NCBI GenBank assembly: GCA_037137775.1
Contig: JBAXJQ010000001.1
Location: forward strand, 32,316 to 96,315
Length of the DNA: 64,000 nt
Reading direction: 5' to 3'
Source: Candidatus Falkowbacteria bacterium
GTDB lineage: Bacteria > Patescibacteriota > Patescibacteriia > Patescibacteriales > GWE2-39-37
Shown: piece by piece, positions 1-64,000 of the stretch
Position numbering within the stretch: position 1 is the stretch's first letter
Layout of the letters: each line of letters opens with the position of its first letter
Notes under the pieces: model-generated
Database searches by the model: none
Seen by the model: the letters and a program-made list of their open reading frames with translations, nothing else
Told to the model about the DNA's origin: nothing
Translations under genes and position numbers: made by a program

Positions 1-1
1 A

Positions 2-1117
2 ACCGAACCAGGTGCCCGTGATCGCGGTGGCGATTTAGGTTGGTTTGGTCGAGGTCAGATGGTTAAACCATTTGAGGATGCTGTCTATAGTATGAAAGTG
101 GGTGCCATTAGTGAGCCAGTTGAATCAGATTTTGGTTATCACTTAATTTATAAGCAAGCTGAACGAAAAGTAGAGGAGGCTAAAGTACAACACATTTTGA
201 TTAAAACTAAATCAGAAGTTGACATTACTGGCCCACAAACAGAGTGGAAAAATACTGAGCTTACCGGTAAAAATTTAAAGAATGCTCAAGCTCAGACTAA
301 TCCGAATGACGGTAGTCTAGAAGTTTCTTTAGAATTTGATGAACAAGGTGCAAAATATTTTGAAGAAATCACTGGCCGTAACGTTGGCAAACAAGTTGCT
401 ATCTTTTTGGATGGTTATATCATTAGTCAGCCAACGGTTAATGAAGCGATTAAGGGTGGTAAAGCAGTAATTAATGGCAAGTTTGGGGCACAAGAGGCCA
501 GGGATTTGGCCATGCGCTTAAATGCTGGTGCCTTGCCAATCCCAATTTCTTTAGTTGATCAACAGAATATCGGGGCTACCCTAGGCCAGAAATCAGTTGG
601 TGATAGTGCTCGTGCCGGCTTAATTGGCTTTGCTTTTGTGGCCATCTTTATGGTTTTGTTCTATCGTTTCCCAGGATTATTGTCCGTTGTTGCTTTGGGA
701 ATTTATGGAGTCTTGTTATTAGCTTTATTTAAGGTATTTTCTTTTGCACTTACCCTTTCTGGTTTAGCTGGCTTTATCATGTCAATTGGAATGGCCGTGG
801 ATGCCAATGTCTTGATCTTTTCCCGCTTACGCGAAGAAATTGCCAGTCAAAAACCATTTGGTCTAGCTTTGGATGAAGCATTCCGTCGTGCCTGGCCATC
901 CATTCGCGATAGTAATGTTTCAACATTAATTACTTGTGCAGTACTGTATTACACCTCGACCGGTATGGTGCGTGGGTTTGCAGTAACACTTGGCTTAGGT
1001 GTGCTTGTTTCAATGTTTACTGCTATTTTTGTCACCCGCACGTTCTTGAAATTAATTCCGGAAAACTGGCTCGAAAAATATCCTTTTTTAGTGGGCGGTA
1101 AAAAACAATCCAATTAA
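2..1117 (+). CDS. secD: Protein-export membrane protein SecD, 5'-truncated by the window edge. The same open frame upstream of the SecD periplasmic head encodes the C-terminal half of a parvulin-type PPIase (PpiC) domain.
   Basis: The frame is open from nt 2. Residues [20 protein letters not shown]...[10 protein letters not shown] match the parvulin signature. They are followed by SecD P1-head and TM motifs ([39 protein letters not shown]). secF follows directly. Confidence 0.8.
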
Positions 1118-1130
1118 ATCCAAATTTCAT

Positions 1131-2051
1131 ATGACAAATTTTAACATCATTCAAAAAAGAAATATCTGGCTCTGGATTTCAGTCGCGCTGTTTGTGGTCT
1201 TTGGCTTGGCTTTAATGGTATGGGGCTTAAAACTTGGCATCGATTTTACCGGTGGTAGCTTGCTCGAAGTTCGTTTTAGCACTAATCGACCAACAGTTAA
1301 TGAGGTTCAAGAATCACTTGCCCAAGATACTAAAGTGGGTAATTTGGGCAGCTTAATTATACAGCCTTTGGGTCAATCCGAAATGGCTTTACGTTTTCAG
1401 GAATCAAGTGAGGAAAAACACCAAGCGGTGGTAAAAAATTTACAGAGCTTAGCCCTTAAAAAAGACAAAAAGAACCAAGTTGAGGAGTTGCGTTTTGACG
1501 CGGTTGGCGCTTCAGTTGGGCAGGAATTAAAAAGCAAAGCAGTTTCTTCCATCTTTTGGGTTATGCTTTTCATTTTAATGTATATTAGTTGGACGTTTCG
1601 CAAGGTGTCTAAGCCAGTCGCTTCATGGAAATATGGTTTAGCGGCCTTAGTGGCGTTATTTCATGATGCAATCATTACTATGGGCGTCTTTGCTGTTTTG
1701 GGTAAGTTTTATGGCGTAGAGATTAACACCGCCTTTGTGACCGCAATTTTGACCGTAATCGGATACTCAGTGCACGATACTATTGTGGTGTTTGATCGAA
1801 CCCGTGAGAATCTACCAAAAAGCCACCTGGACTTTGAAGGTACGGTTAATATGAGCTTAAACCAAACCTTAGTCCGCTCCATTAATACTTCATTAACCGT
1901 ATTGCTTACCTTGATTGCAGTGACCATTTTTGGTGGCGCCTCAATTCGGACTTTTGCCCTAGCCCTTACTATTGGCATTGCCATTGGTACATATTCCTCT
2001 ATTTTTGTTGCTTCACCGCTTTTAGTAGTTTGGGAAAAATGGAAAAAATAA
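1131..2051 (+). CDS. secF: Protein-export membrane protein SecF
   Basis: 306 aa with an N-terminal TM and a periplasmic loop, then a 5-TM bundle (ALFHDAIITMGVFAVLG, TVIGYSVHDTIVVFDR). It lies immediately downstream of secD. Confidence 0.85.
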   Translation: MTNFNIIQKRNIWLWISVALFVVFGLALMVWGLKLGIDFTGGSLLEVRFSTNRPTVNEVQESLAQDTKVGNLGSLIIQPLGQSEMALRFQESSEEKHQAVVKNLQSLALKKDKKNQVEELRFDAVGASVGQELKSKAVSSIFWVMLFILMYISWTFRKVSKPVASWKYGLAALVALFHDAIITMGVFAVLGKFYGVEINTAFVTAILTVIGYSVHDTIVVFDRTRENLPKSHLDFEGTVNMSLNQTLVRSINTSLTVLLTLIAVTIFGGASIRTFALALTIGIAIGTYSSIFVASPLLVVWEKWKK

Positions 2052-2070
2052 TCACTGACTTTAACCATAG

Positions 2071-2103
2071 AAAAAACCATGGCTTTTGCCATGGTTTTTT
2101 CTA
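2071..2103 (+). terminator. Rho-independent terminator after secF
   Basis: Hairpin aaaaaaccatggc-tttt-gccatggtttttt followed by a T-run. Confidence 0.6.
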
Positions 2104-2123
2104 TGGTTTGGGAAAATATTGCT

Positions 2124-2152
2124 TTGACAGAGTAGGCATTTTTGGGTAAGAT
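2124..2152 (+). promoter_or_regulatory. Putative sigma70-like promoter for proS (TTGACA, 17-nt spacer, TAAGAT)
   Basis: TTGACA at 2124-2129 and TAAGAT at 2147-2152. The ATG at 2142 of the ORF track lies inside this element. Confidence 0.35.
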
Positions 2153-2180
2153 TAAGCCAGTAATTTTTAAACATTCATTT

Positions 2181-3410
2181 ATGCGTCAATCCCAATTCTT
2201 TTCTAAAATAAGCCGTGAATTGCCCAAAGATGAGGAGAGCTATAACGCACAAACCTTAATTCGGGCTGGATTTATTGATAAGATCGGCGCCGGCATTTAT
2301 GTGTTTTTACCGCTAGGATTACGCGTCTTAAATAAGATTAATCAAATAATCCGCGACGAGATGGTGGCTATTGGTGGTCAGGAATTATTATTACCCGCCT
2401 TGCACCCCAAAGAATATTGGCAAGCAACCGGGCGGTGGGAGTCTTTTGACGTGTTGTTTCGGATAACTGGCCAAGATCAAAAGGAATATGCTTTGGGGGC
2501 AACTCATGAGGAAATTATTACGCCGGTCGCTAAAAAATATATTTTGTCTCACAAAGATCTCCCAAAAGCAGTTTTTCAGATTCAAACCAAATTTCGTAAT
2601 GAAAAACGGGCTAAGGCAGGGTTGATTCGCGGACGTGAATTTTTAATGAAAGATTTATATTCTTTTCACGCCAATGAAGAAGATTTGAATCTCTATTACA
2701 AGCAAGCACAAAAAGCCTATTTCAGGGTATTTGAACGGTGTGGTCTTTTAAATCAAACGTATCTCACCTTTGCCTCTGGTGGTGCGTTTAGTAAATACTC
2801 GCACGAATTTCAGACGGTAACTTCGGCGGGAGAGGACACAATTTTTATTTGTGATGATTGTCAAATTGCCGTGAATCAAGAGATTATTGCCGAGCAAAAT
2901 GGGTGCCCCGGATGCGGCAAGGCAGAGTTGCGAGAAGAAAAAGCAGTTGAAGTTGGTAATATTTTTAAACTTCGTACGAGATTTTCGGATGCAATTGAAT
3001 TTAAATATTCCACTGAAAATGGCGGATTAAAGCCAGTGGAGATGGGGTGCTATGGCATTGGTCCTAGTCGGGTAATGGGCACAATAGTAGAAGTGCATCA
3101 CGATGAACGCGGTATTGTCTGGCCAAAAGAAGTAGCGCCATTTCGGGTGCATGTCATTAGCCTTAATCAACCAAAAGTCGGTCAAGAAATTCACGATTTG
3201 CTCGAGGAAAAAGGTATCGAGGTCTTATGGGATGATCGTGAGATCTCAGCGGGGGAAAAGTTTGCCGAATCAGATTTGATTGGTTGTCCCTATCGAGTGG
3301 TGATTAGTGAGAAAACTTTAGCTCAGGGGAATAAGGTTGAGATTAAAGCAAGAAATTCGGCGAGCACTGAAATCACCAGTATTAGCCGATTAGTTGAGAT
3401 TGTGAAATAA
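2181..3410 (+). CDS. proS: Prolyl-tRNA synthetase, compact class II form without an INS editing domain
   Basis: The N-terminus MRQSQFF...LIRAGFI...GIYVFLPLGLRVL aligns with the bacterial ProRS N-terminus. It has class II motifs (FRNEKRAKAGLIRGREFLMKDLYSFH), a Zn-ribbon insert CDDC...CPGCG and a C-terminal anticodon-binding domain. The start is placed at the ATG at 2181 rather than 2142. Confidence 0.9.
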   Translation: MRQSQFFSKISRELPKDEESYNAQTLIRAGFIDKIGAGIYVFLPLGLRVLNKINQIIRDEMVAIGGQELLLPALHPKEYWQATGRWESFDVLFRITGQDQKEYALGATHEEIITPVAKKYILSHKDLPKAVFQIQTKFRNEKRAKAGLIRGREFLMKDLYSFHANEEDLNLYYKQAQKAYFRVFERCGLLNQTYLTFASGGAFSKYSHEFQTVTSAGEDTIFICDDCQIAVNQEIIAEQNGCPGCGKAELREEKAVEVGNIFKLRTRFSDAIEFKYSTENGGLKPVEMGCYGIGPSRVMGTIVEVHHDERGIVWPKEVAPFRVHVISLNQPKVGQEIHDLLEEKGIEVLWDDREISAGEKFAESDLIGCPYRVVISEKTLAQGNKVEIKARNSASTEITSISRLVEIVK

Positions 3411-3412
3411 AA

Positions 3413-3751
3413 ATGGATATGGATGATATTACAATTAGAGAGGTAGAAAATATTATTTCAGAGTTTGCTACAAAAAAAGGCTTGGGAATTAATCCGGAAG
3501 AGATTAATACACCAGAAAAATTTGTATTACTGCATAGCGAAGTGAGTGAGGCCTATGAAGCCTATCGTCGAGGAAGAATGGACGGCAAGGATGGACTGTC
3601 GGAGGAATTAGCTGATATTGCTATTCGGTTATTTCAATTAGCTATTATCTTCAAAATTGATCTGGGTCAAGAGATTGTAAAAAAAATTGACTACAATCAA
3701 CATCGTGAGTGGCAGCACCCTAACGAAACTATAGTTAAAAATAATGTTTAA
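3413..3751 (+). CDS. MazG-like nucleoside triphosphate pyrophosphohydrolase, small all-alpha NTP-PPase
   Basis: 112 aa with EExxE-type motifs (LLHSEVSEAYEAYRRG, EELADIAIRL) typical of the MazG/dimeric dUTPase-like fold. Confidence 0.5.
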   Translation: MDMDDITIREVENIISEFATKKGLGINPEEINTPEKFVLLHSEVSEAYEAYRRGRMDGKDGLSEELADIAIRLFQLAIIFKIDLGQEIVKKIDYNQHREWQHPNETIVKNNV

Positions 3752-4787
3752 TAAATTATTTGGTAAATTAAGTCATGATCTTGGTATTGATCTCGGCACT
3801 AAAAATACCCTGGTCTATGTAGAAGATAAGGGTATTGTTATCAACGAGCCAACAGTGGTGGCGGTTAATACCCGAACCGATGAAATTTTAGCCGTTGGTG
3901 AAGAGGCTCGTCGCATGATTGGCAAGACGCCATCTCATATTCAAGCTATCAAACCCCTGGTCGATGGGGTAATTTCTGATTTTGAGGTAACGGAAAAAAT
4001 GTTGAAGTATTTTATCGATAAGGCACATGAAGGTGGTTTTACTTTTTCCCCTCGCCCACGGGTTATTATTGGTATCCCGCTCGATATTACCGAAGTAGAA
4101 AAAAAGGCGGTGGAGGATGCGGCCAAATCTGCCGGTGCTCGTAAAGTGTATTTAATTGAAGAGTCGATGGCAGCAGCTATTGGTGCTCATTTGCCGGTTA
4201 CAGACGCCACCGCAACCATGATTGTTGATATTGGCGGCGGTACAACTGAAATTGCCGTAATCTCTTTAGGTGGTGTGGTTACATATAAAACGTTACGTTT
4301 AGCCGGTAATGAATTGGATAATAATATTACCCAGTATATTAGGGAAGAATATAATCTATTAATCGGTGAACAAGTAGCAGAAAGTATTAAAATTAGAATT
4401 GGTTCAGCTATACCAATGCGCGAACCGATGGAAATGGAAGTTCGAGGTCGAGACTTGATAAATGGCTTGCCACGTAGTATTACGATTGGTGATGCTCAAG
4501 TACGCGAAACCATGGGCCGTAGTTTGCATCAAATAATTGATAACATTAAAGCAACACTCGAAGCCACGCCGCCAGAACTCGTGGCTGATATTTACGAAAA
4601 AGGTATAGTCTTAACTGGTGGCGGTGCACTGTTAAGAGGATTGGACAAGGCAATAGCACAGGAAACAAAAATTCCCGTACGTGTTGCTGATGATCCACTT
4701 ATCTGTTTGGCCAAAGGAACGGGAATGTTGTTGGCCGATCCGGTCTTGCTCAATAAGGTATTATCTTTACCGAGTGAGGAACTGTAA
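3744..4787 (+). CDS. mreB: Rod shape-determining actin homologue MreB
   Basis: MFNKLFG..DLGIDLGTKNTLVY, DIGGGTTEIAVISLGG and the C-terminal PLICLAKGTG are all canonical MreB motifs. Confidence 0.92.
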   Translation: MFNKLFGKLSHDLGIDLGTKNTLVYVEDKGIVINEPTVVAVNTRTDEILAVGEEARRMIGKTPSHIQAIKPLVDGVISDFEVTEKMLKYFIDKAHEGGFTFSPRPRVIIGIPLDITEVEKKAVEDAAKSAGARKVYLIEESMAAAIGAHLPVTDATATMIVDIGGGTTEIAVISLGGVVTYKTLRLAGNELDNNITQYIREEYNLLIGEQVAESIKIRIGSAIPMREPMEMEVRGRDLINGLPRSITIGDAQVRETMGRSLHQIIDNIKATLEATPPELVADIYEKGIVLTGGGALLRGLDKAIAQETKIPVRVADDPLICLAKGTGMLLADPVLLNKVLSLPSEEL

Positions 4788-4808
4788 TATTTAAAACAGC
4801 TTACTTAT

Positions 4809-5609
4809 ATGAAAAAGCTCAATAGCAAACGATTGAGTTTGATTGGAGCAGTAATCGCCTTACTGCTATTTTTGCATTACAGTCGTTTGCTACTACCAGT
4901 AGAGGGTTTTATGTCGCAAATATTTAATCCGTTAACACAACGACTATATGGGGCGACAAGTCATTTGCGTTTTTTTTATGAAGAGCAGACTGATCGTCGT
5001 GATCTAAATCAAACAGTCAAAGACTTAGAAAAACAGGTAAGTGCCTTAACACAGGAAAATGCCAAATTGAAATTATTGGACGAAGAAAATCAAAGCTTAC
5101 GGAATTATTTGAAATTTTTACAACCTCGTTCACGCCATTATGTAATGGCAAATGTTATTGGTCGCGAAGATGTTGATCAAATTAGTCAGATCATTATTTT
5201 AGATAAGGGTAAACAAGACGGAGTGTTATCCGGCTATGCTGTGGTAAATGAAAATGGCCATATCGTTGGCAAGGTGTTGGAAACGAAAGATCATGAAGCT
5301 CAGGTTTGTTTGGTTACCAGCGGGCGTTGCCAGTTGGCCGTAGCTATTCAAAACCAAAATCGCACCATTGGCATTGCCAAAGGTGAGCTAGGCTTGGTGG
5401 TTAAAGTTGATTTTATTCCACAAAGCGAACAAATTGAAAAAGATCAAACAGTAATCACCTCTGGACTTGAGAAATCGATTGAGCGCGGCTTGGTGGTTGG
5501 CAAAATTACCGAAGTTATTAAACAAAATAACGAATTATGGCAAACTGCTCGGGTTGAACCTTTGGTAAATCCGGATAATTTATTAACGGTAGCGGTAATG
5601 CAACCCTAA
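4809..5609 (+). CDS. mreC: Rod shape-determining protein MreC
   Basis: N-terminal TM, a coiled-coil (LEKQVSALTQENAKLKLLDEENQSL) and then a beta-domain. It sits between mreB and mreD. Confidence 0.75.
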   Translation: MKKLNSKRLSLIGAVIALLLFLHYSRLLLPVEGFMSQIFNPLTQRLYGATSHLRFFYEEQTDRRDLNQTVKDLEKQVSALTQENAKLKLLDEENQSLRNYLKFLQPRSRHYVMANVIGREDVDQISQIIILDKGKQDGVLSGYAVVNENGHIVGKVLETKDHEAQVCLVTSGRCQLAVAIQNQNRTIGIAKGELGLVVKVDFIPQSEQIEKDQTVITSGLEKSIERGLVVGKITEVIKQNNELWQTARVEPLVNPDNLLTVAVMQP

Positions 5610-5610
5610 T

Positions 5611-6168
5611 ATGAATCTGAAAACATTTTGGCAATATTTTTTTTATAGCTTTGCAATTTTATTAGTAACTGAAATTCAGCTGGGTGCTTTGCCGGCCATG
5701 CCAGGAGTCTTGGCCTATACAGATGTTGCGATAATTTTTTTATTAGTTGTCTTGGTGCTTTATGATGTCACCACGGCGTTTTATTTTGGTTTAATGCTGG
5801 GCATTATTTTTGATGTGTTGAATTTTTGGTCATTTGGTCAGGCGGTAATTGGTATTGAAGTCGTACTGGTGGTTTGTTATATATTATTAACTAAAGTTTT
5901 TACTAATCGATCGCTCTATTCATTTTTAGCCTTAACTTTGATCGCAACCGTGGTATATTGGTTGGCGATTCGAATAACTGATATAACCACAGGATTTGTA
6001 TTTTCGGCACCTAGTCATTTGTTTTTTAACCCCGTAGCATTACGTTTATTGGGCTGGAAAATTGGCTTAAATTTAATAACATCAGCCATAACTTTCCAGA
6101 TAGCAACATTTATCAGCCACAGCTTAAAACCTGTCTTTTTGATGAAAAGCAATTATGTTAACCGATAA
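5611..6168 (+). CDS. mreD: Rod shape-determining protein MreD, polytopic membrane protein
   Basis: 185-aa hydrophobic protein between mreC and pbp2. Synteny supports the call; sequence conservation is weak. Confidence 0.55.
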   Translation: MNLKTFWQYFFYSFAILLVTEIQLGALPAMPGVLAYTDVAIIFLLVVLVLYDVTTAFYFGLMLGIIFDVLNFWSFGQAVIGIEVVLVVCYILLTKVFTNRSLYSFLALTLIATVVYWLAIRITDITTGFVFSAPSHLFFNPVALRLLGWKIGLNLITSAITFQIATFISHSLKPVFLMKSNYVNR

Positions 6169-8206
6169 AAAAAATGTAAATCAAGGCGATAATCCTTTTG
6201 TTATTCAGCAAGGACGGTTAAAGCATGGTAAAATTACTTCTTCATACCGATTAGGCTGGACAGAGGATGCGTTTATTATGGACGCAGGTCGCAAAGACGT
6301 TGTCGGTCGTACTATTTCAACAACTTATTTTAAATATCTCTTTGCTGGATGTTTGGTTTTTATTGGTTTACTTTTCGGACGGACGGCTTGGCTACAGGTT
6401 GCACAAGGCGATTATTATTATAAGATGGCCGAGGGAAATCGTATTAGAATTGAACGTATTGATTCTAAGCGCGGTATAATCTTCGATCGTCATGGCAAAG
6501 CTTTAGTTCGAAATCAAGCAAATTTTATGTTGTATTTGGTGCCGAGCGATCTGCCTAAAGATGATGCAGGCTTAGCCGCGGTTATTAAGCGGGTTAGTCA
6601 ATTAATTGGACCTTTGGGAAATTTAAATGGTGTACCAACAAATAATGAACAAAATATTAATGAAGCATCAGTTGAGTCTTATATTTTGGGGAAAATAAAA
6701 CCGATAAACAGGAAGTCGATTGCCGCTCTCGAGCCAGTATTTATTGCGGATAATTTGCCATATGAAAAAGCGTTGGCCCTTTCACTCGAGTCAACCGGCT
6801 TGCCTGGTGTTGTTTTATCAAGCTCGGCCAGACGACAATACAATGTTTCCGAAGCCGCTTCGTTAGCCCATGTCCTCGGCTATACCGGCAAGATAAATGA
6901 CAAGGAATTAGCTAAAGTAAAAACCGGCTATCAACCCATTGACTACATTGGCAAGTCTGGTTTGGAAAATTATTGGGAAAGTGAATTGCGAGGTGGCTTT
7001 GGTCAAAAACAGGTCGAGGTTGATGCCATGGGTAAAGAAAAGCGAATAATTAGCATTAAGCCAGCGGTTGACGGACAAGACTTAATTTTGTCCTTAGATT
7101 ATAATCTGCAAGCGAAAATTGAACAAATTACCAAGTCATATTTATCTGCAGCAAAATTAAGCCGTGCTTCGGTAGTAGCGATGGATCCGCGGTCGGGTGA
7201 GGTGTTGGCCATGGTCAGCTTACCGGCCTATGATGACAATATTTTTGCTCGGGGCATCAGTCAAAAAGAATATGATATTTTGTTAAATGATCCCGATCGT
7301 CCATTATATAATCGTAGCATGGGTGGCGAATTTCCTTCTGGGTCTACGATTAAGCCAGTGATTTCGGCTGCGGCCTTGCAAGAGGGCATAATTACTGAGA
7401 GTACGACATTTCTAAGTAATGGTGGCTTACGGATTGATAAATGGTTTTTTCCAGATTGGAAAGCTGGCGGACATGGCATGACTAATGTAAGAAAAGCAAT
7501 TGCCGAATCAGTAAATACATTTTTTTATATTATTGGTGGTGGGTATGAGGGCACAACCGGGCTAGGTGTTGATCGCTTGGCGAAATACTTTAAGCTTTTT
7601 GGGTTAGGCAGTCAGACCGGCATTGATTTGCCCGGTGAAGTGGACGGATTTGTACCGAGTAAAGAATGGAAAGAAACAACTAAAAAAGAAAATTGGTATA
7701 TCGGTGATACGTATCATCTTGCCATCGGCCAAGGCGATTTAAATGTTACTCCATTGCAGGTGGCCAATTACACTGCCTATTTTGCTAATGGGGGTAAATT
7801 GTTAGTGCCACATTTGGTTAAGGAAATTAGGCCAAGCGGCAGTCAGGTTGGTACGCCCGTGCCCGTCAAAATCATTCGTTCAGGTATTGTAAACCCCGCT
7901 TATGTGCAAATTGTGCGTGAGGGTATGCGTCAAACCGTAGTGGCTGGTAGTGCGCGTAGTTTGCAACAAGTGCCCGTGCCCATGGCGGGCAAAACAGGAA
8001 CGGCGCAGTGGTCTACTAAAAAAGATCCACATGCCTGGTTTACGGGCTTTGCGCCATATGACGACCCAACAATTGTTATTACGATTTTAGTTGAGGAAGG
8101 TAAGGAAGGTAGTACAATCGCCGTGCCGATCGCTCGGGAAGTATTACAATGGTATTTTGCCAGTAATCCAAAAATAAGTCCGACTTCAACGCCGGCTGCG
8201 TTTTAA
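6155..8206 (+). CDS. mrdA: Penicillin-binding protein 2 (peptidoglycan D,D-transpeptidase MrdA)
   Basis: N-terminal TM and a dimerisation domain, then transpeptidase motifs STIKP (SxxK), SxN and KTGTAQ. It lies in an operon with mreBCD. Confidence 0.88.
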   Translation: MLTDKKNVNQGDNPFVIQQGRLKHGKITSSYRLGWTEDAFIMDAGRKDVVGRTISTTYFKYLFAGCLVFIGLLFGRTAWLQVAQGDYYYKMAEGNRIRIERIDSKRGIIFDRHGKALVRNQANFMLYLVPSDLPKDDAGLAAVIKRVSQLIGPLGNLNGVPTNNEQNINEASVESYILGKIKPINRKSIAALEPVFIADNLPYEKALALSLESTGLPGVVLSSSARRQYNVSEAASLAHVLGYTGKINDKELAKVKTGYQPIDYIGKSGLENYWESELRGGFGQKQVEVDAMGKEKRIISIKPAVDGQDLILSLDYNLQAKIEQITKSYLSAAKLSRASVVAMDPRSGEVLAMVSLPAYDDNIFARGISQKEYDILLNDPDRPLYNRSMGGEFPSGSTIKPVISAAALQEGIITESTTFLSNGGLRIDKWFFPDWKAGGHGMTNVRKAIAESVNTFFYIIGGGYEGTTGLGVDRLAKYFKLFGLGSQTGIDLPGEVDGFVPSKEWKETTKKENWYIGDTYHLAIGQGDLNVTPLQVANYTAYFANGGKLLVPHLVKEIRPSGSQVGTPVPVKIIRSGIVNPAYVQIVREGMRQTVVAGSARSLQQVPVPMAGKTGTAQWSTKKDPHAWFTGFAPYDDPTIVITILVEEGKEGSTIAVPIAREVLQWYFASNPKISPTSTPAAF

Positions 8207-8265
8207 ATAAAAAAAGCCCCGATCTCGCCACCAGTGGCAGGAGAGTGCCATTAGGCGAGACCGGG
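8205..8265 (-). terminator. Terminator between convergent pbp2 and the 3D-domain gene, read on the minus strand (imperfect hairpin plus T-run)
   Basis: GCCCCGATCTCGCC...GGCGAGACCGGG forms a 12-bp stem with one mismatch. The A-run at 8205-8215 is a T-run on the minus strand. Confidence 0.4.
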
Positions 8266-8271
8266 TAAGTG

Positions 8272-8805
8272 TTAGCTTGATAGTGCTTTGGCAACGGTCT
8301 TTTTGACCGTTTTAAGCTCTATCAAACAAATGTTACGGGGGAGATTTAAGGCGCGATCGAGTCCAGCGACATTTTTGCCGGTGAAAAGATCAACTTTATG
8401 ACCTTTGATTTTACCCCCTTTGTCTTGGGCAATCAGGATGCTGCCTTTGCGTAATAGCACGCTTCCGTCTTGTCCGATCAAGTCGTTTGCCAAGCGAAGT
8501 TTCGTGCCTGGCTTGATGACTTCCTCGTCGACCGCTAGGGTTTTCATAGCAATCGGCTTAAGTTGGCTGTAATGAGCAATTTTGCCAGAGCCGTTCATCT
8601 CAAGATCTTTTTTGAGATTAGTGACGTAGCGTGATTGCCCTGGTTCCGGACCGTAGTAGCCTCGTAATTTGAGAACATGTTTGCGACCAGGAACTTCAAC
8701 CAACTTGGTTTCCACAACACTTTGGGCATGAGCCCGTGAGGTGGGTGTTGGTGTAATCGCAAACAGCAATAACAGCGCGATTACAACAAAACTAACACAT
8801 TTCAC
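8272..8805 (-). CDS. Secreted 3D-domain (MltA-like, lytic-transglycosylase-related) cell-wall protein
   Basis: A GTG start at 8805 is preceded by GGGAGGAAGAAC. The signal peptide VKCVSFVVIALLLLFA...AHA is followed by a C-terminal 3D-domain motif TLAVDEEVIKPGTKLRL...AQDKGGKIKGHKVDLFTG. Confidence 0.6.
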   Translation of the reverse strand: MKCVSFVVIALLLLFAITPTPTSRAHAQSVVETKLVEVPGRKHVLKLRGYYGPEPGQSRYVTNLKKDLEMNGSGKIAHYSQLKPIAMKTLAVDEEVIKPGTKLRLANDLIGQDGSVLLRKGSILIAQDKGGKIKGHKVDLFTGKNVAGLDRALNLPRNICLIELKTVKKTVAKALSS

Positions 8806-9014
8806 GTTCTTCCTCCCTTTTCCGGTCCTACTAGTGGCGATGGTGGATTTGCCACTAAACCGTATGTAAAAAACAAAAAAACTGCCTGTTGCCTCCAAAC
8901 AAGTAGTTAGATTGTTTAATTATTTGGAGTATATACTAATAGAGGGGTATTGTCAAGCCTTATAATTACTATTTTGGCTAACATTGAAATTATTTTAATA
9001 TTATGGAAAAATGA

Positions 9015-10454
9015 TTGTATATGATTAGGTACTTACGAAACAACAAGACTCGAACAATAATTTGGCTGGGATACTTTTTTTTACTAAGCATAGTCATTTT
9101 TAGAGGATTATTGCCTTTTGGTCAGGTGGTATATCGGTATAATTTTAATAATCCTGATTATTTTATTCGAAAATTAACACCGGCAGAACGGGTTTTGCCA
9201 GCCAACAAGCATGAACAGGGTATAATCGGTGAGCCGGTTTATTTTAGTGTGTACACACCTAGAACTTTTGATCAGGCGAAAATTACCTTAACATATAAAA
9301 TTATGGGTGAGGTGCCAGTTGTTGAGGTTGGGGTTTTAGCTCACCCCACTTTGACGCGGTATCGAACCGTGGCTATAGAGAATCAGCTTATTGATGACTT
9401 AGCAAAAAAATGGCAAGTGAAGTATGGCAACGGTTATACATTACTTGAGCAGGAAAATAAATATCAAAGCGTTGATGATTTTTTTAAATCGTTACCGCCA
9501 ACCAATCAAGTGGCAACCTATCGAGCGGAATTGCCTTTGAGGCAAGGTGAATATAATTTTACATTAGCCACTAGTTCGGTAAGAGTTGGTTTGCGTGGTT
9601 CGTATCAATTTTTCACCTATATTAATAGAGGGCAAATGCGGCTTAAATTGAATATTACTGATCGGAATCAAAACAACAAACCAGATCCTACTACTATTAC
9701 TGTTTATCGAGACGGCAAGTCAGTCTTTACCCGAATATTGCCAGATGATGGAGTGGTAATAGATACCTGGCAAGCTACTCCGGTGCGAACGTTTGACATT
9801 GAATCGCCAGTTTTAGAAAAAGGCATTTATCAAGTCGAGGTAGCTGCTAGTGATGATATTACTACTAATCAATTAATGATTAATTCAGGACAACTGGGTT
9901 TTTCTGGCTCTTTATGGCTGGCTGATACGACCAAACCACCAATTTTAGCCTGGACAGATGGTCAGGAGGTAAGTCTGCAAGTAACCGATCCAGCCAAAGA
10001 ACAAGTTGTTCTCATTGGACAAGAAAAATTAGTTGTTGATGACACTTTTAGATTGTTTCGCAAACAGACCAGCGCTACAGTCACCCCAATAAAACTAGAA
10101 AAAAATGATATTCGAATTGTGACAGACGGAGTAGTGGCGTTTAACCGTTCCCAATTATTTAACCCGAGAAGCATTCAGTTTGGCATTAATACGAAACTAG
10201 ACGAGCGAAAAATAAACTATGTGTTAACGGAATACTTACCTTCAGAAAATATTTCTTCCACAAGAGAAAAAAAGGCGACGTTGGATTTGCATGGCGCATA
10301 TCGTGAAGGGTCAAGATACGGATTTATGATCGCTTTGCCCGGGCTTAAAAATGATGCCAGTTCGACGGCAAATACTTTAGTGTTAAGCGATTTAAGTATA
10401 GAATTTAATGGCTCAACGTTATGGCAAAAAATTGCACGACTATGGCAAAAATAA
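9015..10454 (+). CDS. Hypothetical membrane-anchored protein: one N-terminal TM and a large beta-rich extracytoplasmic part
   Basis: 479-aa ORF with good coding statistics. I recognise no conserved motif in it. Confidence 0.5.
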   Translation: MYMIRYLRNNKTRTIIWLGYFFLLSIVIFRGLLPFGQVVYRYNFNNPDYFIRKLTPAERVLPANKHEQGIIGEPVYFSVYTPRTFDQAKITLTYKIMGEVPVVEVGVLAHPTLTRYRTVAIENQLIDDLAKKWQVKYGNGYTLLEQENKYQSVDDFFKSLPPTNQVATYRAELPLRQGEYNFTLATSSVRVGLRGSYQFFTYINRGQMRLKLNITDRNQNNKPDPTTITVYRDGKSVFTRILPDDGVVIDTWQATPVRTFDIESPVLEKGIYQVEVAASDDITTNQLMINSGQLGFSGSLWLADTTKPPILAWTDGQEVSLQVTDPAKEQVVLIGQEKLVVDDTFRLFRKQTSATVTPIKLEKNDIRIVTDGVVAFNRSQLFNPRSIQFGINTKLDERKINYVLTEYLPSENISSTREKKATLDLHGAYREGSRYGFMIALPGLKNDASSTANTLVLSDLSIEFNGSTLWQKIARLWQK

Positions 10455-10639
10455 TTAGCACCCATTGGCGCGCTATCATGGAAGAATGTTGGTATTGCTT
10501 ATCACTGGGCGGTGCGTTTTTGGTCTTGCTGGAGCTAGTTTGGCCAGGCGTGGTTTTATCTGTCATAAATCTTGATTATTTCTTGCTTTTTTGGCTAATT
10601 TTTGGTATGATTTTATTATTAACGCCTCGAAAGGCTTAA
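10421..10639 (+). CDS. Hypothetical small membrane protein with two predicted TM helices; the true start may be the ATG at 10442
   Basis: Its hydrophobic helices and its position between the previous ORF and rmlC support it. There is no homology support. Confidence 0.25.
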   Translation: MAKNCTTMAKIISTHWRAIMEECWYCLSLGGAFLVLLELVWPGVVLSVINLDYFLLFWLIFGMILLLTPRKA

Positions 10640-10666
10640 AATAATTTTGCTAATATTAAAAGATAT

Positions 10667-11116
10667 ATGATAAACGAAGTCGTTATAAAACCGTTAAATC
10701 AATATAAGGATGATCGTGGTTGGCTAACAGAAATTTTCCGTAACGATGAGACTGAATTTCGACCGGAAATGGGTTATGTCAGCTTAACAAACCAGGGAGT
10801 GATTCGCGGTCCGCACGAGCACGTTGCTCAGGCGGATTGTTTTGTGTTCGTCGGTCCTGGCGAATTTGAACTTCATTTATGGGATCGACGTGATACAAGC
10901 AGTACGAATGGTGAGTATTTTAAAGTTACAGTCGGTGAGAATAATCCATCCATGGTAATTGTGCCCGCTGGCGTAGTGCATGGCTATAAATGTGTAAAGG
11001 GGCCAGCATATTCCATTAACTTGCCGGATAAATTATATAAGGGCGAAAAGAAACAGGAAGAGATAGATGAAATTCGTTGGGAAGAAAAAACGGATTCGCC
11101 ATATCATATCGAATAA
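10667..11116 (+). CDS. rfbC: dTDP-4-dehydrorhamnose 3,5-epimerase-like cupin (RmlC family)
   Basis: KDDRGWLTEIF and IRGPHEH...QADCFVFVGPGEFELHLWD are cupin motifs of RmlC. It is clustered with rmlB, rmlD and rmlA. Confidence 0.6.
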   Translation: MINEVVIKPLNQYKDDRGWLTEIFRNDETEFRPEMGYVSLTNQGVIRGPHEHVAQADCFVFVGPGEFELHLWDRRDTSSTNGEYFKVTVGENNPSMVIVPAGVVHGYKCVKGPAYSINLPDKLYKGEKKQEEIDEIRWEEKTDSPYHIE

Positions 11117-11125
11117 TTTTTTAAT

Positions 11126-11518
11126 ATGGACAATTGTATCTTTTGTAAAATCGTGGCTGGGGAAATACCATCTGCTAAGGTGTATGAAGATGATAAGGTG
11201 CTGGCATTTTTAGATATCAATCCGGTTAACTATGGCCATGCTTTAATAATCCCCAAAGCGCATCATCAAATGATGCCGGATGTACCGGATGATTTGCTGG
11301 CGTATTGCTTTGTGAAAGCAAAAGAGCTGATGGTAAAAATAAAAACTGCGCTCGGGGCTGATTTCGTTTCGGTGTCGGTGGCAGGCACGGAAATACCACA
11401 TTTTCATATTCACTTAATTCCGAGATACTATGATGACGGTTTGCATAGCTGGCCAATGAAGAAATACGAGGAGGGGAAGATAAATGAAATAGTTGATAAA
11501 ATAAAATTAAAAATATAG
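11126..11518 (+). CDS. HIT-family (histidine triad) nucleotide hydrolase/transferase
   Basis: The CxxC...HxHxHxx signature HFHIHLIPR and the IFCKIVAGEIP N-terminus are diagnostic. Confidence 0.8.
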   Translation: MDNCIFCKIVAGEIPSAKVYEDDKVLAFLDINPVNYGHALIIPKAHHQMMPDVPDDLLAYCFVKAKELMVKIKTALGADFVSVSVAGTEIPHFHIHLIPRYYDDGLHSWPMKKYEEGKINEIVDKIKLKI

Positions 11519-11520
11519 CC

Positions 11521-11793
11521 ATGAATAAATTTTTATCAATTGTTGTTTTGGAAAGTGTTTTTGTTGCTTTGTTTAATATACTTTTGGTTATCGGATATTT
11601 TTTTGCAGTGACTTGGATTTTTTCAAAATTAGCTCTTTTTATTGATAAAAAAAACATTAAAAATTTAATATTGAAAAAATTTACAAAAATTTTTATTGGA
11701 ATTTTGGTTTATACTATTGGTTTATTTATTTTTGGTAAAATTTTAAGCGAAGTCGGAAATTGGTTAGTTGCGCATAATTATATGGAAGGATAA
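11521..11793 (+). CDS. Hypothetical small membrane protein (90 aa, AT-rich)
   Basis: Two or three hydrophobic helices. It sits between the HIT gene and rmlB and has no homology support. Confidence 0.3.
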   Translation: MNKFLSIVVLESVFVALFNILLVIGYFFAVTWIFSKLALFIDKKNIKNLILKKFTKIFIGILVYTIGLFIFGKILSEVGNWLVAHNYMEG

Positions 11794-11797
11794 ATAT

Positions 11798-12763
11798 ATG
11801 AAATTACTCGTAACCGGTGGAGCAGGGTTTATTGGCTCCAATTTTATTCGTTATTGGCTGAGTAAGCATCCGAGCGATTCAATCGTAAATTTTGATTTGT
11901 TAACCTATGCCGGCAACTTGGATAGTTTGCGTGATATTGAAAATAATCCGAACTATAGTTTTGTAAGAGGCGATATTTGCGATGCCGGTGCTGTTCGCGA
12001 TGCAATAAAAGGTGTTGATATTATTGTGCATTTTGCGGCTGAGTCACATGTTGATCGGTCAATTGATAATGCGAGTCCGTTTATTCACACCAATGTCCTG
12101 GGAACGCAAGTTTTATTGGATGCCGCTAGGCATCATGGTAACACCCGCTTTCATCATGTTTCAACGGACGAGGTTTTTGGCTCCCTTGATATTGATGATC
12201 CTAAGTTTAACGAAAATACACCCTACGATCCACGTAGCCCATATAGCGCTTCTAAAGCGGCCTCAGATCATTTAGTGCGCGCCTATTGGCACACTCATAA
12301 GTTGCCAATAACTATTTCTAATTGTACAAATAATTATGGCCCGTACCAATATCCAGAGAAGCTAATTCCATTATTTATTACTAATTTATTTGACGGCAGA
12401 AAAGTACCGGTCTATGGCCGCGGTTCGAACATCCGAGATTGGATTTATGTTGATGATCACAACGCCGGCGTAGAGGCGATAATTTTGAAAGGTAAAATTG
12501 GGGAGACTTATTGCTTGGGTGGTGAAAATGAATTGAGCAATTTAGAAATTACTAATGATATCTTACAATTAATGCATCAGGGTGAAGAGATGATAGAATA
12601 TGTTGAAGACCGTAAAGGCCACGATTTGCGCTACGCCATGGATATTAGTAAGGCCAAACGCGAGTTGGAATGGTATCCAAAGATTGATTTTAAAACCGGA
12701 CTGGTAAAAACACTTAATTGGTATAAAGAAAATCAAGAATGGTGGCAAGCCTTAAAAAAATAG
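11798..12763 (+). CDS. rfbB: dTDP-glucose 4,6-dehydratase
   Basis: MKLLVTGGAGFIGSNF Rossmann N-terminus and the YSASKAASDH catalytic YxxxK. The start is taken at the ATG at 11798, preceded by GGAAGGA. Confidence 0.9.
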   Translation: MKLLVTGGAGFIGSNFIRYWLSKHPSDSIVNFDLLTYAGNLDSLRDIENNPNYSFVRGDICDAGAVRDAIKGVDIIVHFAAESHVDRSIDNASPFIHTNVLGTQVLLDAARHHGNTRFHHVSTDEVFGSLDIDDPKFNENTPYDPRSPYSASKAASDHLVRAYWHTHKLPITISNCTNNYGPYQYPEKLIPLFITNLFDGRKVPVYGRGSNIRDWIYVDDHNAGVEAIILKGKIGETYCLGGENELSNLEITNDILQLMHQGEEMIEYVEDRKGHDLRYAMDISKAKRELEWYPKIDFKTGLVKTLNWYKENQEWWQALKK

Positions 12764-12773
12764 ACACAACATC

Positions 12774-13637
12774 ATGAGAATAGTTATTCTGGGCGCGCAA
12801 GGCAATTTGGGTCAACAATTGGTGACAGTATTTAAATCCAATACGCTAAATGAAGTAATTGGCTGGGATAAAGGCGAGATCGATATTACGGATCAGGGCT
12901 TGGTGAAGAAAAAAATAGCAGATTTAAAACCGAATGTAATTATTAATGCGGTAGCATATAACGCGGTTGACCAAATGGAATCTGACGAAGGCTTTGAGCT
13001 GGCCAAAAAACTGAACGCGACTGCGGTTGGATATATAGCGCAAGCTGCGCTGGATAACAACGCGGTGATTGTGCACTATTCAACTGATTATGTCTTTGCT
13101 GGTGATAAAACAGAAGGCTACACGGAAAGCGACCAGCCGAGTCCTATTAGCCGCTATGGTGAAAGTAAGTTAATGGGTGAGCAGGAAATCATCCGCTTGA
13201 GTGGTCGTGGGTTAAAATGGTATTTGATTCGTACTTCAAAATTGTTTGGCCCGAAAGGCGAAAGCGAGGTGGCGAAACCAAGTTTTTTTGATGTAATGCG
13301 CAAATTAGGTGAAGAAAAAAAGGAATTGGAAATCGTGGATGAAGAAATGAGTTGTTTTACCTATACGCCAGATTTGGCCGCACAAACTAAGGAAATAGTG
13401 GAAGGGGATTACGGCTATGGAATTTACCATGTGGTTAATTCTAAACCAGTCACCTGGTTTCAAGCTGCTCAATTTATGTTTCGCCAGATTGGTAATAAAA
13501 TAAAATTAATTCCAGTGTCGAGCGAAAAATTTCCTCGACCAGCCAAGCGGCCAAAGTATTCGGTTTTAGTTTCAACTAAGTTGAAAAAGATGAGAAGTTA
13601 TCAAGACGCTTTAAAAGAATATTTGAGTATTAAATAA
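12774..13637 (+). CDS. rfbD: dTDP-4-dehydrorhamnose reductase
   Basis: MRIVILGAQGNLG N-terminus and YGESKLMGE (YxxxK) fit the RmlD family. It follows rmlB. Confidence 0.8.
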   Translation: MRIVILGAQGNLGQQLVTVFKSNTLNEVIGWDKGEIDITDQGLVKKKIADLKPNVIINAVAYNAVDQMESDEGFELAKKLNATAVGYIAQAALDNNAVIVHYSTDYVFAGDKTEGYTESDQPSPISRYGESKLMGEQEIIRLSGRGLKWYLIRTSKLFGPKGESEVAKPSFFDVMRKLGEEKKELEIVDEEMSCFTYTPDLAAQTKEIVEGDYGYGIYHVVNSKPVTWFQAAQFMFRQIGNKIKLIPVSSEKFPRPAKRPKYSVLVSTKLKKMRSYQDALKEYLSIK

Positions 13638-13641
13638 AATA

Positions 13642-14043
13642 ATGAAAAAACAATTTAAAATAACGTTACTTGTTTTAATACTTATTGTCATTTCAGTTTT
13701 ATATTATTTCATTATTGATTCAGAAACGTATATTGAATGCAAAGAAAAAACGTTTGATGCATTTTTATGTGATTCAAAAGGATTTATTGGTGATATTAGA
13801 ATATTTTCATGTCCTTGTGGCAACGGTAAGACTAAAATCGCTACCGATTTTATCTTATCTCCAGGTGCTTTTGACGCTTTAGATTTAGATCCTAAAACAT
13901 TAAAATACGACAAGTCAAATAAAATTTATTCAGATAAAAACGGAATCTATAAATATGAATGCACAGATGCATGCGCAGGGCGTCACCCTTGCGTGATTGA
14001 TCCATCGGTAACCTGTTCACTTAATATATTGAAAAAATATTAG
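13642..14043 (+). CDS. Cys-rich small membrane-anchored (signal-anchor) protein, paralogue 1
   Basis: The N-terminus MKKQFKIT with a TM is followed by a 9-Cys domain (SCPCGNGK, DKNGIYKYECTD). It is a paralogue of 14178..14633. The locus is AT-rich relative to its flanks. Confidence 0.5.
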   Translation: MKKQFKITLLVLILIVISVLYYFIIDSETYIECKEKTFDAFLCDSKGFIGDIRIFSCPCGNGKTKIATDFILSPGAFDALDLDPKTLKYDKSNKIYSDKNGIYKYECTDACAGRHPCVIDPSVTCSLNILKKY

Positions 14044-14054
14044 TAATTATCACT

Positions 14055-14144
14055 ATGAAATGAATAATCTTGTCTGGTGGATCAGGTACACGCTTGCCAT
14101 TATTAACAAATATAACTAACAAGCAACTTTTGCCATTACTATAA
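14055..14144 (+). pseudogene. Decayed duplicate of the rmlA 5' end (about 90 nt, stop at codon 3)
   Basis: atgaaaTGAataatcttgtctggtggatcaggtacacgcttgcca...aagcaacttttgcca aligns at roughly 75% identity with the true rmlA start at 14666 (atgaaaggcattatactctctggtggctcaggcacgcgtttgcgg...aagcaacttttaccg). Confidence 0.6.
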
Positions 14145-14177
14145 GACTTAAAACAATGTATTTGTATAAAATAAATT

Positions 14178-14633
14178 ATGTCAAAACAATTTAAAATTAC
14201 TATAATTATTTTAACAATATTTTTAGCTTTGTTTTTGATTTATTTTTTGTCATTATTGGGTGTTGTTGATTTTATTAAGTTAAAGGAAGAAATGTTTCCA
14301 ACTTATTATAGTGAGAAATTTGAAAATGAGGGCTGGTCATGTAAAACCGTCCGCGATATTGAAGAAAAAAATGGTAATATTGTAATTATTGCTGAATGTG
14401 ATTGTGGTAAATTATTATTTAATTGTAAGATTGCAGGATATTTTGAGGATTCTGAATTTAGAGACTTTAAAAATGTAGAAGCAAAATCTTTGCAGTATAA
14501 TAATACCTTGGAAATGTATGAGGATAAAAATGGTTTTTATAATTTTGAATGTATGGGCGATAATGTTGGCAGTCGTTTAACTGACGGAAAAACTGAGCAT
14601 ATTTGTTCTCTTGAATTAGTTAAGAATAAATAA
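14178..14633 (+). CDS. Cys-rich small membrane-anchored protein, paralogue 2
   Basis: The N-terminus MSKQFKIT with a TM is followed by a Cys-rich domain (ECDCGK, DKNGFYNFEC) that can be aligned with the 13642..14043 product. Confidence 0.5.
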   Translation: MSKQFKITIIILTIFLALFLIYFLSLLGVVDFIKLKEEMFPTYYSEKFENEGWSCKTVRDIEEKNGNIVIIAECDCGKLLFNCKIAGYFEDSEFRDFKNVEAKSLQYNNTLEMYEDKNGFYNFECMGDNVGSRLTDGKTEHICSLELVKNK

Positions 14634-14665
14634 GTGATTGAATTAACTAGATTAATTATAATTTT

Positions 14666-15391
14666 ATGAAAGGCATTATACTCTCTGGTGGCTCAGGCAC
14701 GCGTTTGCGGCCACTGACTAAAATTACGAGTAAGCAACTTTTACCGGTATACAACAAGCCGATGATTTATTATCCGCTGAATACTTTGATTACCGCGGGC
14801 ATTAAAGAGATTTTAATAATTGTAGCACCAGAGCGGGCAGGGGATTATTTGAATCTGCTTGGATCCGGTAAACAGTTTGGGGTGAAGTTTACCTATGAAA
14901 TTCAAGATAAACCGGCAGGCTTGCCCGAGGCGTTTATCATTGGTGAGAGTTTTATTGGCAAAGATAATGTGACTATGATTTTAGGGGATAATATTTTTGA
15001 AGATAATTTTGCCAAAGAGATTAAAAAATTCAAGAAGGGTGGAAAGGTGTTTGCTAAGCATGTGCCGGATCCAGAGCGGTTTGGCGTGGTAAAGTTTGAT
15101 GCTAATCTGCAAGCTGTACAAATTGAAGAAAAGCCAGAACAGTGGATTAGTGATTATGCACTAACCGGATTGTATGTTTATGACAATCGCGTTGTTAAAG
15201 TAGCGAAAGAATGCCAACCAAGTGCTCGAGGCGAGCTGGAGATTACTGATTTACATCGATGGTATATGGACAAAGGCGTGCTTGAAGTTGCTATGGTAAA
15301 TGGAGAATGGCTTGATGCTGGTACCTTTGAGAGCTTATTAAAGGCGCAAAATTTTGCCAAGGATAAATTGGTAGACAAAATGGTAATTTAA
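14666..15391 (+). CDS. rfbA: Glucose-1-phosphate thymidylyltransferase (short form)
   Basis: MKGIILSGGSGTRLRPLTKITSKQLLPVYNKPMIYYPL is the canonical RmlA N-terminus. Confidence 0.85.
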   Translation: MKGIILSGGSGTRLRPLTKITSKQLLPVYNKPMIYYPLNTLITAGIKEILIIVAPERAGDYLNLLGSGKQFGVKFTYEIQDKPAGLPEAFIIGESFIGKDNVTMILGDNIFEDNFAKEIKKFKKGGKVFAKHVPDPERFGVVKFDANLQAVQIEEKPEQWISDYALTGLYVYDNRVVKVAKECQPSARGELEITDLHRWYMDKGVLEVAMVNGEWLDAGTFESLLKAQNFAKDKLVDKMVI

Positions 15392-15393
15392 TC

Positions 15394-16338
15394 ATGAACG
15401 AATCAAAACAAATTTGGGCAGGATTTATAACCTATGGCAAGGCCACGAGTGCCTATTTGCCTTTTTTTCTTGAGTCTTTACAAAATCAAATAGGAGTTAA
15501 TCTTAAAATTGTTTGTGTAGACAATTCAGAAACTGCCGATGATAATTTAGAAATTCTTAAAATCCACCCCGAAATTGAAATTTTATCCCGAGGGCAAAAT
15601 TTTGGTTTTGCCAAGGGCTACAATCTAATGATTAGTCAGGCAGCTAATGCCGGAGCTGAATATTTTTTAACGCTCAATGTTGATGTGTTGCTCGAGCTGA
15701 ATACGGTAGAAAAATTGGTAGCAGCCATATTGCAGGATGAAAATATTTCAGCCGTGTGCCCCAAGCTGTTGCGTTGGGATTTTCTACAAAACAAAAAAAC
15801 AAATATAATCGATAGTTGTGGCATAGCGCTGCTTTCAGGTTTACGTTTTGTGGATTTAGGGCAAGGTGTTGTTGATAATGGGCAATATGATAATGCTACC
15901 ATATTTGGCGTTTCAGGTGCGTTGGCTTTGTATCGCCTTTCGGCATTAGAAAAGTGCAAGGATCAGTTCGGCTATTTTGACGAAAGAATGTTTATGTATA
16001 AAGAGGATTGTGATTTGGCTTATCGGTTACAGCTGGCGGGTTTTAAGGCAGAATTAGTCTCCCAGGCGATCGCCTATCATGATCGGACAACCTCAGGTAA
16101 AGGAACGTTTTGGCTACAGGTAATAGCAAGTCGTAAGCAAAAAAGTTTTCGAACCAAATTGTGGTCGGCTGTTAATCAGCAAATATTAATTAAAAAACAT
16201 TGGCGAGCGTTATCATTAATTCAAAAAGCTCACGTTTTAGAACAAGAGTTGAAGTTACTGGGATACACAGTTGTGTTTGAATTTAAAATATTTCGTGCCC
16301 TAACTAAATATTGGCTTTCAGGCGATATTATTAAATAG
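15394..16338 (+). CDS. Family 2 glycosyltransferase
   Basis: The GT-A fold shows VCVDNSETAD (DxD-like), and the C-terminal region resembles rhamnosyltransferase-type GT2 enzymes. Confidence 0.7.
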   Translation: MNESKQIWAGFITYGKATSAYLPFFLESLQNQIGVNLKIVCVDNSETADDNLEILKIHPEIEILSRGQNFGFAKGYNLMISQAANAGAEYFLTLNVDVLLELNTVEKLVAAILQDENISAVCPKLLRWDFLQNKKTNIIDSCGIALLSGLRFVDLGQGVVDNGQYDNATIFGVSGALALYRLSALEKCKDQFGYFDERMFMYKEDCDLAYRLQLAGFKAELVSQAIAYHDRTTSGKGTFWLQVIASRKQKSFRTKLWSAVNQQILIKKHWRALSLIQKAHVLEQELKLLGYTVVFEFKIFRALTKYWLSGDIIK

Positions 16339-16341
16339 CAT

Positions 16342-17205
16342 ATGACCGAGTTGTCAATCATTATTGTCTCGTGGAATGTTAAGGAAAAATTACGGGAAAA
16401 TCTAACTGCACTATATCAAAGTGTTGGTGACTTAGGCTTGGAGGTATTTGTGGTTGATAACCATTCACATGACGGTACGGTTGCCATGATTCAACAAAGT
16501 TTTCCTCGAGTACGGCTAATCCCAAATAATCACAATCTCGGGTTTGCTAAGGCAAATAATCAAGCGCTTCGCCAAGCAGAAGGCAAGTATGTATTGCTGC
16601 TTAACCCTGATATGAAAGTGCTGCCTGACACTTTGCAAAATATGGTTAATTGGATGGATGCTAATCCTCAGGCCAGCCTGGCCGGTTGCCACTTAGTTGA
16701 TCAAAATTTAAATACTATTTTACACGTACGGCAATTTCCTACGCTTAATGATCAATTAGCCATTGTCTTGAAATTGCCTCATTTATTCAAACATATTTTA
16801 AAAAATTATCTGCAAGAAAATTTTGACTATACTAAGGCGGCAAAGGTAGATTCGGTTAGAGGCGGCTTTTTTATGTTACGACAAAAAACGATTGAAAAAA
16901 TTGGGTTGCTTGATGAGCAATATTTTATCTGGTTTGAAGAGGTGGATTATTGCAAGCGGGTGTACGCTCAAGGAGGCGAGGTGTGGTATACGCCTACGGC
17001 AACTTGCATTGATTATGTAGGACAGAGCTTTAAGCAAGTAAAAAACCGAACGACGCAAGCGTATTTTAAATCGAGTATGTTAAAATATTTTTTAAAGTGG
17101 CAGCCTAAATGGCAATATTATGTTTTGTTACTTGCTTGGCCATTCGGCCAAACATTGGCGTGGGTGGGTGGTTTGTTTCATTTTGCTCGAAAGGCTAAAA
17201 CATAA
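16342..17205 (+). CDS. Family 2 glycosyltransferase
   Basis: [28 protein letters not shown] and the motifs around [31 protein letters not shown] are all GT2 features. Confidence 0.75.
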
Positions 17206-17206
17206 T

Positions 17207-18061
17207 ATGATGAAAAAATTTATTTTATTTTTTGGTATACTTTTATTTACTGCTGGTTGCGGTAAGATTGAGCCTGCTCAAAAAACCATATTAACCCCAG
17301 GTCTGGATGGTATTAAGAAGGCTAGAGCGATAAACACTTCAAGCAGAGAACGAGCCGAAGAAATGAATCAATTGCTCGATGTAAAAGCGGCCACCGAAAT
17401 TAAAATGGCTTCACCGGTCGCCAAAACTTATCTGGTAACCCGAGTGATTGATGGTGATACAATTGATGTAAGCATAAATCAAAAAAATGTCCGAGTTAGG
17501 CTGATTGGCATTAACACGCCAGAGACTGTTGACCCGCGTCGACCTGTAGAATGTTTTGGCCAAGAGGCTTCAAAAAAAGCCAAAGAATTACTTTTAAACA
17601 AAATGGTTAGTTTAGAGATGGATATTTCTCAGTCGGATAAGGATAAATATGGCAGATTACTACGCTATGTAAGAGTCGGCGATGTGTTTGTTAACCTTGA
17701 AATGATTACCCAGGGCTTTGCATATGAGTATACCTACATTACACCTTATAAATATCAAAAATCATTTAAACTCGCTCAAGCTGAGGCGCGAACTGCGAAG
17801 CGCGGTCTGTGGGCGGATGGAATTTGTGGTCAAAAAAACAGTACAACCAAAATCATTTCGGTAACCAGTACCACATCATCAATAAGCAAGACGTGTCTCA
17901 TTAAAGGCAATATCAGTAGCAAGAAAGAAAAAATTTATCACATACCTAATTGTGTCTATTATAAAAAAACCGTTATTAATCCAACAGCAGGTGAAGAATG
18001 GTTTTGCAGCGAGGCCGAGGCTAAAGCAGCCGGATTTCGCAAGGCGTTAAATTGCACGTAA
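17207..18061 (+). CDS. Secreted lipoprotein thermonuclease (SNase/micrococcal-nuclease-like) with a C-terminal Cys-containing domain
   Basis: Lipobox LLFTAGCG, then SNase motifs VIDGDTIDV...[10 protein letters not shown]...RYVRV. The C-terminal module is [23 protein letters not shown]...[16 protein letters not shown]. Confidence 0.7.
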
Positions 18062-18066
18062 CCGAT

Positions 18067-19122
18067 ATGTCTAAAGTCGCCGTTATTATATCGCCAAATT
18101 GGAGGGATTATGGTCGCAAATATTTGCCGGATTGTTTGGCGAGCGTACGAGCACAGCGATACGCAGGAGAAATTAAACTGTTTTTAATCGATAACGAAAG
18201 CACGCCAGAAAGCCTTGGTTTCTTAAAATCATTAGCACCTGAAGCAGAAATAATTGTTCATAAAAAAAACACCGGCTTTGCCGAGGCGCACAATCCGGCC
18301 ATGGCCAGAGCGATTGAATCTGGTTGTAAATATGTTATTTTATTCAACATTGATACGATTGTTGAGCCAGAAGCAGTGAGCGAGATGGTTAAAACGGCTG
18401 ATCAAAATGAACAAATTGGAGCGGTTCAGGCTAGGCTGATGTTGTGGCCAGACAAAACAAAAATCAACAGTTTAGGAAACTGCACTCACTTTCTTGGCTT
18501 TGGCTATTGTGCTGGGTATCGCGATGAAATATCAAGTCATTCACTCCAAAATGGATCAAAAATTTTTTACCCCTCCGGTGCAGCTGTTTTGTTTCGTGCA
18601 GATGTCTTAATGCAAGTTGGGCTATTCGATGAAGTGTATTGGATGTATGCCGAGGATCAGGATATTGCCTGGCGTATTTGGTTGGCAGGATATAGCTGTG
18701 TCTTAGCCGCTGATGCGGTAGTATTTCACAAATATGAATTTAGTCGCAGTACTAAAAAATATTATTGGATGGATCGGAATCGAATTATTACCATTATTAA
18801 AAATTATCATTGGCTGACTCTGCTAATTATATTTCCCGCCCTGGTTTTAATGGAATTTGGCTTGTTGTTTTTTTCACTTACCAATGGGTGGTTTGGACAA
18901 AAATTAGCGTTGTATGCTTATTTTTTACGACCCAAAACGTGGCAATATTTAGTTTACGCCAGACAAAAAACCCAATCCTTGCGCAAAGTGCCGGATAAGG
19001 CCATAATATCATTAATAAGTACTAGTATAGGCTATCAAGAAATCGATTCTTGGTCTAATCGGTTGGCAAATTGGTTTTTTACCTTATATTGGTCAATAAT
19101 TAAGCCATTAATTAGATGGTAA
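18067..19122 (+). CDS. Family 2 glycosyltransferase with a C-terminal membrane segment
   Basis: VAVIISPNWRDYG and LIDNESTPES fit a GT2 GT-A domain, and C-terminal TM helices follow. An ATG at 18067 is preferred over the TTG at 18052. Confidence 0.7.
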   Translation: MSKVAVIISPNWRDYGRKYLPDCLASVRAQRYAGEIKLFLIDNESTPESLGFLKSLAPEAEIIVHKKNTGFAEAHNPAMARAIESGCKYVILFNIDTIVEPEAVSEMVKTADQNEQIGAVQARLMLWPDKTKINSLGNCTHFLGFGYCAGYRDEISSHSLQNGSKIFYPSGAAVLFRADVLMQVGLFDEVYWMYAEDQDIAWRIWLAGYSCVLAADAVVFHKYEFSRSTKKYYWMDRNRIITIIKNYHWLTLLIIFPALVLMEFGLLFFSLTNGWFGQKLALYAYFLRPKTWQYLVYARQKTQSLRKVPDKAIISLISTSIGYQEIDSWSNRLANWFFTLYWSIIKPLIRW

Positions 19123-19129
19123 GCGTAAT

Positions 19130-19924
19130 ATGGATTTGAGTATCGTAGTAGTTAATTTTAATACCAGAGAAAAGCTGGCAAGATGTTTAGAATCAATTGC
19201 CAAATCCGATTTGTCTGATTTAGCGACTGAGGTGATTGTGGTTGATAACCATTCTACAGAATATATTGGAGAAATGCCTCAAATGTCAGGTATTAGTCTT
19301 GCATTGATTAAAAATGACTCAAACAAAGGCATGGGTGCCGGTAATAATGTCGGCATTAAACAAGCGATTGGTGAATTTATTTTAGTGTTAAACCCCGATA
19401 CTGGGTTAGCCTCGGACGCGATACGACACATGGTAATTTATTTAAAATTACACGACGCAGTCGGTGTGGTTGGTCCCAAATTGATTTATCCGGATGGTAG
19501 TCCGCAGGCATCCTGTTTTCATTATCCCAACATATTTTTGCCATTGCTAAGAAGAACTTTTTTTGGTAAACTTGCTCCCATACAGTTAGCGCATTTTATG
19601 ATGACTGACAGTGATTTGAGAATACCACAAAGTGTTGATTGGGTTATGGGTTCTTGCATGATGTTTGCGAAAAAAGTTTTGGATCAGGTTGGTTTGTTTG
19701 ATGAACGCTTTTTTATGTATTTTGAAGATACGGATTTATGCCGTCGGATTACTTGCGCTGGCTTCGGCGTTGTATATTTGCCCGAAGCAGTAGTAACGCA
19801 TCATCATGGACGAGCCAGTGCCAAAGAACACTGGTATGTTTCCCCCTTTATTAATAAAATGTCACGTATACATATTGCCTCATGGTTGAAGTATTTTTGG
19901 AAATGGCGGCAGGGTAGGGCGTGA
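19130..19924 (+). CDS. Family 2 glycosyltransferase
   Basis: LSIVVVNFNTREKL, VVDNHSTE and FFMYFEDTDLCRR are GT2 rhamnosyltransferase-like motifs. Confidence 0.75.
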   Translation: MDLSIVVVNFNTREKLARCLESIAKSDLSDLATEVIVVDNHSTEYIGEMPQMSGISLALIKNDSNKGMGAGNNVGIKQAIGEFILVLNPDTGLASDAIRHMVIYLKLHDAVGVVGPKLIYPDGSPQASCFHYPNIFLPLLRRTFFGKLAPIQLAHFMMTDSDLRIPQSVDWVMGSCMMFAKKVLDQVGLFDERFFMYFEDTDLCRRITCAGFGVVYLPEAVVTHHHGRASAKEHWYVSPFINKMSRIHIASWLKYFWKWRQGRA

Positions 19925-19934
19925 TGCACTTTTT

Positions 19935-20450
19935 ATGCAATTAATTTTTTTATTAATTTTTTTATTTATCGGCTACACCATTATTAAGGCGTGTGCCACA
20001 TTTGCCCCATGGGTGCCAAGTTTTTCACGCGACCTCGATCGAGCTTTGCAATTAGCTGAACTGAAACCGGGTGAACGATTTTATGATCTTGGGTGTGGTA
20101 ATGGTAAGCTAGTTTTTCATGCCGCCAACCATTATTTCGCCGATGCAGTTGGGGTCGAGTTGATGTGGCCATTATTCCTCTGGTGCAAAACAAAACAGTG
20201 GCTTATGCCGAGAACCTCAGCAACGTTTCATTTTGGTGATTTATTTAAACACTCAGTTAAGGATGCTGATGTGGTTTACTTATATGGTTTACCCAATCAC
20301 ATGACCGAAAAAATTACCAATAAATTAAAATCAGAGTTACCTGTCGGCGCGAGAGTTATTTGTTATTGTTTTCCGCTTAAAGATTTAGCGCCAGTGGCAG
20401 TAAGTCGCTCCAGTGAAATTGATTTACCAATTTATATGTATAAATTTTAA
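19935..20450 (+). CDS. Small class I SAM-dependent methyltransferase with an N-terminal TM
   Basis: FYDLGCGNGKL is SAM-binding motif I. The protein is 171 aa and lies inside the polysaccharide cluster. Confidence 0.5.
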   Translation: MQLIFLLIFLFIGYTIIKACATFAPWVPSFSRDLDRALQLAELKPGERFYDLGCGNGKLVFHAANHYFADAVGVELMWPLFLWCKTKQWLMPRTSATFHFGDLFKHSVKDADVVYLYGLPNHMTEKITNKLKSELPVGARVICYCFPLKDLAPVAVSRSSEIDLPIYMYKF

Positions 20451-20453
20451 TGT

Positions 20454-21332
20454 ATGTCTCAATTTCGAATTAGAAAAGCCATTTTGCCCGTTGCTGGTTT
20501 CGGCACGCGTTTTTTACCCGCCACCAAGGCCATGCCTAAAGAGATGTTGCCGATTGTTGACAAACCCGCGATCCAATATTTAGTTGAGGAAGCAGTGGCA
20601 TCGGGCATTGAGGAGATTATTTTTATCACTGGACGAGGCAAGCGAAGCATCGAAGATCATTTCGATTATTCGTTTGAGTTGGAGTACACTTTAGTGGAAA
20701 AAAATAAGACCGATTTACTTAAAGAAGTTAGACGCATTAGTGAGATGGCCAGCTTCGCTTATGTACGCCAGCCTTTGCCGTTGGGAGATGGTCACGCAAT
20801 TTTATGCGCGCGCCATTTAATTGGCAATGAGCCGGTGGCTATAATGTTCGGTGATGATTTAGCCGATGCTCAGGTGCCCGCTTTAAAACAATTAATTGAT
20901 GTTTATGAAAAGTATCAAGTTCCGGTCATTGCTTTAGCACAAGTACCACGTGAAGATGTACATCAGTTTGGAGTAGTGGGTTCGACAAAATTAGATGAAC
21001 GAACCCACGAAATAAATCAATTCGTGGAAAAACCAAAAACCGAGGAAGCACCATCCAATGCCGCAGTGGTTGGAAAATATATTATCACTCCGGAAGTTTT
21101 GGATTACATTGAAGCATCAAAAAACGACAAAGGTGAAATCCGTTTGGCTAACGCATTTGTTCACATGCTTGAAGATAAAAAGCGGTTGATTGGCTACGAA
21201 TATGAAGGAGTACGGCATGATTGTGGCGATAAATTCAGTTTTGTTCGTGCCACGATTGAGCTCGGCTTAAAACATCCTGAAATCGGCCACAAGCTTGATG
21301 CCTATCTCAAACAAAAGTTCGGTCAACATTAA
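20454..21332 (+). CDS. galU: UTP-glucose-1-phosphate uridylyltransferase
   Basis: AILPVAGFGTRFLPATKAMPKEMLPIVDKPAIQY is the canonical GalU N-terminus. Confidence 0.85.
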   Translation: MSQFRIRKAILPVAGFGTRFLPATKAMPKEMLPIVDKPAIQYLVEEAVASGIEEIIFITGRGKRSIEDHFDYSFELEYTLVEKNKTDLLKEVRRISEMASFAYVRQPLPLGDGHAILCARHLIGNEPVAIMFGDDLADAQVPALKQLIDVYEKYQVPVIALAQVPREDVHQFGVVGSTKLDERTHEINQFVEKPKTEEAPSNAAVVGKYIITPEVLDYIEASKNDKGEIRLANAFVHMLEDKKRLIGYEYEGVRHDCGDKFSFVRATIELGLKHPEIGHKLDAYLKQKFGQH

Positions 21333-22702
21333 TTTAAAGCGAGACGGAATAAGCCGTCAACCTGATTAATTGTGCCGGAAACATATAAGGAATCACCCGT
21401 GGGGTTAATCGCTAAGCCGGTGATTTTTTCTGTGGTTAAGAGAGTAATGGTGTTATGCCGATCTCGTTCATCCAACTCTAGGCTGTTTACTTGGTGGGTG
21501 GTGGCATATACAATATAGTTTTTACTAGGATGCCACACAACACTAGTTATTGGCTGACTAATGCGAGTTAACAATCGTTTTTGGTTGTTGGCCGCATCAA
21601 ATAAATAGATTTCATTAGCATTCCAATACAACAGTTGATTTTTGGCTACCCAAACACCATTTAAAAAACCAGCAAGTGATATTGTTTTTACCAAACGGTC
21701 ACTACGGTTTAATAAATAGAGTTTGTTCGCCTTAGAATTAAGAAGCGCGATATAATTTATGGTTATATTGTGTATGGTAAGTGCTAATGCTTCCGGGGTG
21801 GGTAATGTTTCTACGATTTTTCCTGTTCGTTCATCTAAAATACTAATACTAGACCCACCTAATCCAAAAAGACTGATAAAAATTTGATTAGCTTGGTATT
21901 GAACGTCTATAATTTTTTCTTTTTGGTCGCTTGGCAGTTGATATATTATCGATACAGTGCCATTACTTAAATTGTATTCTAATAGTTGATTTTCTTTGAT
22001 ATAAATAATAGTTTGGTTATACCGGCCAAACACGAGCTTGCCGTCATGTTGGCCAATAAAGGCTTCGAGGTTGATCGGCTCTGCGTTGTTGGCAAGGTTA
22101 TACAAGACATTATTAATTAAGACTTTTTTTTGATCGCTTGACCAGGTGATGTTGTCAATCGATGAAGTTGCTACCAGGTTGCCTGGGCCAGTAATTTCAC
22201 GGTTAAGATAATAAACAGAGAGACCGGCAGCAGATTTCAGAGGCATAATTTCCGTGTTGGGTGAGGGTATGATTTGTGCCTGGCTCGTTTCTTCAATTAA
22301 ATTGGCTTGGTCTTTTTTAAATAAAACAATATCTTCAGCAAAAGTAGTTTGACCAGGTTGGATAACTAATTGTTTTTGCCAGGGCCAGTAGCCATCAAGG
22401 GAGAGCGCAATGTTGTAGGTACCAGGTAATAGATTGGTGATTTTTGCAGGAGTGGTTTGATACCGATTCAAGAAACGCAAACGATCGCCGATGGTTTTTT
22501 GCTGCTGGCCATTGATAGAGATGGTTGCACCAGCAGGCGAAGTTTCTAACGCCATTGTTCCGGTTTTAATTAAGATACGGTTGGAAAAATTTAATTGATA
22601 GCCATTAGCATAAATAATCACTAAGGGAGTGATTATAAAAAAAGATAAAATAAAGGTGAGATAGAGCCAGCGTCTAGTGGCGAGGTTCATACGGTTATTC
22701 AA
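21329..22702 (-). CDS. Hypothetical membrane-anchored protein with a PEGA domain and a beta-propeller-like C-terminal region
   Basis: N-terminal TM, then a PEGA-like segment (SPAGATISINGQQ...PGTYNIALSLDGYWPWQ). It overlaps the murA stop, which suggests an operon. Confidence 0.5.
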   Translation of the reverse strand: MNNRMNLATRRWLYLTFILSFFIITPLVIIYANGYQLNFSNRILIKTGTMALETSPAGATISINGQQQKTIGDRLRFLNRYQTTPAKITNLLPGTYNIALSLDGYWPWQKQLVIQPGQTTFAEDIVLFKKDQANLIEETSQAQIIPSPNTEIMPLKSAAGLSVYYLNREITGPGNLVATSSIDNITWSSDQKKVLINNVLYNLANNAEPINLEAFIGQHDGKLVFGRYNQTIIYIKENQLLEYNLSNGTVSIIYQLPSDQKEKIIDVQYQANQIFISLFGLGGSSISILDERTGKIVETLPTPEALALTIHNITINYIALLNSKANKLYLLNRSDRLVKTISLAGFLNGVWVAKNQLLYWNANEIYLFDAANNQKRLLTRISQPITSVVWHPSKNYIVYATTHQVNSLELDERDRHNTITLLTTEKITGLAINPTGDSLYVSGTINQVDGLFRLALN

Positions 22703-23954
22703 CCCGAGTTATATTGGCACCCAGGGTTTTTAACCGGGTGTCAATTTGTTCATAGCCACGATCGATCTGGTAGATATTGTCGATTTCGGTTTTTCCATTA
22801 GCAATTAGACCAGCAATAATCATGCCTATGCCGGCACGCAAATCCGGACTGGTTAATTTATGTCCATAGAGCTCAGTTGGCCCGCTTACCACTACTCGAT
22901 GTGGGTCGCACATAATAATATCGGCGCCCATCTGGGTAAGCATGTCAGTGTACAGCAGGCGACGATCGTAAATAGTTTCATGAATGATGCAACTGCCTGG
23001 GCACTGAGTGGCGAGGACAGTGTAGGGAGATTGCAGATCAGTAGGGAAGCCTGGATATTCATGAGTCTTTATGCCATAGCTACCCGTAAGTTTGCTGGGC
23101 AGGATCTCTAGCCAGTCGGCGCCAGCTTGCCAACGTACCCCTATTTTATGAAAGATGCTTAAAAGCGATTCAACGTGCTCGGGAATGCAATTAGTGATAT
23201 GAAAATGTGAATTGCTGGCCGCTGCAAGAATAGCAAAAGTGCCGGTTTCGATGCGGTCTGGCATGATGGTGATATTGCCGGCTGAAATGGATTTTACCCC
23301 TTCAATTACCATGGTGGGCGTACCAGCACCAGTAATCTTGGCGCCTTGTTGGTTTAAATAGTTGGCTAAAAAAGGGATTTCTGGTTCGCAAGCACAATTT
23401 TTTAAGACAGTCGTGCCTTCGGCTAAAACCGCCGTCATCATCATGGTTTCGGTGGCAGTAACACTAATGGTGGTAAAGAAATAGGTGCACGCTTTAAGTT
23501 TTTTAGCCGCTAAACGGTAAAACCCGTTTTCTTCGGTTAATTCGGCCCCGAATTGAATCAAGCCATCTAAGAAAATATCAATTGGCCGTTTACCTGCACC
23601 AATGACACAACCGCCAGGATGTTGGAAAAAAACCTCACCGGTACGCGCCAAAATTGGTCCGACAAAAACGATTGAGGCCCGGAATTTATTTACAAATTTG
23701 GGATCAAGTTGATTTTTTTTAACTTCGGGTAGATGAATTTTGTACGTGCCATTGGTTTGCTCAATGGTTGCACCGATATCCTGTAAAATATCTAGAGATA
23801 ATTTTACATCTTCAATTTCGGGTAAGTTAGAAATGGTAATGGGTTTGGACGATAATATGACTGCGGGAAGAACTTTAAGGGCAGAGTTTTTAGCGCCCTT
23901 AACTGCGATTTCACCAGCCAATTCATGCTTACCTTCGATAATAATTTTGTTCAT
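22695..23954 (-). CDS. murA: UDP-N-acetylglucosamine 1-carboxyvinyltransferase
   Basis: MNKIIIEGKHELAGEIAVKGAKNSALKVLPA and the active-site Cys context HPGGCVIGAGKRPID identify MurA. Confidence 0.92.
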   Translation of the reverse strand: MNKIIIEGKHELAGEIAVKGAKNSALKVLPAVILSSKPITISNLPEIEDVKLSLDILQDIGATIEQTNGTYKIHLPEVKKNQLDPKFVNKFRASIVFVGPILARTGEVFFQHPGGCVIGAGKRPIDIFLDGLIQFGAELTEENGFYRLAAKKLKACTYFFTTISVTATETMMMTAVLAEGTTVLKNCACEPEIPFLANYLNQQGAKITGAGTPTMVIEGVKSISAGNITIMPDRIETGTFAILAAASNSHFHITNCIPEHVESLLSIFHKIGVRWQAGADWLEILPSKLTGSYGIKTHEYPGFPTDLQSPYTVLATQCPGSCIIHETIYDRRLLYTDMLTQMGADIIMCDPHRVVVSGPTELYGHKLTSPDLRAGIGMIIAGLIANGKTEIDNIYQIDRGYEQIDTRLKTLGANITRVE

Positions 23955-24071
23955 AGGAGTATTGGTTAATATAAATATATTTTATTCTAATTTTAGATTA
24001 AATTCAAGTGTAGTGATTTGCTTATTGCAGTCCGGTCTGCTATGATAAAAGCACTTTGTTAAATTTAAATT

Positions 24072-25352
24072 ATGATGAAACAAGAGCAAAAAAATGGGCT
24101 TTCGGTAATTAAAGTTGGTCTTGGCGTGCTAATTTTATTAGCGCTTTTAGGTGCTACTTTTTGGAGTGGAATGTGGTATAGCCAGTTAACCACTAAGCCA
24201 GGTAATATTTTATCTACAGAACAAAACAAAGAACGGCTCAGTCAAATATTAGGGCAAAAAACCAATGCCGATAAGTCATTGTCAAAAGAGGTTGATTTTA
24301 ATTTATTTTGGGAAGTGTGGAATTTACTTAAAACTGACTATGTCAAGCAAGATACTTTAAATGAAAAGAATTTATTTTACGGCGCAGTTCGTGGTTTAGT
24401 CGCTGCAGCAGGCGATCCTTACACTATTTTTTTAGATCCTAAAGATTCAAAAACTTTCGCCGATGATCTTGCTGGTACCTTTGAGGGTATTGGTGCTGAA
24501 ATTGGCATTAAGAAAGAACAATTAGTTGTTATCGCGCCATTGCCAGAAACTCCAGCCGAAAAAGCTGGCTTACGTGCAGGCGATAAAATTTTAGCTATCG
24601 ACAAGCAGGCAACCATGGGCATAAGCGTGGATGAGGCAGTGAGTAAAATTAGAGGTAAGAAGGGAACCGTGGTAACACTAATTATTAATCGTCCAGGAGA
24701 AGACAAAAATAGAGAAATAAAAATCACGCGCGAAGTGATTATAGTTAAAAGTGTTAAGACCAATTTACGTAAAGACGGAGTGATGGTAATTACGATTACC
24801 AGTTTTAATAGTGATACGGCGTTGTTGTTTGAAAAGGCAGTGCAGGAAGCGGAAAAAACCAAACCCAAGGCAATTATCCTCGATTTGCGTAATAATCCTG
24901 GCGGATATTTAAATACCGCAGTTGAGGTGGCCAGTAATTGGATAGATAGCGGGCCAGTTGTTATTGAACAAGATTCTAAAAAGAACCGCCTGGAATATCC
25001 GGCTGTCGGTTTGGCTCGATTACAAAAATACAAAACCGTAGTTTTAATCAATCAAGGAAGTGCTTCGGCCTCAGAAATTGTCGCCGGAGCCTTGCAGGAC
25101 GACAGTAAGGCCAGGATTATTGGCGCGCAATCATTTGGTAAGGGTTCGGTGCAAACGTTAGAAAAATTATCTGATGGCTCGTCACTTAAAGTAACTATTG
25201 CCCAATGGTTAACGCCTAAGGGTACAAATATTTCCGAGAAGGGCATTACCCCAGATCAAGCAGTTGAGCTAACCGCTGCCGATTATGAAAAAAGCAAGGA
25301 TCCACAAATGGACGCGGCTATAAAATGGTTATTTCCCTTAGGTAAAAAATAA
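24072..25352 (+). CDS. ctpA: Carboxyl-terminal processing protease (S41, tail-specific protease) with a PDZ domain
   Basis: N-terminal TM, PDZ segment GLRAGDKILAID, and S41 motifs LDLRNNPGGYL and GSASASEIVAGALQD. Confidence 0.85.
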   Translation: MMKQEQKNGLSVIKVGLGVLILLALLGATFWSGMWYSQLTTKPGNILSTEQNKERLSQILGQKTNADKSLSKEVDFNLFWEVWNLLKTDYVKQDTLNEKNLFYGAVRGLVAAAGDPYTIFLDPKDSKTFADDLAGTFEGIGAEIGIKKEQLVVIAPLPETPAEKAGLRAGDKILAIDKQATMGISVDEAVSKIRGKKGTVVTLIINRPGEDKNREIKITREVIIVKSVKTNLRKDGVMVITITSFNSDTALLFEKAVQEAEKTKPKAIILDLRNNPGGYLNTAVEVASNWIDSGPVVIEQDSKKNRLEYPAVGLARLQKYKTVVLINQGSASASEIVAGALQDDSKARIIGAQSFGKGSVQTLEKLSDGSSLKVTIAQWLTPKGTNISEKGITPDQAVELTAADYEKSKDPQMDAAIKWLFPLGKK

Positions 25353-25364
25353 TATTTTAAAAAA

Positions 25365-25395
25365 ACCGCCTACACTTCAGTAGGCGGTTTTTTTA
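25365..25395. terminator. Bidirectional rho-independent terminator between ctpA (+) and rpmA (-)
   Basis: The hairpin accgcctac-acttcag-taggcggt is flanked by an A-run upstream and a T-run downstream. Confidence 0.6.
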
Positions 25396-25408
25396 TAGCC
25401 GGGGTAAT

Positions 25409-25687
25409 TTATTCAGTCACCACTTCAACAAAGGTTATCTGGCGGAGTTTATTATTGAAACCAATAATATTCTTTTTGCCGAATTTTACTTTGCCAAGTT
25501 GGGTTGAAAATAAAGTGTCATCTTTGCCAATTTGGACATTCTTGCCGGGGTGAATCTTGGTGCCACGTTGGCGCATGATAATTGCCCCTGGTTTGGCAAT
25601 CTCGCCGGCGTAAAGTTTGACACCAAGGCGTTGACTGTTCGAATCGCGGCCATTCGATGTTGAGCCGCCTGATTTTTTTGTAGACAT
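25409..25687 (-). CDS. rpmA: 50S ribosomal protein L27
   Basis: [29 protein letters not shown]...[16 protein letters not shown] is the canonical L27 sequence. No rplU lies adjacent. Confidence 0.9.
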
Positions 25688-26280
25688 ACTAGTATTTTGC
25701 CCGCGGCCTCAAAGCCGAATAAGCCAATATTTAATAAATATTATTAAAATAAATAATATCGCGCTTTGCGATACCCTTATTTTTTACCATATGAGCAAAA
25801 GTATGTCAATAAGCGAGGTTTTTATGTAATTATTTTATTCAAAATTTGTAATATAATTATATAATGGCTAGATAATAACCGGCGTAGCGTAAAATTATAA
25901 AAATTTTAATATTAGCCAAAAATTTTGTATAAATCTTAATAAATTGGGAAAAAAATTAATAAACTCCAAATCGATAAAGTATATCTGAAATTGTCTAATA
26001 ATGAGTAAAAGTTAAGCTATTGACATTATCTTTGTAAAATGTTTTAATTATAAATCTTTTTACCATGGTCTAATCTGACCGGAAAGGGGGTGGGTTCTTT
26101 GCAAATTAATTCAACCGACGAGCAGGAGGCTCGTCAAACTCAAACCGGAGATAATCCGGTGTGCCATATTTCAAACCTACATGTGGTCGACAACCAGACT
26201 CGCGTCAGAATCTTTACTGACGCCTGGAAATTTTTTTGGCTCGAGCACAAAAAAAAGGGTGAAAACTAGGGCACTGCCCA

Positions 26281-26337
26281 GGCGGGAGATTTACAATACA
26301 TTTCAATGTACTGTAAATCTCCCGCCTATTTTATTTA
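26281..26337 (+). terminator. Strong rho-independent terminator closing an unassigned plus-strand transcription unit upstream of hrcA
   Basis: GGCGGGAGATTTACA...TGTAAATCTCCCGCC forms a 15-bp stem followed by TATTTTATTT. Confidence 0.6.
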
Positions 26338-26361
26338 ATTTTAACTAAAAATAAAATATTT

Positions 26362-26389
26362 TATAGCACTCTTGACAGGAGAGTGCTAA
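26362..26389. promoter_or_regulatory. CIRCE operator (HrcA binding site) overlapping a TTGACA -35 box
   Basis: aTAGCACTC-ttgacagga-GAGTGCTAA matches the consensus TTAGCACTC-N9-GAGTGCTAA. It lies about 35 nt upstream of hrcA. Confidence 0.8.
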
Positions 26390-26423
26390 TAGCAGTAAAC
26401 TGTTATTACTGCTTAAAGATAAA

Positions 26424-27122
26424 ATGAATATGGAAAAGCGCGGTGAAAAAATCTTACTTGCTTTAATTAAGGAACATATCAAAAGCGGCCAACCGGTCGG
26501 CTCTGAAGTGTTAGTTAATAAATACAAGCTAGGTGTTTCATCTGCAACCGTTCGTAATGAATTGTCAGCTTTAGAGGAGGGCGGGATGATTATGCAACCG
26601 CACACCTCAGCCGGGCGCGTTCCAACTGAGGCAGCCTATAGGTTTTACTTGGAAAAAAACAAAGCCCGGAAATTAACCGATACGGAGGAACAGCAACTTA
26701 ACGCACTCTTAACCGATACGGAGGAACAAAATCTCAAACAATTAGCCAAAACAGTGGCACAGCAAAGTGGCTTGGCAGTTATATGGGCTTTTCATCGACA
26801 TAATTTATATTATACTGGCATTGCTAATTTTTTATCCCAACCAGAATTCAATCAGCCCAATGTAATTTATGATATTTCGGGTATCATCGATCGTATGGAT
26901 GAGGTAATAGACCAGGTCTTTGATGAGATTTCTTTTACCCCAGAGATTTTACTTGGCTCGGCTAATCCGTTTAGTCCAGTATGTGCCACGGTGATTTCAA
27001 AATACCGGCACGGTAACCACACTGGCTTGGTTGGCATACTTGGACCGATGCGGATGTGCTATGAACGTAATCTTGCCATTGTAGAATATTTATCACAAAA
27101 ATTAAATTCACCTATTATATGA
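26424..27122 (+). CDS. hrcA: Heat-inducible transcription repressor HrcA
   Basis: ILLALIKEHIKSGQPVGSEVL...SSATVRNELSALEEGGMIMQPHTSAGRVPTE is the canonical HrcA N-terminal wHTH. A CIRCE element lies upstream. Confidence 0.85.
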   Translation: MNMEKRGEKILLALIKEHIKSGQPVGSEVLVNKYKLGVSSATVRNELSALEEGGMIMQPHTSAGRVPTEAAYRFYLEKNKARKLTDTEEQQLNALLTDTEEQNLKQLAKTVAQQSGLAVIWAFHRHNLYYTGIANFLSQPEFNQPNVIYDISGIIDRMDEVIDQVFDEISFTPEILLGSANPFSPVCATVISKYRHGNHTGLVGILGPMRMCYERNLAIVEYLSQKLNSPII

Positions 27123-27991
27123 CCAATCAGTCTAAAATTGAACATCCGTTAGCCATTGTTGGTGCTTTCATCTTCAACGACCATGATGAGTTGCTCTTAA
27201 TTTCCGCGCCAAAGTGGTTGGATAAATATGTCGTTCCAGGTGGCAAAGTTGAACTTGGCGAAACCATGGAACAGGCAATACGTCGCGAAATTAAAGAAGA
27301 AACTAATCTTGATTTGGAAGATTTAGAATTGATGGGTGTTTCAGAGCGAGTTGATTCTATGTCTGAAAATAATGCCGGAGTTAAGCACATGATTTTGATT
27401 GATTATAAAGCGAGAGTAAAGAAGCCACAGAAATTAAAATTAAATGATGAAGGTACTGAGTTTAAATGGCAAAAAATTGAGGATTGGCAGAACAATGATT
27501 CGGTTTATGCTGGCACGATGGGCAATATTAAAAAATACTTTCTTGACAAACCTGTAGATGAGTGGGAAGCACAATGCAAACGAGCCTTGGCCGATTATCA
27601 GAATTTACTCAAACAAACTACCAAAGAAAAAAATGAATTTATTAAATTCGCGAACGAGCGAATTATTAATGAATTTTTACCAGTGTATGATAATTTAAAA
27701 CTATCTTTGGCACATATCGATGCGGCGGCAGAAAAAAGTAATTGGCTGGTTGGCGTGCAGTATGTTATTAAGCAATTCAGTGAGATTTTATCACGTCATG
27801 GTGTTGAGGAAGTAAAGACCGTTGGTGAAAAATTTGATCACAGCTCGATGGAAGCGATTGAGAATCAAATTACTGATGATGAAAAACAAGACGATGTGGT
27901 GGTTCGTGAAATTAAATCAGGGTACATGTTACATGGCAAGATAATTACGCCAGCGCGAGTAGTGGTTTATCACTACGAAGTAAAGGCTTAG
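27119..27991 (+). CDS. grpE: NUDIX hydrolase domain fused to nucleotide-exchange factor GrpE
   Basis: Residues 1-140 carry a Nudix box (GKVELGETMEQAIRREIKEETNL fits Gx5Ex7REUxEE). Residues 150-290 are a GrpE coiled-coil plus beta-domain (FANERIINEF...GVEEVKTVGEKFDHSSMEAIE...GKIITPARVVV). The ORF is contiguous and overlaps the hrcA stop. Confidence 0.75.
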   Translation: MTNQSKIEHPLAIVGAFIFNDHDELLLISAPKWLDKYVVPGGKVELGETMEQAIRREIKEETNLDLEDLELMGVSERVDSMSENNAGVKHMILIDYKARVKKPQKLKLNDEGTEFKWQKIEDWQNNDSVYAGTMGNIKKYFLDKPVDEWEAQCKRALADYQNLLKQTTKEKNEFIKFANERIINEFLPVYDNLKLSLAHIDAAAEKSNWLVGVQYVIKQFSEILSRHGVEEVKTVGEKFDHSSMEAIENQITDDEKQDDVVVREIKSGYMLHGKIITPARVVVYHYEVKA

Positions 27992-28057
27992 TTATATATT
28001 AATTATTAAGGCCACCCCAGTGCATATTGCAGTAAGGTGGCACAGGGAGAAAACCAT

Positions 28058-28489
28058 ATGGCTCTCATCAAATGGACGCCCCTCCTTGAACCGTTCGAGG
28101 AGATGGACAAAGTGTTTCACGATTTTCTGCCAACAACCAGGCAGATGGGCTCTGGCTTTATGCCGGCCGTGGATATGTATGAAGATAAAGACAATGTGAC
28201 CGTCGAGGCACAGTTGGCTGGTATTGATCCGGATCAGGTTAGTGTCTCGATCGAAAATGATGTTTTGTCAATTAAGGGAGAAGGTGAAAAAAAGAGCGAG
28301 GTTGAAGAAAAAAATTATTATCGTAAAGAAATTCGTCGAGGCAGTTTTTATCGCTCTATTCAATTGCCGACGCATGTTTTGGGTGACAAAGCCAAGGCAA
28401 CGGCCGAAGATGGCGTATTAAAAATATCGATTCCCAAGGCACCAGAAACCAAGCCGAACACTATTAAGATTGAAACCAAGAAAAAATAA
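28058..28489 (+). CDS. Small heat-shock protein, Hsp20/alpha-crystallin family
   Basis: Alpha-crystallin domain (PAVDMYEDKDNVTVEAQLAGIDPDQVSVSIENDVLSIKGE...RSIQLP). The ATG at 28058 is preceded by AGGGAGA. Confidence 0.8.
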   Translation: MALIKWTPLLEPFEEMDKVFHDFLPTTRQMGSGFMPAVDMYEDKDNVTVEAQLAGIDPDQVSVSIENDVLSIKGEGEKKSEVEEKNYYRKEIRRGSFYRSIQLPTHVLGDKAKATAEDGVLKISIPKAPETKPNTIKIETKKK

Positions 28490-28543
28490 TTGTCGGATGA
28501 TACTTGGCCGAATATTCTTCGGTCAAGACTTGAGCCGAAAATT

Positions 28544-29116
28544 ATGCAAATCGAATACGAAGCCACATTTTATCCAATCGACAAAGACGATATCCGCTCA
28601 CGGTTGTTGGCGGTAGGAGCTGAATTGATTCGCTCAGAGTACGTGCAAGAGCGTTCGAATTATACTTTACCCAGTGGCCATGAAATTGCCGGCGGCTGGA
28701 TTCGCGTGCGTAATGAGGGTGATAAAAATACATTAACGTTAAAAGTGGTCGATGGTGAAAAAATTGAGAATCAGCGCGAAATAACCACAGAAGTAAAAGA
28801 TTTTAACGCAACGAAGCAGTTATTAGAGGCAATCGGCTGTAGACACAAAGCAACCCAGACAACCAAACGGGAATTGTGGCGCATCAAGAGTGTGGAGATT
28901 ATGATTGATGAATGGCCCTGGCTTGAGCCGTTTGTGGAAATTGAAGGGCCGTCAGAAATAGCCGTGCGAAATATTGCAGAAAAGCTCGGCTTTGATTACA
29001 AACAAGCTCATTTCGGCGCTGTTGATTCTTTGTATGCCGCTAAATATGGTATTAGCAAAGAACAAATTAACACGACTGAGCAAGTTACGTTTGAAGGTGA
29101 AAATCCATTTAAATAA
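28544..29116 (+). CDS. CYTH-domain protein (class IV adenylyl cyclase / triphosphatase family)
   Basis: The N-terminal MQIEYEATF corresponds to the EIERKF-type start of CYTH. The acidic beta-barrel pattern follows (WIRVRNEGDKNTLTLKV...EIE). Confidence 0.55.
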   Translation: MQIEYEATFYPIDKDDIRSRLLAVGAELIRSEYVQERSNYTLPSGHEIAGGWIRVRNEGDKNTLTLKVVDGEKIENQREITTEVKDFNATKQLLEAIGCRHKATQTTKRELWRIKSVEIMIDEWPWLEPFVEIEGPSEIAVRNIAEKLGFDYKQAHFGAVDSLYAAKYGISKEQINTTEQVTFEGENPFK

Positions 29117-29131
29117 TAAGTAATTAATTTT

Positions 29132-31027
29132 ATGTCAAAAATTTTAGGCATCGATTTAGGCACAACCAATTGTGCTATGGCTATCATCGAGGGTGGCCAA
29201 CCAAAAATCCTTGAAAATGCTGAAGGTGTGCGCACCACTCCTTCAATTGTAGCAGTCTCTAAAGCAGGTGAACGTTTAGTTGGTTTATCAGCAAAACGTC
29301 AGGCAGTAACTAATCCAGTTAATACCGTCTATGCAGTGAAACGATTAATTGGTCGTCGTTTTGGAGATGCAGAAGTGCAACGCGATTTAGGCGTAATGCC
29401 TTTTAAAATTGTAAAATCTGGTGATGGCGTCAAAGTGGTAATGACTGATAAAGAATATTCACCCCAGGAAGTGTCTGCTATGATACTGTCTAAGTTAAAG
29501 GCAGACGCTGAGGCGAAAACCGGGGAGAAAATTACTGAAGCTGTGATTACCGTACCGGCGTACTTTGATGATGCTCAGCGTCAGGCCACGAAAGATGCGG
29601 GCAAGATTGCCGGCTTGGATGTAAAACGCATTATAAACGAGCCAACCGCCGCTGCTTTGGCATATGGTTTTGATAAGAAGGCCGGCCAGCAGATTGTAGT
29701 TTACGATTTGGGTGGTGGCACTTTTGATATTTCTGTTTTAGATATTTCCGCTGACACGGTTGAAGTGAAATCTACCAATGGTAATACGCATTTAGGTGGT
29801 GAAGATTTCGATATGCGGATTATTAATTGGATTATTGAAGAGTTTAAAAAGGATCAAGGTGTTGATTTAAGTAAAGACACCTTGTCATTGCAACGCATCA
29901 AGGAGGCGGCAGAAAAAGCTAAGATAGAGTTGTCGACCGCCATGGAAACTGAAATCAATCAGCCATTTATTACTAGCGATGCTAACGGACCAAAGCATTT
30001 GGTAATGAAAATGAGTCGAGCTAAACTTGAATCATTGGTGATGGATTTGGTTGAAGCAACTTTAGAGCCAACCAAGGCCGCCTTAAAAGATGCTGGCTTA
30101 AGTGTTGGTCAGATTCAAGAAGTGGTTATGGTTGGGGGCATGACCCGTATGCCCTTAGTCTTACAAAAAGTGAAAGATTTTTTTGGTAAGGAGCCACATC
30201 TTGGTGTAAATCCGGATGAAGTAGTTGCCTTAGGTGCTGCAGTGCAAGCTGGTGTACTTCAAGGCGAGGTAAAAGATGTGTTGTTGCTAGATGTCACCCC
30301 CTTAACCTTAGGTATTGAAACTATGGGTGGTGTTTCTACCGCGTTAATTGAGCGCAACACTACGATTCCTACTTCAAAATCACAAGTATTTTCAACCGCT
30401 GCCGATAGCCAGACGAGCGTGGAGATCCATGTATTGCAGGGTGAACGGCCAATGGCAACGGATAATAAATCCTTAGGACGTTTCATCTTGGATGGTATTC
30501 CACCAGCACCTCGTGGCGTGCCTCAGGTTGAAGTTAAATTTGATCTCGATGCAAATGGCATCTTGAATGTTAGCGCTCGAGACAAGGCTACTAATAAAGA
30601 ACAAAAAATTACCATCACTTCATCTTCTGGATTATCCAAAGAAGAGGTAGAGCGGATGAAAAAGGAGGCCGAGTTGCATGCCGACGAAGACAAAAAGAAA
30701 AAAGATCAGATTGAAATAATGAATCAGGCCGAGTCGGTTGTATTTACCACAGAAAAACTTTTGAAAGAATCTGGTGAAAAAATGAAGCCCGAAGACAAGA
30801 CCGAGCTAGAGGGTAAGTTGGATGAATTAAAAAAAGCTAAAGAGGCGGGTGTAGCTGATACGGTCAAACAAAAGATGGATGAACTTTCAACCGTTGCACA
30901 ACGTATTGGCGCAGCGATGTATCAGCAAGCGGATAGTGTTGCCAATGATAGTCAGGGCAAAGCTGGACCAGCAGGAGAAGAACCAAAGAAAGAAGATGGT
31001 CCAGTTGAGGGCGAGGTAGTACAATAG
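29132..31027 (+). CDS. dnaK: Molecular chaperone DnaK (Hsp70)
   Basis: [21 protein letters not shown] and the substrate-binding domain through to the C-terminal lid are all present (631 aa). Confidence 0.95.
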
Positions 31028-31105
31028 TAGTATTTTCATACGTTGTCCAAAACTTTGGACAACGGCTTGAGAATAGTAATAAAATTTTAACTATCAAAAA
31101 AATCA

Positions 31106-32182
31106 ATGGCCAAGGATTATTATAATATATTAGGGGTGGACAAGGGTGCATCGGCGGAAGAAATTAAAAAGGCTTTTCGGAAAAAAGCCCACGAATATCA
31201 TCCCGATAAACCGCATGGCGATGAAGCTAAGTTTAAAGAAATCAATGAAGCCTATCAAACATTAAGCGACGTGAATAAGCGGGCGCAGTACGATCGATTT
31301 GGTTCAAACTACGAACAGGCGCAGCAAGGTGGTTTTGGCGGCTTCAACGGTTTTAATCAGGGACAAGGTGGTGTTGAATTTGATATGGGTGATTTGAGTG
31401 AGATGTTCGGCGGGTTCGGTGATATTTTTGGTTTTGGCGGCGGACGTGGCAAGGGTCGTTCGCAACGCGGCAAAGACATTGAGGTAACCCTCTCTCTCAA
31501 ATTTGAAGAAGCAATATTTGGCACGGAAAAAGAAATCGGTTTGAAAAAGGCGGTAGTGTGCGGTCATTGTCATGGTAATGGTGCAGAACCCGGTTCAAAA
31601 ATTGATACCTGTCAGACCTGTCAAGGCACAGGTCGAGTAGTACGTATACAGCGAACTATTCTGGGTAATGTACAGACTCAATCAGTCTGCCCAGATTGTC
31701 ATGGTGAAGGCAAGTCTTACAGTCAAAAATGCCGCCAATGCGGAGGTAACGGAGTTGAGCACAAGGTTGCCTCAATCAACGTAAAGATCCCCGCAGGTGT
31801 GGATAATGGCTCGGTGATTAAATTAGTAGGGCAGGGCGAGGCAGGTTTACACAGTGGCGGTATGGGTGATTTATATTTACATATTCGAGTTGAAACGAGT
31901 AAGCAATTTGAACGCAGGGGAGATGATATACTCGACCGAGTAGAAATCAGCATGACACAGGCTGCTTTAGGTGCTAAAATAGAGGTGCAAACCTTAGAAG
32001 GCGTCATTACCCTAAAAATTCCCGAGGGCACACAATCCGGTAAGGTATTCATATTGCGGGACCGCGGCGTGCCTCGACTAAAGAGCAAAGGCAGGGGTGA
32101 TCAGTTAGTGACAGTGGTAGTTAAAACTCCCACTAATCTATCCCGACATCAACGTCAATTATTAGAACAAATAGGTTTATAA
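31106..32182 (+). CDS. dnaJ: Chaperone DnaJ
   Basis: J-domain (HPDKP), a G/F-rich region, four CxxCxGxG zinc-finger repeats and the C-terminal domains. Confidence 0.9.
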   Translation: MAKDYYNILGVDKGASAEEIKKAFRKKAHEYHPDKPHGDEAKFKEINEAYQTLSDVNKRAQYDRFGSNYEQAQQGGFGGFNGFNQGQGGVEFDMGDLSEMFGGFGDIFGFGGGRGKGRSQRGKDIEVTLSLKFEEAIFGTEKEIGLKKAVVCGHCHGNGAEPGSKIDTCQTCQGTGRVVRIQRTILGNVQTQSVCPDCHGEGKSYSQKCRQCGGNGVEHKVASINVKIPAGVDNGSVIKLVGQGEAGLHSGGMGDLYLHIRVETSKQFERRGDDILDRVEISMTQAALGAKIEVQTLEGVITLKIPEGTQSGKVFILRDRGVPRLKSKGRGDQLVTVVVKTPTNLSRHQRQLLEQIGL

Positions 32183-32204
32183 TTATCACATATAATCAAT
32201 CATT

Positions 32205-32837
32205 ATGTGTAGCGAATTTAAAACATCCCTTTTTGAAGAACCTTTAATCATCGACTACACGGCGTTGCTTAAGGAGGCAAGAGATTTTTCGCCAGAGTTA
32301 AAAAATGCCATAGAAGGTGTGATTAATGAAAAGATTGGCAATATTGCCAGGCGAAAAAACATTATTATATCATCGAGCTGGTTATACGAAATTGAAGATA
32401 GGCTTAATCATGATAATCCAGCAACAATAAATTCTGATTTACGTAAAATTATTTTAAAGCTGCTAATAAAAATTACAAACAGTAACTTGGGCGTAAGTTC
32501 AGACAATAAAGAATTAAAACTATTACTTCATAATTTAACTTTGGAAGATAATAATGCTGATCTAATAGAAAAAGGAGCACACCCGGCCTTGGTCGGACAA
32601 TACGGCGATGGGCACCAAGAAATTAAGGAGATTCTTGGCACAAATCCTTACATAAAAAATCATGGTAGAGGTAAAGAAGATGATATTGGCCATATTTATC
32701 GAACTAAGGGAAGTAGACGAGTGAATGGTAATTCTTCAAAACAGGTAATAACCGATCCAAATCAAGAATGGCTAAAAACACATGAGCGGGAAAAAGAGAA
32801 GGCAGAAGATGAATTAAGAAAACTTCGTTTTGGATAA
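32205..32837 (+). CDS. Hypothetical cytosolic protein (210 aa), AT-rich; its 3' end overlaps the htrA start
   Basis: Long ORF with a possible co-transcription overlap with htrA. I recognise no motif in it. Confidence 0.4.
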   Translation: MCSEFKTSLFEEPLIIDYTALLKEARDFSPELKNAIEGVINEKIGNIARRKNIIISSSWLYEIEDRLNHDNPATINSDLRKIILKLLIKITNSNLGVSSDNKELKLLLHNLTLEDNNADLIEKGAHPALVGQYGDGHQEIKEILGTNPYIKNHGRGKEDDIGHIYRTKGSRRVNGNSSKQVITDPNQEWLKTHEREKEKAEDELRKLRFG

Positions 32838-33975
32838 CTATAAACCAAAAAAAATGAAAACACGATTAAAATATTTTTTTCTCATTTCAGTCGGTTTTTT
32901 TATTGGTCTAAGTGCAATTGTGCTGCAACCCAAAACAATTGCTAATGTTTTGCAGTTAGATGAACAGGCGGCAACGGTATTGGCAATAAATAAAGTATCA
33001 CCTGCGGTGGTAAATATCGATCTTTTTGCCGATCAAGTAGTAACAAAGCAAGATGAATTAACGGGTCAGTCTAAAAGCGAAAAGCAAACTAAAAAAGTCG
33101 GTTCGGGAACTGGTTTTTTGGTTTCAGCCGATGGTTTAATCTTGACCAATAAACATGTTATTCAAGTAGATAACCCTTCTGCGGCAAGTTATCGGGTTAC
33201 TCTACATAGCGGTAAAAAATACTACGCGCAACTTATTGGCAATGATCCGTTAAATGATTTAGCGGTTATTAAAATTTTTGATAAAAAATTACCGTTTGTA
33301 GAGTTGGGTGATAGTGATAAGTTAACCGCTGGGTTATCTGTTATTGCCATTGGCAATGCGCTCGGTATTTATCAGAATTCAGTTACCAAGGGCATTGTGA
33401 GTGGTTTAAATCGGGATATTGTGGCGAGCGATCAATCGGGCAATGCAGAAAATTTGGGTAACATCATTCAGACTGATGCAGAAATAAATGTTGGCAATTC
33501 GGGCGGGCCGTTAGTTGATCTAAATGGTAAGGTGGTTGGCGTGAACGTTGCCACAGATCTTTCCGGTGCCTCAATTGGCTTTGCTATACCAATTAACGAT
33601 GCGAGGCCAGTAATACAAAGCGTTTTAAAATCGGGACGAATAATTCGACCACGACTGGGAATAAGATATTTAACGTTAACCCCTGAAATAGCCAAAGAAA
33701 ATAAATTGGCGCGTGATAGCGGAGCCTGGCTAAATACAAGTGAAACAGGCGAATCGCCGATTACACCTGGTTCTCCAGCTGAAAAAGCTGGCCTTAAAAC
33801 TGGGGATATTATTTTTGAAATCAATGGCAAGGCGCTGTCGGAGGCCAACACTCTAATAAGTTCTACTCAAAAACTAAAACCAGGTGACAGTATAAAATTG
33901 AAAGTTTTTCGTGATGACAAGGTAATAATACTGCAGGCAATATTAGATGAGTTTATGATTAACTTGCGTTCTTAA
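32830..33975 (+). CDS. htrA: HtrA/DegP-family serine protease with a C-terminal PDZ domain
   Basis: Catalytic triad contexts TNKHV, DLAV and GNSGGPL, with a PDZ segment (GLKTGDIIFEINGK). Confidence 0.85.
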   Translation: MDNYKPKKMKTRLKYFFLISVGFFIGLSAIVLQPKTIANVLQLDEQAATVLAINKVSPAVVNIDLFADQVVTKQDELTGQSKSEKQTKKVGSGTGFLVSADGLILTNKHVIQVDNPSAASYRVTLHSGKKYYAQLIGNDPLNDLAVIKIFDKKLPFVELGDSDKLTAGLSVIAIGNALGIYQNSVTKGIVSGLNRDIVASDQSGNAENLGNIIQTDAEINVGNSGGPLVDLNGKVVGVNVATDLSGASIGFAIPINDARPVIQSVLKSGRIIRPRLGIRYLTLTPEIAKENKLARDSGAWLNTSETGESPITPGSPAEKAGLKTGDIIFEINGKALSEANTLISSTQKLKPGDSIKLKVFRDDKVIILQAILDEFMINLRS

Positions 33976-34047
33976 TCTTTCTCAATTATAATAGAAGTAG
34001 AAATCCACAGTGATGGGGATTTCTCTTGTAGTAGAATAAAAAACCTT

Positions 34048-34977
34048 ATGATTGAAATCACAAATCTCGTGAAAAAGTTCGGACACCACAAGGTGCTCGA
34101 TAATGTGAGTTTTACTGTTTCTAAGGGGGAAGTGCTTGGTTTACTAGGGCCGAATGGTGCCGGTAAATCGACCACCATGAAAATTTTAACCACTTTTTGG
34201 TTACCGACCAGAGGCAGTGTTAAAATTGACGGGCTTGACGTTAACGAACAGCCATTGGCTATTCGGAAAAAAATTGGGTATTTGCCCGAAACAGTACCAT
34301 TGTATGACGAAATGCAGGTGCGTGAGTATTTAAAATTTGTTGCGGGTGTTCGTAAAATACCAAAAGAGAGGGTAAATAGTCGCTTACGAGAAGTGGCTAA
34401 GCGGTGCGGTTTAGAAAAAGTCTGGAAACAGCCAATCGAGGAACTTTCAAAAGGATATCGACAACGGGTCGGTTTGGCTCAGGCGATTATTCATGATCCA
34501 GAAATTTTAATTTTAGATGAACCAACCACCGGACTCGACCCGAATCAAATAGTTGAAATTCGTGAACTTATTAAAGAACTAGGTAAAGAAAAGACAGTAA
34601 TTTTTTCCACTCATATATTAACCGAAGTCAGTGCTACTTGCGATCGTGTGATTATTATTAATCAGGGCAAAGTAGTTGGCGAAGGAAAACCGGATGATCT
34701 CACTAATGCGCTGGGCGGGAAGAATACGGTGGTTGTTAAAGTAAGCGGACCAGCCGATGAAATTGTTCGACAGGTGCAGGCCTTGGCTGGAGTTGAAAGT
34801 GCAAGCATTGTTGAACGCGGATTGAATAATCAAACTATTTTGGAAATCGTACCCAAGCCGCAAGCTGAAATTAGAGACGAGATCCTTAAGGTTATCATCG
34901 GAGGTGGTTGGCAGTTGATTGAATTTAACCAAAAAGCTGCATCGCTTGAGGATGTATTTAGAACTTTAACTAAATAA
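34048..34977 (+). CDS. ABC transporter ATP-binding protein (ABC-2/GldA-like)
   Basis: Walker A GPNGAGKST, signature LSKGYRQR and Walker B ILILDEPT. Confidence 0.85.
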   Translation: MIEITNLVKKFGHHKVLDNVSFTVSKGEVLGLLGPNGAGKSTTMKILTTFWLPTRGSVKIDGLDVNEQPLAIRKKIGYLPETVPLYDEMQVREYLKFVAGVRKIPKERVNSRLREVAKRCGLEKVWKQPIEELSKGYRQRVGLAQAIIHDPEILILDEPTTGLDPNQIVEIRELIKELGKEKTVIFSTHILTEVSATCDRVIIINQGKVVGEGKPDDLTNALGGKNTVVVKVSGPADEIVRQVQALAGVESASIVERGLNNQTILEIVPKPQAEIRDEILKVIIGGGWQLIEFNQKAASLEDVFRTLTK

Positions 34978-34978
34978 T

Positions 34979-35716
34979 ATGACTATCAACAAAGCCTATT
35001 TAGAAACGGTCTATATCTTGGGCAAAAAAGAACTGGCGTCATATTTTAATTCGCCGATCGCTTATATCTTTATCGGTGCATTTTTGCTGGTTGGAAATTG
35101 GTTATTTTTTACCAATTTTTATTTGATCAATGAGGCAAGTATGCGGCAATATTTTAGTTTTTTGCCGTGGATGTTTATGTTTTTAGCCCCGGCTATCACC
35201 ATGCGTTTGTGGGCCGAAGAAAAAAAATCTGGTACAATCGAATTTTTGCTTACGTTGCCGATTACCAACTTTCAGGCCGTATTAGCAAAATTCTTAAGCT
35301 CCTTAGCCTTTATCGCAATTGGTTTATTGCTTACATTAACATTACCAATTTCAGTTGCACAAATCGGGCATTTAGATTGGGGGCCAGTCATTGGCAGTTA
35401 TTTAGGCGCATTACTTTTAGCTGGAGCATATTTAGCCCTGGGTCTATTTATTTCGGCATTAACTAAAAATCAGATTATTTCATTTGTGTTAGCGTTGTTT
35501 GCCAGCTTTGGTTTTTATATAATCGGTTCTGATTTTGTGGTCGCTAGCGCCCCACAATTATTCGTACCGATTTTTAGTTTTCTTGGGTTGGGTAGTCATT
35601 TTCAGACAATTGCCAAGGGCGTAATCGACACTAAAGATTTGTTTTATTACTTATCATTTATCCTGTTTTTTCTCTGGCTCAATCACCGAGTGATTGAACA
35701 GCGGAATTGGCAATAA
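34979..35716 (+). CDS. ABC-2 family permease (GldF-like)
   Basis: A six-TM hydrophobic protein lying directly after the ATPase gene. Confidence 0.6.
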   Translation: MTINKAYLETVYILGKKELASYFNSPIAYIFIGAFLLVGNWLFFTNFYLINEASMRQYFSFLPWMFMFLAPAITMRLWAEEKKSGTIEFLLTLPITNFQAVLAKFLSSLAFIAIGLLLTLTLPISVAQIGHLDWGPVIGSYLGALLLAGAYLALGLFISALTKNQIISFVLALFASFGFYIIGSDFVVASAPQLFVPIFSFLGLGSHFQTIAKGVIDTKDLFYYLSFILFFLWLNHRVIEQRNWQ

Positions 35717-37245
35717 CGTTTATCAGTATGAAATTAACTAAACAATTAAGCGCCTGGCAAAAACAAACTAACTTCGGCATAACCATCGTATTAGTAATCG
35801 CTGTTGTGGCGATGCTTAATTTTTTTGCCAACGAGATTTTTTTTCGCTTCGATTTAAGCCAAAATAAAAGCTATACCTTATCAACGGTTAGTAAAAATTT
35901 GGGCAAGAATCTAGATGATGTTATAACCATTAAAGCTTTTATCAGTGATAATTTACCCAGCCAATATTTTACCGCCAAGCAAGAGGCCTTGGACTTACTC
36001 AATGAATACGAGCGGTATGGCCGAGGTAAAATTAAAGTGTTATTTTTAACACCCAAGACTGATCAAGAAACAGCCATGGCCATGCAACGTCAAGGCATCC
36101 CCCAGGTTCAATTTAATGTAACAGGCAATGATAAATTTGAAGCGGTAAATGGATTTTTTGGCATCACTATTGCCTATGGCGGTGATCAAGAAGTAATTCC
36201 TGTTGTACAGCCAGGTGATAATTTAGAATATCAAATTACAACCGCTATTAAAAAATTAACCAACAAAGAGGGATTGAAAATCGGTTGGTTAACGAGTAAT
36301 CAAACGTTGAATACACAAAATGAAGTAAATACCGTTTATAGTGAACTGTCCAAGCTCTATACCATAACTGATGTCGATTTAACAAAGGAAAAGGACGTGC
36401 CAGCTGGTCTGAAATCGTTAATTATTGCTGGTCCAAAATTAAAATTTGAAGCCAAGGAATTGGCTGCAATTAAAGCCTACCTTGGCCGAGGTGGCTCAGT
36501 TTTGTTGTTAGCCGATGGTGTTAAAGTTGATCAAGGCTTGGTCGCTGCTACTCAGGATTTAGGACTTAATGGATTACTAAATGAATACGGTTTACATTTA
36601 AATCAGAATCTAGTCATGGATTCACAGCAAGGTATCGCTTCGTTCAATTCTGGTTTTATGGTTATAAATTTGCCCTATCCATATTGGCCAAGAATTTCTG
36701 CGAACGGTTTTGATCAAAAAAATCCAGCCGTATCAAAATTGGAAAATCTTGTCTTGCCCTGGGTAAGTAGTATTGATGTTACCAAGGAAAAGTTACCAGC
36801 TAATTCGACTGCTGATCTTTTAGTAAAGTCGTCCAATAAAGCGTGGTTGGCTGCCGACAAACCAGACTTAAACCCCACCAACACGATTAAGCCAGGTAAA
36901 TATGCGCAGTATAATTTGGCAGTTGCGGTAGCTGGCCAGGGGCAAAATCTCTTCCGTTTAGTGGTAGTCGGCGATAGCGACTTTATTAAAGACAATCTTT
37001 TATCCGTGGGCGATAATGCCACCTTTTTCTTAAATTTAGTTGATTCAATTAGTCTAGATGGTGATTTAATGGCCATTAGAGCTAAGGCTGCACAAAGTAG
37101 TCCAATTGATAAAACATTGAGTGATGGTACTAAAAAAACCATTCGGTATGCTAACGTTTTTGGTATTACTATTTTGGTAATCAGTTTTGGCATTTATCGG
37201 TATTACGCCCGAAGGCGAAAAAAGACTAACGAACTTGAGGATTAA
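35707..37245 (+). CDS. GldG-like ABC-transporter auxiliary component, with N- and C-terminal TM anchors
   Basis: 512 aa with TM helices at both ends, in a gldA/gldF/gldG-type arrangement. Confidence 0.5.
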   Translation: MAITFISMKLTKQLSAWQKQTNFGITIVLVIAVVAMLNFFANEIFFRFDLSQNKSYTLSTVSKNLGKNLDDVITIKAFISDNLPSQYFTAKQEALDLLNEYERYGRGKIKVLFLTPKTDQETAMAMQRQGIPQVQFNVTGNDKFEAVNGFFGITIAYGGDQEVIPVVQPGDNLEYQITTAIKKLTNKEGLKIGWLTSNQTLNTQNEVNTVYSELSKLYTITDVDLTKEKDVPAGLKSLIIAGPKLKFEAKELAAIKAYLGRGGSVLLLADGVKVDQGLVAATQDLGLNGLLNEYGLHLNQNLVMDSQQGIASFNSGFMVINLPYPYWPRISANGFDQKNPAVSKLENLVLPWVSSIDVTKEKLPANSTADLLVKSSNKAWLAADKPDLNPTNTIKPGKYAQYNLAVAVAGQGQNLFRLVVVGDSDFIKDNLLSVGDNATFFLNLVDSISLDGDLMAIRAKAAQSSPIDKTLSDGTKKTIRYANVFGITILVISFGIYRYYARRRKKTNELED

Positions 37246-37248
37246 ACC

Positions 37249-37515
37249 ATGAAAATAGTGAAGTTTTCCGCTCTTTGGTGTGCTGATTGTATTGTCATGC
37301 GACCAATGTGGCAGGAAATAAACAACGTTTATCCGGACATTTTAATAGAAGAATTTGACATTGATGATTATCCGGATGTAGCTAAGACACTAGGTGTTGT
37401 TAAAGCGCCCACTACCATATTTTATGGTAGTGATGAAATTGAATTGACTCGATTGATTGGGATTCAAAATCAGCAAACGCTATTTGATTATATAAAACGA
37501 TTAAGTGAAACATAA
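37249..37515 (+). CDS. Thioredoxin-like small protein
   Basis: 88 aa with a WCADC (CxxC) motif in a thioredoxin-fold context. Confidence 0.5.
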   Translation: MKIVKFSALWCADCIVMRPMWQEINNVYPDILIEEFDIDDYPDVAKTLGVVKAPTTIFYGSDEIELTRLIGIQNQQTLFDYIKRLSET

Positions 37516-37517
37516 TT

Positions 37518-38432
37518 ATGACTACACAAGCAAAACAAAACGCCTGGTTGGGCGGAATATTAGTCGGTTTGATCGTTCTAGCCGTACTCTATCAAGGGCC
37601 ATATCGTCAATGGCAAGTAAGTAGGAGTGAACCGATAAATGTGTTTAGCGGAATTCAGACCGATGATATTAATCGCATGACAATAGAAGTAAATGGCAAG
37701 ACCATTGAATTAATCAAAAAAGATAACGGCTGGGAGTTTCCCGACCAAGCACATGCCTTTCCGTTGGAGCAGTCATTTGTAGTCCAGGCCATTGACCGTA
37801 TCAAGGCCGCTGCCAAGGCCAAGGTGCAATTAGTCAGTACCAAGAAAGAAAAGCAATCAGAATTTGGTGTTGGTAGTGAGGGCTCAACGGTTAAACTGTT
37901 TCAGGACAACAAGGAAAAAGTCGCTGTAGTCATAGGTAGTACGGCAAAGGATTATGTCAGCACCTATCTCCGTCCAATTAAAGATGACAATACATATAAG
38001 CTTGATGGAATAAGTTTGGCCGTTTTTTATACGCCAGATTGGCGCAGTAAAGAAATTGTTAAATTCGATGTTAAATCTATTAATAACGCAAGGCTGCAAA
38101 CACCCAAAAGTGAGATCAAATTAACCAAAACTGGAGAGGATTGGTTTGCGGGCAAGGTTAAATTAAACAAAATCAAGGTAGAATCACTTCTTTCAACGTT
38201 ATCGAATCTTTTTGCGGCTGATATTCCGGAACAAAAATTTGAACCAAGTGGGTTAGCGAAGAGTTCGCTTATTATTCAAGTGGGCGGCAAAGATGCCAAT
38301 ATCACGGTTATGGTTGGTAATAAAAACAGTAAAGGTGAATTTTACGTAAAAACAGGGGACAGTGATCGAATTTACTTGATTGGCGGTGGTGATCAAGCGT
38401 CATTAAGTAAAAATTTAAATGAGTTGAAATAA
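37518..38432 (+). CDS. Hypothetical membrane-anchored protein, DUF4340-like partner of GldG-type systems
   Basis: N-terminal TM followed by a soluble domain. It sits where DUF4340 proteins are usually found in GldG operons. This is an inference from synteny. Confidence 0.4.
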   Translation: MTTQAKQNAWLGGILVGLIVLAVLYQGPYRQWQVSRSEPINVFSGIQTDDINRMTIEVNGKTIELIKKDNGWEFPDQAHAFPLEQSFVVQAIDRIKAAAKAKVQLVSTKKEKQSEFGVGSEGSTVKLFQDNKEKVAVVIGSTAKDYVSTYLRPIKDDNTYKLDGISLAVFYTPDWRSKEIVKFDVKSINNARLQTPKSEIKLTKTGEDWFAGKVKLNKIKVESLLSTLSNLFAADIPEQKFEPSGLAKSSLIIQVGGKDANITVMVGNKNSKGEFYVKTGDSDRIYLIGGGDQASLSKNLNELK

Positions 38433-38449
38433 ATATCAAGGGGTAAATA

Positions 38450-38486
38450 AAAAATGAAGCTGGAAAAATCTAGCTTCATTTTTTGT
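38450..38486 (+). terminator. Rho-independent terminator
   Basis: Hairpin atgaagctgg-aaaaatc-tagcttcat followed by TTTTTT. Confidence 0.6.
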
Positions 38487-38497
38487 TTCATGATATT

Positions 38498-38506
38498 ATG
38501 GTATAA
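38498..38506 (+). promoter_or_regulatory. Extended -10 promoter element (TGgTATAAT) upstream of the pfkB-family kinase
   Basis: TGGTATAAT lies 20 nt upstream of the ATG at 38527. Confidence 0.4.
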
Positions 38507-38526
38507 TATTAAAAATAGAATTCATT

Positions 38527-39516
38527 ATGCAATACCAAATAATAACAATCGGAGGAGCGACAGAAGACATATTTCTCTATACTAATGAAGGAGTCTTAAT
38601 TCATAATGATCATGATGTTGTTAGGCCAAAACTATTAGGCTTTACTTATGGTGCCAAAATTAAAATCGACCGTTATTTCAGCTCGGTGGGTGGAGGTGCA
38701 GCAAATACTGCAGTTTGTTTGAGTCGACTTGGCTTTAAGACCGCAGCTGCAATTGCGATAGGCAAGGATGATCGTGGGGCTAATATAATTTCTCAATTAA
38801 AACAAGAAAAAGTGGCTACGGGTTTGGTGCAAAAATTTAGCCACGAGATTACCGGCATGTCTTCTATTGTGGTAAATAATAATTTTGAACATGTAACGTT
38901 TTCCATTCGAGGCGCAAATACACAATTGGAAATTACCAATCGAGTAAAGCGCAAGTTAGGACAAACTGAATGGATTTATCTTACATCTCTTTCAGGTAAA
39001 TGGCAGCATAGCCTTGACCAAATTTTTTCCTTACCTGACGTAAAAGTCGTTTGGAATCCGGGCAATGTTCAACTGAAAGCAGGAAAACAAGCTTTATCAA
39101 AATATTTAAAACAAACACATGTTTTGATTTTAAATCACGACGAAGCAAGAGCATTAGTACATTCAGATAAACGCTATGTCCGCAAACCCTTACGGTTCTA
39201 TGATGATCCAGCGCAACTAATCAAAGTAATTAACGGTTGGGGACCGCAGATTGTGGTAATTACATTAAGCGATAAGGGTGCGGTCGGCTGTACTCATAAA
39301 CAGTGCTATCATGTGCCAAGTATTAAAGTGCGTCATCATATCAATACTGTTGGCGTGGGCGATGCCTTCGGCTCAACTTTACTAGCTGGCTTAATATGGC
39401 ACCCTGATGATTTAGCTAAGGCGATGCAACTAGCAGCTAAAAATGCTGCAGAGATTGTAAAAAAATTAGGCGCGCAAACGGGGCTACTGCGCCGGAAACA
39501 ATTAATCGAAGAATAA
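38527..39516 (+). CDS. PfkB-family carbohydrate kinase (ribokinase-like)
   Basis: N-terminal IITIGGATEDIF and the C-terminal anion hole TVGVGDAFGSTLLAG. Confidence 0.8.
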   Translation: MQYQIITIGGATEDIFLYTNEGVLIHNDHDVVRPKLLGFTYGAKIKIDRYFSSVGGGAANTAVCLSRLGFKTAAAIAIGKDDRGANIISQLKQEKVATGLVQKFSHEITGMSSIVVNNNFEHVTFSIRGANTQLEITNRVKRKLGQTEWIYLTSLSGKWQHSLDQIFSLPDVKVVWNPGNVQLKAGKQALSKYLKQTHVLILNHDEARALVHSDKRYVRKPLRFYDDPAQLIKVINGWGPQIVVITLSDKGAVGCTHKQCYHVPSIKVRHHINTVGVGDAFGSTLLAGLIWHPDDLAKAMQLAAKNAAEIVKKLGAQTGLLRRKQLIEE

Positions 39517-39519
39517 TAT

Positions 39520-40107
39520 ATGTTTATCCGCAATAAAAAAACCGTGCATGTTGAGATGTCAGCTCGACATGCCCATTTAACAAAAGCTCATTTTGAAAAG
39601 TTGTTTGGCAAGGGTGCAGTTTTTTCAGTTTTACGAGCACTTTCGCAACCAGGAGAATTTGCCAGCAGCTTAACACTTGACGTAGTTGGCAAGCATGGTG
39701 AATTGAAATCGGTTCGAATTCTTGGTCCGTTACGACCATATAGTCAAGTCGAAGTATCATATACAGATGCACGTGCGCTAGGTGTAGTGCCACCTATTCG
39801 GGAGAGCGGTATGCACGATGGCACGCCTGGTGCTACGCTGGTTGGCCCTGCTGGCTCGGTAACGATTAAAAAGGGGGTGGTGGTTGCTAATCGACATATT
39901 CATTGTTCTACGGCGCAAGCCAAGTCGCTTCGTTTGCGACATGGGCAATTTGTTAAGATAAAAATCGCTGGCGCGCGTGCTGCGGTGTTAGATCGAGTTA
40001 TGATTAAAGTTAATGATAACTACGACTGGCATTGCCATCTCGACACAGACGAGGGGAATGCGGTTGGCATAACCAAGGAGAATGATCTTGCCGAAGTAAT
40101 TATTTAA
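39520..40107 (+). CDS. pduL: PduL/EutD-type phosphate acyltransferase
   Basis: Two PduL repeats with SARHAHL and ANRHIH motifs. Confidence 0.7.
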   Translation: MFIRNKKTVHVEMSARHAHLTKAHFEKLFGKGAVFSVLRALSQPGEFASSLTLDVVGKHGELKSVRILGPLRPYSQVEVSYTDARALGVVPPIRESGMHDGTPGATLVGPAGSVTIKKGVVVANRHIHCSTAQAKSLRLRHGQFVKIKIAGARAAVLDRVMIKVNDNYDWHCHLDTDEGNAVGITKENDLAEVII

Positions 40108-40108
40108 T

Positions 40109-41158
40109 ATGCCCAACACATTAGTTTTAAATGCCGGCTCAACTTCTATTAAGTATAAACTTTTTGACGAAGTGGAAAAGGAATTAGCGCAAGGCCAGGT
40201 TAACACCGTCAAAGATTACCCCTCAAGTTTTAAGCAGATTTTACGACAAGTAATCAAATTTGGTGAAATCAGCTTAGTTGGTCATCGGGTCGTACATGGT
40301 GGGTGGCGCTTTACCGAACCGACCATAATTGGACAAACAGAACTCGCTGATCTAGCTGAATTTAACCATCTTGCCCCTTTGCATAATCCATATAATTTTG
40401 AAGGTATTAAAGTGGCTATGGAGTTTTTGCCTGAGTCAAAAAACGTGGCTGTGTTTGATACTGGTTTTTTTGCTGAATTACCAGATGAAGCCAAGACCTA
40501 TGCTATTCCTAATAAGGTGAGCGAACAATATCATTTACGTCGTTATGGCTTTCATGGCATCTCCCATAATTATGCCATGTTAAATGCGGCAGAAATTTTT
40601 AATATAAAATTACATTCGTTAAATTTAATTAGTGTACATTTAGGTGGTGGCTGTTCAGTCGCTGCTATTAAAAGAGGCAAGGCAATAGATATCTCCAATG
40701 GATTTACTCCTAATGAAGGGCTGATTATGATGAGTCGTAGCGGTGATATTGACTCTGGTTTGGTGTTAGAACTGTTACGACTTTTACCCGGAACAATCAA
40801 CGCCGAAAAAGTTGAAGCATTAAATCATTTATTAAATTACGAATCAGGTATTAAGGGGTTATCTCCCCGTGATCATGATTTTGTCGAGCTGTTGCGTTCG
40901 GTTAGTTTAAGTCAATCAGCCGCCACGCGGGCATTTAATTTGTTTGTCTATCGAATTGTTAAATATGTCGGTGCTTATTGGGCGGTGTTAGGTGGGGACG
41001 TGGATGGTATAGTCTTTACCGGTGCCATTGGTGCTGGGCAAGCTCAGACACGTAACGCCATTATGCGCCGTCTAAAATTTTTATCTGGCATCCCCACGAT
41101 TGTAATAAAACCGAATGAAGAGTTGCTTATCGCCCGACAGGCCCGCACAATTGTTTAA
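40109..41158 (+). CDS. ackA: Acetate/propionate kinase (ASKHA family)
   Basis: LVLNAGSTSIKYKLF, GHRVVHGG, PLHNP, VAVFDTGFF, RRYGFHGISH and SRSGDID are all acetate-kinase motifs. Confidence 0.8.
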   Translation: MPNTLVLNAGSTSIKYKLFDEVEKELAQGQVNTVKDYPSSFKQILRQVIKFGEISLVGHRVVHGGWRFTEPTIIGQTELADLAEFNHLAPLHNPYNFEGIKVAMEFLPESKNVAVFDTGFFAELPDEAKTYAIPNKVSEQYHLRRYGFHGISHNYAMLNAAEIFNIKLHSLNLISVHLGGGCSVAAIKRGKAIDISNGFTPNEGLIMMSRSGDIDSGLVLELLRLLPGTINAEKVEALNHLLNYESGIKGLSPRDHDFVELLRSVSLSQSAATRAFNLFVYRIVKYVGAYWAVLGGDVDGIVFTGAIGAGQAQTRNAIMRRLKFLSGIPTIVIKPNEELLIARQARTIV

Positions 41159-41160
41159 AT

Positions 41161-42783
41161 ATGATACGTAAAATTTTACACAACAAGACTTCAAGCATAG
41201 CAGCGGCCGCTTTATTTGTGGCCGCTTCTTCGTTAGTTTCTCGAGTACTTGGCTTGGTTCGTGATCGCATTTTAGCCGGCAGTTTCGGTGCAGGCGATAC
41301 CTTGGATGTATATTATGCCGCCTTCCGCTTGCCAGATTTAGTTTATAATTTACTGGTTTTAGGTGCTCTTTCCGCAGGCTTTATCCCGATTTTTACTCAG
41401 CTGATCAGTAAAAATGATTCCGATACTGTTTCAGTAGAAGGGTGGCGTTTGGCTAATAATATTTTTTCAATTCTTCTATTTATGTTGTCCGGTCTGTTAT
41501 TGTTTGTGGCCATATTCGCTCGTCCGTTAGCCGGAATTTTTGCACCAGGCTTTAGTGGTGATAAATTGGAGGCAACGGTTGCCTTAACCAGGATTATGGT
41601 TTTTTCACCGTTGTTATTGGGCTTGTCAGCAGTCATGGGTGGGGTGTTGCAATCGACGAAGCGTTTTTTGATTTATTCATTAGCACCGATAATGTACAAC
41701 TTGGGTATAATTTTTGGCGCTCTGGTTTTTGTACCAGTATTCGGTATTACCGGCCTAGGATTTGGTGTTGTCTTAGGTGCGTTATTGCATTTTGCGATTC
41801 AATTACCAACTATGTTTCAACTTGGTTGGCGATTTCAGCCAGTTATAGATTTTCGTGATGCCTCTGTACGCAAAATTGCCGTAATGATGGTGCCGCGAAC
41901 CTTATCATTGGCCGTTGGACAAGTAGATTTGTTGGTTAGCACTGCCATTGCCAGTACTTTGGCCAGCGGCTCGTTGGCTGTTTTTAATTTTGCGAATAAT
42001 ATCCAGATTTTCCCAGTTGGCATTTTTGGTATTGCTTTTGCTACGGCGGTTTTTCCAACCTTATCTGCTTTAGCTGATAAGCGATATCAATTTGTGGCCA
42101 GTTTTTCAAGTACGATAAAACAGATCTGGTTTTTTATTATTCCCGCCACAGTATTCTTTCTTATTTTTCGAGCTGAAATTATTCGCCTATTGTTAGGCGT
42201 TGGTCAATTTTCTTGGGAAAACACCAGACTAACTTATGAGGCTCTAACGTTTTTTGTTATTTCACTTTTTGCTCAATCCGCCATTCCATTGTTAGTGCGC
42301 AGTTTCTACGCTCGTCACAATAGCCGCCAACCATTTTATATTGGAGTAGTAGCCGTGGCAGCCGATGTTTTTTTCTCATTATGGTTTAGTCAAATTTGGG
42401 GTGTAGCTGGCATTGCTTTGGCTTTTTCAATTTCCAGCATAATTAATTTTATTGGCTTATGGTGGCTTTTGCGTCGTGAATTAAAAAATTTAAATGAACG
42501 CTCTATCTTAATTTCAACAAGTAAATTTATTTTAGCGGCGGTAATTGCAGGTGGTATTACACTAGGTCTAAAAAGTATTTTGCATAGTTTATTACCAATG
42601 GATAGAACAATTGGCATCTTACTTCAGTCCGGTTTAGCTGGCAGTCTAGGTCTTTTGGCCTATGTTTTTTTCTGCCATTGGCTTGGCTGTACCGAGGTTC
42701 AATTTTTTTGGCAAAAATTAGCTAAAAAATCATCATTACTAAAAACCAAGTTAGCAGATCAAGGTGAGGCTAGAGGTATTTGA
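41161..42783 (+). CDS. murJ: Lipid II flippase MurJ (MviN)
   Basis: The N-terminus LVSRVLGLVRDRILAGSFGAGDTLDVYYAAFRLPDL is followed by 14 TM helices. Confidence 0.85.
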   Translation: MIRKILHNKTSSIAAAALFVAASSLVSRVLGLVRDRILAGSFGAGDTLDVYYAAFRLPDLVYNLLVLGALSAGFIPIFTQLISKNDSDTVSVEGWRLANNIFSILLFMLSGLLLFVAIFARPLAGIFAPGFSGDKLEATVALTRIMVFSPLLLGLSAVMGGVLQSTKRFLIYSLAPIMYNLGIIFGALVFVPVFGITGLGFGVVLGALLHFAIQLPTMFQLGWRFQPVIDFRDASVRKIAVMMVPRTLSLAVGQVDLLVSTAIASTLASGSLAVFNFANNIQIFPVGIFGIAFATAVFPTLSALADKRYQFVASFSSTIKQIWFFIIPATVFFLIFRAEIIRLLLGVGQFSWENTRLTYEALTFFVISLFAQSAIPLLVRSFYARHNSRQPFYIGVVAVAADVFFSLWFSQIWGVAGIALAFSISSIINFIGLWWLLRRELKNLNERSILISTSKFILAAVIAGGITLGLKSILHSLLPMDRTIGILLQSGLAGSLGLLAYVFFCHWLGCTEVQFFWQKLAKKSSLLKTKLADQGEARGI

Positions 42784-42864
42784 CCGATGAGGATAAAATC
42801 GGTATTATAATAGCGCTACTGCAAGCCGAAGCGCTTAATTTGGCTTTTATTAGAAATATAGAAA

Positions 42865-44649
42865 ATGCAACCGATTAGAAATTTTTGTATCATTGCCCAT
42901 ATCGATCACGGTAAGTCTACGTTAGCTGACCGTCTTTTGGAGTTTACCGGCACTGTTGAAAAACGGAAAATGAAAGAACAGTTGTTGGATAAAATGGATT
43001 TGGAGCGCGAGCGGGGAATAACCATTAAATTAGCGCCAGTGACCATGGATTATCAAGGGTATACCCTAAATTTAATTGATACTCCAGGTCATGTCGATTT
43101 TACCTATGAGGTCTCTCGCAGCTTGGCAGCTGTCGAAGGGGCGATACTTTTAGTTGATGCGACGCAAGGCATTCAAGCTCAAACAATTGCTAATTTATAT
43201 TTGGCTATTGAACAGAATTTGGTGATTATTCCAATAGTAAACAAGATTGATTTACCCGCGGCAGATTTACAAAAAACCAAGCATGAAATTATTAAATTAT
43301 TAGGTTGTGATGAGAATGAAATAATTTGTGCCTCGGGCAAAACCGGTGCTGGTATTCCGGAGATTATTAAGGCGGTAATCGACCGAGTGCCAGCGCCCGC
43401 TGGCAAACCAGATGCCCCGGCACGTGCCTTGATTTTTGATTCCAATTACGATGAGTATCGCGGCGTAGTTGCTTTTGTGCGCGTAGTCGATGGCCAAATT
43501 AATAAGAACGATAAGATTATTCTAATGGCGACCAAAGCCAGAAGCGAGTCATTGGATGTAGGCATATTTAAACCCGATTATTTTTCTACTAGTTTTTTAA
43601 GTACTGGTCAGATCGGCTATATCGTTACCGGTTTTAAAGATGTTTCTGATTGCCGCGTGGGCGACACTGTGGCTTTTCAGCAGACTGCTGCTACCACACA
43701 ACAGTTAATAGGTTATCGTGAGGCAAAGCCGATGGTTTATGCCGGCATTTATCCCAAGGAAGGTGATGATTTTCAACAATTGCGTGAAGCGATTTCAAAA
43801 TTAAAATTGAATGATGCCGCCCTAGTCTACGAGCCGGAGCATTCTCAAGCACTCGGCTTTGGTTTTCGTTGTGGTTTTTTAGGCTTACTCCATTTGGAAA
43901 TTTTTCAAGAACGATTACGTCGTGAATACGATTTGGATTTGATTGTTACGGTGCCTAGTGTTTCCTATCACGTGCAAAAACATAATGGCGATGAGGTGGT
44001 GGTTAGTAGCCCACAACTCTTACCTACGCCAACTGAAATTAAGGCAGTACTTGAACCTTGGGTGAAGTTAGACGTGGTTACACCTAAGACTTATTTAGGG
44101 GCAATTATGAATTTTAGCCAAGAAAAACGAGGAGTTTACAAGAATACGGAGTATTTGGACGAGGAGCGGGCAGTTCTCCATTATAATATTCCGATGAGCG
44201 CGATTTTAACTGATTTTTATGATAAAATAAAAAGTATCAGCTCTGGCTACGCTTCTATTAATTATGAGTTTTCAGATTATCAGCCAGCTGATGTGGTCAA
44301 GCTTGATATTTTAGTAGCAGAAGAGGCGGTTGAGGCCTTAACCACCATTGTCTATCGCGATGAATCTTTCCGTCGGGGCAAAGAAGTGGTAACGGTTTTA
44401 AAAGATACCTTGCCTAAGCAGATGTTTGTAATAAAAATTCAAGCAGCTATTGGTGGCAAGGTAATCGCCTCGGAAAAAATATCCGCTATGCGTAAAGATG
44501 TTACGGCCAAATTGTACGGCGGTGATGTAACCCGTAAACGTAAATTGTTAGAAAAACAGAAGAAAGGCAAGAAAAAAATGATGGCCATGGGTAAGGGTAG
44601 TGTGGACATTCCCAGTGATACTTTTGTAAAAATATTAAAACGACAATAA
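42865..44649 (+). CDS. lepA: Elongation factor 4 (LepA)
   Basis: IRNFCIIAHIDHGKSTLADRLLE and DTPGHVDF G-motifs plus the LepA-specific C-terminal domain. Confidence 0.95.
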   Translation: MQPIRNFCIIAHIDHGKSTLADRLLEFTGTVEKRKMKEQLLDKMDLERERGITIKLAPVTMDYQGYTLNLIDTPGHVDFTYEVSRSLAAVEGAILLVDATQGIQAQTIANLYLAIEQNLVIIPIVNKIDLPAADLQKTKHEIIKLLGCDENEIICASGKTGAGIPEIIKAVIDRVPAPAGKPDAPARALIFDSNYDEYRGVVAFVRVVDGQINKNDKIILMATKARSESLDVGIFKPDYFSTSFLSTGQIGYIVTGFKDVSDCRVGDTVAFQQTAATTQQLIGYREAKPMVYAGIYPKEGDDFQQLREAISKLKLNDAALVYEPEHSQALGFGFRCGFLGLLHLEIFQERLRREYDLDLIVTVPSVSYHVQKHNGDEVVVSSPQLLPTPTEIKAVLEPWVKLDVVTPKTYLGAIMNFSQEKRGVYKNTEYLDEERAVLHYNIPMSAILTDFYDKIKSISSGYASINYEFSDYQPADVVKLDILVAEEAVEALTTIVYRDESFRRGKEVVTVLKDTLPKQMFVIKIQAAIGGKVIASEKISAMRKDVTAKLYGGDVTRKRKLLEKQKKGKKKMMAMGKGSVDIPSDTFVKILKRQ

Positions 44650-44651
44650 TT

Positions 44652-44759
44652 ATGTTAGATTTAAAAAGAAAAAAGCGCATCCGCATTATTTGGGCGATTA
44701 TTAGTTTAATGGTGATTTTTTCCATGGTGGCGTGGACGGTCGGCATCGCTTTAATGTAA
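44652..44759 (+). CDS. Candidate 35-aa micro-membrane protein, below the ORF-track size cut-off
   Basis: MLDLKRKKRIRIIWAIISLMVIFSMVAWTVGIALM has a basic N-terminus and a single TM. It lies between lepA and recJ. Confidence 0.25.
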   Translation: MLDLKRKKRIRIIWAIISLMVIFSMVAWTVGIALM

Positions 44760-44783
44760 GAAGGTAGATAATAAACAAACGTA

Positions 44784-46529
44784 ATGACGATAAAAATTTG
44801 GCAACAGATGCCGGCCATTACGCCGGTAGTTCGTGAGCTATTCTCGTCTCAAGACGAGGTGTCCGCGCAGCTTTTATTTAACCGAGGTCTAATTACAGCC
44901 CAAGCTGCTGCTGATTTTTTAGTAGGAGAAGATGACCGCTTGCAACATGATCCATTTTTGTTTCGCAACATGATTGAGGCAGTTGATTTGGTAATCAGTC
45001 ACATCAAGGCGGGAAATAAGATAATTGTCTATGGTGATTATGATGCTGACGGTGTTACCGCAGCTTCGTGTCTTTATGAAACGCTTGCAACATTGCATGC
45101 TCAAGTTGGTGTTTACATTCCCGATCGAGTCAGTGAAGGGTATGGACTTAATCAAGCCGCAATTAATGAATTAGTTGCTCAACAAGCGAAATTGGTCATT
45201 ACGGTGGATAATGGCATTCGTGACCAAGCCAATGTGGCACGGCTCATAGAACGGGGTGTGCAAGTAATTGTGACCGATCACCATGTTCCTCCGCCTGAAA
45301 CCTCTAATTGGCCGCAGTGTTTAATTATTAATCCGATGTTACCGAACGAAACCTATCCGTTTAAATATTTGGCCGGTGTCGGGGTGGCAAGTAAATTTGC
45401 TCTGGCAATTATAAAACGGGCAAATATTTCAGATGAGATTAAAGACCGACTAAGCGATCGGATAATGGATTTAGTCGCTTTAGGCACAGTGGCTGATTGT
45501 GTAACGCTTTTGGGTGAAAATCGAGCTCTTGTTAAGCGGGGTTTGCGGGTAATGAATCATACCACTCGTATTGGTTTACAAGAACTTATTAAGATTGCAA
45601 AAATCAATGAAGAAAAAACTTTAGATAGTTGGAATATCGGTTTTCAGCTAGCGCCTCGATTAAATGCGGCAGGACGAATGGATCACGCTAACACGGCATT
45701 TGAATTGATGATAACCCGAGACCAGCCTACTGCCGTTAAGTTGGCTATGGGCTTAAATGATAGCAATCAGATTCGTCAACGAATTACCGAGGGCATCGTG
45801 AAGCAGGTAACCGCTACCATTACTGAACAACAATTGGCGGATAAAATAATTATCGCTGTTAGCCCCAGTGTGTATGGCCAAGGTGAATCTTGGAATGAGG
45901 GTGTCATTGGCTTGGCCGCCGGACGTTTGATGGAACGGTATTATTTGCCGGTTTTAGTTATTACCGGAACGCCAAATCATATCAAGGCCTCGGGGCGGAG
46001 TATTGAGGAGTTTCATTTAATTGAGGCGATTGAATTGGCTAGTGAGCATTTAGATAAATATGGTGGTCATGCCGCAGCTGCCGGCTTTACTATTACGAGC
46101 CAAGCCAACCTTGAAGCCTTTATGACAGCAATGAAAGGGTTGGTTAAAGCCAAGCTGGGCGACTTAACGCTAGGGGCTAAATTAAACATTGAAACGGAAA
46201 TTTCGTTGCGACAAATCGATATGGATTTGTGGACCAACCTAGAACGGTTTGCCCCTTTTGGTGAAGACAACCCTAAACCAATTTTTGTCACCCATGGCGT
46301 TGAAGTAGTTGATTTGGCTAAATTGGGTACCGAGGGCCAGCATTTACGCCTGCGTCTGCGTCAGGATCAACCGCGATTTTTAAGCGCAATCGGCTTTAAT
46401 CAAGTAGTTGACTGGCCGGATTTAAAAATCGGTTCAATAATAAATGTTGTTTATTATTTAGAATTAAATACTTTTAATGGTCGTACCGAATTGCAGCTTA
46501 GATTAATTGATTTAAAAATACTGTCGTAA
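44784..46529 (+). CDS. recJ: Single-stranded-DNA-specific exonuclease RecJ
   Basis: DHH motifs (VYGDYDADGVT, VTDHH), a DHHA1 domain and an OB-fold C-terminus. Confidence 0.85.
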   Translation: MTIKIWQQMPAITPVVRELFSSQDEVSAQLLFNRGLITAQAAADFLVGEDDRLQHDPFLFRNMIEAVDLVISHIKAGNKIIVYGDYDADGVTAASCLYETLATLHAQVGVYIPDRVSEGYGLNQAAINELVAQQAKLVITVDNGIRDQANVARLIERGVQVIVTDHHVPPPETSNWPQCLIINPMLPNETYPFKYLAGVGVASKFALAIIKRANISDEIKDRLSDRIMDLVALGTVADCVTLLGENRALVKRGLRVMNHTTRIGLQELIKIAKINEEKTLDSWNIGFQLAPRLNAAGRMDHANTAFELMITRDQPTAVKLAMGLNDSNQIRQRITEGIVKQVTATITEQQLADKIIIAVSPSVYGQGESWNEGVIGLAAGRLMERYYLPVLVITGTPNHIKASGRSIEEFHLIEAIELASEHLDKYGGHAAAAGFTITSQANLEAFMTAMKGLVKAKLGDLTLGAKLNIETEISLRQIDMDLWTNLERFAPFGEDNPKPIFVTHGVEVVDLAKLGTEGQHLRLRLRQDQPRFLSAIGFNQVVDWPDLKIGSIINVVYYLELNTFNGRTELQLRLIDLKILS

Positions 46530-46531
46530 GT

Positions 46532-46945
46532 ATGACTAATAAAATTACAATTTATTCCGATGGCGGGGCACGTGGCAATCCAGGCCCAGCAGCCATTGGC
46601 ACGGTGCTGTATGATGAGGGTGGTGTAGTAGTTGCCGAAATTTCAGAATATATTGGTGAGACAACAAATAACCAAGCCGAATACAAGGCGATTATTGCTG
46701 GCCTAATTTGTGCCAAAGAGCTCGGTGCGCAAACGATTGAGTGTTTTCTTGATAGTCTTTTAGTGGTTGAGCAGTTAAATCATCGGTACAAAGTTAAACA
46801 CCCTGGCCTGGCACCCTTGTTTTTAGAAGTACACAATTTACGTCACCATTTTAAGCAAATTAGCTTTCGGCATATCCCTAGAGAAAAAAACAAAGCCGCA
46901 GATAAGTTAGTTAATTTAGCACTGGACAGGGAATTGGGCTGTTAG
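46532..46945 (+). CDS. rnhA: Ribonuclease HI
   Basis: IYSDGGARGNPGPAA, NNQAEYKAIIAGL, DSLLVVEQ and REKNKAADKLVN are RNase H catalytic motifs. Confidence 0.75.
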   Translation: MTNKITIYSDGGARGNPGPAAIGTVLYDEGGVVVAEISEYIGETTNNQAEYKAIIAGLICAKELGAQTIECFLDSLLVVEQLNHRYKVKHPGLAPLFLEVHNLRHHFKQISFRHIPREKNKAADKLVNLALDRELGC

Positions 46946-46967
46946 TATAATAAAAAATGTTTTTCAT

Positions 46968-47120
46968 TGTCATGCCGGACTCGATCCGGCATCTCGTAAA
47001 TTTCACCTGATACCGGATCAAGTCCGGTATGACAACAAGGTCGCATTCTGCCCAGGGCTGAACCGCCTTGGGCAGAGGCTCAGTTGGTTACCTGCCTGCT
47101 GGCAGGCTGGGAGCGCACTA
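46968..47120 (+). repeat. Cluster of four GC-rich palindromic hairpins embedding a partial copy of the tRNA-Val 5' half (acceptor 5' strand plus D-arm)
   Basis: GGTCGCAT[tctgcccagggctgaaccgccttgggcaga]GGCTCAGTTGGTTA[cctgcctgctggcaggctgg]GAGCGCAC reproduces nt 1-30 of the downstream tRNA-Val with two palindromic insertions. It is preceded by the CCGGA-N5-TCCGG hairpins gccggactcgatccggc and ataccggatcaagtccggtat. Confidence 0.55.
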
Positions 47121-47141
47121 TGTAGTAGAAAAAAAATATCA

Positions 47142-47215
47142 GGTCGCATGGCTCAGTTGGTTAGAGCGCACCGTTCACATCGGTGAGGTCCCAGGTTCGA
47201 GTCCTGGTGCGACCA
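47142..47215 (+). tRNA. tRNA-Val (anticodon CAC)
   Basis: Cloverleaf with acceptor GGTCGCA/TGCGACC, D-arm GCTC-AGTTGGTTA-GAGC, anticodon arm CACCG-TTCACAT-CGGTG and T-arm CCAGG-TTCGAGT-CCTGG. CCA is not encoded. Confidence 0.9.
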
Positions 47216-47224
47216 CAAGTAAAG

Positions 47225-47261
47225 TGTTTGTCCGTTAGGGCAAACAAATTATTTGTTTTTT
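47225..47261 (+). terminator. Terminator after tRNA-Val
   Basis: Hairpin GTTTGTCC-gtta-GGGCAAAC followed by aaattatttgtttttt. Confidence 0.55.
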
Positions 47262-47311
47262 AAACAAAAGTCCTCGCTAGTCACGAGGCGGATAACGCAA
47301 GGAGACTCACC

Positions 47312-47494
47312 ATGGATACCACCAATTTGGGAAGTCTTGTGGCCAAGACGCAAGTCGGGCAGGCAGTGTATTTAACCGCTTTTGGTAACACGGTAATAGA
47401 CCAGCTCCTTGGGATGTATAATTTTTACTGGAATTGGTTTTATTGCCCAACGGGCTTGCTATCAACTGACCGGAATGTGTCGACAGAAAATTAG
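47312..47494 (+). CDS. Hypothetical 60-aa protein with a strong RBS
   Basis: AAGGAG lies 7 nt upstream of the ATG, and the ORF is followed by an intrinsic terminator. There is no homology support. Confidence 0.3.
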   Translation: MDTTNLGSLVAKTQVGQAVYLTAFGNTVIDQLLGMYNFYWNWFYCPTGLLSTDRNVSTEN

Positions 47495-47532
47495 CCAGCC
47501 CTATCCTTGAACGCAGAATGCACTTCATCCTA

Positions 47533-47567
47533 CCCCCGGAGTTTTTTATCCGGGGGTGATTTTTTTG
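47533..47567 (+). terminator. Rho-independent terminator
   Basis: Hairpin CCCCCGGA-gtttttta-TCCGGGGG followed by tgattttttt. Confidence 0.65.
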
Positions 47568-47618
47568 CTTTTTAGTCTAACCTTGGTATACTTTCAATAT
47601 GATCATTAAACTAAAAAT

Positions 47619-48371
47619 ATGTCACAGTATTATAATCCTAAGCGTACCAAAAATATTTTTAACCCAACTTCTCCGGAGCCGTTCAAAATCAGCCGGTCGA
47701 AAATCGATCTATTTTTGAATTGCCCGCGCTGTTTTTATCTCGATCGCCGGCTTGGCATCGGTCAACCGCCAGGCTTTCCATTCAATCTCAACTCCGCCGT
47801 TGATGCCTTGCTAAAAAAGGAATTTGATATTCATCGGGCAGGGAACACAGCGCATCCTTTGATGAAGGCCTATGGCTTAGATTTAGTTCCGCTGCAGCAC
47901 GAGTTGATGGACGAATGGCGGGAAAATTTTAAGGGAGTGCAGTTTTTGCATGAGTCGACCAATTTCTTGGTTACCGGTGCGGTGGATGATTTATGGGTGG
48001 ATAAGAATAATAAGATTCACATTGTTGATTATAAGGCTACCAGTAAATCGACCGAGGTGAATCTAGATGCGGATTGGCAGATAGGCTATAAGCGCCAGAT
48101 GGAAATTTATCAGTGGTTAGTGCGCAACAACGGTTATACTGTATCGGACGTGGGTTATTTCGTGTATTGCAACGGTAAAACCGACCGTGAGGCCTTTGAT
48201 GGCAAGCTAGAATTTGATATCAAAATTATCCCTTATACCGGTGATGCCTCATGGGTAGAGAAGGAGTTAATTAAAGCGCATGATTGTCTGATGAGCAAAA
48301 AAATTCCTAAGCTGGGTGTCAATTGCGATTATTGCCAGTATGTAGCAGCGGTAGAAAAAGCAACAAAATAG
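47619..48371 (+). CDS. PD-(D/E)xK nuclease-family protein with a 4-Cys cluster (Cas4/RecB-nuclease-like)
   Basis: N-terminal CPRCFY, the core motif VDDLWVDKNNKIHIVDYKATSK (D...DYK) and C-terminal CDYCQY fit Cas4-like and AddB-like Fe-S nuclease domains. Confidence 0.65.
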   Translation: MSQYYNPKRTKNIFNPTSPEPFKISRSKIDLFLNCPRCFYLDRRLGIGQPPGFPFNLNSAVDALLKKEFDIHRAGNTAHPLMKAYGLDLVPLQHELMDEWRENFKGVQFLHESTNFLVTGAVDDLWVDKNNKIHIVDYKATSKSTEVNLDADWQIGYKRQMEIYQWLVRNNGYTVSDVGYFVYCNGKTDREAFDGKLEFDIKIIPYTGDASWVEKELIKAHDCLMSKKIPKLGVNCDYCQYVAAVEKATK

Positions 48372-48465
48372 TTTACGAAATCATATAAAAATGGTTTAAT
48401 GTAATTAATACGTAACATTTATTCTTTTTGGTTGTATTAAAAGAGTAATATTAAACACAATCAAC

Positions 48466-49854
48466 GTGAACGAATACAAATTATTACTTAAATCAATTAC
48501 CCAGCCAACAGCTGATTTGCTAATATTAGAGCTGGTTAATCATGACAACAGTCCAGTTTTTAGTTATAAGCCGGGTCAATACGTGATGTTGTCGTATGTT
48601 AATGAGCAGGGTAAAAAAGAGGAAAAACATGCTTTTTCTATTGCCAGCTCACCAACCGAGAGTGGGGTTATTCGGTTAGGCATTCGGAAACAGGGAACAT
48701 TTACTCAAGGCTTAGCCAAGCTCAAGCCCGGTGCGCCTTTTGTTGTGTATGGTCCGTATGGTCATTTTTGTTTTAACGAAACCAAGCATCCCGATGTCGT
48801 TTTTTTTGCTGGCGGTATTGGCATTACGCCATTTTACAGTGCAATGCGTTACGCTACGGATAAGGGTTTGTCAAATAATTTGTCATTGGTTTATAGTAAT
48901 CGTACCTTAGCCGGTACTGCGTTTTATAATGAAATTAATAATTTAGCCAGTAACAATCCTCGATTACGAACATTGTTTTCCGTGACTGATGAGACATTGC
49001 CAGTAGCTGCACCAAATTTGTTAAATAAAAAAATCGATTTATTTATAACCAAAGATTTTATTGGCACAACGGTTGGTAAGACATTTTTCTTGTGCGGGCC
49101 AGCACCATTCATGGCTGGCATGAAAAAAAATCTGTTAGAACTCGGTGCGCTTGAGGAACAAATTTTAATGGAAGAGTTTTCCATGATTTCAACTCAGAGT
49201 TTTTTCTTAAAGATAAAATATCTCTCCACCGTGGCAGGCTATGGTGCTTTGGCATTGCTACTACCGTTGTATTTAATCTCGGCAGCTAGCGGTAAAAGCT
49301 TGTTTATTAAGCCAACTGCTGCAACCGCAGTTTTAAATCAAGCTCAGGACAACACCCAGCCCCCATTAAATAAATTGCCAGAGGCAGACGACAAAATTCC
49401 TTATAATGATCTGACAGACGATGATGAAAATAATAAAATTGAATTTGATCAGGCCGCTACTCAGCCAACTGCTGTTGCTGACTCGGTAAGTAATGGTTTG
49501 GTAGAACCAATAAAATATCAAGCTCCAGTTCCAGTAAAACCGGTTCAACCAACTGCCATAAAGAACTCGGTTGTTAAACAACCAGTAGCAGCACCCAAGC
49601 CGACCACCGCTGCATCAGTGGTAACTAAAACAACTCCAGCGCCTATTACTCCGACTACGCCAGCGCCCGTAACATCCGCCTCGGCACCAGCTGGCAGTGC
49701 TACCACGCCTTCGACAAATAATAATCCAACCGTTGCGCCAACACCAACAACCGGCGCCTCGACTGCAGCTACTGGTGGAACGGTTTCAAACCCAACAACA
49801 CCCACAACAAATACTGGTGGCAGTCGTCGAAATAGAGAAGATGATGATGATTAA
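48466..49854 (+). CDS. FNR-like FAD/NAD(P)-binding oxidoreductase domain, then one TM, then a Pro/Thr-rich low-complexity tail
   Basis: The FAD motif HAFSIASSP (RxYS-like), GPYG and the NAD motif FFAGGIGITP occupy roughly the first 240 aa. A TM helix LSTVAGYGALALLLPLYLISAAS follows, and then a PT-rich tail ending RRNREDDDD. A GTG start is used. Confidence 0.6.
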   Translation: MNEYKLLLKSITQPTADLLILELVNHDNSPVFSYKPGQYVMLSYVNEQGKKEEKHAFSIASSPTESGVIRLGIRKQGTFTQGLAKLKPGAPFVVYGPYGHFCFNETKHPDVVFFAGGIGITPFYSAMRYATDKGLSNNLSLVYSNRTLAGTAFYNEINNLASNNPRLRTLFSVTDETLPVAAPNLLNKKIDLFITKDFIGTTVGKTFFLCGPAPFMAGMKKNLLELGALEEQILMEEFSMISTQSFFLKIKYLSTVAGYGALALLLPLYLISAASGKSLFIKPTAATAVLNQAQDNTQPPLNKLPEADDKIPYNDLTDDDENNKIEFDQAATQPTAVADSVSNGLVEPIKYQAPVPVKPVQPTAIKNSVVKQPVAAPKPTTAASVVTKTTPAPITPTTPAPVTSASAPAGSATTPSTNNNPTVAPTPTTGASTAATGGTVSNPTTPTTNTGGSRRNREDDDD

Positions 49855-49863
49855 AAATAACCC

Positions 49864-50268
49864 ATGAAAAAATTTAAGATTATTAGTTTGCCGATTTTAT
49901 TGTTAGCAGTAGTTTTTAGCATAGGCGGCTATTATTGGGGTGCGCTCAGTCAGCGTTCTAAAGTTTATATTATCACAAGAAATGATCAAGTATCGACGAC
50001 TACGCCTACAAATCAGGTTGCGACAACTACCAACGTAAAGCCAGTTACAAGTGTTTCAGGCGTGGTTGCACCAGTTGTAACTAAACCGGCTCCCGTTCCA
50101 ACCGCTCCAAGTATAGTCAAGCCAAGTGCAACAAAACCAAACATCCCTGCCGTAAACCAGCCGGCCACAGTGAAGCCAACACCGACACCAACCCCTGCAC
50201 CAGTTGTTATGCCAGTTCCAGTCCCGACACCAACTCCTGCACCAGCACCTACTACAAAGGTTTCTTAG
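49864..50268 (+). CDS. Pro/Thr-rich small membrane-anchored protein
   Basis: Signal-anchor MKKFKIISLPILLLAVVFSIGG followed by a PT-rich, low-complexity extracellular region. Confidence 0.45.
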   Translation: MKKFKIISLPILLLAVVFSIGGYYWGALSQRSKVYIITRNDQVSTTTPTNQVATTTNVKPVTSVSGVVAPVVTKPAPVPTAPSIVKPSATKPNIPAVNQPATVKPTPTPTPAPVVMPVPVPTPTPAPAPTTKVS

Positions 50269-50272
50269 TCGT

Positions 50273-51220
50273 ATGGCAATGTTATGGAAAAAATTTGAGG
50301 CATTAGGCACAGAAATTATTATTACCGCCGACTTACGACCTGAACAGAAATATTTACTTGATAAGGCGCAAGCCAGTGTAGTGGAATTTGAGCAACGATT
50401 TAGTCGCTTTATTCCAGATAGCGAGCTTAACATGTTGAATAATTTTGCAGGCGGAGAATATCGCCTTAGCGCCCAATTTGCGGATTTACTTAAACACGCA
50501 CAAACGTTTTATCACGAAACCAACGGTTTATTCGATCCAGTAATAATTGATGTCTTAGAGGGAATTGGTTATGACCGAAATTTTTCCGATATTAATTCAC
50601 ATAATCTAACTAAACAACAGGTAGAAATTAAATGGCAGACAGCTAGTTCGATCTATGAACATCGTCCAAAAATGGATGAGTTAAAGATGAATGGGGAAGT
50701 AGCACTGGTGCCACCTGGTTTTAGATTAGATTTAGGTGGATTGGGTAAGGGCTACGTTGTAGATTTAATTGCCCGTGAAGTGTTTGCCGATATTAAAAAT
50801 TTTTGGATATCAGCTGGTGGCGATTTACTTGCCAATGGTAATGATGAACAGAAAAATGGCTGGCAGATTGGCGTGCAAAATCCATTAAAGCCAGAATCCG
50901 AAAGTTTTTACATCAACACCTTGGGTAAGCAGCTTGGCATTGCTACTTCTGGGGTAATTAAACGCAAGGGCGAGGCCGGTGGACTTGCATGGCACCATAT
51001 CATTGATCCACACACTGGTCGTCCGGCTATAGTTGATATCTTGTCCGTTAGTGTAGTCGCTCCATCGGCAGAGACAGCTGATGTATATGCTAAAACAATA
51101 TTATTGCTTGGCTCAAAGGCTGGAGTGGAATTTGCGGATCAACACGAGGGCGTGGGTTGTATTATATTTTTAACAGACGGTGCTCCGATTTTTTCACGGG
51201 GCATGGTCGCATATTTGTAA
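50273..51220 (+). CDS. apbE: FAD:protein FMN transferase (ApbE family)
   Basis: DLGGLGKGYVVD and WHHIIDPHTGRP are hallmark ApbE motifs. No obvious signal peptide is present. Confidence 0.8.
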   Translation: MAMLWKKFEALGTEIIITADLRPEQKYLLDKAQASVVEFEQRFSRFIPDSELNMLNNFAGGEYRLSAQFADLLKHAQTFYHETNGLFDPVIIDVLEGIGYDRNFSDINSHNLTKQQVEIKWQTASSIYEHRPKMDELKMNGEVALVPPGFRLDLGGLGKGYVVDLIAREVFADIKNFWISAGGDLLANGNDEQKNGWQIGVQNPLKPESESFYINTLGKQLGIATSGVIKRKGEAGGLAWHHIIDPHTGRPAIVDILSVSVVAPSAETADVYAKTILLLGSKAGVEFADQHEGVGCIIFLTDGAPIFSRGMVAYL

Positions 51221-51225
51221 ATTAT

Positions 51226-51942
51226 ATGGAACGAATTATAAAAATTATTTTGATTTTGGCAGTAGTAACCACTATTGGGTATGTCTTGGGGGTAGGCACA
51301 AATACGAGTGAAGTACGAGTTAAAGATGCACAAGGAAATGTTCAAGTAATAAAGCCAGCCGCGACAAGCGAACTTGCAGCGCTTAATCCAGGATATGTTT
51401 CACAGCTTCCGTGGTTTATTTCTCGTTCATCTGCTTTAGCTGCGTACATTTTGTTATTTGCCATCGTAATTTGGGGCATGGGCATGACCGTTGGTTGGAC
51501 ATACAAAATTTTTGATCCAGCACGAGCCTGGCAACTACATCAAGACATGAGTCTTTCTTTTGCGGTTTTAGTAGTAGTACACGCCTTTTCATTGTTATTC
51601 GATCATTTTATAAATTTTACCATTCTGGATATTTTGATTCCGTTTTTTTCCAAATTTAACACCATCTTTTTAAGCTTGGGTATAATTGGATTCTATTTAC
51701 TTGTTGCCATTGTGGTAATTTCAGTATTCTTGCGACTTAAGATGCCACGTTTGTGGCGCCTGAATCACTATTCAACCTTTTTGTTATTTATTTTTGCTAC
51801 TTTACATGGGTTTAACATGGGTACGGATTCGTCTACGATGATTATGAAAATTGTCTACCCAGTTGCTGCTATTGTGTTTTTATTAGTTGCCACATATCGC
51901 TTTATTATTTATCCTCTGAGTGTAAAAAAGAAAATCGGCTAA
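51226..51942 (+). CDS. Ferric-reductase-like transmembrane (FRD) domain protein with bis-heme His pairs (MsrQ/NOX TM-domain-like)
   Basis: Six TM helices carry H-x13-H (HQDMSLSFAVLVVVH) and H-x12-H (HYSTFLLFIFATLH) pairs, as in FRD/NOX helices 3 and 5. No FAD/NAD domain is attached. Confidence 0.7.
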   Translation: MERIIKIILILAVVTTIGYVLGVGTNTSEVRVKDAQGNVQVIKPAATSELAALNPGYVSQLPWFISRSSALAAYILLFAIVIWGMGMTVGWTYKIFDPARAWQLHQDMSLSFAVLVVVHAFSLLFDHFINFTILDILIPFFSKFNTIFLSLGIIGFYLLVAIVVISVFLRLKMPRLWRLNHYSTFLLFIFATLHGFNMGTDSSTMIMKIVYPVAAIVFLLVATYRFIIYPLSVKKKIG

Positions 51943-51956
51943 AGTTTCGACATTTT

Positions 51957-52000
51957 AAAACGAATTTGTCAATTAAAAAAAGGCAAATTCGTTTTATTTT
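51957..52000 (+). terminator. Rho-independent terminator after the FRD gene
   Basis: Hairpin aaaacgaatttg...caaattcgtttt followed by ATTTT. Confidence 0.6.
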
Positions 52001-52025
52001 AACTAATATTAAACAAAAATGTATA

Positions 52026-52054
52026 TTGACTAAATCATTGTGATTTGGTAATAT
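52026..52054 (+). promoter_or_regulatory. Promoter for rnpB (TTGACT, 17-nt spacer, TAATAT)
   Basis: Consensus-like -35 and -10 boxes about 30 nt upstream of the P1 stem. Confidence 0.5.
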
Positions 52055-52086
52055 TATGTAAGTTAGTAATTTGCCAAAATAGATAT

Positions 52087-52487
52087 TTCTAGGTCAAACA
52101 GGCGGCTGCTCGGGGCAAAAAATATGCCTCGGGAGGAAAGTCCGGACTCCAACAAAATGATGGTGGCTAACGGCCACGAGGAGTAATCCTACGGAAAGTG
52201 CCACAGAGACAATACTAGCTTCGAGTTAATCGAAGTGAAAGGTGAAAAGTTTCAAGAGGTTTTCGTTCTATTGGCTAGCCGTTTAACGAAGGCTACTTGA
52301 TTCGCTCCCATGTGAGTGGGATGCGTGGTAAACCCCATCTGGAGCAAGAGCAAACCTATAGGTTGTTGCATAAGCAATACGCTATAGATGAAAAGTGGCT
52401 CGCTTGAAGCGATTGGTAACAATCGTTCCAGATAGATAGTCGTCCTCTTAATTAAGAGACAGAATCCGGCTTACGGTTGGCCTAGAA
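52087..52487 (+). ncRNA. rnpB: RNase P RNA (bacterial rnpB)
   Basis: P4 strand GGGAGGAAAGTCCGGACTCC, the GTGCCACAGAGACAA region and the 3' ACAGAATCCGGCTTACGG are all conserved. P1 pairing is ttctaggtcaaac with ggttggcctagaa. Confidence 0.85.
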
Positions 52488-52515
52488 ATATCTGCATTGG
52501 TAAAATAAATAAATT

Positions 52516-53931
52516 ATGAAGCGATCAGAATTATTTTTTTCTTTTCTTTTGGTGCCGCTCGACTTCGCTATGATTGTCTTGGCTGGAATTTCAGCCTATA
52601 ATTTGCGTTTTGCGCAAATAGCCACGGAAATCCGTCCAGTTATTTTTAATTTGCGTTTCGGTGACTATATTCAAATTTTACTCGGCATTGCGATTGCTTG
52701 GCTTTTTATTTTTGCGTTTGCTGGGTTATATCGCATTCGGGGAAATAAAAGCTTGGTTAACGAATTTTATTCGATTGTTCAAGCTAGCTCTACTGGCTTG
52801 GTGTTAATCGTTTTATTAATTTTCTTTTTTCGCGAGTTATTTTCCTCGCGATTTATTGTATTAGCCGGCTATGTTTTGGCCATGTTGTATATTTTAATTG
52901 CTCGATTGATTGTTCGTTTAATCCAACGCATTTTATATAATCACAATATTGGGGTACGTAAAGTTGTTATTGTGGGTAATGGCAAAACGGCAGATATTTT
53001 AATTGCGTATTTTTCTAGTCGCAAAGTTGCTGGCTATGAAGTTTTTAAGCGTTTGCGTGATTTTAGTTTGGAAACGGCGCAAGAGTTGGCAAAAATGCTT
53101 GAAACGAAAGAGGCGGACGAGATAATTCAATGCGATCCAAATTTATCTAAAGCTGAGGTGGTTCGATTGTTTGATTTTGCTTACGAACACCATTTGAGTT
53201 TTAAATACGCTGCTGACCTACTTGATGCCAAGGTGTTAAAGACAGAGGTGACAGAGGTGGTGGGCATTCCAATAGTAGAGGTAGAACGAACATCGCTAGA
53301 GGGTTGGGGGCGCATTATTAAACGCATTTTTGATATTATTGGTTCAAGCTTAATCATTATTATAATTAGTCCAATATTACTAGTCACTGCTATGTTAATT
53401 AAGCTGGACTCTAGAGGGCCGGTGTTTTTTAATAAGCGTGATGATGGTACGCCAGTTTATCGAGTCGGGCAGGGTGGCAGGTTGTTTAAATATTTTAAAT
53501 TTCGTTCGATGCGCCCTGGAACTGACAATATGCGTTACGCAGAGTTGGCTGGTCAAAATTTACGCAGTGATGGGCCGATGGTAAAAATTAAGGACGACCC
53601 GAGAGTAACTCGCGTGGGGAGATTTATTAGACGATTTAGTATTGATGAACTAGCGGAGCTGTTTTTGGTGCTAAAGGGCGACATGAGCCTAGTTGGTCCT
53701 CGACCACATTTGCCAGAGGAAGTTGCTAAATACGAGCAATCTCACAAAAAAGTGTTAACCATTAAGCCAGGGATAACTGGTTTGGCTCAGGTTTCTGGTC
53801 GCAGTGATTTAACGTTTGAAGAAGAAGTAAAGCTCGATACCTATTATATTGAAAATTGGAGTTTATTATTAGACTTATCAATCATGTTGCAAACCCCGAT
53901 GGCCGTACTAAAAAATCGTCAAGCTGAATAG
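52516..53931 (+). CDS. Polyprenyl-phosphate glycosyl-1-phosphate transferase (bacterial sugar transferase, WbaP/PglB-like with a CoA-binding-like domain)
   Basis: N-terminal TM helices, a Rossmann-like central domain and the C-terminal sugar-transferase motifs GPVFFNKRD...FKFRSM...SLVGPRPHLPEE. Confidence 0.8.
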   Translation: MKRSELFFSFLLVPLDFAMIVLAGISAYNLRFAQIATEIRPVIFNLRFGDYIQILLGIAIAWLFIFAFAGLYRIRGNKSLVNEFYSIVQASSTGLVLIVLLIFFFRELFSSRFIVLAGYVLAMLYILIARLIVRLIQRILYNHNIGVRKVVIVGNGKTADILIAYFSSRKVAGYEVFKRLRDFSLETAQELAKMLETKEADEIIQCDPNLSKAEVVRLFDFAYEHHLSFKYAADLLDAKVLKTEVTEVVGIPIVEVERTSLEGWGRIIKRIFDIIGSSLIIIIISPILLVTAMLIKLDSRGPVFFNKRDDGTPVYRVGQGGRLFKYFKFRSMRPGTDNMRYAELAGQNLRSDGPMVKIKDDPRVTRVGRFIRRFSIDELAELFLVLKGDMSLVGPRPHLPEEVAKYEQSHKKVLTIKPGITGLAQVSGRSDLTFEEEVKLDTYYIENWSLLLDLSIMLQTPMAVLKNRQAE

Positions 53932-53934
53932 CCT

Positions 53935-55053
53935 ATGAAAGTTGCCTTAGTTCATGATCACTTAGCTCAAGATGGTGGCGCGGAAAAAGTATTAAAGGTT
54001 CTAACCGAGCTTTTTCCTGACGCACCGATTTATACGCTATTGTTCGAGCCCAAGAATGTCAGTAAAAATTTTAAGAACAAGGATATTCGGACATCGATTA
54101 TCCAGCGTTTGCCGGGAGGCATAAAACATTATCGATGGTATTTGCCACTCATGCCCATAGCGGTAGAGTTTTTTGATTTGCGAGATTACGACGTGGTCAT
54201 CTCGGATGCCAGCGCATTCGCCAAGGGTGTAATTACCACTTCGGAAACACTTCATATTTGTTATTGCCATACCCCTACACGGTATCTCTGGAGTGATTCT
54301 CACCAATATTTGAATGAGCTTAGCTATAATAAATATTTTAAAAAAATTATCGCGCTTTTGTTAAGTAATTTACGGCTTTGGGATCGAGCTGCAGCAGATC
54401 GGGTTGATACGTTTATTGCTAATTCCAACTTCATCGCTCGTCGCATCACAAAGTATTATAAGCGTGATTCACAGATTATATATCCGCCAGTTGATGTTGA
54501 TCGTTTTGGCATTTCAAAAGAAATTGGTGATTTTTATTTGATTGGTGGTCGGATTGTACCATATAAGCGAATTGATATTACCGTGGAAGCATTTAAAAAA
54601 TGGGGCAAGAAGTTGGTGGTATTTGGTGATGGGGTAGATTTACCTCGCTTAAAGAAAATTGCTGCTGGTGCACCTAATATCGAATTTGTTGGTCGGGTTG
54701 ACGATGCCACGCAAGCGGCACTGTATCAAAAGTGTTTGGCCTTTATTCATCCGCAAGAAGAGGACTTTGGTATTACTGCGGTTGAGGCCATGGCGTCTGG
54801 ACGGCCTGTTGTTGCCTATGGCCGGGGTGGGATACTGGAAATTGTAGCCAATCATAAGACGGGGGTGTTTTTTCACGAACAAACGGCTGACGGGTTACTT
54901 CGCGTCTTAGAGCGTTTTAATCCATTGGCATTTGACCCCAACGTTATTCGCGCCAAGGCCGAGTCATTTTCACGGGAGCGGTTTCGTCAGGAATTAAAAC
55001 ATTTTATCGAGCAAGAATATTGTCGCTTTACTCAAGGTAAGTGTGATTTTTAA
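53935..55053 (+). CDS. Family 4 glycosyltransferase
   Basis: GT-B fold with the EEDFGITAVEAMASGRPVVAYGRGG (E-x7-E) motif. Confidence 0.8.
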   Translation: MKVALVHDHLAQDGGAEKVLKVLTELFPDAPIYTLLFEPKNVSKNFKNKDIRTSIIQRLPGGIKHYRWYLPLMPIAVEFFDLRDYDVVISDASAFAKGVITTSETLHICYCHTPTRYLWSDSHQYLNELSYNKYFKKIIALLLSNLRLWDRAAADRVDTFIANSNFIARRITKYYKRDSQIIYPPVDVDRFGISKEIGDFYLIGGRIVPYKRIDITVEAFKKWGKKLVVFGDGVDLPRLKKIAAGAPNIEFVGRVDDATQAALYQKCLAFIHPQEEDFGITAVEAMASGRPVVAYGRGGILEIVANHKTGVFFHEQTADGLLRVLERFNPLAFDPNVIRAKAESFSRERFRQELKHFIEQEYCRFTQGKCDF

Positions 55054-55055
55054 TT

Positions 55056-56213
55056 ATGCGTATTGGCATCGATGCCACGCCCTTGCTAGATAAGCAATAT
55101 AGTGGCGTGTCAGAATTAACGTATCAATTGCTCAAAAATATTATTCCACAAGATCAGGACAATACCTATGTCCTGTTTTGTAATTCAAGACACAAATTGC
55201 CCGTAAATTTTAATGAATTGACTCGACTAGGTGCAAAAGTTGAAACAACACACTATCCTAGTAAAGTATTTAATTATATTTTACAAAAACGTCTGGGGTA
55301 TCCCAAATTAGACAAGAGAACTAACGCTGATATTTTTTATTCGCCACATTTTAATTTCGGTGCAATTTTGAAGGCCACTCCAGCGATAATGACCGTGCAT
55401 GACGTCTCATTTTTGCATTATCCGGAATTTTTTTCTTGGCGTAAAAATGTATGGCATCGTCAACTTGATATTATTCCCTTACTGCAAAAACAAAACAGGC
55501 TAGTAGCAGTTAGTGAACAAACCAAGCAAGATGTGATTCGAATGTGTCAGATTGATGCGGAAAAAATTTCCGTTGTGTATCCTGGTATTAATTCGTTGTA
55601 TCTAAATAATGCGACAAGTCAAAATGACAAAGACGCAATTGTTGAAAAATATCATTTGCCCAAAAAGTTTATTTATACATTAGGCACCATTGAGCCTCGT
55701 AAAAATATTGATGGTTTAATTCTGGCATATGAAGCACTGCGAGAAAAATACCAAGATTTAAGTGAATATCATTTAGTGATCGCTGGAGCCTCTGGTTGGA
55801 AAAATAGCGCGATTTATCAAACATGGGAAAAATCAAAATTTAAAAATCAAATTCATTTTTTAGGCTATGTGCCGCTTGAAGACAAGCTTGGCTTGTACCA
55901 GCTTGCTACCATTTTTGTTTATCTTTCATATTATGAGGGGTTTGGCTTCCCACCACTCGAAGCGATGGCCTCTGGCACGCCAGTGGTTTCTAGTTATGCT
56001 GGTAGCTTGGCAGAGGTCTTAGCAGACGCAGCATTATTAGTTGATCCCTATAATCATTTAGACGCAACCGAAGCCATGGCAACCATGCTTCAATCCGAAT
56101 CGGTGCGTCAAATCTATATTGAGCGAGGCTTAAATCAAGCCAAGCAATTTAACTGGAAAAATACTGCTCTAAAATATTTAGAGATTTTTAAGACTGCTAA
56201 AAAGATTAAATAA
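55056..56213 (+). CDS. Family 4 glycosyltransferase
   Basis: YEGFGFPPLEAMASGTPVVSS motif and a GT-B fold. Confidence 0.8.
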   Translation: MRIGIDATPLLDKQYSGVSELTYQLLKNIIPQDQDNTYVLFCNSRHKLPVNFNELTRLGAKVETTHYPSKVFNYILQKRLGYPKLDKRTNADIFYSPHFNFGAILKATPAIMTVHDVSFLHYPEFFSWRKNVWHRQLDIIPLLQKQNRLVAVSEQTKQDVIRMCQIDAEKISVVYPGINSLYLNNATSQNDKDAIVEKYHLPKKFIYTLGTIEPRKNIDGLILAYEALREKYQDLSEYHLVIAGASGWKNSAIYQTWEKSKFKNQIHFLGYVPLEDKLGLYQLATIFVYLSYYEGFGFPPLEAMASGTPVVSSYAGSLAEVLADAALLVDPYNHLDATEAMATMLQSESVRQIYIERGLNQAKQFNWKNTALKYLEIFKTAKKIK

Positions 56214-56892
56214 TTTTAGTGCCAATAAATTTTTGACTGGTTAAGCATTTACGCAGATTAGCATAATTTTTTCCATCAAGAATATCAACTTCCAGACCTA
56301 GTTTGTGGGCTAGTTTGCTCGCTACTGGATCAAAAGGAGCATTGGCTCCAGGTGACCATTTTTCGGGCAAAAGTTTGCGAAATTCAGGCCAGTTGATTTT
56401 AGTAATCGGGTGAGCATTTTTATATTTAGCCGGGTCTTTATCATAAACACAGGTGATGTTTGATAGGTTCAATATTCGCTTTGCCTTGAGTTGTTTTGCA
56501 ATTAAGACGGCAACATAATCCGTACTCCGACCAGGCTTCCAGCCCGCGGCTATTAAAATTGATTCCGAAAAATGAATTTTTTCTAGCGGATGTGTAATAA
56601 TTTTAGGATTTGCACTTTGATAAAAAATAGTGCGGAGTAAGTGCGCATTTAATCGAGTGCTGTGAATTCCAAGCCAGTCAAGATCCTCGTCAGTTAATTT
56701 AATAACGCTTTTGGCAGCAGATTGATAATATCGACAGGTTTTGCCGCCGCCACAAATTAACACAAATCGTTCGCCCTTGGTAGTTAAATTATCAATGACC
56801 CGTTTAAAGCTTTTTAAAAACGCGACATCAATCTGATCTGGCACAATCAAAGAGCCACCCAGTGAAATTATTGTTATATTATTGTTATTCAT
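56206..56892 (-). CDS. pyrH: Amino-acid-kinase-family protein, probable archaeal-type UMP kinase
   Basis: IISLGGSLI and LICGGGKTCRYY resemble archaeal-type UMPK glycine motifs. Its 3' end is convergent with the upstream GT4 gene and overlaps it by 8 nt. Confidence 0.5.
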   Translation of the reverse strand: MNNNNITIISLGGSLIVPDQIDVAFLKSFKRVIDNLTTKGERFVLICGGGKTCRYYQSAAKSVIKLTDEDLDWLGIHSTRLNAHLLRTIFYQSANPKIITHPLEKIHFSESILIAAGWKPGRSTDYVAVLIAKQLKAKRILNLSNITCVYDKDPAKYKNAHPITKINWPEFRKLLPEKWSPGANAPFDPVASKLAHKLGLEVDILDGKNYANLRKCLTSQKFIGTKII

Positions 56893-56900
56893 AATGCTAT

Positions 56901-56926
56901 TAAAAAAAAGAGCCTTTCGGCTCTTT
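56901..56926 (-). terminator. Rho-independent terminator after sodA, read on the minus strand
   Basis: Hairpin AAGAGCC-tttc-GGCTCTT with an adjacent 8-nt T-run on the minus strand. It lies only 8 nt before the pyrH start. Confidence 0.55.
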
Positions 56927-56932
56927 TTGGAA

Positions 56933-57511
56933 TTATAAACGATTACTGACTGCTTGCCAGTTAATGGCTGCCATAAAGGCGTCTAAATAATCAGCTCGCT
57001 TAAGTCCGTAGTCGACCATGAAGGCATGTTCAAACACATCCATGATTAAGAGTGGTTTCGCGCCGGCTAAATGCCCACCATCATGCTCGTTAATCCAGGT
57101 ATTAGTTAAGGTGTCTGTGCTTTCGTCGTAATAGAGTATTACCCAACCAATGCCACGTATAGTACCGGTGGCCTTGAACTGTGCTTGCCAGTTTTCAATC
57201 GAACCAAACTGAGCAATGATTTTTTGACCAAGGTTTGAGTTAGTATCTAGTGGGGCAGGGGTTTTGGTGAGATTACTAAAATAAAGTTCATGCAGTCGGA
57301 CACCGTTCCATTCCCAGCCGAACCGGCGTTTTAGTTCAGCGAAGTGTGGTGTGGCAGTCTGGCCATCACTAGCCAGTTGCGCTAATTCGTCACTAACTTT
57401 GTTGGTATTGGTAACATAACCTTGATACAGCGTGAAATGATTGGTTAATAATTGATCAGAGAATCCAGGTAGACCAATCAGCGCCTGAAAATCTTGTGCT
57501 TGGTATGACAT
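56933..57511 (-). CDS. sodA: Fe/Mn superoxide dismutase
   Basis: DVFEHAFMVDY matches the DVWEHAYY motif. Metal-ligand His and Asp contexts and the NNH..YW-like N-terminus are present. Confidence 0.9.
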   Translation of the reverse strand: MSYQAQDFQALIGLPGFSDQLLTNHFTLYQGYVTNTNKVSDELAQLASDGQTATPHFAELKRRFGWEWNGVRLHELYFSNLTKTPAPLDTNSNLGQKIIAQFGSIENWQAQFKATGTIRGIGWVILYYDESTDTLTNTWINEHDGGHLAGAKPLLIMDVFEHAFMVDYGLKRADYLDAFMAAINWQAVSNRL

Positions 57512-57635
57512 ATTATTGAAATTAATTATTTAGTCCCCTTATTTTATCACCAAAACGTGCAAATCGTCAATCTTTACGCTTTTGCAATAAATCTTGTTTT
57601 TTATCAAAAATTAGGCTATTATTTAAACAAATCAT

Positions 57636-58838
57636 ATGAAATACGTCCATATTTTAGGTATTAGTCTGCCAGTGATGTCGAGTGGTGAGATTTGGCGACA
57701 AATCACTGCCTGGTGTGATAGTGAGGATCATCATCAGATTGTAACGCTAAATCCGGAAATAATTTTGGCTGCCCAGCAGGATGAGGAGCTCTTTTATATT
57801 ATTAATCAATCCCAATTGGTTTTGGCTGATGGTTTTGGACTGATCTTGGCTGCAAGTTTATCCGGTAGTAAAATAGCACGCGTTACCGGCGCAGATTTAG
57901 TGCCACAGATTTTAAATTATGCCAAGGTTCACGAGCTAAAAGTATTAATACTTGATTGGAATAAAGGATTATCTAAGTCAGCAGATATTTATGGGGTTAT
58001 AGCCGATAGATTTTCCGGCCTTAAAGCATTAGTATGTGATATCGAAAAGGATGGTGCGGATTTGCCCTTGAATCAAATTTCAGAGTTCGCTCCTCATATT
58101 GCATTGGTTGGTCTAGGTGCACCTTGGCAAGAAAAAATTATTTATCATCAACTCAAGCATTTACCAAGTCTTCGGTTGTCAACCGGCGTTGGTGGCTCGT
58201 TTGATTTTTTAACCAAAAAAATTACACGCGCACCCAAATGGATGCGATTTATTGGTATTGAGTGGCTGTGGCGTCTGTTAAAACAACCAAGTCGGTTAAA
58301 ACGGATATATAATGCGACCGTTATTTTTTTCGCCATGTTTTTGTTTTACCGCTTTGTTCAACCGAAGTTATATCGACCGAATGTGGCATGTTGGCTGTAC
58401 AAGTCAGAGCAGGGCAAGGATTATGTTTTGTTAGTACAACGTGCGCAAAGTAATACAGTTCATTGGCAATTGCCTCAAGGGGGCCGAAGTTTTGAATCGA
58501 TAAAAAAAGCTGGTTTACGAGAATTAAAAGAAGAATTAAATACTGATTCGATTGTTGCTAAAAAAGATTTTAAAAATTTGCATCAATATCGATTTCCTAA
58601 TCATAATCCATCACTCGAGCGTGAACGCCATGGTGGTTGGCGGGGTCAAAAGCAGTCATTATTAATTGCAGAGTTTACTGGTAAAGACGAGGATGTCTCG
58701 GTTAATTTTTGGGATCATTCCGGGTGGCGCTGGGTACCGGTTGAAGAAATTGTCGATCAGGTGCATGAAGTGCGTAAACCTTCAGCCAAAATTTTTTTAG
58801 AAAAATTTAAAGAATTTAAAAAAACTATTAATCGATAA
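57636..58838 (+). CDS. WecB/TagA/CpsF-family (GT26) glycosyltransferase fused to a C-terminal NUDIX hydrolase domain
   Basis: Residues 1-220 are GT26 (VTLNPEIILAAQQDEEL, VGLGAPWQEKIIY). A TM-like segment follows, then a Nudix box GGRSFESIKKAGLRELKEELN (x7-RE-L-x-EE). Confidence 0.65.
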   Translation: MKYVHILGISLPVMSSGEIWRQITAWCDSEDHHQIVTLNPEIILAAQQDEELFYIINQSQLVLADGFGLILAASLSGSKIARVTGADLVPQILNYAKVHELKVLILDWNKGLSKSADIYGVIADRFSGLKALVCDIEKDGADLPLNQISEFAPHIALVGLGAPWQEKIIYHQLKHLPSLRLSTGVGGSFDFLTKKITRAPKWMRFIGIEWLWRLLKQPSRLKRIYNATVIFFAMFLFYRFVQPKLYRPNVACWLYKSEQGKDYVLLVQRAQSNTVHWQLPQGGRSFESIKKAGLRELKEELNTDSIVAKKDFKNLHQYRFPNHNPSLERERHGGWRGQKQSLLIAEFTGKDEDVSVNFWDHSGWRWVPVEEIVDQVHEVRKPSAKIFLEKFKEFKKTINR

Positions 58839-58847
58839 TTTAACTAT

Positions 58848-60344
58848 ATGTCAGACATTCGTTTACGTTTTGCTCCATCACCTACTGGATTCGTCCATAT
58901 CGGCAGCCTTCGTACCGTGTTATATAATTTTTTAATTGCTAAATCACTGGGTGGTAAATTAATTTTACGCATCGAAGATACTGATCAAAAGCGCGAGGTG
59001 CTTGGTGCGGCAGAGCATCTAGTTCAGGTTTTAGATTGGGTAGGTATTAAGTTTGACGAAGGACCGGAAATCGGTGGTAGTTTTGGGCCGTATATCCAAA
59101 GCCAACGACGTGAGATTTATGATCAATATGCCGAGCGACTACTTGCCACTGGCAATGCCTATCGTTGTTTCTGTTCAGTTGAACGAATTCAAAAATTAAA
59201 AGAGGATTTAATAGTTAACAAACTGCCACCTCGCTACGATGGCACTTGTCGCCATATAGATTCGGTCGTCTCAGCAGAGCGCGCCGCTAAAGGGGAACCA
59301 TTCACTATCCGCCAAGCGATTCCGACCGAGGGTGAGTTGGTGGTACACGACGAACTGCGTGGTGATATAACATTTAAAGTTGAACATCTTGAAGATCATG
59401 TTTTAATTAAAACTGATGGTATGCCAACCTATCAGTTTGCCAATGTGATTGACGATCATTTAATGGAAATAACTCATGTGGTTCGTGGCGACGAATGGAT
59501 TCCTTCATTTCCGAAAAACATTTTGCTATATCGGGCATTCGACTGGCAGCCACCTAAATTTGTTCACATTCCTTTGATTTTAAACAAAGAAGGTGGCAAA
59601 CTTTCAAAACGACATAGTGATGTGGCGGTAGAAGATTATAAAGTTAATGGCTATTTACCCGAGGCAATGATAAATTTTTGCACCTTGCTAGGTTGGCACC
59701 CGAAAGGAGATAATGAAATATTATCCTTGCCCCAAATCGTGGCAGAATTTAATATTAACAATATCGGCATTAGCCCGGCTATATTTGATCTTGATAAATT
59801 GAATTATTTTAATGGGTATTATATTAGACAACTTTCTTTAGAGGATTTAACGAAAAAGGTTAAACCATATTTAATTGAAGCAAATTTATTAGCAGAAGAA
59901 TCTGGAGATTTACGCAATAATCTAACTGGTGACAAAATTTCAGAAATTGACCTGCAAGCTATTGTGGGGCTTGCCAGAGATCGGTTAAAAAAATTAAATG
60001 AAATAAGCGAATTGACCGATTTCATTTTTCAGCCAAAACTCAAATTTGAACCAGAACTTTTGATGTGGAAAAATTTTGAAAAACCAGTAATTGTAAAAAA
60101 TCTTTCCTTGGTTCAAACTTGGCTCGAACTGGTTAATGAATCTAGTTGGAATCGGAATAGTTTAGAAGAAATTGTCATTAAACATATCGCTGATAATAAT
60201 CTCACGGTCGGGGAAGTGCTCTGGCCGATGAGGGTAGCATTGACAGGACGCAAAGCTAGCCCGGGGCCATTTGAAGTTGCTGAAGTATTGGGAAAAAAAT
60301 CGGTATTAATTCGACTGCACTCTGCTATTGCTAAGCTCAGCTAA
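58848..60344 (+). CDS. gltX: Glutamyl-tRNA synthetase
   Basis: RFAPSPTGFVHIGSLRT (HIGH), KLSKRH (KMSKS) and the class I catalytic core with anticodon-binding domains. Confidence 0.9.
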   Translation: MSDIRLRFAPSPTGFVHIGSLRTVLYNFLIAKSLGGKLILRIEDTDQKREVLGAAEHLVQVLDWVGIKFDEGPEIGGSFGPYIQSQRREIYDQYAERLLATGNAYRCFCSVERIQKLKEDLIVNKLPPRYDGTCRHIDSVVSAERAAKGEPFTIRQAIPTEGELVVHDELRGDITFKVEHLEDHVLIKTDGMPTYQFANVIDDHLMEITHVVRGDEWIPSFPKNILLYRAFDWQPPKFVHIPLILNKEGGKLSKRHSDVAVEDYKVNGYLPEAMINFCTLLGWHPKGDNEILSLPQIVAEFNINNIGISPAIFDLDKLNYFNGYYIRQLSLEDLTKKVKPYLIEANLLAEESGDLRNNLTGDKISEIDLQAIVGLARDRLKKLNEISELTDFIFQPKLKFEPELLMWKNFEKPVIVKNLSLVQTWLELVNESSWNRNSLEEIVIKHIADNNLTVGEVLWPMRVALTGRKASPGPFEVAEVLGKKSVLIRLHSAIAKLS

Positions 60345-60378
60345 AAAATCTTCACTATTTTAAACTTTTTGCGATTTA

Positions 60379-60387
60379 TGCTATAAT
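60379..60387 (+). promoter_or_regulatory. Extended -10 promoter element (TGcTATAAT), likely producing a near-leaderless mRNA for the M23 peptidase
   Basis: TGCTATAAT ends 6 nt before the ATG at 60394. Confidence 0.4.
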
Positions 60388-60393
60388 ATTAGT

Positions 60394-61653
60394 ATGAGTC
60401 GATTATCCATGCGAACAATTTTTTGGTCGCTAAAACTTTTAGCCGGAGGTATTTTTTTATCAGCGATTATCATTGCTTTTTTTGCGTTTGATATTAAACT
60501 CACCCTAGGGCAGGATCAGCCAGAGTCTGCTGAAGTGAAAAAAATTAGCGATCAAATAAAAGCCAAAAAAGATCGAGCCGACGAGCTTTCCAGACGGCAA
60601 GAAGAATATGCCAAAGCTCTAGAACAAAAGCAGAGTGAAAAGCTTGATTTGACCAATCAGATGGGTATTTTAGATAATCGGGTTGCCTCACTAGAATTAG
60701 ATATTATGCGCACCGGCCTAGAAATTGATCAAGTAACATTGGAAATTAAAAAGCTATCCTTAGAAATTAGCGATAAAGAGGATAAGTTGGTACAAGAAAA
60801 GGAACATATTGCTACTATTTTACGTGCACTACATCAGCAGGATCGAGTTAACACTTTACAAGTATTATTATTAAATGATTCTCTGTCAGATTTTTTAAAT
60901 CAGGTAAAATATTTGGAAGATGTTAATAGTGAGTTAGGCGACAGTGTTCGCGAATTGGAAAAATTACGTGATGAGTTGTTATTGCAAAAAGCTAATCAGG
61001 AAAAAAAGAATACAGATTTAGCAATTTTAAAGAAAGATCTGGATGACAAAAAAACAGCATTATTAGCTGAAAAGGAAAGCAAGCAATTTTTAATAGTTCA
61101 AACTGAGTCTTCGGAAATAGAGTTTCAACGACTAATTCGATTAGCCAAGCAAGAACAGGCGCAAGCCGCTTCCGATGTAGTATCGCTTGAAAAGGCGATG
61201 CGTGAAAAACTGGAGCAGCAAAAGAATAAAAAATTAGTTTTAAATCCCAACGGCTTAATCTGGCCAGTAACTAAAAACACGGTTACAGCTTATTTTCATG
61301 ATCCAGATTATCCATTTCGCTATGTCTTTGAGCATCCAGCCATTGATATTCGGGCCAAGCAGGGAACTGTCATACGAGCAGCCGCCTCTGGTTACGTTGC
61401 CCGGGCTAAAGATGCAGGACAGGGGTATAGTTATATTATGATTGTCCATGGCGACGGTCTCTCTACCGTTTATGGCCATGTTTCTAAGATTATGGTTGAT
61501 GAAGAGCAATATGTAGTTCAAGGTCAGCAAATTGGCCTTTCTGGTGGTACCCCAGGCACTCCTGGCGCAGGCAACATGACCTCTGGCCCCCATCTTCATT
61601 TCGAGGTACGACTAAATGGTATTCCGGTTAATCCTTTGGAATATTTGAAATAA
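60394..61653 (+). CDS. EnvC-like coiled-coil M23 metallopeptidase (peptidoglycan DD-endopeptidase)
   Basis: N-terminal TM, a long coiled-coil and a C-terminal M23 domain with the HxxxD (HPAIDIRA) and HLHFE (HxH) zinc ligands. Confidence 0.8.
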   Translation: MSRLSMRTIFWSLKLLAGGIFLSAIIIAFFAFDIKLTLGQDQPESAEVKKISDQIKAKKDRADELSRRQEEYAKALEQKQSEKLDLTNQMGILDNRVASLELDIMRTGLEIDQVTLEIKKLSLEISDKEDKLVQEKEHIATILRALHQQDRVNTLQVLLLNDSLSDFLNQVKYLEDVNSELGDSVRELEKLRDELLLQKANQEKKNTDLAILKKDLDDKKTALLAEKESKQFLIVQTESSEIEFQRLIRLAKQEQAQAASDVVSLEKAMREKLEQQKNKKLVLNPNGLIWPVTKNTVTAYFHDPDYPFRYVFEHPAIDIRAKQGTVIRAAASGYVARAKDAGQGYSYIMIVHGDGLSTVYGHVSKIMVDEEQYVVQGQQIGLSGGTPGTPGAGNMTSGPHLHFEVRLNGIPVNPLEYLK

Positions 61654-61666
61654 TTTTAGCCTCTTT

Positions 61667-62461
61667 ATGAAAAAAATAGTAATTTTAATGTGCTTAATTT
61701 TTGTTTTGCCTTTATATTCCTTGGCAGCTGATTTTACCAAGGAAGCAGAGGCTGTAGTTAAAAGCGGTAAAGACGTAAATCAACTTTTGAAAAATACAAA
61801 AAGTAAAATTGATGTAAAGGGCCAAAAATCTACAATGGAATTTGACACTGAACCCTTAGTTAAGGGGTTCAAAGTTTCAACAGCGCAAAAGTATTCAATT
61901 AATAATTTTATTCTTTATGGCACGAATTCAACAAAAAAGTTTCGGCAAGTTTTCAGAAAAGAGATGATTAAAAATTTTATATACAAAAATAAAAAACTTC
62001 CGGAATCAGCTAAGGATTGGGAAAAAATATTGTCTAGAAATAACTCTGCTAATAGTTGCTTGCCAATGCCAAATAAAAGTATAATTCCCAATGGTTATGA
62101 TTTTAAAAAACAAGAAGATCAAACATTATTTACAGCCTTTGGCGAATGCTCAAATATATTTGTTTTAGGGAGTGGTAATTATTTCTCTCCAACATCAACC
62201 TCAATTTCTGTTTATAACTCTCCACTTGAATCTTCACAAATCATTCAAAAGTTAAAAAATGATACAAATTGGAAACTCATTGAACAAAAAACAAATAATA
62301 AAATCTTAATTTCAGTTTTTAGATCAAATTATGATACAAATAAAACCAGCTATCAACTAGTAGCAAAATATTATAACGGTAGTATAATTTTTATTTCTTT
62401 TGATAATGCAAAGAAGGACGACATGCTTTTAATGATGCAAAAGTATGTTAAATCAAAATAA
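61667..62461 (+). CDS. Hypothetical secreted protein (signal peptide), AT-rich
   Basis: MKKIVILMCLIFVLPLYSLAADF signal peptide. It is Lys/Asn-rich with no recognised motif. Composition is shifted relative to the upstream genes. Confidence 0.45.
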   Translation: MKKIVILMCLIFVLPLYSLAADFTKEAEAVVKSGKDVNQLLKNTKSKIDVKGQKSTMEFDTEPLVKGFKVSTAQKYSINNFILYGTNSTKKFRQVFRKEMIKNFIYKNKKLPESAKDWEKILSRNNSANSCLPMPNKSIIPNGYDFKKQEDQTLFTAFGECSNIFVLGSGNYFSPTSTSISVYNSPLESSQIIQKLKNDTNWKLIEQKTNNKILISVFRSNYDTNKTSYQLVAKYYNGSIIFISFDNAKKDDMLLMMQKYVKSK

Positions 62462-62474
62462 TAAAATTAATTTT

Positions 62475-63101
62475 ATGAAAAAATTAATAAATTTAGTTTT
62501 AATTATATCGACAGTATTTTTTCTGCAAACAGGAATTTTACAAGCAGCAAGCACTTCAACTATTCCAAAAAAATTAAAAATCTCAACTGCTAGTCTTAAT
62601 AATTATCAAGCTCAAATACCCTTAGATAAAATAGTTGCTAAAATAAAAATTAGCACTGAAAAACAAAAATTAATTGTAAGTGACAAGTGGTGTGGTAATC
62701 TAAATTATATGTCTGATTGTCAAATTGTGTATCGTTTAATAAGTGACACAAAAGGAAAATCCAATGCTTTTATGGTTGGGTTAAACGCTGAAACGGTTGC
62801 AACTACCTCGACAGATAAAAATACAATCAAAAAATTAATCAGTTCAAAAGTCAAAAAGAGCTTTTTAGCGGGTAAAAAACAAGATTGTATTAAAAATAAA
62901 TGCACAAACCTTAGTATAAAAGGCGCAGACTCTGCTTATAAGATATCAACTGGTACAATAAAGGCATTAAAGGGGGGTATTGTCGTTACAATAGTTGATG
63001 AATCAAATAAATTTAGTAAATTATCAAAAGAGATAGCCCCTCAAATTTTAACTCAAGTTGGCAGCGGTTTGGATTACCAAAAATTTACCCCAAAATTTTA
63101 A
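62475..63101 (+). CDS. Hypothetical secreted protein (signal peptide), AT-rich
   Basis: MKKLINLVLIISTVFFLQTGILQAAS signal peptide with no recognised motif. The start is taken at the ATG at 62475. Confidence 0.45.
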   Translation: MKKLINLVLIISTVFFLQTGILQAASTSTIPKKLKISTASLNNYQAQIPLDKIVAKIKISTEKQKLIVSDKWCGNLNYMSDCQIVYRLISDTKGKSNAFMVGLNAETVATTSTDKNTIKKLISSKVKKSFLAGKKQDCIKNKCTNLSIKGADSAYKISTGTIKALKGGIVVTIVDESNKFSKLSKEIAPQILTQVGSGLDYQKFTPKF

Positions 63102-63120
63102 AATGTAATATTGTTTAATT

Positions 63121-63150
63121 AAAAACTAACCATTATAATGGTTAGTTTTT
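63121..63150. terminator. Bidirectional hairpin terminator between the secreted-protein gene (+) and the recombinase gene (-)
   Basis: AAAAACTAACC-attataa-TGGTTAGTTTTT. It overlaps the recombinase stop codon. Confidence 0.5.
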
Positions 63151-63996
63151 AATTTGTTTACCACCGTGAAATTTCTGGTGAATGTCGCTTAGTTGTTTGT
63201 TGGTTACGTGGGTATAGATTTGCGTGGTGGCAATATTAGAGTGACCTAAAAATTCTTGCACTAGACGTAAATCTACGCCCTGAGTAAGTAAATCCGTGGC
63301 ATAGGAGTGCCGCAGGGTATGCGGGGAAGTCATAATCGGCAAGCCAGCCAGCTTGGTGTATTTTTTAACAATGTCTTCGATTGCTCGCACGGTTAGGCGT
63401 CGTGTAGTGCCGTCACCACGCCCTAGAGAGTAGTTTATAAATAGGGCAGGATCCATATCTTTTCTAGCCGCTATATAGGCACGTAGCGCCTGAATAGCAC
63501 GTTCAGAAAAATAGACAGTCCGCACTTTGCCGCCTTTACCTGAAACGCTGATTTCTAAAAAATTTGTTAGTGGCTTGATACGAAGTTGATCACAATCAAG
63601 ACGGGTTAATTCAGCTACGCGTAAGCCGGTAGAAAATAAGCTCTCCAGGATTGCCCGGTCGCGTAAGCCGGCCAGGGTAGAGAGGTCTGGGCCTTGAAAT
63701 AATTTTTCAATCTGATCTAGTTTTAAAAAGGTAACTTGATGCTGCTGTTTTTCCCTGGCCAGCTTAATTTTATCAGGTGGTAGGGAAGTGATATCTTTTT
63801 CAATAAAATAACTTAAAAGACTTCGTAGAGCTATAAGGTAATAGTTTTGAGTACTTTTTTTAAGACCTGGCTGATCATGGCCATGTTGTTGGCGCGATAA
63901 GTATAGCCGGTAGCGCCAAACAATTTCATCGGTAAGGCTTTTTGGTTGTAATTCAGTCAGGTTATTTTCTTCCAACCAATGAAAAAACTTTTGCAA
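63142..63996 (-). CDS. xerC: Tyrosine recombinase (XerC/XerD-like integrase); the N-terminus may continue beyond the window edge
   Basis: The C-terminal catalytic motifs R...HTLRHSYATDLL...LGHSNIATTQIYTHV carry the Tyr. An N-terminal core-binding domain is also present. Confidence 0.8.
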   Translation of the reverse strand: MQKFFHWLEENNLTELQPKSLTDEIVWRYRLYLSRQQHGHDQPGLKKSTQNYYLIALRSLLSYFIEKDITSLPPDKIKLAREKQQHQVTFLKLDQIEKLFQGPDLSTLAGLRDRAILESLFSTGLRVAELTRLDCDQLRIKPLTNFLEISVSGKGGKVRTVYFSERAIQALRAYIAARKDMDPALFINYSLGRGDGTTRRLTVRAIEDIVKKYTKLAGLPIMTSPHTLRHSYATDLLTQGVDLRLVQEFLGHSNIATTQIYTHVTNKQLSDIHQKFHGGKQIKN

Positions 63997-64000
63997 AAAT

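Follow-up and report, generated by a model that had tools for sequence, protein, structure and literature searches.

The pulling mechanism of SecDF, and the hand-over of the translocated chain to extracytoplasmic chaperones, are still debated. The parvulin domains of two such chaperones, PpiD and SurA (domain P1), are inactive or dispensable for chaperoning. In the established model, drawn from Thermus and Deinococcus structures (reviewed in PMC5974789), the P1 head of SecDF binds the chain and is swung by the proton-motive force (PMF). Associations between parvulin foldases and the translocon have been reported for three systems: SurA binds the holo-translocon, and in AlphaFold models the SurA parvulins rest on the P1 head of SecDF (PMC9987972); in Mycoplasma pneumoniae, PrsA-like peptidyl-prolyl isomerase (PPIase) lipoproteins have been cross-linked to SecD and arch as a dome over the Sec translocon (bioRxiv 10.1101/2025.04.25.650208; 10.1101/2024.09.05.611430); and PpiD-YfgM associates with SecYEG (PMC9643414). 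A foldase-SecDF partnership is plausible because of these precedents, and the recent case for parvulins (SurA, the PrsA-like Mpn444 and PpiD) at SecDF/SecYEG has been built on low-resolution EM, cross-links and AlphaFold docking. The locus presented here encodes a SecD of Patescibacteria with a parvulin module of about 240 residues at the junction of P1 base and P1 head; in our assessment its two units quite probably have a permuted and nested arrangement and serve at the Sec exit as a foldase or holdase resembling PrsA.

The window (the whole 64,000-nucleotide stretch of Candidatus Falkowbacteria DNA that was analysed) opens within secD (Table 1), in a frame that is already open at nucleotide 2 and runs for 371 amino acids to a TAA stop codon (1115-1117), as had been claimed in an earlier note on this DNA, in which a parvulin frame was seen to enter the window and continue without a stop into SecD. 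An exact look-up with the SecF of the window led to the 94.5-kb public contig CAZADZ010000044.1 of GCA_964484025.1 (locus L001) and to three further assemblies. The contig is identical to the window over 12,051 nt (0 mismatches; the first base of the window is L001 position 8871) and supplies the missing 5' part of the gene: secD has 694 codons in total, of which the first 323 lie upstream of the window (L001:7903-8870), with the ATG at L001:7903, 968 nt 5' of the window, preceded by a 213-nt AT-rich spacer. The window edge thus splits parvulin unit 2 near its middle. A hydrophobic N-terminal helix (TM1) can be read from the 694-residue sequence, and inspection of the upstream DNA, which the earlier note had proposed as a check, revealed TM1 and the P1 base in one uninterrupted frame with no stop codon or frameshift up to the window.

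With the frame already open at the window edge, the window alone would leave room for an assembly chimera, a missed frameshift or a sequencing error that merged two genes. This explanation is refuted, because the same 694-residue open reading frame recurs in a Logan assembly, where the DNA is identical, and in an ENA assembly, which with 28 differences in 2,264 overlapping bases represents another strain; in addition, the frame is unbroken back to an ATG followed by TM1, and the same architecture is present in dozens of other genomes at 50-73% identity. The secF gene begins 13 nt after the secD stop codon. The inverted repeat beyond secF, which was not called by a simple terminator scan, is likely to be the terminator of the secDF operon, judging from its sequence.

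Table 1. Features of the secDF locus in the window (positions in nucleotides of the window; aa, residues of the 371-residue window fragment unless the full protein is named).
Feature	Position	Strand	Remarks
secD, 3' part	2..1117	+	last 371 codons and stop codon; TIGR01129 313 bits (cut-off 244)
Parvulin unit 2, C-terminal half: [51 protein letters not shown]	2..154	+	full-protein residues 324-374; Pfam Rotamase_3 and Rotamase
Trailing beta1-like strand VQHILIKTK	185..211	+	full-protein aa 385-393; His-bearing, putatively permuted
SecDF P1 head (extracytoplasmic, substrate-binding)	248..541	+	PF22599 aa 83-180, E 2.7e-32; aligns with T. thermophilus SecDF from residue 146 onward
P1-base return strand and SecD TM2-TM6	554..1057	+	Pfam SecD_SecF_C aa 185-352; 3aqp_A residues 146-427; long helices in AF2 models of homologues
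secF	1131..2051	+	separate gene; TIGR00966 285 bits (cut-off 160); Pfam Sec_GG and SecD_SecF_C
Inverted repeat	2063..2108	.	perfect 21-nt arms, 4-nt loop, flanking A/T runs; directly 3' of secF

Pfam searches of the window fragment matched Rotamase_3 at residues 2-50 (profile positions 63-111 of 116, E 4e-17, 63 bits against a cut-off of 22.5) and Rotamase at residues 3-51 (E 7.5e-15), the two profiles scoring 56-63 bits against cut-offs of 21.7 and 22.5; on these E-values a chance parvulin match is ruled out, and the peptide quoted in the earlier note is indeed the C-terminal half of a parvulin, to be supplemented by the finding that there are two units, of which the second is the one cut by the window. 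In the full-length protein the Pfam families follow one another in the order Sec_GG (63-81), SecD_1st (96-155, E 6e-17), two Rotamase stretches, P1_head (406-503, E 7e-32) and SecD_SecF_C (508-675, E 4e-13). The Rotamase score was 128-134 bits over the two stretches, the better of which spans residues 279-374 (profile positions 1-95 of 97). When aligned against Thermus thermophilus SecDF, residues 61-152 matched residues 30-116, ending at the LEFR/LEFK strand, and residues 395-677 matched residues 146-427, so that a parvulin module of 242 residues (approximately 153-395) takes the place of 29 T. thermophilus residues where the P1 base, whose last strand is LEFK, leads into the P1 head.

The protein scored above the TIGR01129 and Pfam cut-offs for SecD, has the SecD topology (TM1, a large P1 and five further TM helices, with the aspartate motif in TM4) and is encoded next to SecF; the secondary structure in AF2 models of homologues is consistent with this topology, and the conserved aspartate motif of the TM2-TM6 region, [11 protein letters not shown], aligned with GAAVDGNVLSF of T. 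thermophilus. By all the sequence-based criteria that we applied, then, the protein is a SecD, and the inserted units are parvulin-fold domains. The parvulin is followed by the SecD periplasmic head and transmembrane bundle, as the earlier note had it (P1_head, SecD_SecF_C and TIGR01129 matches), and its further claim of a parvulin within the periplasmic domain can be made more precise: the module is inserted within P1, at the base-head junction, and is not an N-terminal fusion. It is internal to SecD and anchored through the SecD TM helices, and the known topology of SecD would place it outside the cytoplasm.

Active-site residues were assigned by alignment of unit 2 with Bacillus subtilis PrsA, Escherichia coli Par10 and human Pin1, where we take the parvulin active site to be that of Pin1, with H59, C113, M130, F134 and H157 (two His, a Cys/Asp and a Met/Phe pocket). 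In this alignment the first His of unit 2 is that of ASHLLI and the second that of FGYHLIY; the Glu of STEPG falls in the column of Pin1 Cys113, the Par10 Cys and the PrsA Asp; and the pocket, GQMVKPFE, is near-identical to GQMQKPFE of Pin1. Of these, the Glu, the pocket and the second His (GYH) lie in the half of unit 2 that is within the window. Many relatives have SEDPG, i.e. Asp, at the position of the STEPG Glu. Unit 2 therefore appears to keep the catalytic set, with Glu as the acidic residue, and PPIase activity would be predicted from its sequence. In unit 1, Glu replaces the second catalytic His and the Met/Phe pocket is lost. No further parvulin was detected in the 64-kb window or in the 9 kb upstream of it.

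These features bear on whether the isomerase chemistry matters at all, since the module could instead be a non-catalytic holdase, a structural extension of the P1 surface or a lid that regulates movement of the head. Most two-unit proteins have a degenerate unit 1: of the 58 scored at the His position, 39 carry E, 8 carry N and no more than 4 carry H. Several relatives (P0033, P0036, P0092) have a degenerate unit only, so that isomerase activity is not universally required. Moreover, the acidic residue of unit 2 in the window is Glu where characterised parvulins have Asp or Cys, which counts against a foldase, and the parvulins of PpiD and SurA work without isomerase activity and offer an analogy (PMC9643414 for context). 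However, 133 of 137 relatives retain the second His, at the beta4 position, in their last unit, the GGDLGW and Met/Phe pocket motifs are likewise kept, and the beta1 His of the canonical unit is present in all 53 proteins that combine a degenerate with a canonical unit, which is the conservation expected if catalysis is under selection. We regard a purely non-catalytic module as unlikely.

The two units differ in the order of their strands. Unit 2 of the window protein has the canonical order (profile positions 1-95), with beta1 and its first His at the N-terminus, an order seen neither in unit 1 nor in single-unit relatives; in these the Rotamase profile match starts at position 10-11 (Pfam) or 9-20 (our own small parvulin HMM), and the His-bearing first strand is therefore missing at the N-terminus. 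In all relatives a strand with the consensus x-S-H-I-L-I-K-T-K comes after the final strand of the parvulin, immediately N-terminal to the P1 head. Because this beta1-like His strand comes after the last strand, the parvulin appears to be circularly permuted, a reading that combines AF2 secondary structure, profile coverage and conservation; in the window protein the strand VQHILIKTK would complete the degenerate unit 1. When the trailing strand was moved to the N-terminus in silico, the Rotamase match grew from profile positions 10-96 to 1-96 with a gain of 5-7 bits (from 73.3 to 80.2 bits for the single-unit homologue P0077 and from 53.7 to 59.1 bits for unit 1 of the window protein). The SecD strand LLEFKE had been considered as the missing beta1 and was rejected, as the Rotamase profile never covers it and does cover the re-ordered trailing strand.

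The AF2 models are of two homologues, P0009 (two-unit) and P0077 (single-unit), and not of the window protein, and strand pairing, permutation and nesting are read from DSSP strings, profile coverage and conservation. In P0077 (pLDDT 88, and 93-97 in the parvulin hairpin region), a strand at 240-250 (GYHIIYK...) is followed by a six-residue loop and a strand at 257-266 (...SRHILIK), forming a beta4-beta1' hairpin. P0009 (pLDDT 90) has two unbroken 22-residue strands, 219-240 and 326-347, the ends of which mirror one another (219+347 = 240+326); the register sums of His237/His328 and Glu221/His343 are 565 and 564, respectively. These strands fit a two-stranded antiparallel ribbon running through both units, so far as can be judged from the models, and in two-unit forms the canonical-order unit 2 thus appears to be nested in the beta4-beta1' hairpin of unit 1. 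Two observations led us to favour nesting and to reject the alternative of permuted units in tandem, in which the strand C-terminal to each unit would close it: strands 219-240 and 326-347 lack a hairpin turn, and the trailing His is relaxed in two-unit proteins only. Among proteins with a degenerate and a canonical unit, the trailing His is kept in 34 of the 53 in which the middle beta1 His is invariant; among single-unit proteins (n = 53) it is kept in 49, and of the four exceptions, three appear to be two-unit proteins in which the HMM failed to detect unit 1. With pTM values of only 0.54-0.60, the models do not fix where the module lies with respect to the P1 head or SecYEG. Foldseek searches with a whole model returned SecDF first (5yhf, E 1e-23; 3aqp), and also SurA (two parvulins) and the PPIase domain of Ess1 (114 columns, rmsd 2.0 Å).

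A survey of related SecD architectures, also proposed in the earlier note, showed how widespread the fusion is. A search of approximately 5.8 billion proteins returned thousands of SecD relatives, of which the 120 best clusters were examined; nearly all of these combine Rotamase with SecD_1st, P1_head and SecD_SecF_C, and full-length members have 550-650 residues. The named sources among these 120 were mostly Parcubacteria, Falkowbacteria, Kuenenbacteria, Uhrbacteria, Kerfeldbacteria and ‘Patescibacteria group’, the remainder being generic or doubtful labels (‘bacterium’; one ‘Nitrospirota’ 1-kb contig). The labels ‘uncultured Gammaproteobacteria’ and ‘Hyphomicrobiales’, many of them on metagenome-assembled genomes with binchicken_* or SRP*/ERP*_co* names, and that of the ‘Nitrospirota’ contig, look like mislabels. 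Species-representative genomes were also scanned with an alignment of the junction (C-terminal half of the parvulin, trailing strand and start of the head), which added Magasanikbacteria and Paceibacter; the 80 best loci match the whole 130-residue junction query, and only these 80 are counted as fusions among the 576 relatives of the scan, the seed pattern of which lies in the P1 head. SecD reading frames could be recovered from 66 of the 80 loci; all 66 contain a parvulin and 62 contain two units, the HMM match always beginning at position 9-20 in unit 1 and at position 1-3 in unit 2.

The relatives fall into three classes: those with one canonical unit, which form the majority in the first protein set; those with one degenerate unit, in which GYE replaces GYH and the Met/Phe pocket is absent; and those, including the window protein, with a degenerate unit followed by a canonical one. 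An exhaustive search of representatives with residues 1-88 of the window fragment gave 3,582 matches at E<=1e-10, a figure that is made up mostly of tandem-parvulin (SurA-like) proteins and is not a count of fusions; the beta4-linker-beta1 segment resembles the junction of tandem parvulins. On the sequence comparisons made here, the SecD-parvulin architecture recurs in many genomes of the CPR (Patescibacteria); the list of taxa comes from the 120 best protein clusters and the 80 counted loci. The earlier note was also right in not recognising this as a standard SecD architecture, as the solved SecDF structures lack the insert.

Taken with the conserved residues and the topology, from which its activity is deduced, the module is likely to work like PrsA, as a foldase or holdase that is tethered at the exit of the Sec channel and would act there on translocating substrates. 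SecDF would stand beside SecYEG, with the P1 head binding the emerging unfolded chain and swinging under the PMF; the module, tethered at the base-head connection and presumably near the chain as it leaves SecYEG, would catalyse prolyl isomerisation, hold the emerging chain or do both. It would thereby do in cis what the PrsA lipoprotein, the membrane-anchored PpiD and recruited SurA do in trans, and would replace a separately anchored PrsA or PpiD. Because the module is spliced into the base-head connection, it may even be coupled mechanically to the PMF-driven swing of the head as a proton-driven ‘foldase arm’, with each power stroke presenting the chain to the isomerase or holdase and the permuted, nested two-unit ribbon serving as a lever; we offer this as a speculative extension that could well be wrong. 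Were it true, the fusions would constitute an evolutionary Rosetta stone, pointing to a hand-over of substrates from SecDF to PrsA, PpiD and SurA in all bacteria.

A role outside general secretion may also be considered, for example in maturation of surface structures (pili, S-layer, host-attachment proteins) or in docking of SecDF to the cell wall. CPR cells are episymbiotic and depend on surface appendages, and the data are compatible with substrate specialisation. However, secD lies among housekeeping genes (secA upstream; secF, proS and mreBC-PBP2 downstream), no linkage to pilus or S-layer genes was found in this neighbourhood, and the unit resembles the non-specific parvulins of the PrsA/Par10 type, all of which makes a specialised role very improbable in comparison with the general foldase or holdase proposed above.

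A full-text literature search, with most subscription journals outside its reach, found no description of a SecD-parvulin fusion. The sequences and their Pfam domains are already in public annotation, and the fusion is not a new principle; the public names are inconsistent (‘protein translocase subunit SecD’ or ‘peptidylprolyl isomerase’), which is in itself an annotation problem. A natural covalent SecD-parvulin fusion in many genome-reduced species nevertheless provides independent evolutionary evidence for the partnership; as a single chain it is also a compact subject for structural work and biochemistry, and it appears to offer a naturally occurring parvulin fold that is circularly permuted and nested.

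When compared with canonical SecD and SecDF proteins (T. thermophilus 3AQP/5YHF, Deinococcus radiodurans 5XAN, E. coli SecD), the window protein shares TM1, the P1 base, the P1 head, TM2-6 with the Asp motif and the adjacent SecF, with a sequence match to canonical SecDF at E 7e-73 and a Foldseek match of a homologue model at E 1e-23. It differs in having the two-parvulin module of about 240 residues in place of 29 residues, and no solved SecDF has a catalytic domain at this position; E. coli SecD also has extra residues before the head (E. coli 325 corresponds to residue 407), but these give no Rotamase signal.

The parvulin matches in the PDB were best for PrsA proteins (6xd8, 6vj6), and the module resembles Bacillus and Staphylococcus PrsA in being a non-phospho-specific parvulin with the motifs SEDxGS, GGDLG and FGYHII and, presumably, in being extracytoplasmic, membrane-tethered and close to the Sec exit. 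In contrast to PrsA, it comes with neither lipobox nor signal peptide nor a single-TM anchor of its own, SecD itself serving as the anchor; it also lacks the NC (SurA_N-like) chaperone/dimerisation domain, and its strand order is apparently permuted. Pfam searches of the full protein detected Rotamase and SecD families only, with no SurA_N or PrsA-type chaperone domain, and the scores for the PrsA equivalogs NF002846 and NF002827 (58.6 against 361 and 51.7 against 343 bits) and for SurA NF008038 (37.3 against 394 bits) were far below the cut-offs. The description of the foldase as of the PrsA/SurA type therefore holds for the parvulin domain and not for the chaperone domain or for family membership: judged by these profiles, the protein is outside the PrsA, SurA and PpiD families, though it may work like PrsA.

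PpiD-YfgM of E. coli is likewise a membrane-anchored parvulin chaperone at the translocon that receives emerging chains (PMC9643414), as the module would. PpiD, however, is a protein apart, which has a TM anchor of its own and a catalytically inactive parvulin, whereas the module belongs covalently to the SecD chain and appears to retain the catalytic residues. SurA shares the tandem of parvulins with one degenerate, and a SurA match in the PDB spans both units (residues 170-382); the contact between SurA and the SecDF P1 head predicted by AlphaFold (PMC9987972) would be the same partnership that is covalent in the window SecD. SurA differs in being soluble, in its core chaperone domain and in serving the outer-membrane proteins of diderms. 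The Sec ‘dome’ of M. pneumoniae (Mpn444/436/489) likewise presents a genome-reduced bacterium with a parvulin foldase physically coupled to SecDF and SecYEG (10.1101/2025.04.25.650208; 10.1101/2024.09.05.611430); notwithstanding this similarity, the dome is a non-covalent assembly of large, chamber-forming lipoproteins, whereas the parvulin module of the window SecD is a small insertion within the chain.

Searching with the segment encoded by window 2-265, which covers the last parvulin strand, the linker and the trailing His strand (beta4-linker-beta1'), matched many multi-parvulin proteins, with 2-5 matching stretches in each. These matches extend through query positions ~70-74, and the segment therefore resembles the junction between two tandem parvulins, a likeness which hints that the permuted insert was derived from a tandem parvulin array that was trimmed at both ends.

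In many metagenome-assembled genome (MAG) records with 'uncultured Gammaproteobacteria' or 'Hyphomicrobiales' in the title, secD shares 58-70% identity with the junction of the CPR (Patescibacteria) type, that is, the C-terminal half of the parvulin, the trailing strand and the start of the P1 head (loci L008, L016, L029-L032, L034, L037, L038, L040, L043, L045, L047, L051, L053, L054 and others from the scan of species-representative genomes). The isolate names on these records take the forms binchicken_* and SRP*/ERP*_co*, and some of the loci lie on contigs of 350-640 kb. The taxonomy given in the titles was probably either assigned in error or entered as a placeholder.

The inverted repeat downstream of secF (Table) begins 12 nt after the stop codon of that gene and, because its arms contain both A-runs and T-runs, it could serve as a bidirectional terminator; a simple terminator scan of the window did not call it. 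A rod-shape cluster (window 3744-8206) follows proS, with Pfam support taken from the precomputed annotation of the genes at L001, the matching public locus. The presence of mreB, mreC and a gene for a PBP2-type transpeptidase indicates, at the level of gene content, that the elongasome and peptidoglycan synthesis are retained in the source CPR genome. Within the 64-kb window, no RNA genes were found other than those for tRNA-Val (CAC) and RNase P RNA. GC content was 37-42%, GC skew was positive (0.08-0.17) in all 8-kb blocks and nearly all long ORFs lay on the + strand; the uniform skew and ORF orientation fit a single replichore with strongly co-oriented genes.

Table. Features located in the window
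Feature	Position	Details
Inverted repeat	2063-2108	perfect 21-nt arms AACCATAGAAAAAACCATGGC / GCCATGGTTTTTTCTATGGTT, 4-nt loop
mreB	3744-4787	Pfam on same gene in L001 agrees
mreC	4809-5609	Pfam on same gene in L001 agrees
185-aa ORF		between mreC and the transpeptidase gene
PBP2-type transpeptidase	6155-8206	Pfam on same gene in L001 agrees
tRNA-Val (CAC)	47142-47216	
RNase P RNA, class A bacterial	52090-52488	full-length, 224.6 bits

Three SecD-parvulin homologues (P0003, P0019 and P0022) have an additional hydrophobic insert of ~40-45 residues in the membrane domain, ahead of the conserved 'VTLTL(A/S)G' segment. This insert, which the window's SecD lacks, probably forms one or two extra transmembrane helices. 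In SecD proteins generally, the P1 stretch that precedes this subdomain's head may be especially prone to acquiring insertions. Residue 407 of the window's SecD aligns to residue 325 of E. coli SecD (5mg3_D), whereas the Thermus counterpart is ~158, and from this offset E. coli SecD has ~170 additional residues N-terminal to the P1 head.

Follow-up and report, generated by a model that had tools for sequence, protein, structure and literature searches.

In an uncultured Candidatus Falkowbacteria bacterium (Patescibacteria), the gap between rmlD and rmlA is occupied by two intact open reading frames of 133 and 151 aa (here called mini1 and mini2), within a dTDP-rhamnose operon of the order rmlC-like gene, HIT gene, rmlB, rmlD, mini array, rmlA and GT2 genes. 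The locus raises the question of how two such genes came to lie side by side in a biosynthetic operon, and what kind of proteins they encode. The window referred to below is the whole stretch of DNA that was analysed (64,000 nt).

The rmlD-rmlA interval and its relatives

The features on which the argument depends are the following.

12774-13637, + strand: rmlD, dTDP-4-dehydrorhamnose reductase (Pfam RmlD_sub_bind, E 3.5e-71)
13642-14043, + strand: mini1, 133 aa, predicted TM at residues 7-25, ectodomain with 8 Cys (open reading frame, paralogy to mini2)
14055-14141, + strand: rmlA' fossil, 29 codons with TGA at codon 3 (blastn and tblastn against rmlA)
14142-14177, + strand: rmlD' relic, the decayed last ~36 nt of rmlD plus spacer (local alignment)
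14178-14633, + strand: mini2, 151 aa, predicted TM at residues 9-27, ectodomain with 6 Cys (open reading frame, paralogy to mini1)
14666-15391, + strand: resident intact rmlA-like sugar-phosphate nucleotidyltransferase, 241 aa, short form (Pfam NTP_transferase, E 3.2e-60)
13602-14141, + strand: repeat unit 1, rmlD tail, mini1 and rmlA head (repeat alignments)
14142-14753, + strand: repeat unit 2, rmlD' tail relic, mini2 and rmlA head running into the intact rmlA (repeat alignments)

The resident rmlA scores 306 bits against the NCBIfam rmlA model TIGR01207, which is below the 360-bit equivalog cut-off. The mini genes are on the operon strand, mini1 starts 4 nt past the rmlD stop codon, the distances to the neighbouring genes are 4 nt and 32 nt, and no terminator-like site was found on the + strand of the block; the mini genes therefore probably share a transcript with the rhamnose genes. 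Neither has a Shine-Dalgarno motif, which is uninformative since such a motif precedes only 3 of the 47 genes of the window. An explanation of the block as an RNA or regulatory element was dropped, because the sole match in an Rfam scan (manA RNA, 18.9 bits) is far under the gathering score of 55.2 and the promoter-like sites are no more than AT-rich DNA would lead one to expect.

The GC content of the block is 0.26-0.33 compared to 0.38-0.46 in the flanks, and GC3 is 0.21 for mini1 and 0.20 for mini2 against 0.36-0.39 for the rml genes, in line with a sequence-only reading of the locus which had described the block as more AT-rich than the flanking rml genes. The block, atypical in composition, is also absent from every relative examined. 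In each of 10 syntenic loci (rmlD 47-59% identical) a gap of 20-140 nt without an ORF separates rmlD from the rmlA behind it, so that the mini copy number was zero in 10 of 10. The locus is present on nine contigs, from at least six samples, which are near-identical (2 SNPs in 2.8 kb) and represent one near-clonal population. Neither a genome with a single-copy cassette nor a donor was found among the databases searched. Further AT-rich islands of the window likewise encode signal-peptide proteins.

Two diverged units and the order of events

The paralogy of the two mini genes, claimed earlier from inspection, was confirmed by BLASTP (E 7e-9; 33% identity in an 80-aa alignment of residues 54-131 with residues 71-149). 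The similarity reaches well past the N-terminal anchor, as the ectodomains aligned alone by Smith-Waterman score 88 compared to 28.7 +/- 5.1 for 2000 shuffles (z 11.6). Both products have a signal-anchor TM and a Cys-rich ectodomain, as had been proposed, and have the elements M-x-KQFKIT, CxCG, DKNG-Y--EC and C-SL in common. The alignments indicate one protein family with two distantly related copies. The distance is considerable: the same codon is used at 25 of 43 identical residues, while 26.3 are expected with randomised synonymous sites. The synonymous sites are thus saturated, and the ectodomains have diverged with dN 0.66.

The rmlA' fossil has its ATG at 14055, its homology to rmlA ends at 14141 (codon ~29-30), and a TAA follows at 14142-14144. 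The identity to rmlA is 68% ungapped over 87 nt and 71% over 93 nt in blastn (E 2.9e-7 for the whole window), so that the fossil reported in the sequence-only reading is genuine and significant, and the identity of about 75% given there slightly generous. In tblastn against the resident RmlA, 22/29 aa are matched (E 1e-6), and the translation MK*IILSGGSGTRLPLLTNITNKQLLPLL* contains the N-terminal motif G-G-x-G-T-R-L-x-P-L-T. With a TGA at rmlA codon 3, a Gly position, and without a complete domain of ~240-290 aa, this gene fragment would be incapable of function. An extension of the fossil past codon 30 into 14142-14177 was rejected, as this stretch does not resemble rmlA codons 30-55 (p 0.98).

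That same stretch aligns instead to the 3' end of rmlD (13602-13638) with a score of 29 (p 0.0025 by shuffling), and 13611-13717 matches 14148-14258 with 72% identity over 112 nt (E 8e-12). By these alignments the rmlD' relic, which is absent from the earlier description, is the junction between the repeat units, directly upstream of mini2. Since both the fossil and the relic are present, the array can be written as two successive units of rmlD tail, mini gene and rmlA head, 540 and 612 nt in length, the second of which closes with the first ~88 nt of the resident rmlA. The repeated unit of mini gene and rmlA start that had been noted before is therefore borne out, with the addition that each unit also holds an rmlD tail. 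The junction of rmlA codon ~30 to the rmlD tail is an illegitimate one, where possible microhomology is limited to a few bases (TAT / CAAG).

The order of events can be approached from the pattern of differences in the fossil, which is identical to rmlA at 79/86/38% of codon positions 1/2/3. Without gaps, 18/29 third positions differ compared to 10/58 others (Fisher p 6e-5), and with gaps 17/28 compared to 7/56 (Fisher p 1.5e-5); the excess is found separately at A/T sites (p 0.001) and at G/C sites (p 0.007). Third positions are thus 61-62% different and first and second positions 12-17%, a distance ratio of about 6.7 in a test that spans just 28-29 codons, and neutral decay of the fossil from its birth is rejected (p 4e-4 to 2e-5). 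In this the rmlA head of the fossil has diverged in the manner of a functional orthologue. When 13 rmlA heads from related loci were compared with the fossil, the resident rmlA was the closest, and a donor search with a 40-aa chimera returned short RmlA fragments alone, none nearer than the resident gene. A fossil donor using code 25 (TGA = Gly) was considered and rejected: the fossil is nearest to the resident rmlA, GGA to TGA is one step, and mini1 contains no in-frame TGA.

The third-position pattern of the fossil, together with the saturation of the mini genes, suggests that the cassettes diverged while each carried a working rmlA, and that truncation came later; the split of the cassettes would thus have preceded the truncation of the rmlA copy by a long time. 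On balance we favour the reading of the locus as a lineage-specific AT-rich two-gene array, in which diverged cassettes were joined and the mini proteins are co-expressed surface ectodomains. Two rmlD-mini-rmlA cassettes, each with a functional rmlA, would have diverged to synonymous saturation, after which a head-to-tail illegitimate join would have connected rmlA codon ~30 of one cassette to the last ~36 nt of the other's rmlD, leaving the rmlA' and rmlD' scraps as leftovers. Homology-facilitated illegitimate recombination is a documented mechanism (PMC3240628), and arrays built in this way keep scraps of the conserved flanks (PMC5361080). In the preferred variant, a diverged allelic cassette would have been imported from a related lineage by such recombination, anchored by homology within rmlD or upstream of it and ending illegitimately in rmlA. 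Alternatively, a larger stretch with the whole of rmlA may have been duplicated in tandem long ago and trimmed afterwards by deletion. We prefer import from a diverged lineage to larger duplication plus deletion, but the small ORF TM90 (11521-11793), 2 kb upstream, argues for the in-genome variant: here a TM ORF of roughly 40 codons has been doubled in frame, in place and in tandem, along with the captured tail of the upstream gene, so that local duplication is clearly active in the operon.

The simplest account is a single tandem duplication in place of a segment that starts in the rmlD tail and stops at codon ~30 of rmlA, with the rmlA head dead at once. It is in essence the duplication in place that the sequence-only reading had proposed; the fossil would have decayed, and the two mini genes diverged, ever since. 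An rmlA head joined straight to an rmlD tail is its exact prediction, and the independent duplication of the same style at TM90 speaks for it. However, a dead fragment is expected to change equally at all positions, or at most about 2x at third positions, far from the ratio observed, and a neutral fragment of such age should be unrecognisable, given that the mini genes are synonymously saturated, yet 22 of 29 RmlA residues are still encoded. Duplication in place followed by neutral decay does not agree with either observation, and we consider this account unlikely.

The mini proteins and their possible roles

The KD19 maximum is 3.0 for mini1 (at residues 7-25) and 2.97 for mini2, and each protein has a single TM helix with a K-rich N-terminus before it. 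From the positive-inside rule we infer a single-TM signal-anchor with N-in, C-out topology, the Lys-rich N-terminus being cytoplasmic, and a predicted ectodomain of about 105-125 aa. Four Cys align between the copies (57/74, 59/76, 107/125 and 125/143 in mini1/mini2), and since the totals are even as well, the ectodomains are probably held by disulfide bonds. No Dsb or VKOR gene is present in the window. AlphaFold2 models from the two-sequence alignment have a mean pLDDT of 53 and 52 with the TM helix alone confident, and are too poor for the Cys to be paired. With Foldseek, no PDB structure matched under E 0.96 (TM <= 0.28), and weak PilN/PilO-like rows were discounted as evidence.

The database searches gave a uniform picture. 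When 1.84e9 representative proteins were searched with a profile built from the two paralogs, nothing but these two copies was recovered, and the family is accordingly called an orphan, with no assignable fold among the databases searched. Word-indexed searches of 5.8e9 clusters returned self matches only, and there was no match in Pfam/NCBIfam at E <= 0.1-1. With PHROGs the best E was >= 0.16, with PADLOC only 13 bits (E 0.01), and the best PDB sequence-profile hit was an unrelated phosphorylase (E 0.05). Searches by tblastn of 50,697 phage records gave no match, and no relatives turned up when contigs of viral and metagenome origin were scanned with degenerate patterns, one of them a 45-bit DKNG-Y--EC pattern. 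With no family, fold, phage or defence-system match, the functions suggested in the sequence-only reading (bacteriocin-like, adhesin-like or host-interaction effector) are neither supported nor contradicted. Two protein classes were also considered. The lipobox L-x-x-C of bacterial lipoproteins is absent, the first Cys (residue 33 in mini1, 55 in mini2) being past the TM; and the marks of a bacteriocin were not seen, as the 19-residue TM anchor lacks the GG motif and the only neighbours are rml, HIT, GT2 and nuclease genes, with no transporter, immunity or modification gene nearby.

The mini proteins are most likely lineage-specific surface or interface proteins, acting in attachment or in modulation of surface recognition, and not enzymes. 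Transcribed together with the rhamnose genes, they would be inserted through Sec, and two divergent ectodomains would be displayed on the cell surface alongside a rhamnose-containing glycan. The position of the pair inside an rml/GT2 operon, with transcription and translation apparently coupled, is also what would be expected for accessories of glycan assembly, small single-pass membrane proteins by which the surrounding rhamnosyl-glycan machinery would be arranged or controlled, e.g. as a chain-length, anchoring or scaffold factor. The ten syntenic relatives keep the rml and GT2 genes without mini genes, so these are unneeded for the pathway, there is no match to Wzz, GtrA, flippase or polysaccharide families, and the fast divergence of the ectodomains is atypical for machinery. 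We regard such an accessory role as quite improbable.

It is tempting, if rather speculative and in our view improbable, to regard the locus as a polymorphic surface-protein cassette site of Patescibacteria, where young and possibly de novo-born disulfide-rich ectodomains are exchanged as alleles and stacked by illegitimate recombination. The family would then reside in the AT-rich rmlD-rmlA spacer with different alleles in different lineages, in a manner comparable to the orphan-module arrays of toxin-immunity systems, but for the cell-surface identity of an episymbiont. If so, TM90 would be a second and younger case of small membrane genes that are born and grow in the spacers of the operon.

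The very low GC3, the lack of homologues wherever searched and of Shine-Dalgarno motifs (as in nearly all genes of the window) could also be taken to mean that the mini ORFs are no functional genes at all, only chance or decaying frames in an inserted AT-rich spacer. This is very improbable in view of the coding evidence. At 27% GC, stop-free runs of 133 and 151 codons have chances of about 4e-6 and 7e-7, and both frames are still open despite the synonymous saturation. The identity between the copies at codon positions 1/2/3 is 52/64/45%, with position 2 best conserved and position 3 least, pN (0.42) is lower than pS (0.63), and the copies have kept four Cys, three motifs and the TM helix. 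The least probable reading is that of orphan immunity-type or protective small membrane proteins, stacked by cassette displacement as in toxin-immunity loci: tandem diverged small genes with flanking-gene scraps do parallel orphan immunity arrays (PMC5361080), but toxin, effector, secretion-system and transporter genes were not found nearby, the PADLOC hit was as weak as given above, and large extracytoplasmic Cys-rich domains are atypical of immunity proteins, which act in the cytoplasm or membrane.

Comparison with known systems

Type IV pilin-like proteins, which have a class III signal peptide and a hydrophobic N-terminal helix, are common in CPR bacteria. The mini proteins resemble them in being small and in having a short charged N-terminus and ~20 hydrophobic residues before a globular domain, and a beta-rich, sometimes disulfide-bonded globular domain is given as a further common trait. 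However, the mini proteins lack the prepilin motif G|F-T/S-L-x-E and read K-Q-F-K-I-T-L instead; with the N-termini MKKQFKITLL and MSKQFKITII there is neither Gly at -1 nor Glu at +5, and no match to Pfam N_methyl was obtained at E <= 0.1. A type IV pilin or pseudopilin was therefore rejected.

With ordinary tandem segmental duplications the array has in common the truncated flank copies and the junction of rmlA head to rmlD tail, and it differs in that the truncated rmlA bears a signature of purifying selection, which suggests that the join is younger than the split of the two units. With the arrays of orphan immunity genes in Vibrio cholerae T6SS clusters and of orphan Rhs/CdiA-CT modules (PMC5361080) the locus shares diverged small genes that stand in tandem within a conserved operon, truncated scraps of flanking genes at the joins and, probably, a divergence that preceded the joining. 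The present array differs in showing no sign of an effector or toxin partner, of a secretion system or of an immunity function, in having two cassettes only and proteins unrelated in sequence, and in that the mechanism is read here from 29 codons rather than from a comparison of strains. The array is a real curiosity, and the event behind it is of an ordinary kind. From the scraps of flanking genes one can tell when the rearrangement took place in relation to the split of the mini copies. If expressed, the mini proteins are candidate surface components of one Falkowbacteria lineage, and beyond this candidate role no known function, system or open question depends on them.

AT-rich ORFans that are confined to one lineage and code for small membrane or secreted proteins occur in the genomes of Patescibacteria (CPR). 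The mini genes are similar to these in being short and AT-rich, with an N-terminal hydrophobic segment, no homologues and absence from related genomes. They differ in their location in a conserved biosynthetic operon and not in a variable region, and in that the family shows constraint at the protein level, which is rarely demonstrable for orphan genes and is so here because two anciently split copies exist. The locus is a clean small case of lineage-specific membrane-protein genes that settle and multiply inside a conserved operon of a bacterium with a reduced genome.

Gene order, composition and distribution

The window carries core chromosomal content (SecDF, ProRS, MreBC, PBP2, DnaK/DnaJ/GrpE, MurJ, LepA, RecJ and RNase P RNA), and database entries identical to its proteins come from a Candidatus Falkowbacteria MAG. 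The two small Cys-rich ORFs, here mini1 and mini2, lie within the rhamnose operon.

Features of the operon (window positions, strand)
10667-11116, +, rmlC-like gene
11126-11518, +, HIT gene
11521-11793, +, 90-aa membrane ORF
11798-12763, +, rmlB
12774-13637, +, rmlD
13642-14043, +, mini1 (133 aa)
14178-14633, +, mini2 (151 aa)
14666-15391, +, rmlA-like nucleotidyltransferase
Downstream of the rmlA-like gene, +, several GT2 glycosyltransferases

The block between rmlD and rmlA is indeed more AT-rich than the flanking rml genes, as a sequence-only reading had noted, with a GC content of 26-33% versus 38-46% in the flanks and a GC3 of 0.20-0.21 in the mini-genes versus 0.36-0.39 in the rml genes. 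No mobile-element genes flank the block, and no Dsb or VKOR gene was found within the window. The largest other AT-rich island (61626-63200, 28% GC) encodes two adjacent hypothetical proteins of 264 and 218 aa, both Lys-, Asn- and Ser-rich with N-terminal signal peptides; further islands in the window likewise encode hypothetical proteins with signal peptides, and in this genome orphan proteins of a secreted or surface type seem to be found where AT-rich islands lie. Among the glycosyltransferase genes, a 313-aa protein (17120-18061) has a lipoprotein-type signal, a staphylococcal-nuclease domain (E 1.6e-23) and, behind it, some 80 C-terminal residues that include Cys; read from the first ATG, its frame shares 86 nt with the end of the GT2 gene before it. 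ORFs of 112-479 aa at 9015-10454, 3413-3751, 5611-6168, 32205-32837, 49864-50268 and 51157-51942 gave no Pfam match (E <= 1e-3 or 1e-5). Since Shine-Dalgarno-like motifs precede only 3 of 47 window genes, translation evidently initiates here without reliance on such a sequence; stop codon usage is TAA 43, TAG 10 and TGA 3.

A search of species-representative genomes with RmlD as probe yielded 16 loci, ten of them syntenic (Falkowbacteria, Parcubacteria or Patescibacteria; RmlD 47-59% identical). The proposed check of copy number in relatives gave zero mini-genes at all ten: rmlA follows rmlD in each, across a spacer of only 20-140 nt (12-46% GC) with no ORF and no similarity to the mini-proteins. 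The pair appears to be dispensable for the rhamnose pathway, since relatives that share the operon lack it. Nine contigs, drawn from at least six samples or assemblies, carry the mini locus; they are essentially identical (2 SNPs), so that one population only is known to have the pair, always in two copies. One strain (99.9% identical DNA) is deposited as both Candidatus Falkowbacteria and Candidatus Saccharibacteria (loci L001/L002, JBAXKN010000057.1), and three syntenic Falkowbacteria-like rml loci (L004, L006, L007) come from MAGs labelled 'uncultured Gammaproteobacteria'; these conflicts probably reflect mistakes of binning or labelling. The last ~30 nt of the 2.8-kb contig L001 (2771-2799, window ~14547 onward) diverge completely from the window and the other contigs, giving a false 134-aa 'partial' mini2 variant (P0001), probably an assembly-end artefact.

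The two mini-proteins

Paralogy of the two products extends beyond the N-terminal anchor. Residues 54-131 of mini1 align with 71-149 of mini2 (33% identity, BLASTP E 7e-9), and without their anchors the two still score 88 by Smith-Waterman, versus 28.7 +/- 5.1 in 2000 shuffles. The architecture described from the sequence, an anchor followed by a Cys-rich domain with common CxCG and DKNG-Y--EC motifs, was borne out as well: behind Lys-rich N-termini (MKKQFKIT in mini1, MSKQFKIT in mini2) each protein has a single strongly hydrophobic 19-residue segment (Kyte-Doolittle mean ~3.0) and no second one, and four Cys, out of totals of 8 and 6, are aligned within CxCG, DKNG-Y--EC and C-SL motifs.

Both frames behave as protein-coding genes and have been kept open and constrained through a long divergence, to judge from ORF-length odds, codon-position pattern, pN/pS and synonymous saturation. 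At block composition the stop probability per codon is 0.09, and open frames of 133 and 151 codons have chances of ~4e-6 and ~7e-7. Identity between the two genes at codon positions 1/2/3 is 52/64/45%, the second position being the most conserved and the third the least. Nei-Gojobori estimates are pN 0.42 and pS 0.63, with dN 0.62 and a saturated dS of ~1.4, and 25 of 43 identical residues use the same codon, where full synonymous randomisation predicts 26.3.

The family is a new orphan without assignable fold. No relative turned up when 5.8e9 clusters were searched by indexed words, when a profile of both copies was run exhaustively as an HMM against 1.84e9 representatives, in Pfam, NCBIfam, PHROGs, PADLOC or the PDB (by sequence profile), or in scans of phage records and of viral and metagenome contigs. 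The AlphaFold2 models are unreliable (pLDDT 52-53), with no more to be seen in them than a long helix at the N-terminus and several beta-strands after it, and the best Foldseek hits had E values of 0.96 or above. Neither protein has a signal of the pilin, lipoprotein or bacteriocin type.

The mini-genes are probably transcribed together with the rhamnose genes, since all lie on the operon strand with short gaps (4 nt from the rmlD stop to the mini1 ATG, 32 nt from mini2 to the rmlA start) and no + strand terminator-like site was found between rmlD and rmlA. With its K-rich N-terminus and one TM helix, each protein is predicted to have a signal anchor in N-in, C-out orientation, and the even number of Cys, four of them conserved, suggests an extracytoplasmic, disulfide-stabilised, beta-rich ectodomain, which diverges fast (dN ~0.66). 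Our best guess, a tentative one, is a lineage-specific surface or interface protein; an accessory of glycan assembly is a rather improbable reading, a pair of non-functional ORFs a very unlikely one, and an immunity-type protein the least probable of these.

Repeated units and the rmlA relic

The degraded copy of the rmlA 5' end claimed between the mini-genes is present, at a measured DNA identity to the resident gene of 68-71% (blastn E 2.9e-7 against the whole window) and not the about 75% first given. This fossil (14055-14141) starts with an ATG at 14055, translates as MK(stop)IILSGGSGTRLPLLTNITNKQLLPLL(stop) and has 22 of 29 residues in common with the resident RmlA start (tblastn E 1e-6). 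Its sole internal stop, a TGA (14061-14063), falls exactly on the conserved Gly3 codon, for which the resident gene has GGC. TGA is read as Gly in genetic code 25 (Gracilibacteria, Absconditabacteria); a code-25 donor was rejected, as no other support for it was found, the fossil lies nearest to the resident rmlA, and one substitution turns GGA into TGA.

In the following 36 nt (14142-14177), leading to mini2, similarity to rmlA is no longer seen (shuffle p 0.98), and the match is to the last ~36 nt of rmlD plus spacer (13602-13638; p 0.0025). An alignment of 112 nt with 72% identity (E 8e-12) also links the mini-genes across their upstream regions and 5' parts. The locus therefore consists of two rmlD tail - mini - rmlA head units, 13602-14141 and 14142-14753; the repeat thus includes the mini-gene and rmlA start, as proposed, and also an rmlD tail. 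At the joint, codon ~30 of rmlA abuts the tail of rmlD, and any microhomology there would span a few bases at most. A weak Rfam match to manA RNA at the mini2 - rmlA junction (14604-14775; 18.9 bits versus a gathering score of 55.2, E 0.048) was treated as chance.

Had the rmlA head been dead since mini1 and mini2 split, change should be equal at all codon positions and, given the synonymous saturation, the fossil should by now be unrecognisable. Its identity to the resident gene at positions 1/2/3 is 79%/86%/38%, with differences at 18 of 29 third positions versus 10 of 58 first and second ones (Fisher p 6e-5). The excess is found separately at A/T sites (p 0.001) and G/C sites (p 0.007), and AT-biased decay is therefore no explanation. 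A model allowing a third-position distance twice that of the first and second gave p 4e-4 for the observed count, and an alignment with a one-codon gap gave 17/28 versus 7/56 (p 1.5e-5 by Fisher, 2e-5 under the twofold-distance model). Functional orthologues in other species differ from the resident rmlA head in the same pattern as the fossil does (79/90/31% for L003). This concentration of differences at third positions, over 28-29 codons only, suggests that the fossil diverged mostly within a working rmlA and that the truncating join is comparatively recent.

Candidate histories

We slightly prefer a history in which DNA of a related lineage, bearing an rmlD - mini - rmlA cassette of that lineage, entered the resident locus by recombination. 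It would combine one homologous crossover, in rmlD or upstream, with one illegitimate join between codon ~30 of the donor rmlA and the tail of the resident rmlD, and a single event would suffice, without long-term upkeep of a redundant rmlA. Such upkeep is what the second history needs, in which the tandem duplication was old and larger, so that there were two complete mini - rmlA units, both maintained until a later deletion took most of the first rmlA.

This second history also fits, and an independent in-place duplication of like style 2 kb upstream speaks for it, since local duplication is clearly active in this operon. The 90-aa ORF (GC 22%, GC3 17%), absent in syntenic relatives where the HIT-rmlB gap is 18-50 nt, is itself an internal tandem duplication: the segment 11492-11588, in which the ORF start is preceded by ~27 nt from the end of HIT, aligns with 11641-11736 (score 50, reached by 0 of 2000 shuffles), and the second unit is fused in frame with loss of the TAG and change of ATG to TTG. 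The operon thus has two instances in which a small membrane gene of high AT content was duplicated along with the tail of the gene upstream. In relatives the HIT gene by the rml genes is doubled, in tandem in L003 (306-1130) and flanking rmlC in L004 (1523-2967), so the operon neighbourhood is prone to small duplications in several lineages. A single-step duplication in place, as first proposed, is least compatible with the data, for the fossil neither differs equally at all codon positions nor is unrecognisable, its third-position excess indicating cassettes that diverged before the join.

The locus thus offers a new orphan family together with a neat rearrangement scar, left by a kind of event that is ordinary. 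The preferred history, recombination with a related lineage, would be a case of homology-facilitated illegitimate recombination, a documented route (PMC3240628) that has been proposed to build orphan-gene arrays keeping scraps of conserved flanks (PMC5361080).

Follow-up and report, generated by a model that had tools for sequence, protein, structure and literature searches.

A NUDIX domain fused to GrpE in a heat-shock operon

Does a GrpE that begins with a nucleotide hydrolase exist as a single protein, and does the hydrolase take part in the DnaK cycle? These questions are raised by the heat-shock operon of a Candidatus Falkowbacteria bacterium, which we studied in a window of 64,000 nucleotides (the whole stretch of DNA that was analysed). 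The genes of the operon are ordered hrcA, nudix-grpE, hsp20, CYTH, dnaK and dnaJ (Table 1). The second gene runs from its NUDIX to its GrpE part with no internal stop, and its ATG (27119-27121) overlaps the TGA of hrcA (27120-27122) within the tetranucleotide ATGA; both features were correctly read in the original prediction. The protein is 100% identical to MEI7497711.1 of NCBI (Candidatus Falkowbacteria), whose record carries the name "GrpE" alone.

Table 1. Features of the operon and of the nudix-grpE gene, in positions of the window.
Feature	Position	Strand	Details
CIRCE operator (predicted HrcA site)	26363..26389	+	ATAGCACTC-N9-GAGTGCTAA; 1 mismatch to consensus
Promoter-like site TTGACA-18-TAAACT	26372..26401	+	overlaps CIRCE; 10/12 consensus matches, consensus scan only
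hrcA, short form	26424..27122	+	232 aa; PF01628 55.5 bits; TIGR00331 163 bits, under cutoff 197
nudix-grpE fusion gene	27119..27991	+	290 aa, span includes stop codon; one ORF
NUDIX domain	27149..27544	+	aa 11-142 in structure model; Pfam match aa 13-123
Nudix box G42-L64	27242..27310	+	read from sequence; catalytic E48, R56, E57, E60, E61
Linker DKPVDE	27545..27562	+	aa 143-148; last NUDIX helix to GrpE stalk helix; model secondary structure
GrpE domain	27542..27967	+	aa 142-283; stalk helix, helical bundle, C-terminal beta domain; PF01025
hsp20 (small heat-shock protein)	28037..28489	+	PF00011 E=8.2e-21
CYTH (triphosphate tunnel) gene	28490..29116	+	PF01928 E=9.1e-12; likely start ATG at 28544
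dnaK	29132..31027	+	PF00012 E=5.3e-252
dnaJ	31106..32182	+	PF00226, PF00684, PF01556

The two halves of the protein had been recognised from a near-canonical Nudix box and a GrpE-like remainder, and both assignments were confirmed by protein profiles. The N-terminal domain matched the NUDIX profile PF00293 with 64.5 bits (gathering score 21.1, E=1.3e-17), i.e., it did not fail the profile search that might have dismissed it. The rest of the protein matched the GrpE profile PF01025 with 133.4 bits (gathering score 25.8, E=8.2e-39) over positions 23 to 163 of the 165 in the profile. The Nudix box, GKVELGETMEQAIRREIKEETNL, follows the pattern GX5EX7REUXEEXGU save for N63, which replaces the penultimate glycine and is also the consensus residue of the fused family. 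The NUDIX part of an AlphaFold2 monomer model had a pLDDT of about 95.

The GrpE half also matched the sequences of solved GrpEs (4ani, E=1.9e-13; 1dkg, E=3.6e-10). Its residue G212 is invariant in one of our alignments (A1) and aligns with position 122 of the GrpE of Escherichia coli, where the 1dkg chain has an aspartate; we take G122 to be the site of the loss-of-function mutation grpE280 (G122D). The best NCBIfam equivalog model for GrpE (NF010750) scored 89 bits for a cutoff of 194. Since these PRK models are lineage-specific, and since the unfused GrpEs of Patescibacteria also fall below the NCBIfam cutoffs, we read this score as divergence and not as non-membership. We found no sign of an internal start that would produce a free GrpE: the candidate M134 has no Shine-Dalgarno-like sequence upstream and its position is not conserved in the fused family.

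The setting of the gene in an operon controlled by CIRCE and HrcA was also borne out. The operator differs at one position from the consensus that we used (TTAGCACTC-N9-GAGTGCTAA), no match was found in 100 shuffles, the repressor has its Pfam domain, and the arrangement is conserved in relatives. A CIRCE with TTGACA inside its spacer was found upstream of hrcA in related loci, be they fused, HD-fused (see below) or unfused, and the TTGACA-18-TAAACT site of the window is a candidate promoter. The gene fills the grpE slot of the hrcA-grpE-dnaK-dnaJ operon, where related Patescibacteria have an unfused grpE. Because this is the canonical slot of a CIRCE/HrcA-repressed operon, NUDIX and GrpE should be produced together in a 1:1 ratio and upon heat induction. 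The neighbouring hsp20 is at the equivalent position in related operons, both fused and unfused. The CYTH gene was found at that position in none of 25 related loci, and its product scored under the cutoff of the cyaB model TIGR00318 (44.9 bits, cutoff 57.95).

The fusion is conserved in Patescibacteria

The NUDIX-GrpE fusion is real and conserved. Both Pfam domains were present in a single protein, of 272 to 451 aa, in all of the 120 best clusters at 90% identity from the ENA, JGI, NCBI and Logan assemblies. Among all the proteins retrieved there were at least 180 NUDIX-GrpE and four NUDIX-NUDIX-GrpE; the corresponding numbers in the exhaustive search, for the 150 top representatives clustered at 50% identity, were 49 and three. 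The fused sequences range from 30 to 100% identity, come from many assemblies and sources, and are all encoded in a single frame. Named members are all Patescibacteria, i.e., Falkowbacteria, Kuenenbacteria, Magasanikbacteria and bacteria of Parcubacteria type, and the fusion occupies the same operon slot in five loci that we compared (L001, L081, L082, L084, L085).

These data bear on the concern, raised in the original prediction, that a sequencing error might have hidden the boundary between two ORFs. A frameshift or an assembly artefact that joined two genes has a negligible probability given at least 180 independent single-frame fusions and an identical protein at NCBI. We ruled it out on the basis of MEI7497711.1 and of the 120 clusters, every one of which has both domains. 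The proposed search of related genomes for fused and separate versions of the genes thus returned at least 180 fused clusters, and also unfused GrpEs. Unfused relatives were found in a pattern scan of species genomes (GTDB), of which we kept 80 loci among the matches listed. The fusion was seen only in L001 in this set, but the pattern (RE[VIT]KEE..) is very generic, and the scan is a source of unfused relatives and not a census of the fusion.

The catalytic residues of the NUDIX domain are highly conserved in the fused family. E48, R56, E57, E60 and E61 were conserved in 97-100% of the 120 closest fused proteins, and four of them (E48, R56, E60, E61) are invariant in alignment A1. In 118 of 144 fused proteins, the REx2EE motif of the Nudix box and the ALADYQN motif of GrpE lie 97-102 residues apart. 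This shows that the catalytic residues and the spacing between the domains are under constraint.

The NUDIX half resembles small NTP pyrophosphohydrolases

The fused domain has the fold, the Nudix box and the catalytic residues of small NUDIX NTP pyrophosphohydrolases, such as NudI/YfaO, MutT and homologs of about 140 aa in Patescibacteria and archaea. The latter carry the label 'nucleoside triphosphatase' at JGI. A Foldseek search of the PDB gave TM-scores, normalised by the target, of 0.75-0.84 to small NUDIX enzymes (e.g., 4kyx with 0.79 and E=5.7e-11, 1vc8 with 0.84), at sequence identities to solved NUDIX enzymes of at most 27%. When the N-terminal domain alone was compared with NCBIfam, every curated NUDIX equivalog model was far under its cutoff, and the nearest were of NTP type: MutT (TIGR00586, 36.0 bits, cutoff 97.9) and NudI (NF012016, 35.3 bits, cutoff 95). 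We therefore assign the domain to no NUDIX subfamily and to no substrate: sequence search of the PDB, Foldseek and NCBIfam all gave a generic resemblance to small NUDIX enzymes, below all cutoffs.

The substrates originally suggested, ADP-ribose, Ap(n)A and (p)ppGpp, are not favoured by these results, the nearest relatives being of NTP type, at scores under the cutoffs. Enzymes acting on ADP-ribose have a proline about 15-16 residues after the Nudix box, and those acting on Ap4A a tyrosine about 16-18 residues after it. Neither marker is at the expected spacing in the fusion, where residues 79-82 are DSMS, and the consensus of the family has a tyrosine only at about +20; such a rule of thumb is a weak test. 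From its residues, the NUDIX domain is apparently catalytically competent.

The closest relatives of the fused domain, among the matches listed in a search with this domain, are stand-alone NUDIX proteins; they are about 140 aa long and 40-50% identical to it. The matches listed comprised stand-alone proteins and none of the fused ones, although these contain the query, so the list served to find stand-alone relatives and is no full ranking. Residues N20, W33, H90, E111 and W117 are conserved in both. The fused domain differs from this stand-alone family by its covalent link to GrpE and by relaxed conservation at T13, H43, Q75, E76, F77, F85, C98 and T100, so its substrate range may differ. 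One stand-alone copy lies directly upstream of the fused gene in L001, as expected of the precursor of the fusion or of a duplicate. We found no heat-shock neighbourhood around two other stand-alone relatives (P0123, P0125), which suggests that the association with heat-shock genes is lineage-specific.

An unrelated hydrolase at the same end of GrpE

A second architecture has an HD domain at the N-terminal end of GrpE. This HD-GrpE is similar to NUDIX-GrpE in that it places a domain of nucleotide pyrophosphohydrolase type on a GrpE of Patescibacteria type, encoded between hrcA and dnaK and behind a CIRCE. It differs by its unrelated fold and by its rarity: we found three clusters (P0308, P0390, P0391; 52-53% identical to each other), against at least 180 of NUDIX-GrpE. 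The HD domain keeps the H..HD..D metal ligands and is most similar to Lin1889 (3b57) and to YpgQ of Bacillus subtilis (5dqv, E about 1e-9 for YpgQ), whereas its match to the Ap4A hydrolase YqeK (2o08) had an E-value of 0.046. YpgQ itself is a (d)NTP pyrophosphohydrolase that forms homodimers and depends on Mn (PMC8177086). The presence of an unrelated fold of this type at the same end of GrpE suggests that the chemistry, and not just a structural cap, has been selected.

Other GrpEs, loss and inactivation

The C-terminal 150 residues of the fusion align end to end with canonical GrpEs (E. coli, 1DKG; Geobacillus kaustophilus, 4ANI). The disordered N-terminal tail of E. coli GrpE is absent, and a folded NUDIX domain of about 140 residues is found instead. 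Counted N-terminal to the R-x-x-A-D/E motif, the stalk helix of E. coli GrpE is also longer, by about 18 residues. The shorter stalk is shared by the unfused relatives, in which the median number of residues before ALADYQN is 43 (66 in E. coli). The N-terminal tails of E. coli GrpE act on the substrate-binding domain of DnaK, where their IIM motif binds the substrate site (PMC12915176), and hence this end of GrpE is adjacent to DnaK. A GrpE with another functional domain, an added helix-turn-helix, is described for All4144 of Anabaena (bioRxiv 10.1101/2025.04.14.648684); it is also bacterial, but the domain binds DNA, is not an enzyme and occurs in another lineage.

The NUDIX domain is not a fixed part of these proteins. 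The GrpE parts of seven unfused loci (L002-L008) are as similar to ours as those of fused proteins, and they nest among the fused ones in a neighbour-joining tree, which suggests that the domain is easily gained or lost. In such a tree the fused NUDIX domains form one group, with few exceptions. The trees have no support values and were used only for this grouping and for the interleaving of fused and unfused proteins. Among 52 fused representatives, about 7-12 have substitutions of the catalytic glutamates (e.g., P0249, P0269, P0261, P0272, P0265, P0288). With the catalytic residues or the whole domain lost in some lineages, the NUDIX activity is dispensable for GrpE. The N-terminus of related GrpEs also accommodates DUF1653 and other unrecognised segments, and may simply be permissive for additions. 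The long N-terminal regions of P0264, P0314, P0315 and P0326 gave no significant match to the family alignment that would reveal a decayed NUDIX domain (hhalign probability 0.3-4.4%). We found no residues of DnaK that track the fusion state: two columns were weakly discriminating in a comparison of low power between six partners of fused and seven partners of unfused GrpEs.

What the fused enzyme might do

We lean towards the reading that this is an ordinary operon GrpE whose short, charged N-terminal tail was replaced by a MutT/NudI-like NUDIX domain acting on NTP-like nucleotides beside DnaK. We infer the following mechanism. The GrpE half would perform the normal exchange of ADP for ATP on DnaK. 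GrpE forms parallel homodimers, which would place a pair of NUDIX domains next to each other at the distal end of the stalk; in E. coli this end points towards the substrate-binding domain of DnaK. The NUDIX domains would hydrolyse a nucleoside polyphosphate that resembles an NTP, with (d)NTPs that are damaged or non-canonical, or related stress nucleotides, as the most likely substrates, and the tether to GrpE would bring this clean-up to the place and the moment where DnaK is nucleotide-free and about to rebind ATP. A more specific version of the idea is doubtful in our opinion, namely that of a 'proofreading' exchange factor, in which the pyrophosphohydrolase at the stalk, be it NUDIX or, in a sister lineage, the YpgQ-like HD domain, destroys nucleotides other than ATP that would otherwise occupy the nucleotide-free DnaK. 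Candidate targets would be damaged or deoxy NTPs and stress nucleotides of Np4N type. If this were true, the Hsp70 cycle would mechanistically include nucleotide sanitation, and DnaK function under stress would be measurably impaired without it.

The coupling of nucleotide exchange on DnaK to nucleotide hydrolysis, as originally proposed, is not established, and the evidence is mixed. The conserved catalytic residues, the short and nearly fixed linker and the HD analogue at the same end all point towards a functional link of the NUDIX domain to the DnaK cycle, which is plausible. The nesting of unfused GrpEs among fused ones, the loss of catalytic glutamates and the lack of co-adaptation in DnaK argue against an obligatory link. 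Another reading is that an independent house-cleaning NUDIX was fused to the adjacent grpE and is thereby expressed stoichiometrically and upon heat, with no physical or kinetic interplay with DnaK. This is possible, though we would not bet on it: free-standing relatives with the same catalytic core, among the matches listed, and the copy immediately upstream of the fused gene in L001 fit this explanation, as do the repeated loss of the domain and the lack of co-adaptation in DnaK, but two stand-alone relatives elsewhere lie outside heat-shock neighbourhoods, the domains are joined by a short linker of constant length instead of a flexible one, catalytically dead copies are still kept on GrpE, and the same site has also received an unrelated enzyme whose reaction is of the same class.

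The dead copies could also indicate that catalysis is secondary, and that the NUDIX domain is a structural or regulatory module: a dimeric cap that stabilises the dimer on its short stalk, a substitute for the thermosensor or tail, or a nucleotide-binding sensor that tunes exchange. In several fused representatives (e.g., P0261, P0272, P0265, P0288), a NUDIX domain that is still recognisable but has substituted catalytic residues goes along with a strongly conserved GrpE half. The short stalk of GrpEs that lack a long tail, the fixed spacing between the domains and the relaxation of the fused domain where the stand-alone family is conserved are consistent with such a role. We nevertheless find it unlikely, because a purely structural role does not need catalytic residues conserved at 97-100% within the clade, many close relatives work without any N-terminal domain, and the HD analogue retains its metal ligands. 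Even less probable, in our view, is that the NUDIX domain directly drives or gates exchange by degrading ADP that leaves DnaK, or else ADP-ribose, Ap4A or (p)ppGpp. The N-terminal end of GrpE is distal to the nucleotide cleft of DnaK in the 1DKG structure, the ADP-ribose and Ap4A markers are absent after the box, and the HD analogue resembles YpgQ and not YqeK. Hydrolases of Ap4A or Ap6A (1vc8, 3i7u, 1ktg) are among the structural neighbours of the domain, but their scores do not exceed those of NudI, MutT or GDP-mannose hydrolase. The explanation draws some support from the reported binding of Ap4A to DnaK, GroEL and ClpB and from the heat sensitivity of apaH mutants (Johnstone and Farr 1991, as summarised in PMC10148737).

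Significance of the fusion

Neither the NUDIX-GrpE nor the HD-GrpE fusion is described in the literature that we searched, including a 2025 review on GrpE, and the NUDIX-GrpE fusion is apparently an undescribed variant of GrpE. Public records call such proteins just GrpE, an annotation that can now be corrected. GrpE is among the best-studied co-chaperones, and its N-terminal end is under active study for its action on the substrate-binding domain and for temperature sensing (PMC12915176; PMC12987570). An enzyme acting on nucleotides in place of this end would be unexpected to Hsp70 specialists, and it adds to the surprise that the site can also carry an enzyme that is unrelated to NUDIX but whose reaction is of the same class. 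If the activities are uncoupled, the fused, catalytically dead and unfused close relatives provide a natural experiment on the need for the N-terminus of GrpE. Should they be coupled, an Hsp70 exchange factor would for the first time be seen to have its own nucleotide quality control, and this would bear on how ATP-driven machines are protected in the genome-reduced, nucleotide-scavenging Patescibacteria.

A NUDIX domain fused to GrpE in the heat-shock operon

The original prediction had placed a NUDIX hydrolase domain ahead of GrpE, in one continuous frame, within the CIRCE/HrcA heat-shock operon. This was confirmed in full: both parts of the single ORF exceeded the Pfam gathering scores, the quoted near-canonical Nudix box has a single departure, and hrcA, preceded by a CIRCE, lies directly before nudix-grpE (see table). 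The start codon of nudix-grpE overlaps the hrcA stop codon as ATGA (27119-27122), an arrangement typical of translationally coupled genes. The operon continues with hsp20, CYTH, dnaK and dnaJ.

Features of the window, of the fused protein and of related loci
Feature	Position	Strand	Description
Stable intergenic fold	26060-26340	+	rpmA (minus strand) to hrcA promoter; -105.6 kcal/mol, z = -7.6
Terminal hairpin	26281-26327		16 bp, then T-run
CIRCE	26363-26389		upstream of hrcA; 1 mismatch; 0 in 100 shuffles
TTGACA-18-TAAACT	26372-26401		top-scoring promoter-like site; overlaps CIRCE
hrcA	26424-27122		232 aa
nudix-grpE	27119-27991	+	single 290-aa ORF without internal stop
Nudix box	residues 42-64 (27242-27310)		fits GX5EX7REUXEEXGU except penultimate G to N
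NUDIX (Pfam)	residues 13-123		64.5 bits (gathering score 21.1), E=1.3e-17
GrpE (Pfam)	residues 142-283		133.4 bits (gathering score 25.8), E=8.2e-39; profile positions 23-163 of 165
NUDIX (model)	residues 11-142		pLDDT about 95
Linker (model)	residues 143-148		six residues, DKPVDE
GrpE helices (model)	residues 149-165, 168-198, 208-226		pLDDT reduced over about 141-210
GrpE beta domain (model)	residues 229-286
CYTH gene	28490-29116	+	likely start 28544
tRNA	47142-47215		Rfam
RNase P RNA class A (bacterial)	52090-52488		Rfam, 224.6 bits
L001 stand-alone NUDIX gene	1062-1505		adjoins the fusion, upstream
L001 NUDIX-GrpE gene	1520-2368
L086 HD-grpE	6001-6918		hrcA and dnaK either side; perfect CIRCE ahead
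~300-aa hsp20-dnaK interval protein	L081 8797-9720; L082 8659-9525; L084 8865-9773; L085 8362-9267; L002 1566-2540

The window HrcA is unusually short and matched TIGR00331 in two stretches (163 bits against a cutoff of 197); in related Patescibacteria it is likewise short (227-288 aa). The CYTH (triphosphate tunnel metalloenzyme) gene between hsp20 and dnaK adds another phosphohydrolase-type gene to the operon. It matched PF01928 (E=9e-12), scored under the cutoff of the cyaB model, and has IEYEAT as its first motif, i.e., ExExT instead of ExExK; at this position, all of 25 related loci are without a CYTH gene. The very stable intergenic fold matched no Rfam family and is possibly an unannotated small RNA. 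Only two Rfam matches in the window, the RNase P RNA and one tRNA, were above gathering scores.

The fusion fills the housekeeping grpE slot

In four distant fused homologs, on contigs of up to 1.27 Mb, the gene is flanked by hrcA and hsp20, with dnaK and dnaJ downstream; other Patescibacteria have an ordinary grpE, without the fusion, in the same slot. A CIRCE with a TTGACA -35 element in its spacer is kept upstream of hrcA in fused, HD-fused and unfused loci. The GrpE half aligned to solved GrpEs (4ani, E=1.9e-13; 1dkg, E=3.6e-10), and G212, invariant in the fused family, aligned to position 122 of E. coli GrpE, the residue altered in the classic loss-of-function mutant grpE280. Judged from sequence and gene order, nudix-grpE is the housekeeping grpE.

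The hsp20-dnaK interval of related operons encodes a conserved ~300-aa protein without Pfam match, whose copies are mutually 31-36% identical. Its N-terminus is basic, and it also has a single hydrophobic segment, a stretch resembling a coiled coil and a domain at the C-terminus. In many of these operons, dnaK and dnaJ are separated by a DUF3467 gene; neither gene occurs in the window.

The fusion is found in many related genomes

Searching 5.8 billion proteins with the window protein gave 737 matches. PF01025 and PF00293 were both present in all of the best 120 (90%-identity clusters from ENA, JGI, NCBI and Logan assemblies, with lengths of 272-451 aa and 41-100% identity to the query). The recurrence of this architecture across many assembly sources rules out an artefact joining two ORFs. 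When 1.84 billion 50%-identity representatives were searched exhaustively with HMMER, the top 150 included 49 NUDIX-GrpE and three NUDIX-NUDIX-GrpE proteins, with identity reaching down to about 30%. The fusion, which had been suggested as something to look for in related genomes, was found in at least 180 NUDIX-GrpE and at least four NUDIX-NUDIX-GrpE proteins when all retrieved proteins were classified; unfused grpE also exists. MEI7497711.1 (NCBI), from Falkowbacteria (Patescibacteria, Parcubacteria group), is 100% identical to the window protein, and further named carriers are Kuenenbacteria, Magasanikbacteria, Parcubacteria and "Patescibacteria group". Database names of fused proteins give GrpE alone, except for P0052 (JGI), which adds "8-oxo-dGTP pyrophosphatase MutT".

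Patescibacteria-type hrcA-grpE-dnaK operons, with hsp20 additionally in L006 and L008, also occur in MAGs that bear the title "uncultured Gammaproteobacteria" or, in one case, "Planctomycetes" (loci L006, L008, L032 and L033; protein P0043). Their GrpEs are 35-49% identical to that of the window, and the source bins are probably mislabelled or contaminated.

Anatomy of the fused protein

We modelled the protein with AlphaFold2 from a 45-sequence alignment (mean pLDDT 84). The pLDDT drop over the GrpE helices is expected because a dimeric protein was modelled as a monomer, and the pTM of 0.50 makes the relative orientation of the domains unreliable. In 118 of 144 fused proteins, REx2EE and the GrpE motif ALADYQN lie 97-102 residues apart (range over all 144, 93-122). 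Hence, the junction is short and of near-fixed length, not a floppy tether. E. coli R64 aligned with window R155, and the stalk helix ahead of that motif is ~18 residues shorter in the window protein, which lacks the roughly 33-residue disordered tail of E. coli GrpE. Unfused relatives have short K/E/D-rich tails (median 43 residues ahead of the motif, against 66 in E. coli), so the short stalk is a lineage trait and the NUDIX domain stands in for the charged tail. In E. coli, the IIM motif of the GrpE tails binds the DnaK substrate site and substrate release is promoted temperature-dependently (PMC12915176); the thermosensor is the GrpE stalk (PMC12987570).

Two unrelated enzyme folds at the same end of GrpE

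The catalytic residues E48, R56, E57, E60 and E61 are 97-100% conserved across the 120 closest fused proteins, and E48, R56, E60 and E61 do not vary in the 45-sequence alignment. In sequence and fold alike, the domain is similar to generic small NUDIX enzymes, with no more than 27% identity (4kyx, NudI 3oga/6dt3, GDP-mannose hydrolase 1rya, Ap6A hydrolase 1vc8, MutT and MutT1). All curated NCBIfam NUDIX equivalogs scored far under cutoff, the top partial matches being NAD(+) diphosphatase, MutT and NudI. Among the matches listed, the closest relatives are free-standing ~140-aa proteins (40-50% identity) from Patescibacteria, archaea and others, labelled "nucleoside triphosphatase" by JGI; the two examined on long contigs had no heat-shock neighbourhood. 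Fused and stand-alone domains share the catalytic core, N20, W33, H90, E111 and W117. T13, H43, Q75, E76, F77, F85, C98 and T100 are tight in stand-alones and relaxed in the fused domain, in a comparison somewhat biased by the different ascertainment of the two sets; among the 120 closest fused proteins themselves, region 73-89 likewise lacks conservation.

The long-N GrpE P0308 has an HD domain (PF01966, E=1.2e-9) where NUDIX would be. P0390 and P0391 share this architecture, are only 52-53% identical to P0308 and come from different sources; L086 is a locus of this kind. The HD part is closest to Lin1889 (3b57, 6e-10), then to 5dqv (1.7e-9); YqeK (2o08), an Ap4A hydrolase, gave only a marginal match (E=0.046). 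The 5dqv entry corresponds to YpgQ of B. subtilis, a (d)NTP pyrophosphohydrolase that is Mn-dependent and homodimeric and has H29, H58, D59 and D124 as ligands (PMC8177086); the matching H..HD..D residues are kept in all three HD-GrpE proteins. HD-GrpE is a convergent analogue of NUDIX-GrpE: HD and NUDIX are unrelated folds, yet they share the GrpE end, the regulon and the reaction class (NTP to NMP + PPi).

Gain, loss and decay of the N-terminal domain

Nearly all fused NUDIX domains fell in a single block of a neighbour-joining tree, together with the distal copies of NUDIX-NUDIX-GrpE and a few stand-alones, one being the gene immediately upstream of the L001 fusion. This is consistent with one ancestral fusion and later local duplications. 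The NUDIX-NUDIX-GrpE proteins P0018, P0267, P0287 and P0317 have ~450 aa. In the GrpE-domain tree, unfused GrpEs (L002, L003, L004 and the L005-L008 clade) stand intermixed among fused ones, which implies repeated loss of the N-terminal domain or, less likely, repeated gain; the GrpE halves of the unfused L002-L008 proteins equal those of fused members in score. The domain is clearly dispensable in close relatives.

Most of 52 fused representatives keep G/E/RE/EE. Some have substituted catalytic glutamates and a still strong GrpE half (positions G, E, R, E, E, E read GERAEQ in P0249, GERKET in P0269, GAGHEQ in P0261, DERIEH in P0272, GERIAE in P0265 and AKKKKE in P0288, the last still above the Pfam NUDIX threshold). 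Among 117 matches to the HD-GrpE query, a less biased sample of related GrpEs, 19 carried NUDIX, five DUF1653 and most nothing.

DUF1653-GrpE fusions (~205 aa) and one protein with a dead NUDIX, DUF1653 and GrpE, in that order, are among P0450, P0453, P0470, P0490, P0259 and P0282; we know of no function for DUF1653. The GrpEs P0264, P0314, P0315 and P0326 have N-terminal extensions of 115-140 residues, which matched no Pfam family and had no significant similarity to the NUDIX family profile.

Possible roles of the fusion

The heat-shock operon product is a bifunctional polypeptide, in which a conserved NUDIX core, predicted to be catalytic, has a rigid junction to a bona fide GrpE, and this identity is near certain. 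With GrpE as a parallel dimer, a pair of NUDIX domains would sit at the tip of the stalk, close to the DnaK substrate-binding domain, where they may cleave NTP-like nucleoside polyphosphates; the tether would concentrate nucleotide clean-up where DnaK is transiently empty. We lean slightly towards this overall account. Direct kinetic coupling of NUDIX and the DnaK cycle is doubtful, and no DnaK residues tracking the fusion state were found.

NUDIX and GrpE might have been fused only for shared expression, which we consider rather unlikely; two unrelated folds of one reaction class on one GrpE end hint that the chemistry matters to GrpE/DnaK, the strongest comparative pointer, from only three HD clusters. 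A mainly structural or sensor NUDIX domain is less likely still. Substituted glutamates in retained domains show that catalysis is dispensable in some lineages and that a dead NUDIX can persist. In the window's clade, the conservation of catalytic residues speaks for catalysis being kept. The original prediction gave ADP-ribose, Ap(n)A and (p)ppGpp-like stress alarmones as example substrates. Ap4A is cited as binding DnaK (Johnstone and Farr 1991, cited in PMC10148737), but neither the NUDIX nor the HD domain preferentially resembles dedicated Ap4A enzymes, and we find ADP, ADP-ribose, Ap4A or ppGpp improbable as the substrate.

Neither NUDIX-GrpE nor HD-GrpE appeared in a full-text literature search, although mention elsewhere is possible, nor in a 2025 review of GrpE-like factors or a 2025 survey of Patescibacterial factors. 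The sequences are already public under plain GrpE names; what appears new is a GrpE with a putative N-terminal nucleotide-pyrophosphohydrolase module. The functional meaning given here to the fusion is a proposal, but it is directly testable, and NUDIX-GrpE would surprise Hsp70 specialists.

Follow-up and report, generated by a model that had tools for sequence, protein, structure and literature searches.

Directly upstream of its complete tRNA-Val(CAC) gene, the 64-kb stretch of DNA analyzed here (the window) carries a truncated copy of the 5′ part of this gene (47038–47118) with a palindrome in the D-arm of the copy. The arrangement recurs at other loci in at least two phyla as a cassette of tRNA half-copy with strictly conserved palindrome, tiny GIY-YIG nuclease gene and intact tRNA. 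Judging from the sequences, we assign a probability of roughly 60% to the reading that the region in the window is an ORF-less remnant or a non-autonomous derivative of such a selfish cassette, which would enter tRNA genes at their 5′ side. We rate the window's copy as a degenerate example of the GIY-YIG cassette kind, and this reading would give an odd tRNA pseudo-fragment a concrete origin. Sequence and keyword searches found no description in the searchable literature of a tRNA 5′-half duplication combined with a D-arm palindrome and a single-domain GIY-YIG gene.

A broken copy of the tRNA-Val 5′ part

The complete tRNA-Val(CAC) was found by ARAGORN at 47142–47215/6 on the plus strand (Rfam tRNA, 69.1 bits; CCA not encoded) and is the sole tRNA that ARAGORN and Rfam placed in the window. 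An Rfam scan (E ≤ 10) returned, besides the tRNA, noise only. Genes for LepA, RecJ and RNase HI lie upstream, and a gene for a PD-(D/E)xK protein lies downstream. The relatives of this RecJ mark the DNA as that of a Falkowbacteria-like bacterium within the Patescibacteria (CPR). A sigma-70-like promoter, TGGACA-17-TATAAT (46923–46951, plus strand), agrees with the consensus at 11 of 12 positions, overlaps the RNase H stop codon and, as predicted from its position, would put the entire hairpin region and tRNA-Val on a single transcript. On the 3′ side of tRNA-Val, a terminator-like inverted repeat with a T-rich tail was found (47225–47246, plus strand). Two overlapping orphan ORFs of 60 aa (47312–47494, plus strand) and 73 aa (47307–47528, minus strand), both without a Pfam match, lie between this terminator and a strong one at 47531–47558; the 60-aa ORF is annotated in same-species contigs. 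Class A bacterial RNase P RNA is encoded 5 kb downstream of tRNA-Val (52090–52488, 224.6 bits).

About 100 nt upstream of tRNA-Val, its first 30 nt recur, as an earlier note on this DNA had claimed; together with base −1, 31 contiguous nucleotides are repeated with 31/31 identity in three exact and collinear blocks on the plus strand. Block 1, AGGTCGCAT (47038–47046), repeats the 9 nt at 47141–47149, i.e., base −1 and positions 1–8 with the acceptor 5′ strand and U8. Block 2, GGCTCAGTTGGTTA (47077–47090), repeats the 14 nt at 47150–47163 (positions 9–21, D-stem 5′ strand and D-loop), and block 3, GAGCGCAC (47111–47118), repeats the 8 nt at 47164–47171 (positions 22–29). The last block covers the D-stem 3′ strand, G26 and the start of the anticodon stem, where the copy stops. 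No copy of tRNA positions 31–74 follows the fragment, and the 3′ half is thus absent, as had been noted. Chance similarity, which the note had considered as an objection, does not account for the copy: aligned with gaps to tRNA-Val, the 196 nt upstream scored 38.4, a value reached by none of 1000 shuffles (17.8 ± 3.4), and all other 196-nt chunks of the window scored at most 30.4. In one same-species contig (L055), window position 47166, i.e., tRNA position 24, is changed from G to C. This would disrupt the C11–G24 D-stem pair of the real tRNA-Val and could be either an assembly error between both copies or a true variant.

The three blocks are separated by 30 nt (47047–47076) and 20 nt (47091–47110), and both inserts proved to be the palindromes that had been reported to split the copy. 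The first, hp1 (47047–47076, plus strand), is a 30-nt hairpin with an 11-bp stem, one G·T pair and an 8-nt loop, located between tRNA positions 8 and 9. The second, hp2 (47091–47110), is the 20-nt near-palindrome CCTGCCTGCTGGCAGGCTGG at the D-loop/D-stem junction between positions 21 and 22. It is 18/20 identical to the palindrome CCTGCCTGCCGGCAGGCAGG and can be read as an 8/10 palindrome or, alternatively, as a 6-bp stem with a tetraloop. Neither hp1 nor hp2 has a second copy elsewhere in the 64-kb window. The copy is followed by the A-rich spacer TATGTAGTAGAAAAAAAATATCA (47119–47141, plus strand), the last base of which belongs to the repeat. This leaves a gap of 22 nt to the tRNA, T ATG TAG TAG A8 TATC (tail after the stops AAAAAAAATATC), with an ATG 1 nt past the end of the copy and two stop codons at once thereafter.

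Upstream of the copy we found an inverted doublet of NTS/SRM-like hairpin repeats (46967–47035) with 34-nt arms (46967–47000 and 47002–47035), framed as TTGTCAT...ATGACAA. Its left unit (46968–46994, plus strand) reads TGTCAT-GCCGGA-CTCGA-TCCGGC-ATC and its right unit (minus strand, within 46967–47035) TGTCAT-ACCGGA-CTTGA-TCCGGT-ATC, i.e., GTCAT tag, palindromic stem, short loop and ATC tail are all present. The two CCGGA-N5-TCCGG hairpins described earlier as preceding the copy are located here, at 46975–46989 and 47013–47027, each in a perfect 8-bp-stem hairpin. There are three CCGGA-N5-TCCGG sites in the window versus 0.04 expected, and only one hairpin doublet in the 64 kb. The exact hairpin TGTCATGCCGGA-N5-TCCGGCATC was found in six unrelated viral or metagenome contig stretches (L184–L189) with 10 copies (about 0.04 expected, an estimate), among them inverted doublets of the same architecture, and in L186 a canonical NTS adjoins the CCGGA hairpin variant. 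TTGTCAT...ATGACAA-framed elements with hairpin ends also stand upstream of tRNA-Val in L003 and L004, and elements framed in the same format occur in further CPR loci (L010, L021, L022, L033). By its sequence, the CCGGA doublet belongs to a hairpin repeat superfamily that is known and widely dispersed. The published SRM pattern HGTCWY N0-2 YYVSBRH N0-5 WNVSBRG N0-2 RNCYNB had no match in the window, whereas the L003 element does fit it. Neither regex searches nor the cassette-family HMM found an ssn-like gene in the 64-kb window.

We also considered the right arm of the doublet as a diverged tRNA-Val T-arm and acceptor (20/26 identity, reached by 4–11 of 2000 shuffles) and rejected it: hairpin copies in unrelated genomes carry the GGATCAAGTCC loop and the ATGACA tail, these are hence a family trait, and the reading as a tRNA 3′ end was dropped. 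A doublet architecture like that of the CCGGA element, without the GTCAT tag, was observed in L008 (5651–5719), where a perfect palindrome with 31-bp arms carries a hairpin in each arm, GACAGAAG-ttgag-CTTCTGTC.

For hp1, the only outside link is to L003: the hairpin element in front of tRNA-Val there matches the 15-nt core of hp1, CCAGGGCTGAACCGC, at 14 of 15 positions, with a score reached by 2 of 2000 shuffles. A viral-contig scan returned no match to hp1, and no hp1 family was found among the metagenome matches listed for the hp1 core CCAGGGYTGAACCGC (from at least 120 stretches), which were rejected as chance, being located in unrelated, mostly high-GC DNA without hairpin context. The suggestion that the palindromes belong to dispersed families was borne out for hp2 and the CCGGA doublet only.

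GIY-YIG cassettes at other tRNA genes

A viral-contig scan with CCTGCCTGCYGGCAGGCWGG returned 38 stretches, some of them multi-copy and nearly all with perfect CCTGCCTGCCGGCAGGCAGG, where we estimated that chance would give less than one stretch. Whereas hp2 is unique within the 64-kb window, the palindrome is dispersed in public collections. The finding that, according to the note, would have favored a random duplication, namely palindromes without further copies, was thus made for the 64 kb but not for the public collections. It was also found without a GIY-YIG nuclease nearby, e.g., in phage tRNA-Met. In a tRNA-Met(CAT) on a phage contig (L215, 2239–2330), the 20-nt palindrome is a clean insertion in the variable loop, and without these 20 nt a normal 72-nt tRNA remains. 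Another palindrome-bearing tRNA-Met (L192, 8573–8650) has its T-arm partly deleted as well; a portal-like gene comes next, and no GIY-YIG gene is close by.

In intact cassettes, flank and a truncated tRNA 5′ copy with the palindrome are followed by a GIY-YIG ORF and then by flank and the complete tRNA. In L222, the tRNA 5′ part reads ...CCCCGGTAGCTCAGTTGGTA, palindrome, GAGCGGTTGGCT..., with the palindrome at exactly 21/22, as hp2; the copy precedes an 88-aa GIY-YIG ORF (Pfam PF01541), after which the uninterrupted 5′ sequence starts the real tRNA. The same layout was found on tRNA-Asn in L228/L229, L230/L231, L232 and L239, with the palindrome 20/20 at the same site. On a different tRNA, L246 has this layout with a distant nuclease homologue and a copy that ends at 28/29. 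On tRNA-His it was found in L233–L238 (Daviesbacteria, CPR), where the insert at 11/12 consists of a 16-nt core of the palindrome plus another hairpin, after which positions 12–25 of the copy continue. Truncated tRNA copies bearing the palindrome at 21/22 were located on Omnitrophica-like and unassigned metagenome contigs. The junction is GGTA, palindrome (20/20), GAGC in L222, the tRNA-Asn loci and L246 and GGT(T)A, palindrome, GAGC in the window. The palindrome is kept 20/20 even at a nuclease identity as low as 53% and next to a decaying tRNA copy (L239), which implies selection on the palindrome itself.

Cassette architecture was present in six of the seven family proteins whose context was looked up, the exception being P0141, which lies beside a tmRNA gene. 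The palindrome stands 30–40 nt upstream of every fetched ORF of the cassette subfamily. Copies end at positions 26–38 in the other cassettes and at position 29, likewise in the anticodon stem/loop region, in the window. The duplication takes in 3–17 nt of upstream flank, and the gap between copy and tRNA is about 270–340 nt in intact cassettes. The ORFs of 80–90 aa are predicted single-domain GIY-YIG nucleases with the UPF0213 single-domain GIY-YIG proteins 1ywl and 1zg2 as closest solved structures; the protein family comprises 758 clusters at E ≤ 1e-10.

The cassettes account for two annotation artefacts, namely ORFs that extend into tRNA genes and N-terminal extensions of the PACRQAG type. 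Among 150 family representatives, six contain a translated palindrome (PACRQAG or LPAGRQA), five of them in an N-terminal extension and one at the C-terminus, with confirmation at the DNA level for one. Moreover, several ORFs end within the tRNA, where a TAG at tRNA positions 8–10 serves as stop. The C-termini ...FPLSSVGRASGC or ...IPP of P0123, P0125, P0128 and others are the translated first bases of the downstream tRNA-Asn, and such tails, an annotation artefact, are at the same time a handy marker of the cassette.

Three further observations were made at these loci. In L231 (1441–1861) and L230 (90–480), palindrome-bearing 5′ copy and GIY-YIG ORF are arranged in tandem with at least two units, as unequal crossing-over between the repeated tRNA halves would generate. 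The intact tRNA downstream of the L222 cassette (824–1300) contains, after position 33, an apparent group I intron with an HNH endonuclease ORF; read in this way, two different selfish nuclease genes occupy one tRNA locus. In L228/L229 (998–1372), a 23S_rRNA_IVP-family gene lies between RecR and the GIY-YIG cassette. Genes of this family are normally found inside rRNA intervening sequences.

Origin of the copy in the window

The window differs from intact cassettes in the segment between copy and tRNA, where only 22 nt are found in place of an ORF of 80–90 aa. A search with the family HMM and motif regexes found no GIY-YIG gene or fragment, neither in this gap nor in the 64-kb window. As the gap contains no ORF, we class the feature with remnants or derivatives and not with intact members. 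In the intact cassettes compared (L228, L232, L233, L239, L246), the GIY-YIG ORF lies where the window has the spacer, and the ATG of the spacer stands 1 nt past the copy end, as ORF starts do elsewhere, which speaks for a remnant. The likeness of the spacer to an ORF start is weak (ATGTAGTAG versus ATGTATTAC), and we infer that the spacer may be a collapsed ORF. Against the remnant reading, no further ORF-less example was found, and no relative closer than 59% RecJ identity is at hand to show an occupied or empty intermediate. Moreover, the copy with its 31/31 identity looks young, whereas ORF loss and palindrome substitutions look older, and nothing corresponding to hp1 is present in the other cassettes.

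Related genomes were compared at this locus, as the note had proposed. The order RecJ–RNase H–tRNA-Val is conserved among relatives, of which the next-best in either collection shares only 59% RecJ identity. In the nearest ones (L001, L179, L180, L182; also L002 and L006), tRNA-Val starts a few bases past the RNase H stop, and the leader found in the window is missing. We hence conclude that the leader is inserted DNA and not an ancestral element. In same-species metagenome contigs the leader is unchanged, i.e., identical or nearly so.

In the mechanism that we propose, a cassette would insert at the 5′ side of a tRNA gene and bring along a duplicate 5′ part; the insertion would be tolerated because this duplicate leaves the tRNA gene whole. 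The promoter of the tRNA would also serve the nuclease gene, with transcription passing through the dead half-copy, and RNase P would free the tRNA from the 3′ end of the transcript. Driven by the nuclease, the cassette may be copied into tRNA genes that lack it. This may occur by homing-type repair, i.e., copying from an occupied allele, or by Campbell-type recombination, in which a circle bearing a truncated tRNA piece inserts. The structure of the intact cassettes fits either route. The palindrome might be the hairpin recognition site of the nuclease, by analogy to NTS for the Ssn nucleases, or it might interrupt the direct repeat and thereby protect the cassette from deletion by recombination. 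In the window, the nuclease gene would have been lost with 22 nt left, and the palindrome would have gained two substitutions; hp1 and the NTS/SRM-like doublet may have accumulated later in a dispensable leader, which is probably still transcribed with tRNA-Val and then trimmed off. As a variant that we consider very unlikely, the dead tRNA half and the palindrome would not be a by-product but a working cassette part, a structured DNA or RNA module made of a conserved hairpin scaffold with, on either side, a segment identical to the target tRNA gene. This module might guide a minimal GIY-YIG nuclease of one domain to tRNA genes, in loose analogy to the split guides of bridge RNAs, and the ORF-less copy in the window would in that case be non-autonomous and depend on service in trans.

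As main alternative to a cassette remnant, the copy may have arisen as a partial tandem duplication by slippage or unequal crossing-over that was later colonized by autonomous palindromes with a preference for tRNA-like loops, and would never have been a nuclease cassette. We regard this as improbable, albeit with some weight. Since the palindrome occurs without a nuclease nearby, it might invade tRNA-like DNA by itself; in many of its contexts, e.g., in the variable loop of the phage tRNA-Met, the GIY-YIG family is absent, and the window has no nuclease gene but three hairpin types within one 150-nt stretch. However, autonomous palindromes leave unexplained why the same truncation region, the tRNA adjacency and the exact 21/22 site recur, and why every looked-up cassette of the nuclease subfamily carries the palindrome. 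The note had proposed an older gene copy, decayed and colonized by palindromes. Of this, the 5′ copy and the dispersed nature of hp2 and the CCGGA doublet were borne out. The proposal is nevertheless incomplete, because the same palindrome, tRNA coordinate, truncation and place recur in the GIY-YIG cassettes of other phyla, and the copy is probably more than an old decayed gene that chanced to be colonized.

A further reading builds on the structured, co-transcribed leader raised by the note and takes the region as a functional 5′ part of the tRNA-Val precursor that is kept by selection, e.g., for processing, stability or folding. The good promoter upstream makes co-transcription plausible, the tRNA blocks are 31/31 identical, and the NTS-like hairpins differ by a compensated exchange of a G–C for an A–T pair that keeps each hairpin intact. 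The predicted fold is indeed very stable, far more so than shuffles (z = −8.0 to −9.7), as the proposed folding check confirmed; a z of −8.0 is, however, expected of a string of palindromes. We consider a functional leader unlikely: the closest relatives lack it and have the tRNA right next to the RNase H gene, no Rfam family matches it, and it is common only to same-species contigs, which are identical or nearly so and hence show no covariation. Moreover, its hairpins are copies of DNA repeats dispersed in unrelated organisms, and in the predicted fold the real 3′ end is open to competition by the pseudo-acceptor strand, which would be costly rather than beneficial.

The tRNA-Val(CAC) gene is a recombination hot spot on both sides. 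In L179 (4658–5017), L180 (4656–5050) and L182 (4660–4880), the 3′ end of tRNA-Val(CAC) is directly repeated downstream of the gene. These repeats begin in the T-loop, are 58 to more than 120 nt long and are abutted by a conserved hairpin, GGGGCTTCCGCCCC. They look like attL/attR of an integrated element that is miniature or decayed. The displaced 3′ copy in L182 matches the tRNA-Val of the window and not that of L182 itself.

With this hot spot in the clade and these att-like 3′-end repeats in mind, the copy in the window could also be the footprint of an integrase element that recombined in the anticodon stem, supplied a replacement 5′ half and was later deleted almost entirely. This is very unlikely. 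Only 22 nt lie between the repeats, no integrase is encoded nearby (the neighbors being LepA, RecJ, RNase H and PD-(D/E)xK), and the 30-nt tRNA-Val 5′ half, as attP candidate, had no match in viral contigs. Known tRNA-targeting integrases are said, following Williams in 2002, to duplicate the tRNA 3′ part, whereas the repeat in the window is the 5′ part of tRNA-Val; the note had correctly set it apart from a 3′-end att duplication. Shared palindrome and GIY-YIG architecture account better for the data. The note had also tied a recombination footprint to the PD-(D/E)xK nuclease and the orphan ORF downstream, for which we found no detectable link; the gene that fills the gap elsewhere encodes a GIY-YIG nuclease. 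Finally, a bulge-helix-bulge or multi-intron tRNA was rejected, as there is no 3′ half, the hairpins abut the blocks without bulges, and no intron family matched.

Comparison with known systems

SegB, Ssn/NTS, mitochondrial ORF insertions and integrase att sites each resemble the cassette in part, and none of them joins all three of its features.

REP and REPIN repeats, which are associated with RAYT, carry a GTAG or CGTC tag and reach high copy numbers. Similar to these and to NIME elements, the hairpins here are short, GC-rich and intergenic, single or as inverted doublets, and mosaic elements framed by hairpin repeats occur. The tag in the window, however, is GTCAT and not GTAG or CGTC, and the copy number is very low, with one cluster in 64 kb.

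Integrases leave tRNA gene fragments as attL/attR (PMC9897764). As in the window, a partial tRNA copy then stands beside a complete one, and the mobile element leaves the tRNA functional. An att fragment, however, is the 3′ part and lies at the far end of a multi-kb, integrase-bearing element, whereas the window has a repeat of the 5′ part across a 22-nt gap and no integrase. If the cassette is mobile, it would be a 5′-side counterpart of integrase-type tRNA targeting.

Mitochondrial ORF insertions combine a selfish nuclease ORF with a replacement gene segment, so that a displaced partial duplicate stands beside the intact gene, as in the cassettes. For Allomyces atp6, Paquin et al. reportedly described in 1994 the insertion of a homing-endonuclease ORF that duplicated part of the host gene. 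An atp6 intron that carries a partial exon duplication is known from fungal mitochondria (PMC7902536). These insertions concern protein-coding genes, mostly their 3′ ends, in organelles, in contrast to the bacterial tRNA 5′ half with conserved palindrome in the cassettes.

The free-standing GIY-YIG homing endonuclease SegB of T4 recognizes a motif conserved in tRNA and, by break repair, spreads both its gene and flanking tRNA DNA (PMC2330249). As in the cassettes, GIY-YIG nuclease genes are thus located among or beside tRNA genes. SegB is, however, a larger, multi-domain phage enzyme encoded between whole tRNA genes, for which no duplicated half or palindrome was described, whereas the cassette nucleases are predicted single-domain proteins of 80–90 aa and the window itself has no nuclease gene.

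In the Ssn/NTS system, as putatively in the cassettes, a small single-domain GIY-YIG nuclease is tied to a cognate hairpin repeat by its gene. Small GIY-YIG Ssn nucleases (cd10448) cut NTS/SRM hairpin repeats in single-stranded DNA, and a generalized Ssn-related motif (SRM) was published with a degenerate pattern (PMC11893778). In Neisseria, the NTS (dRS3/NTS) reads CGTCATTCCCGCG...GCGGGAATC, with the variant CGTCAT-ACTCGGG-N5-CCCGAGT-ATC (PMC11893778). The doublet in the window has this NTS/NTSvar format, GTCAT-stem-N5-stem-ATC; its hairpins, however, do not fit the SRM regex, and the 64 kb contain no ssn-like gene. In the Ssn paper, no link to tRNA genes is reported and the CCTGCC palindrome is not mentioned (PMC11893778). 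The cassettes may pair uncharacterized UPF0213-like nucleases with a defined hairpin site, which would be of interest after Ssn/NTS.
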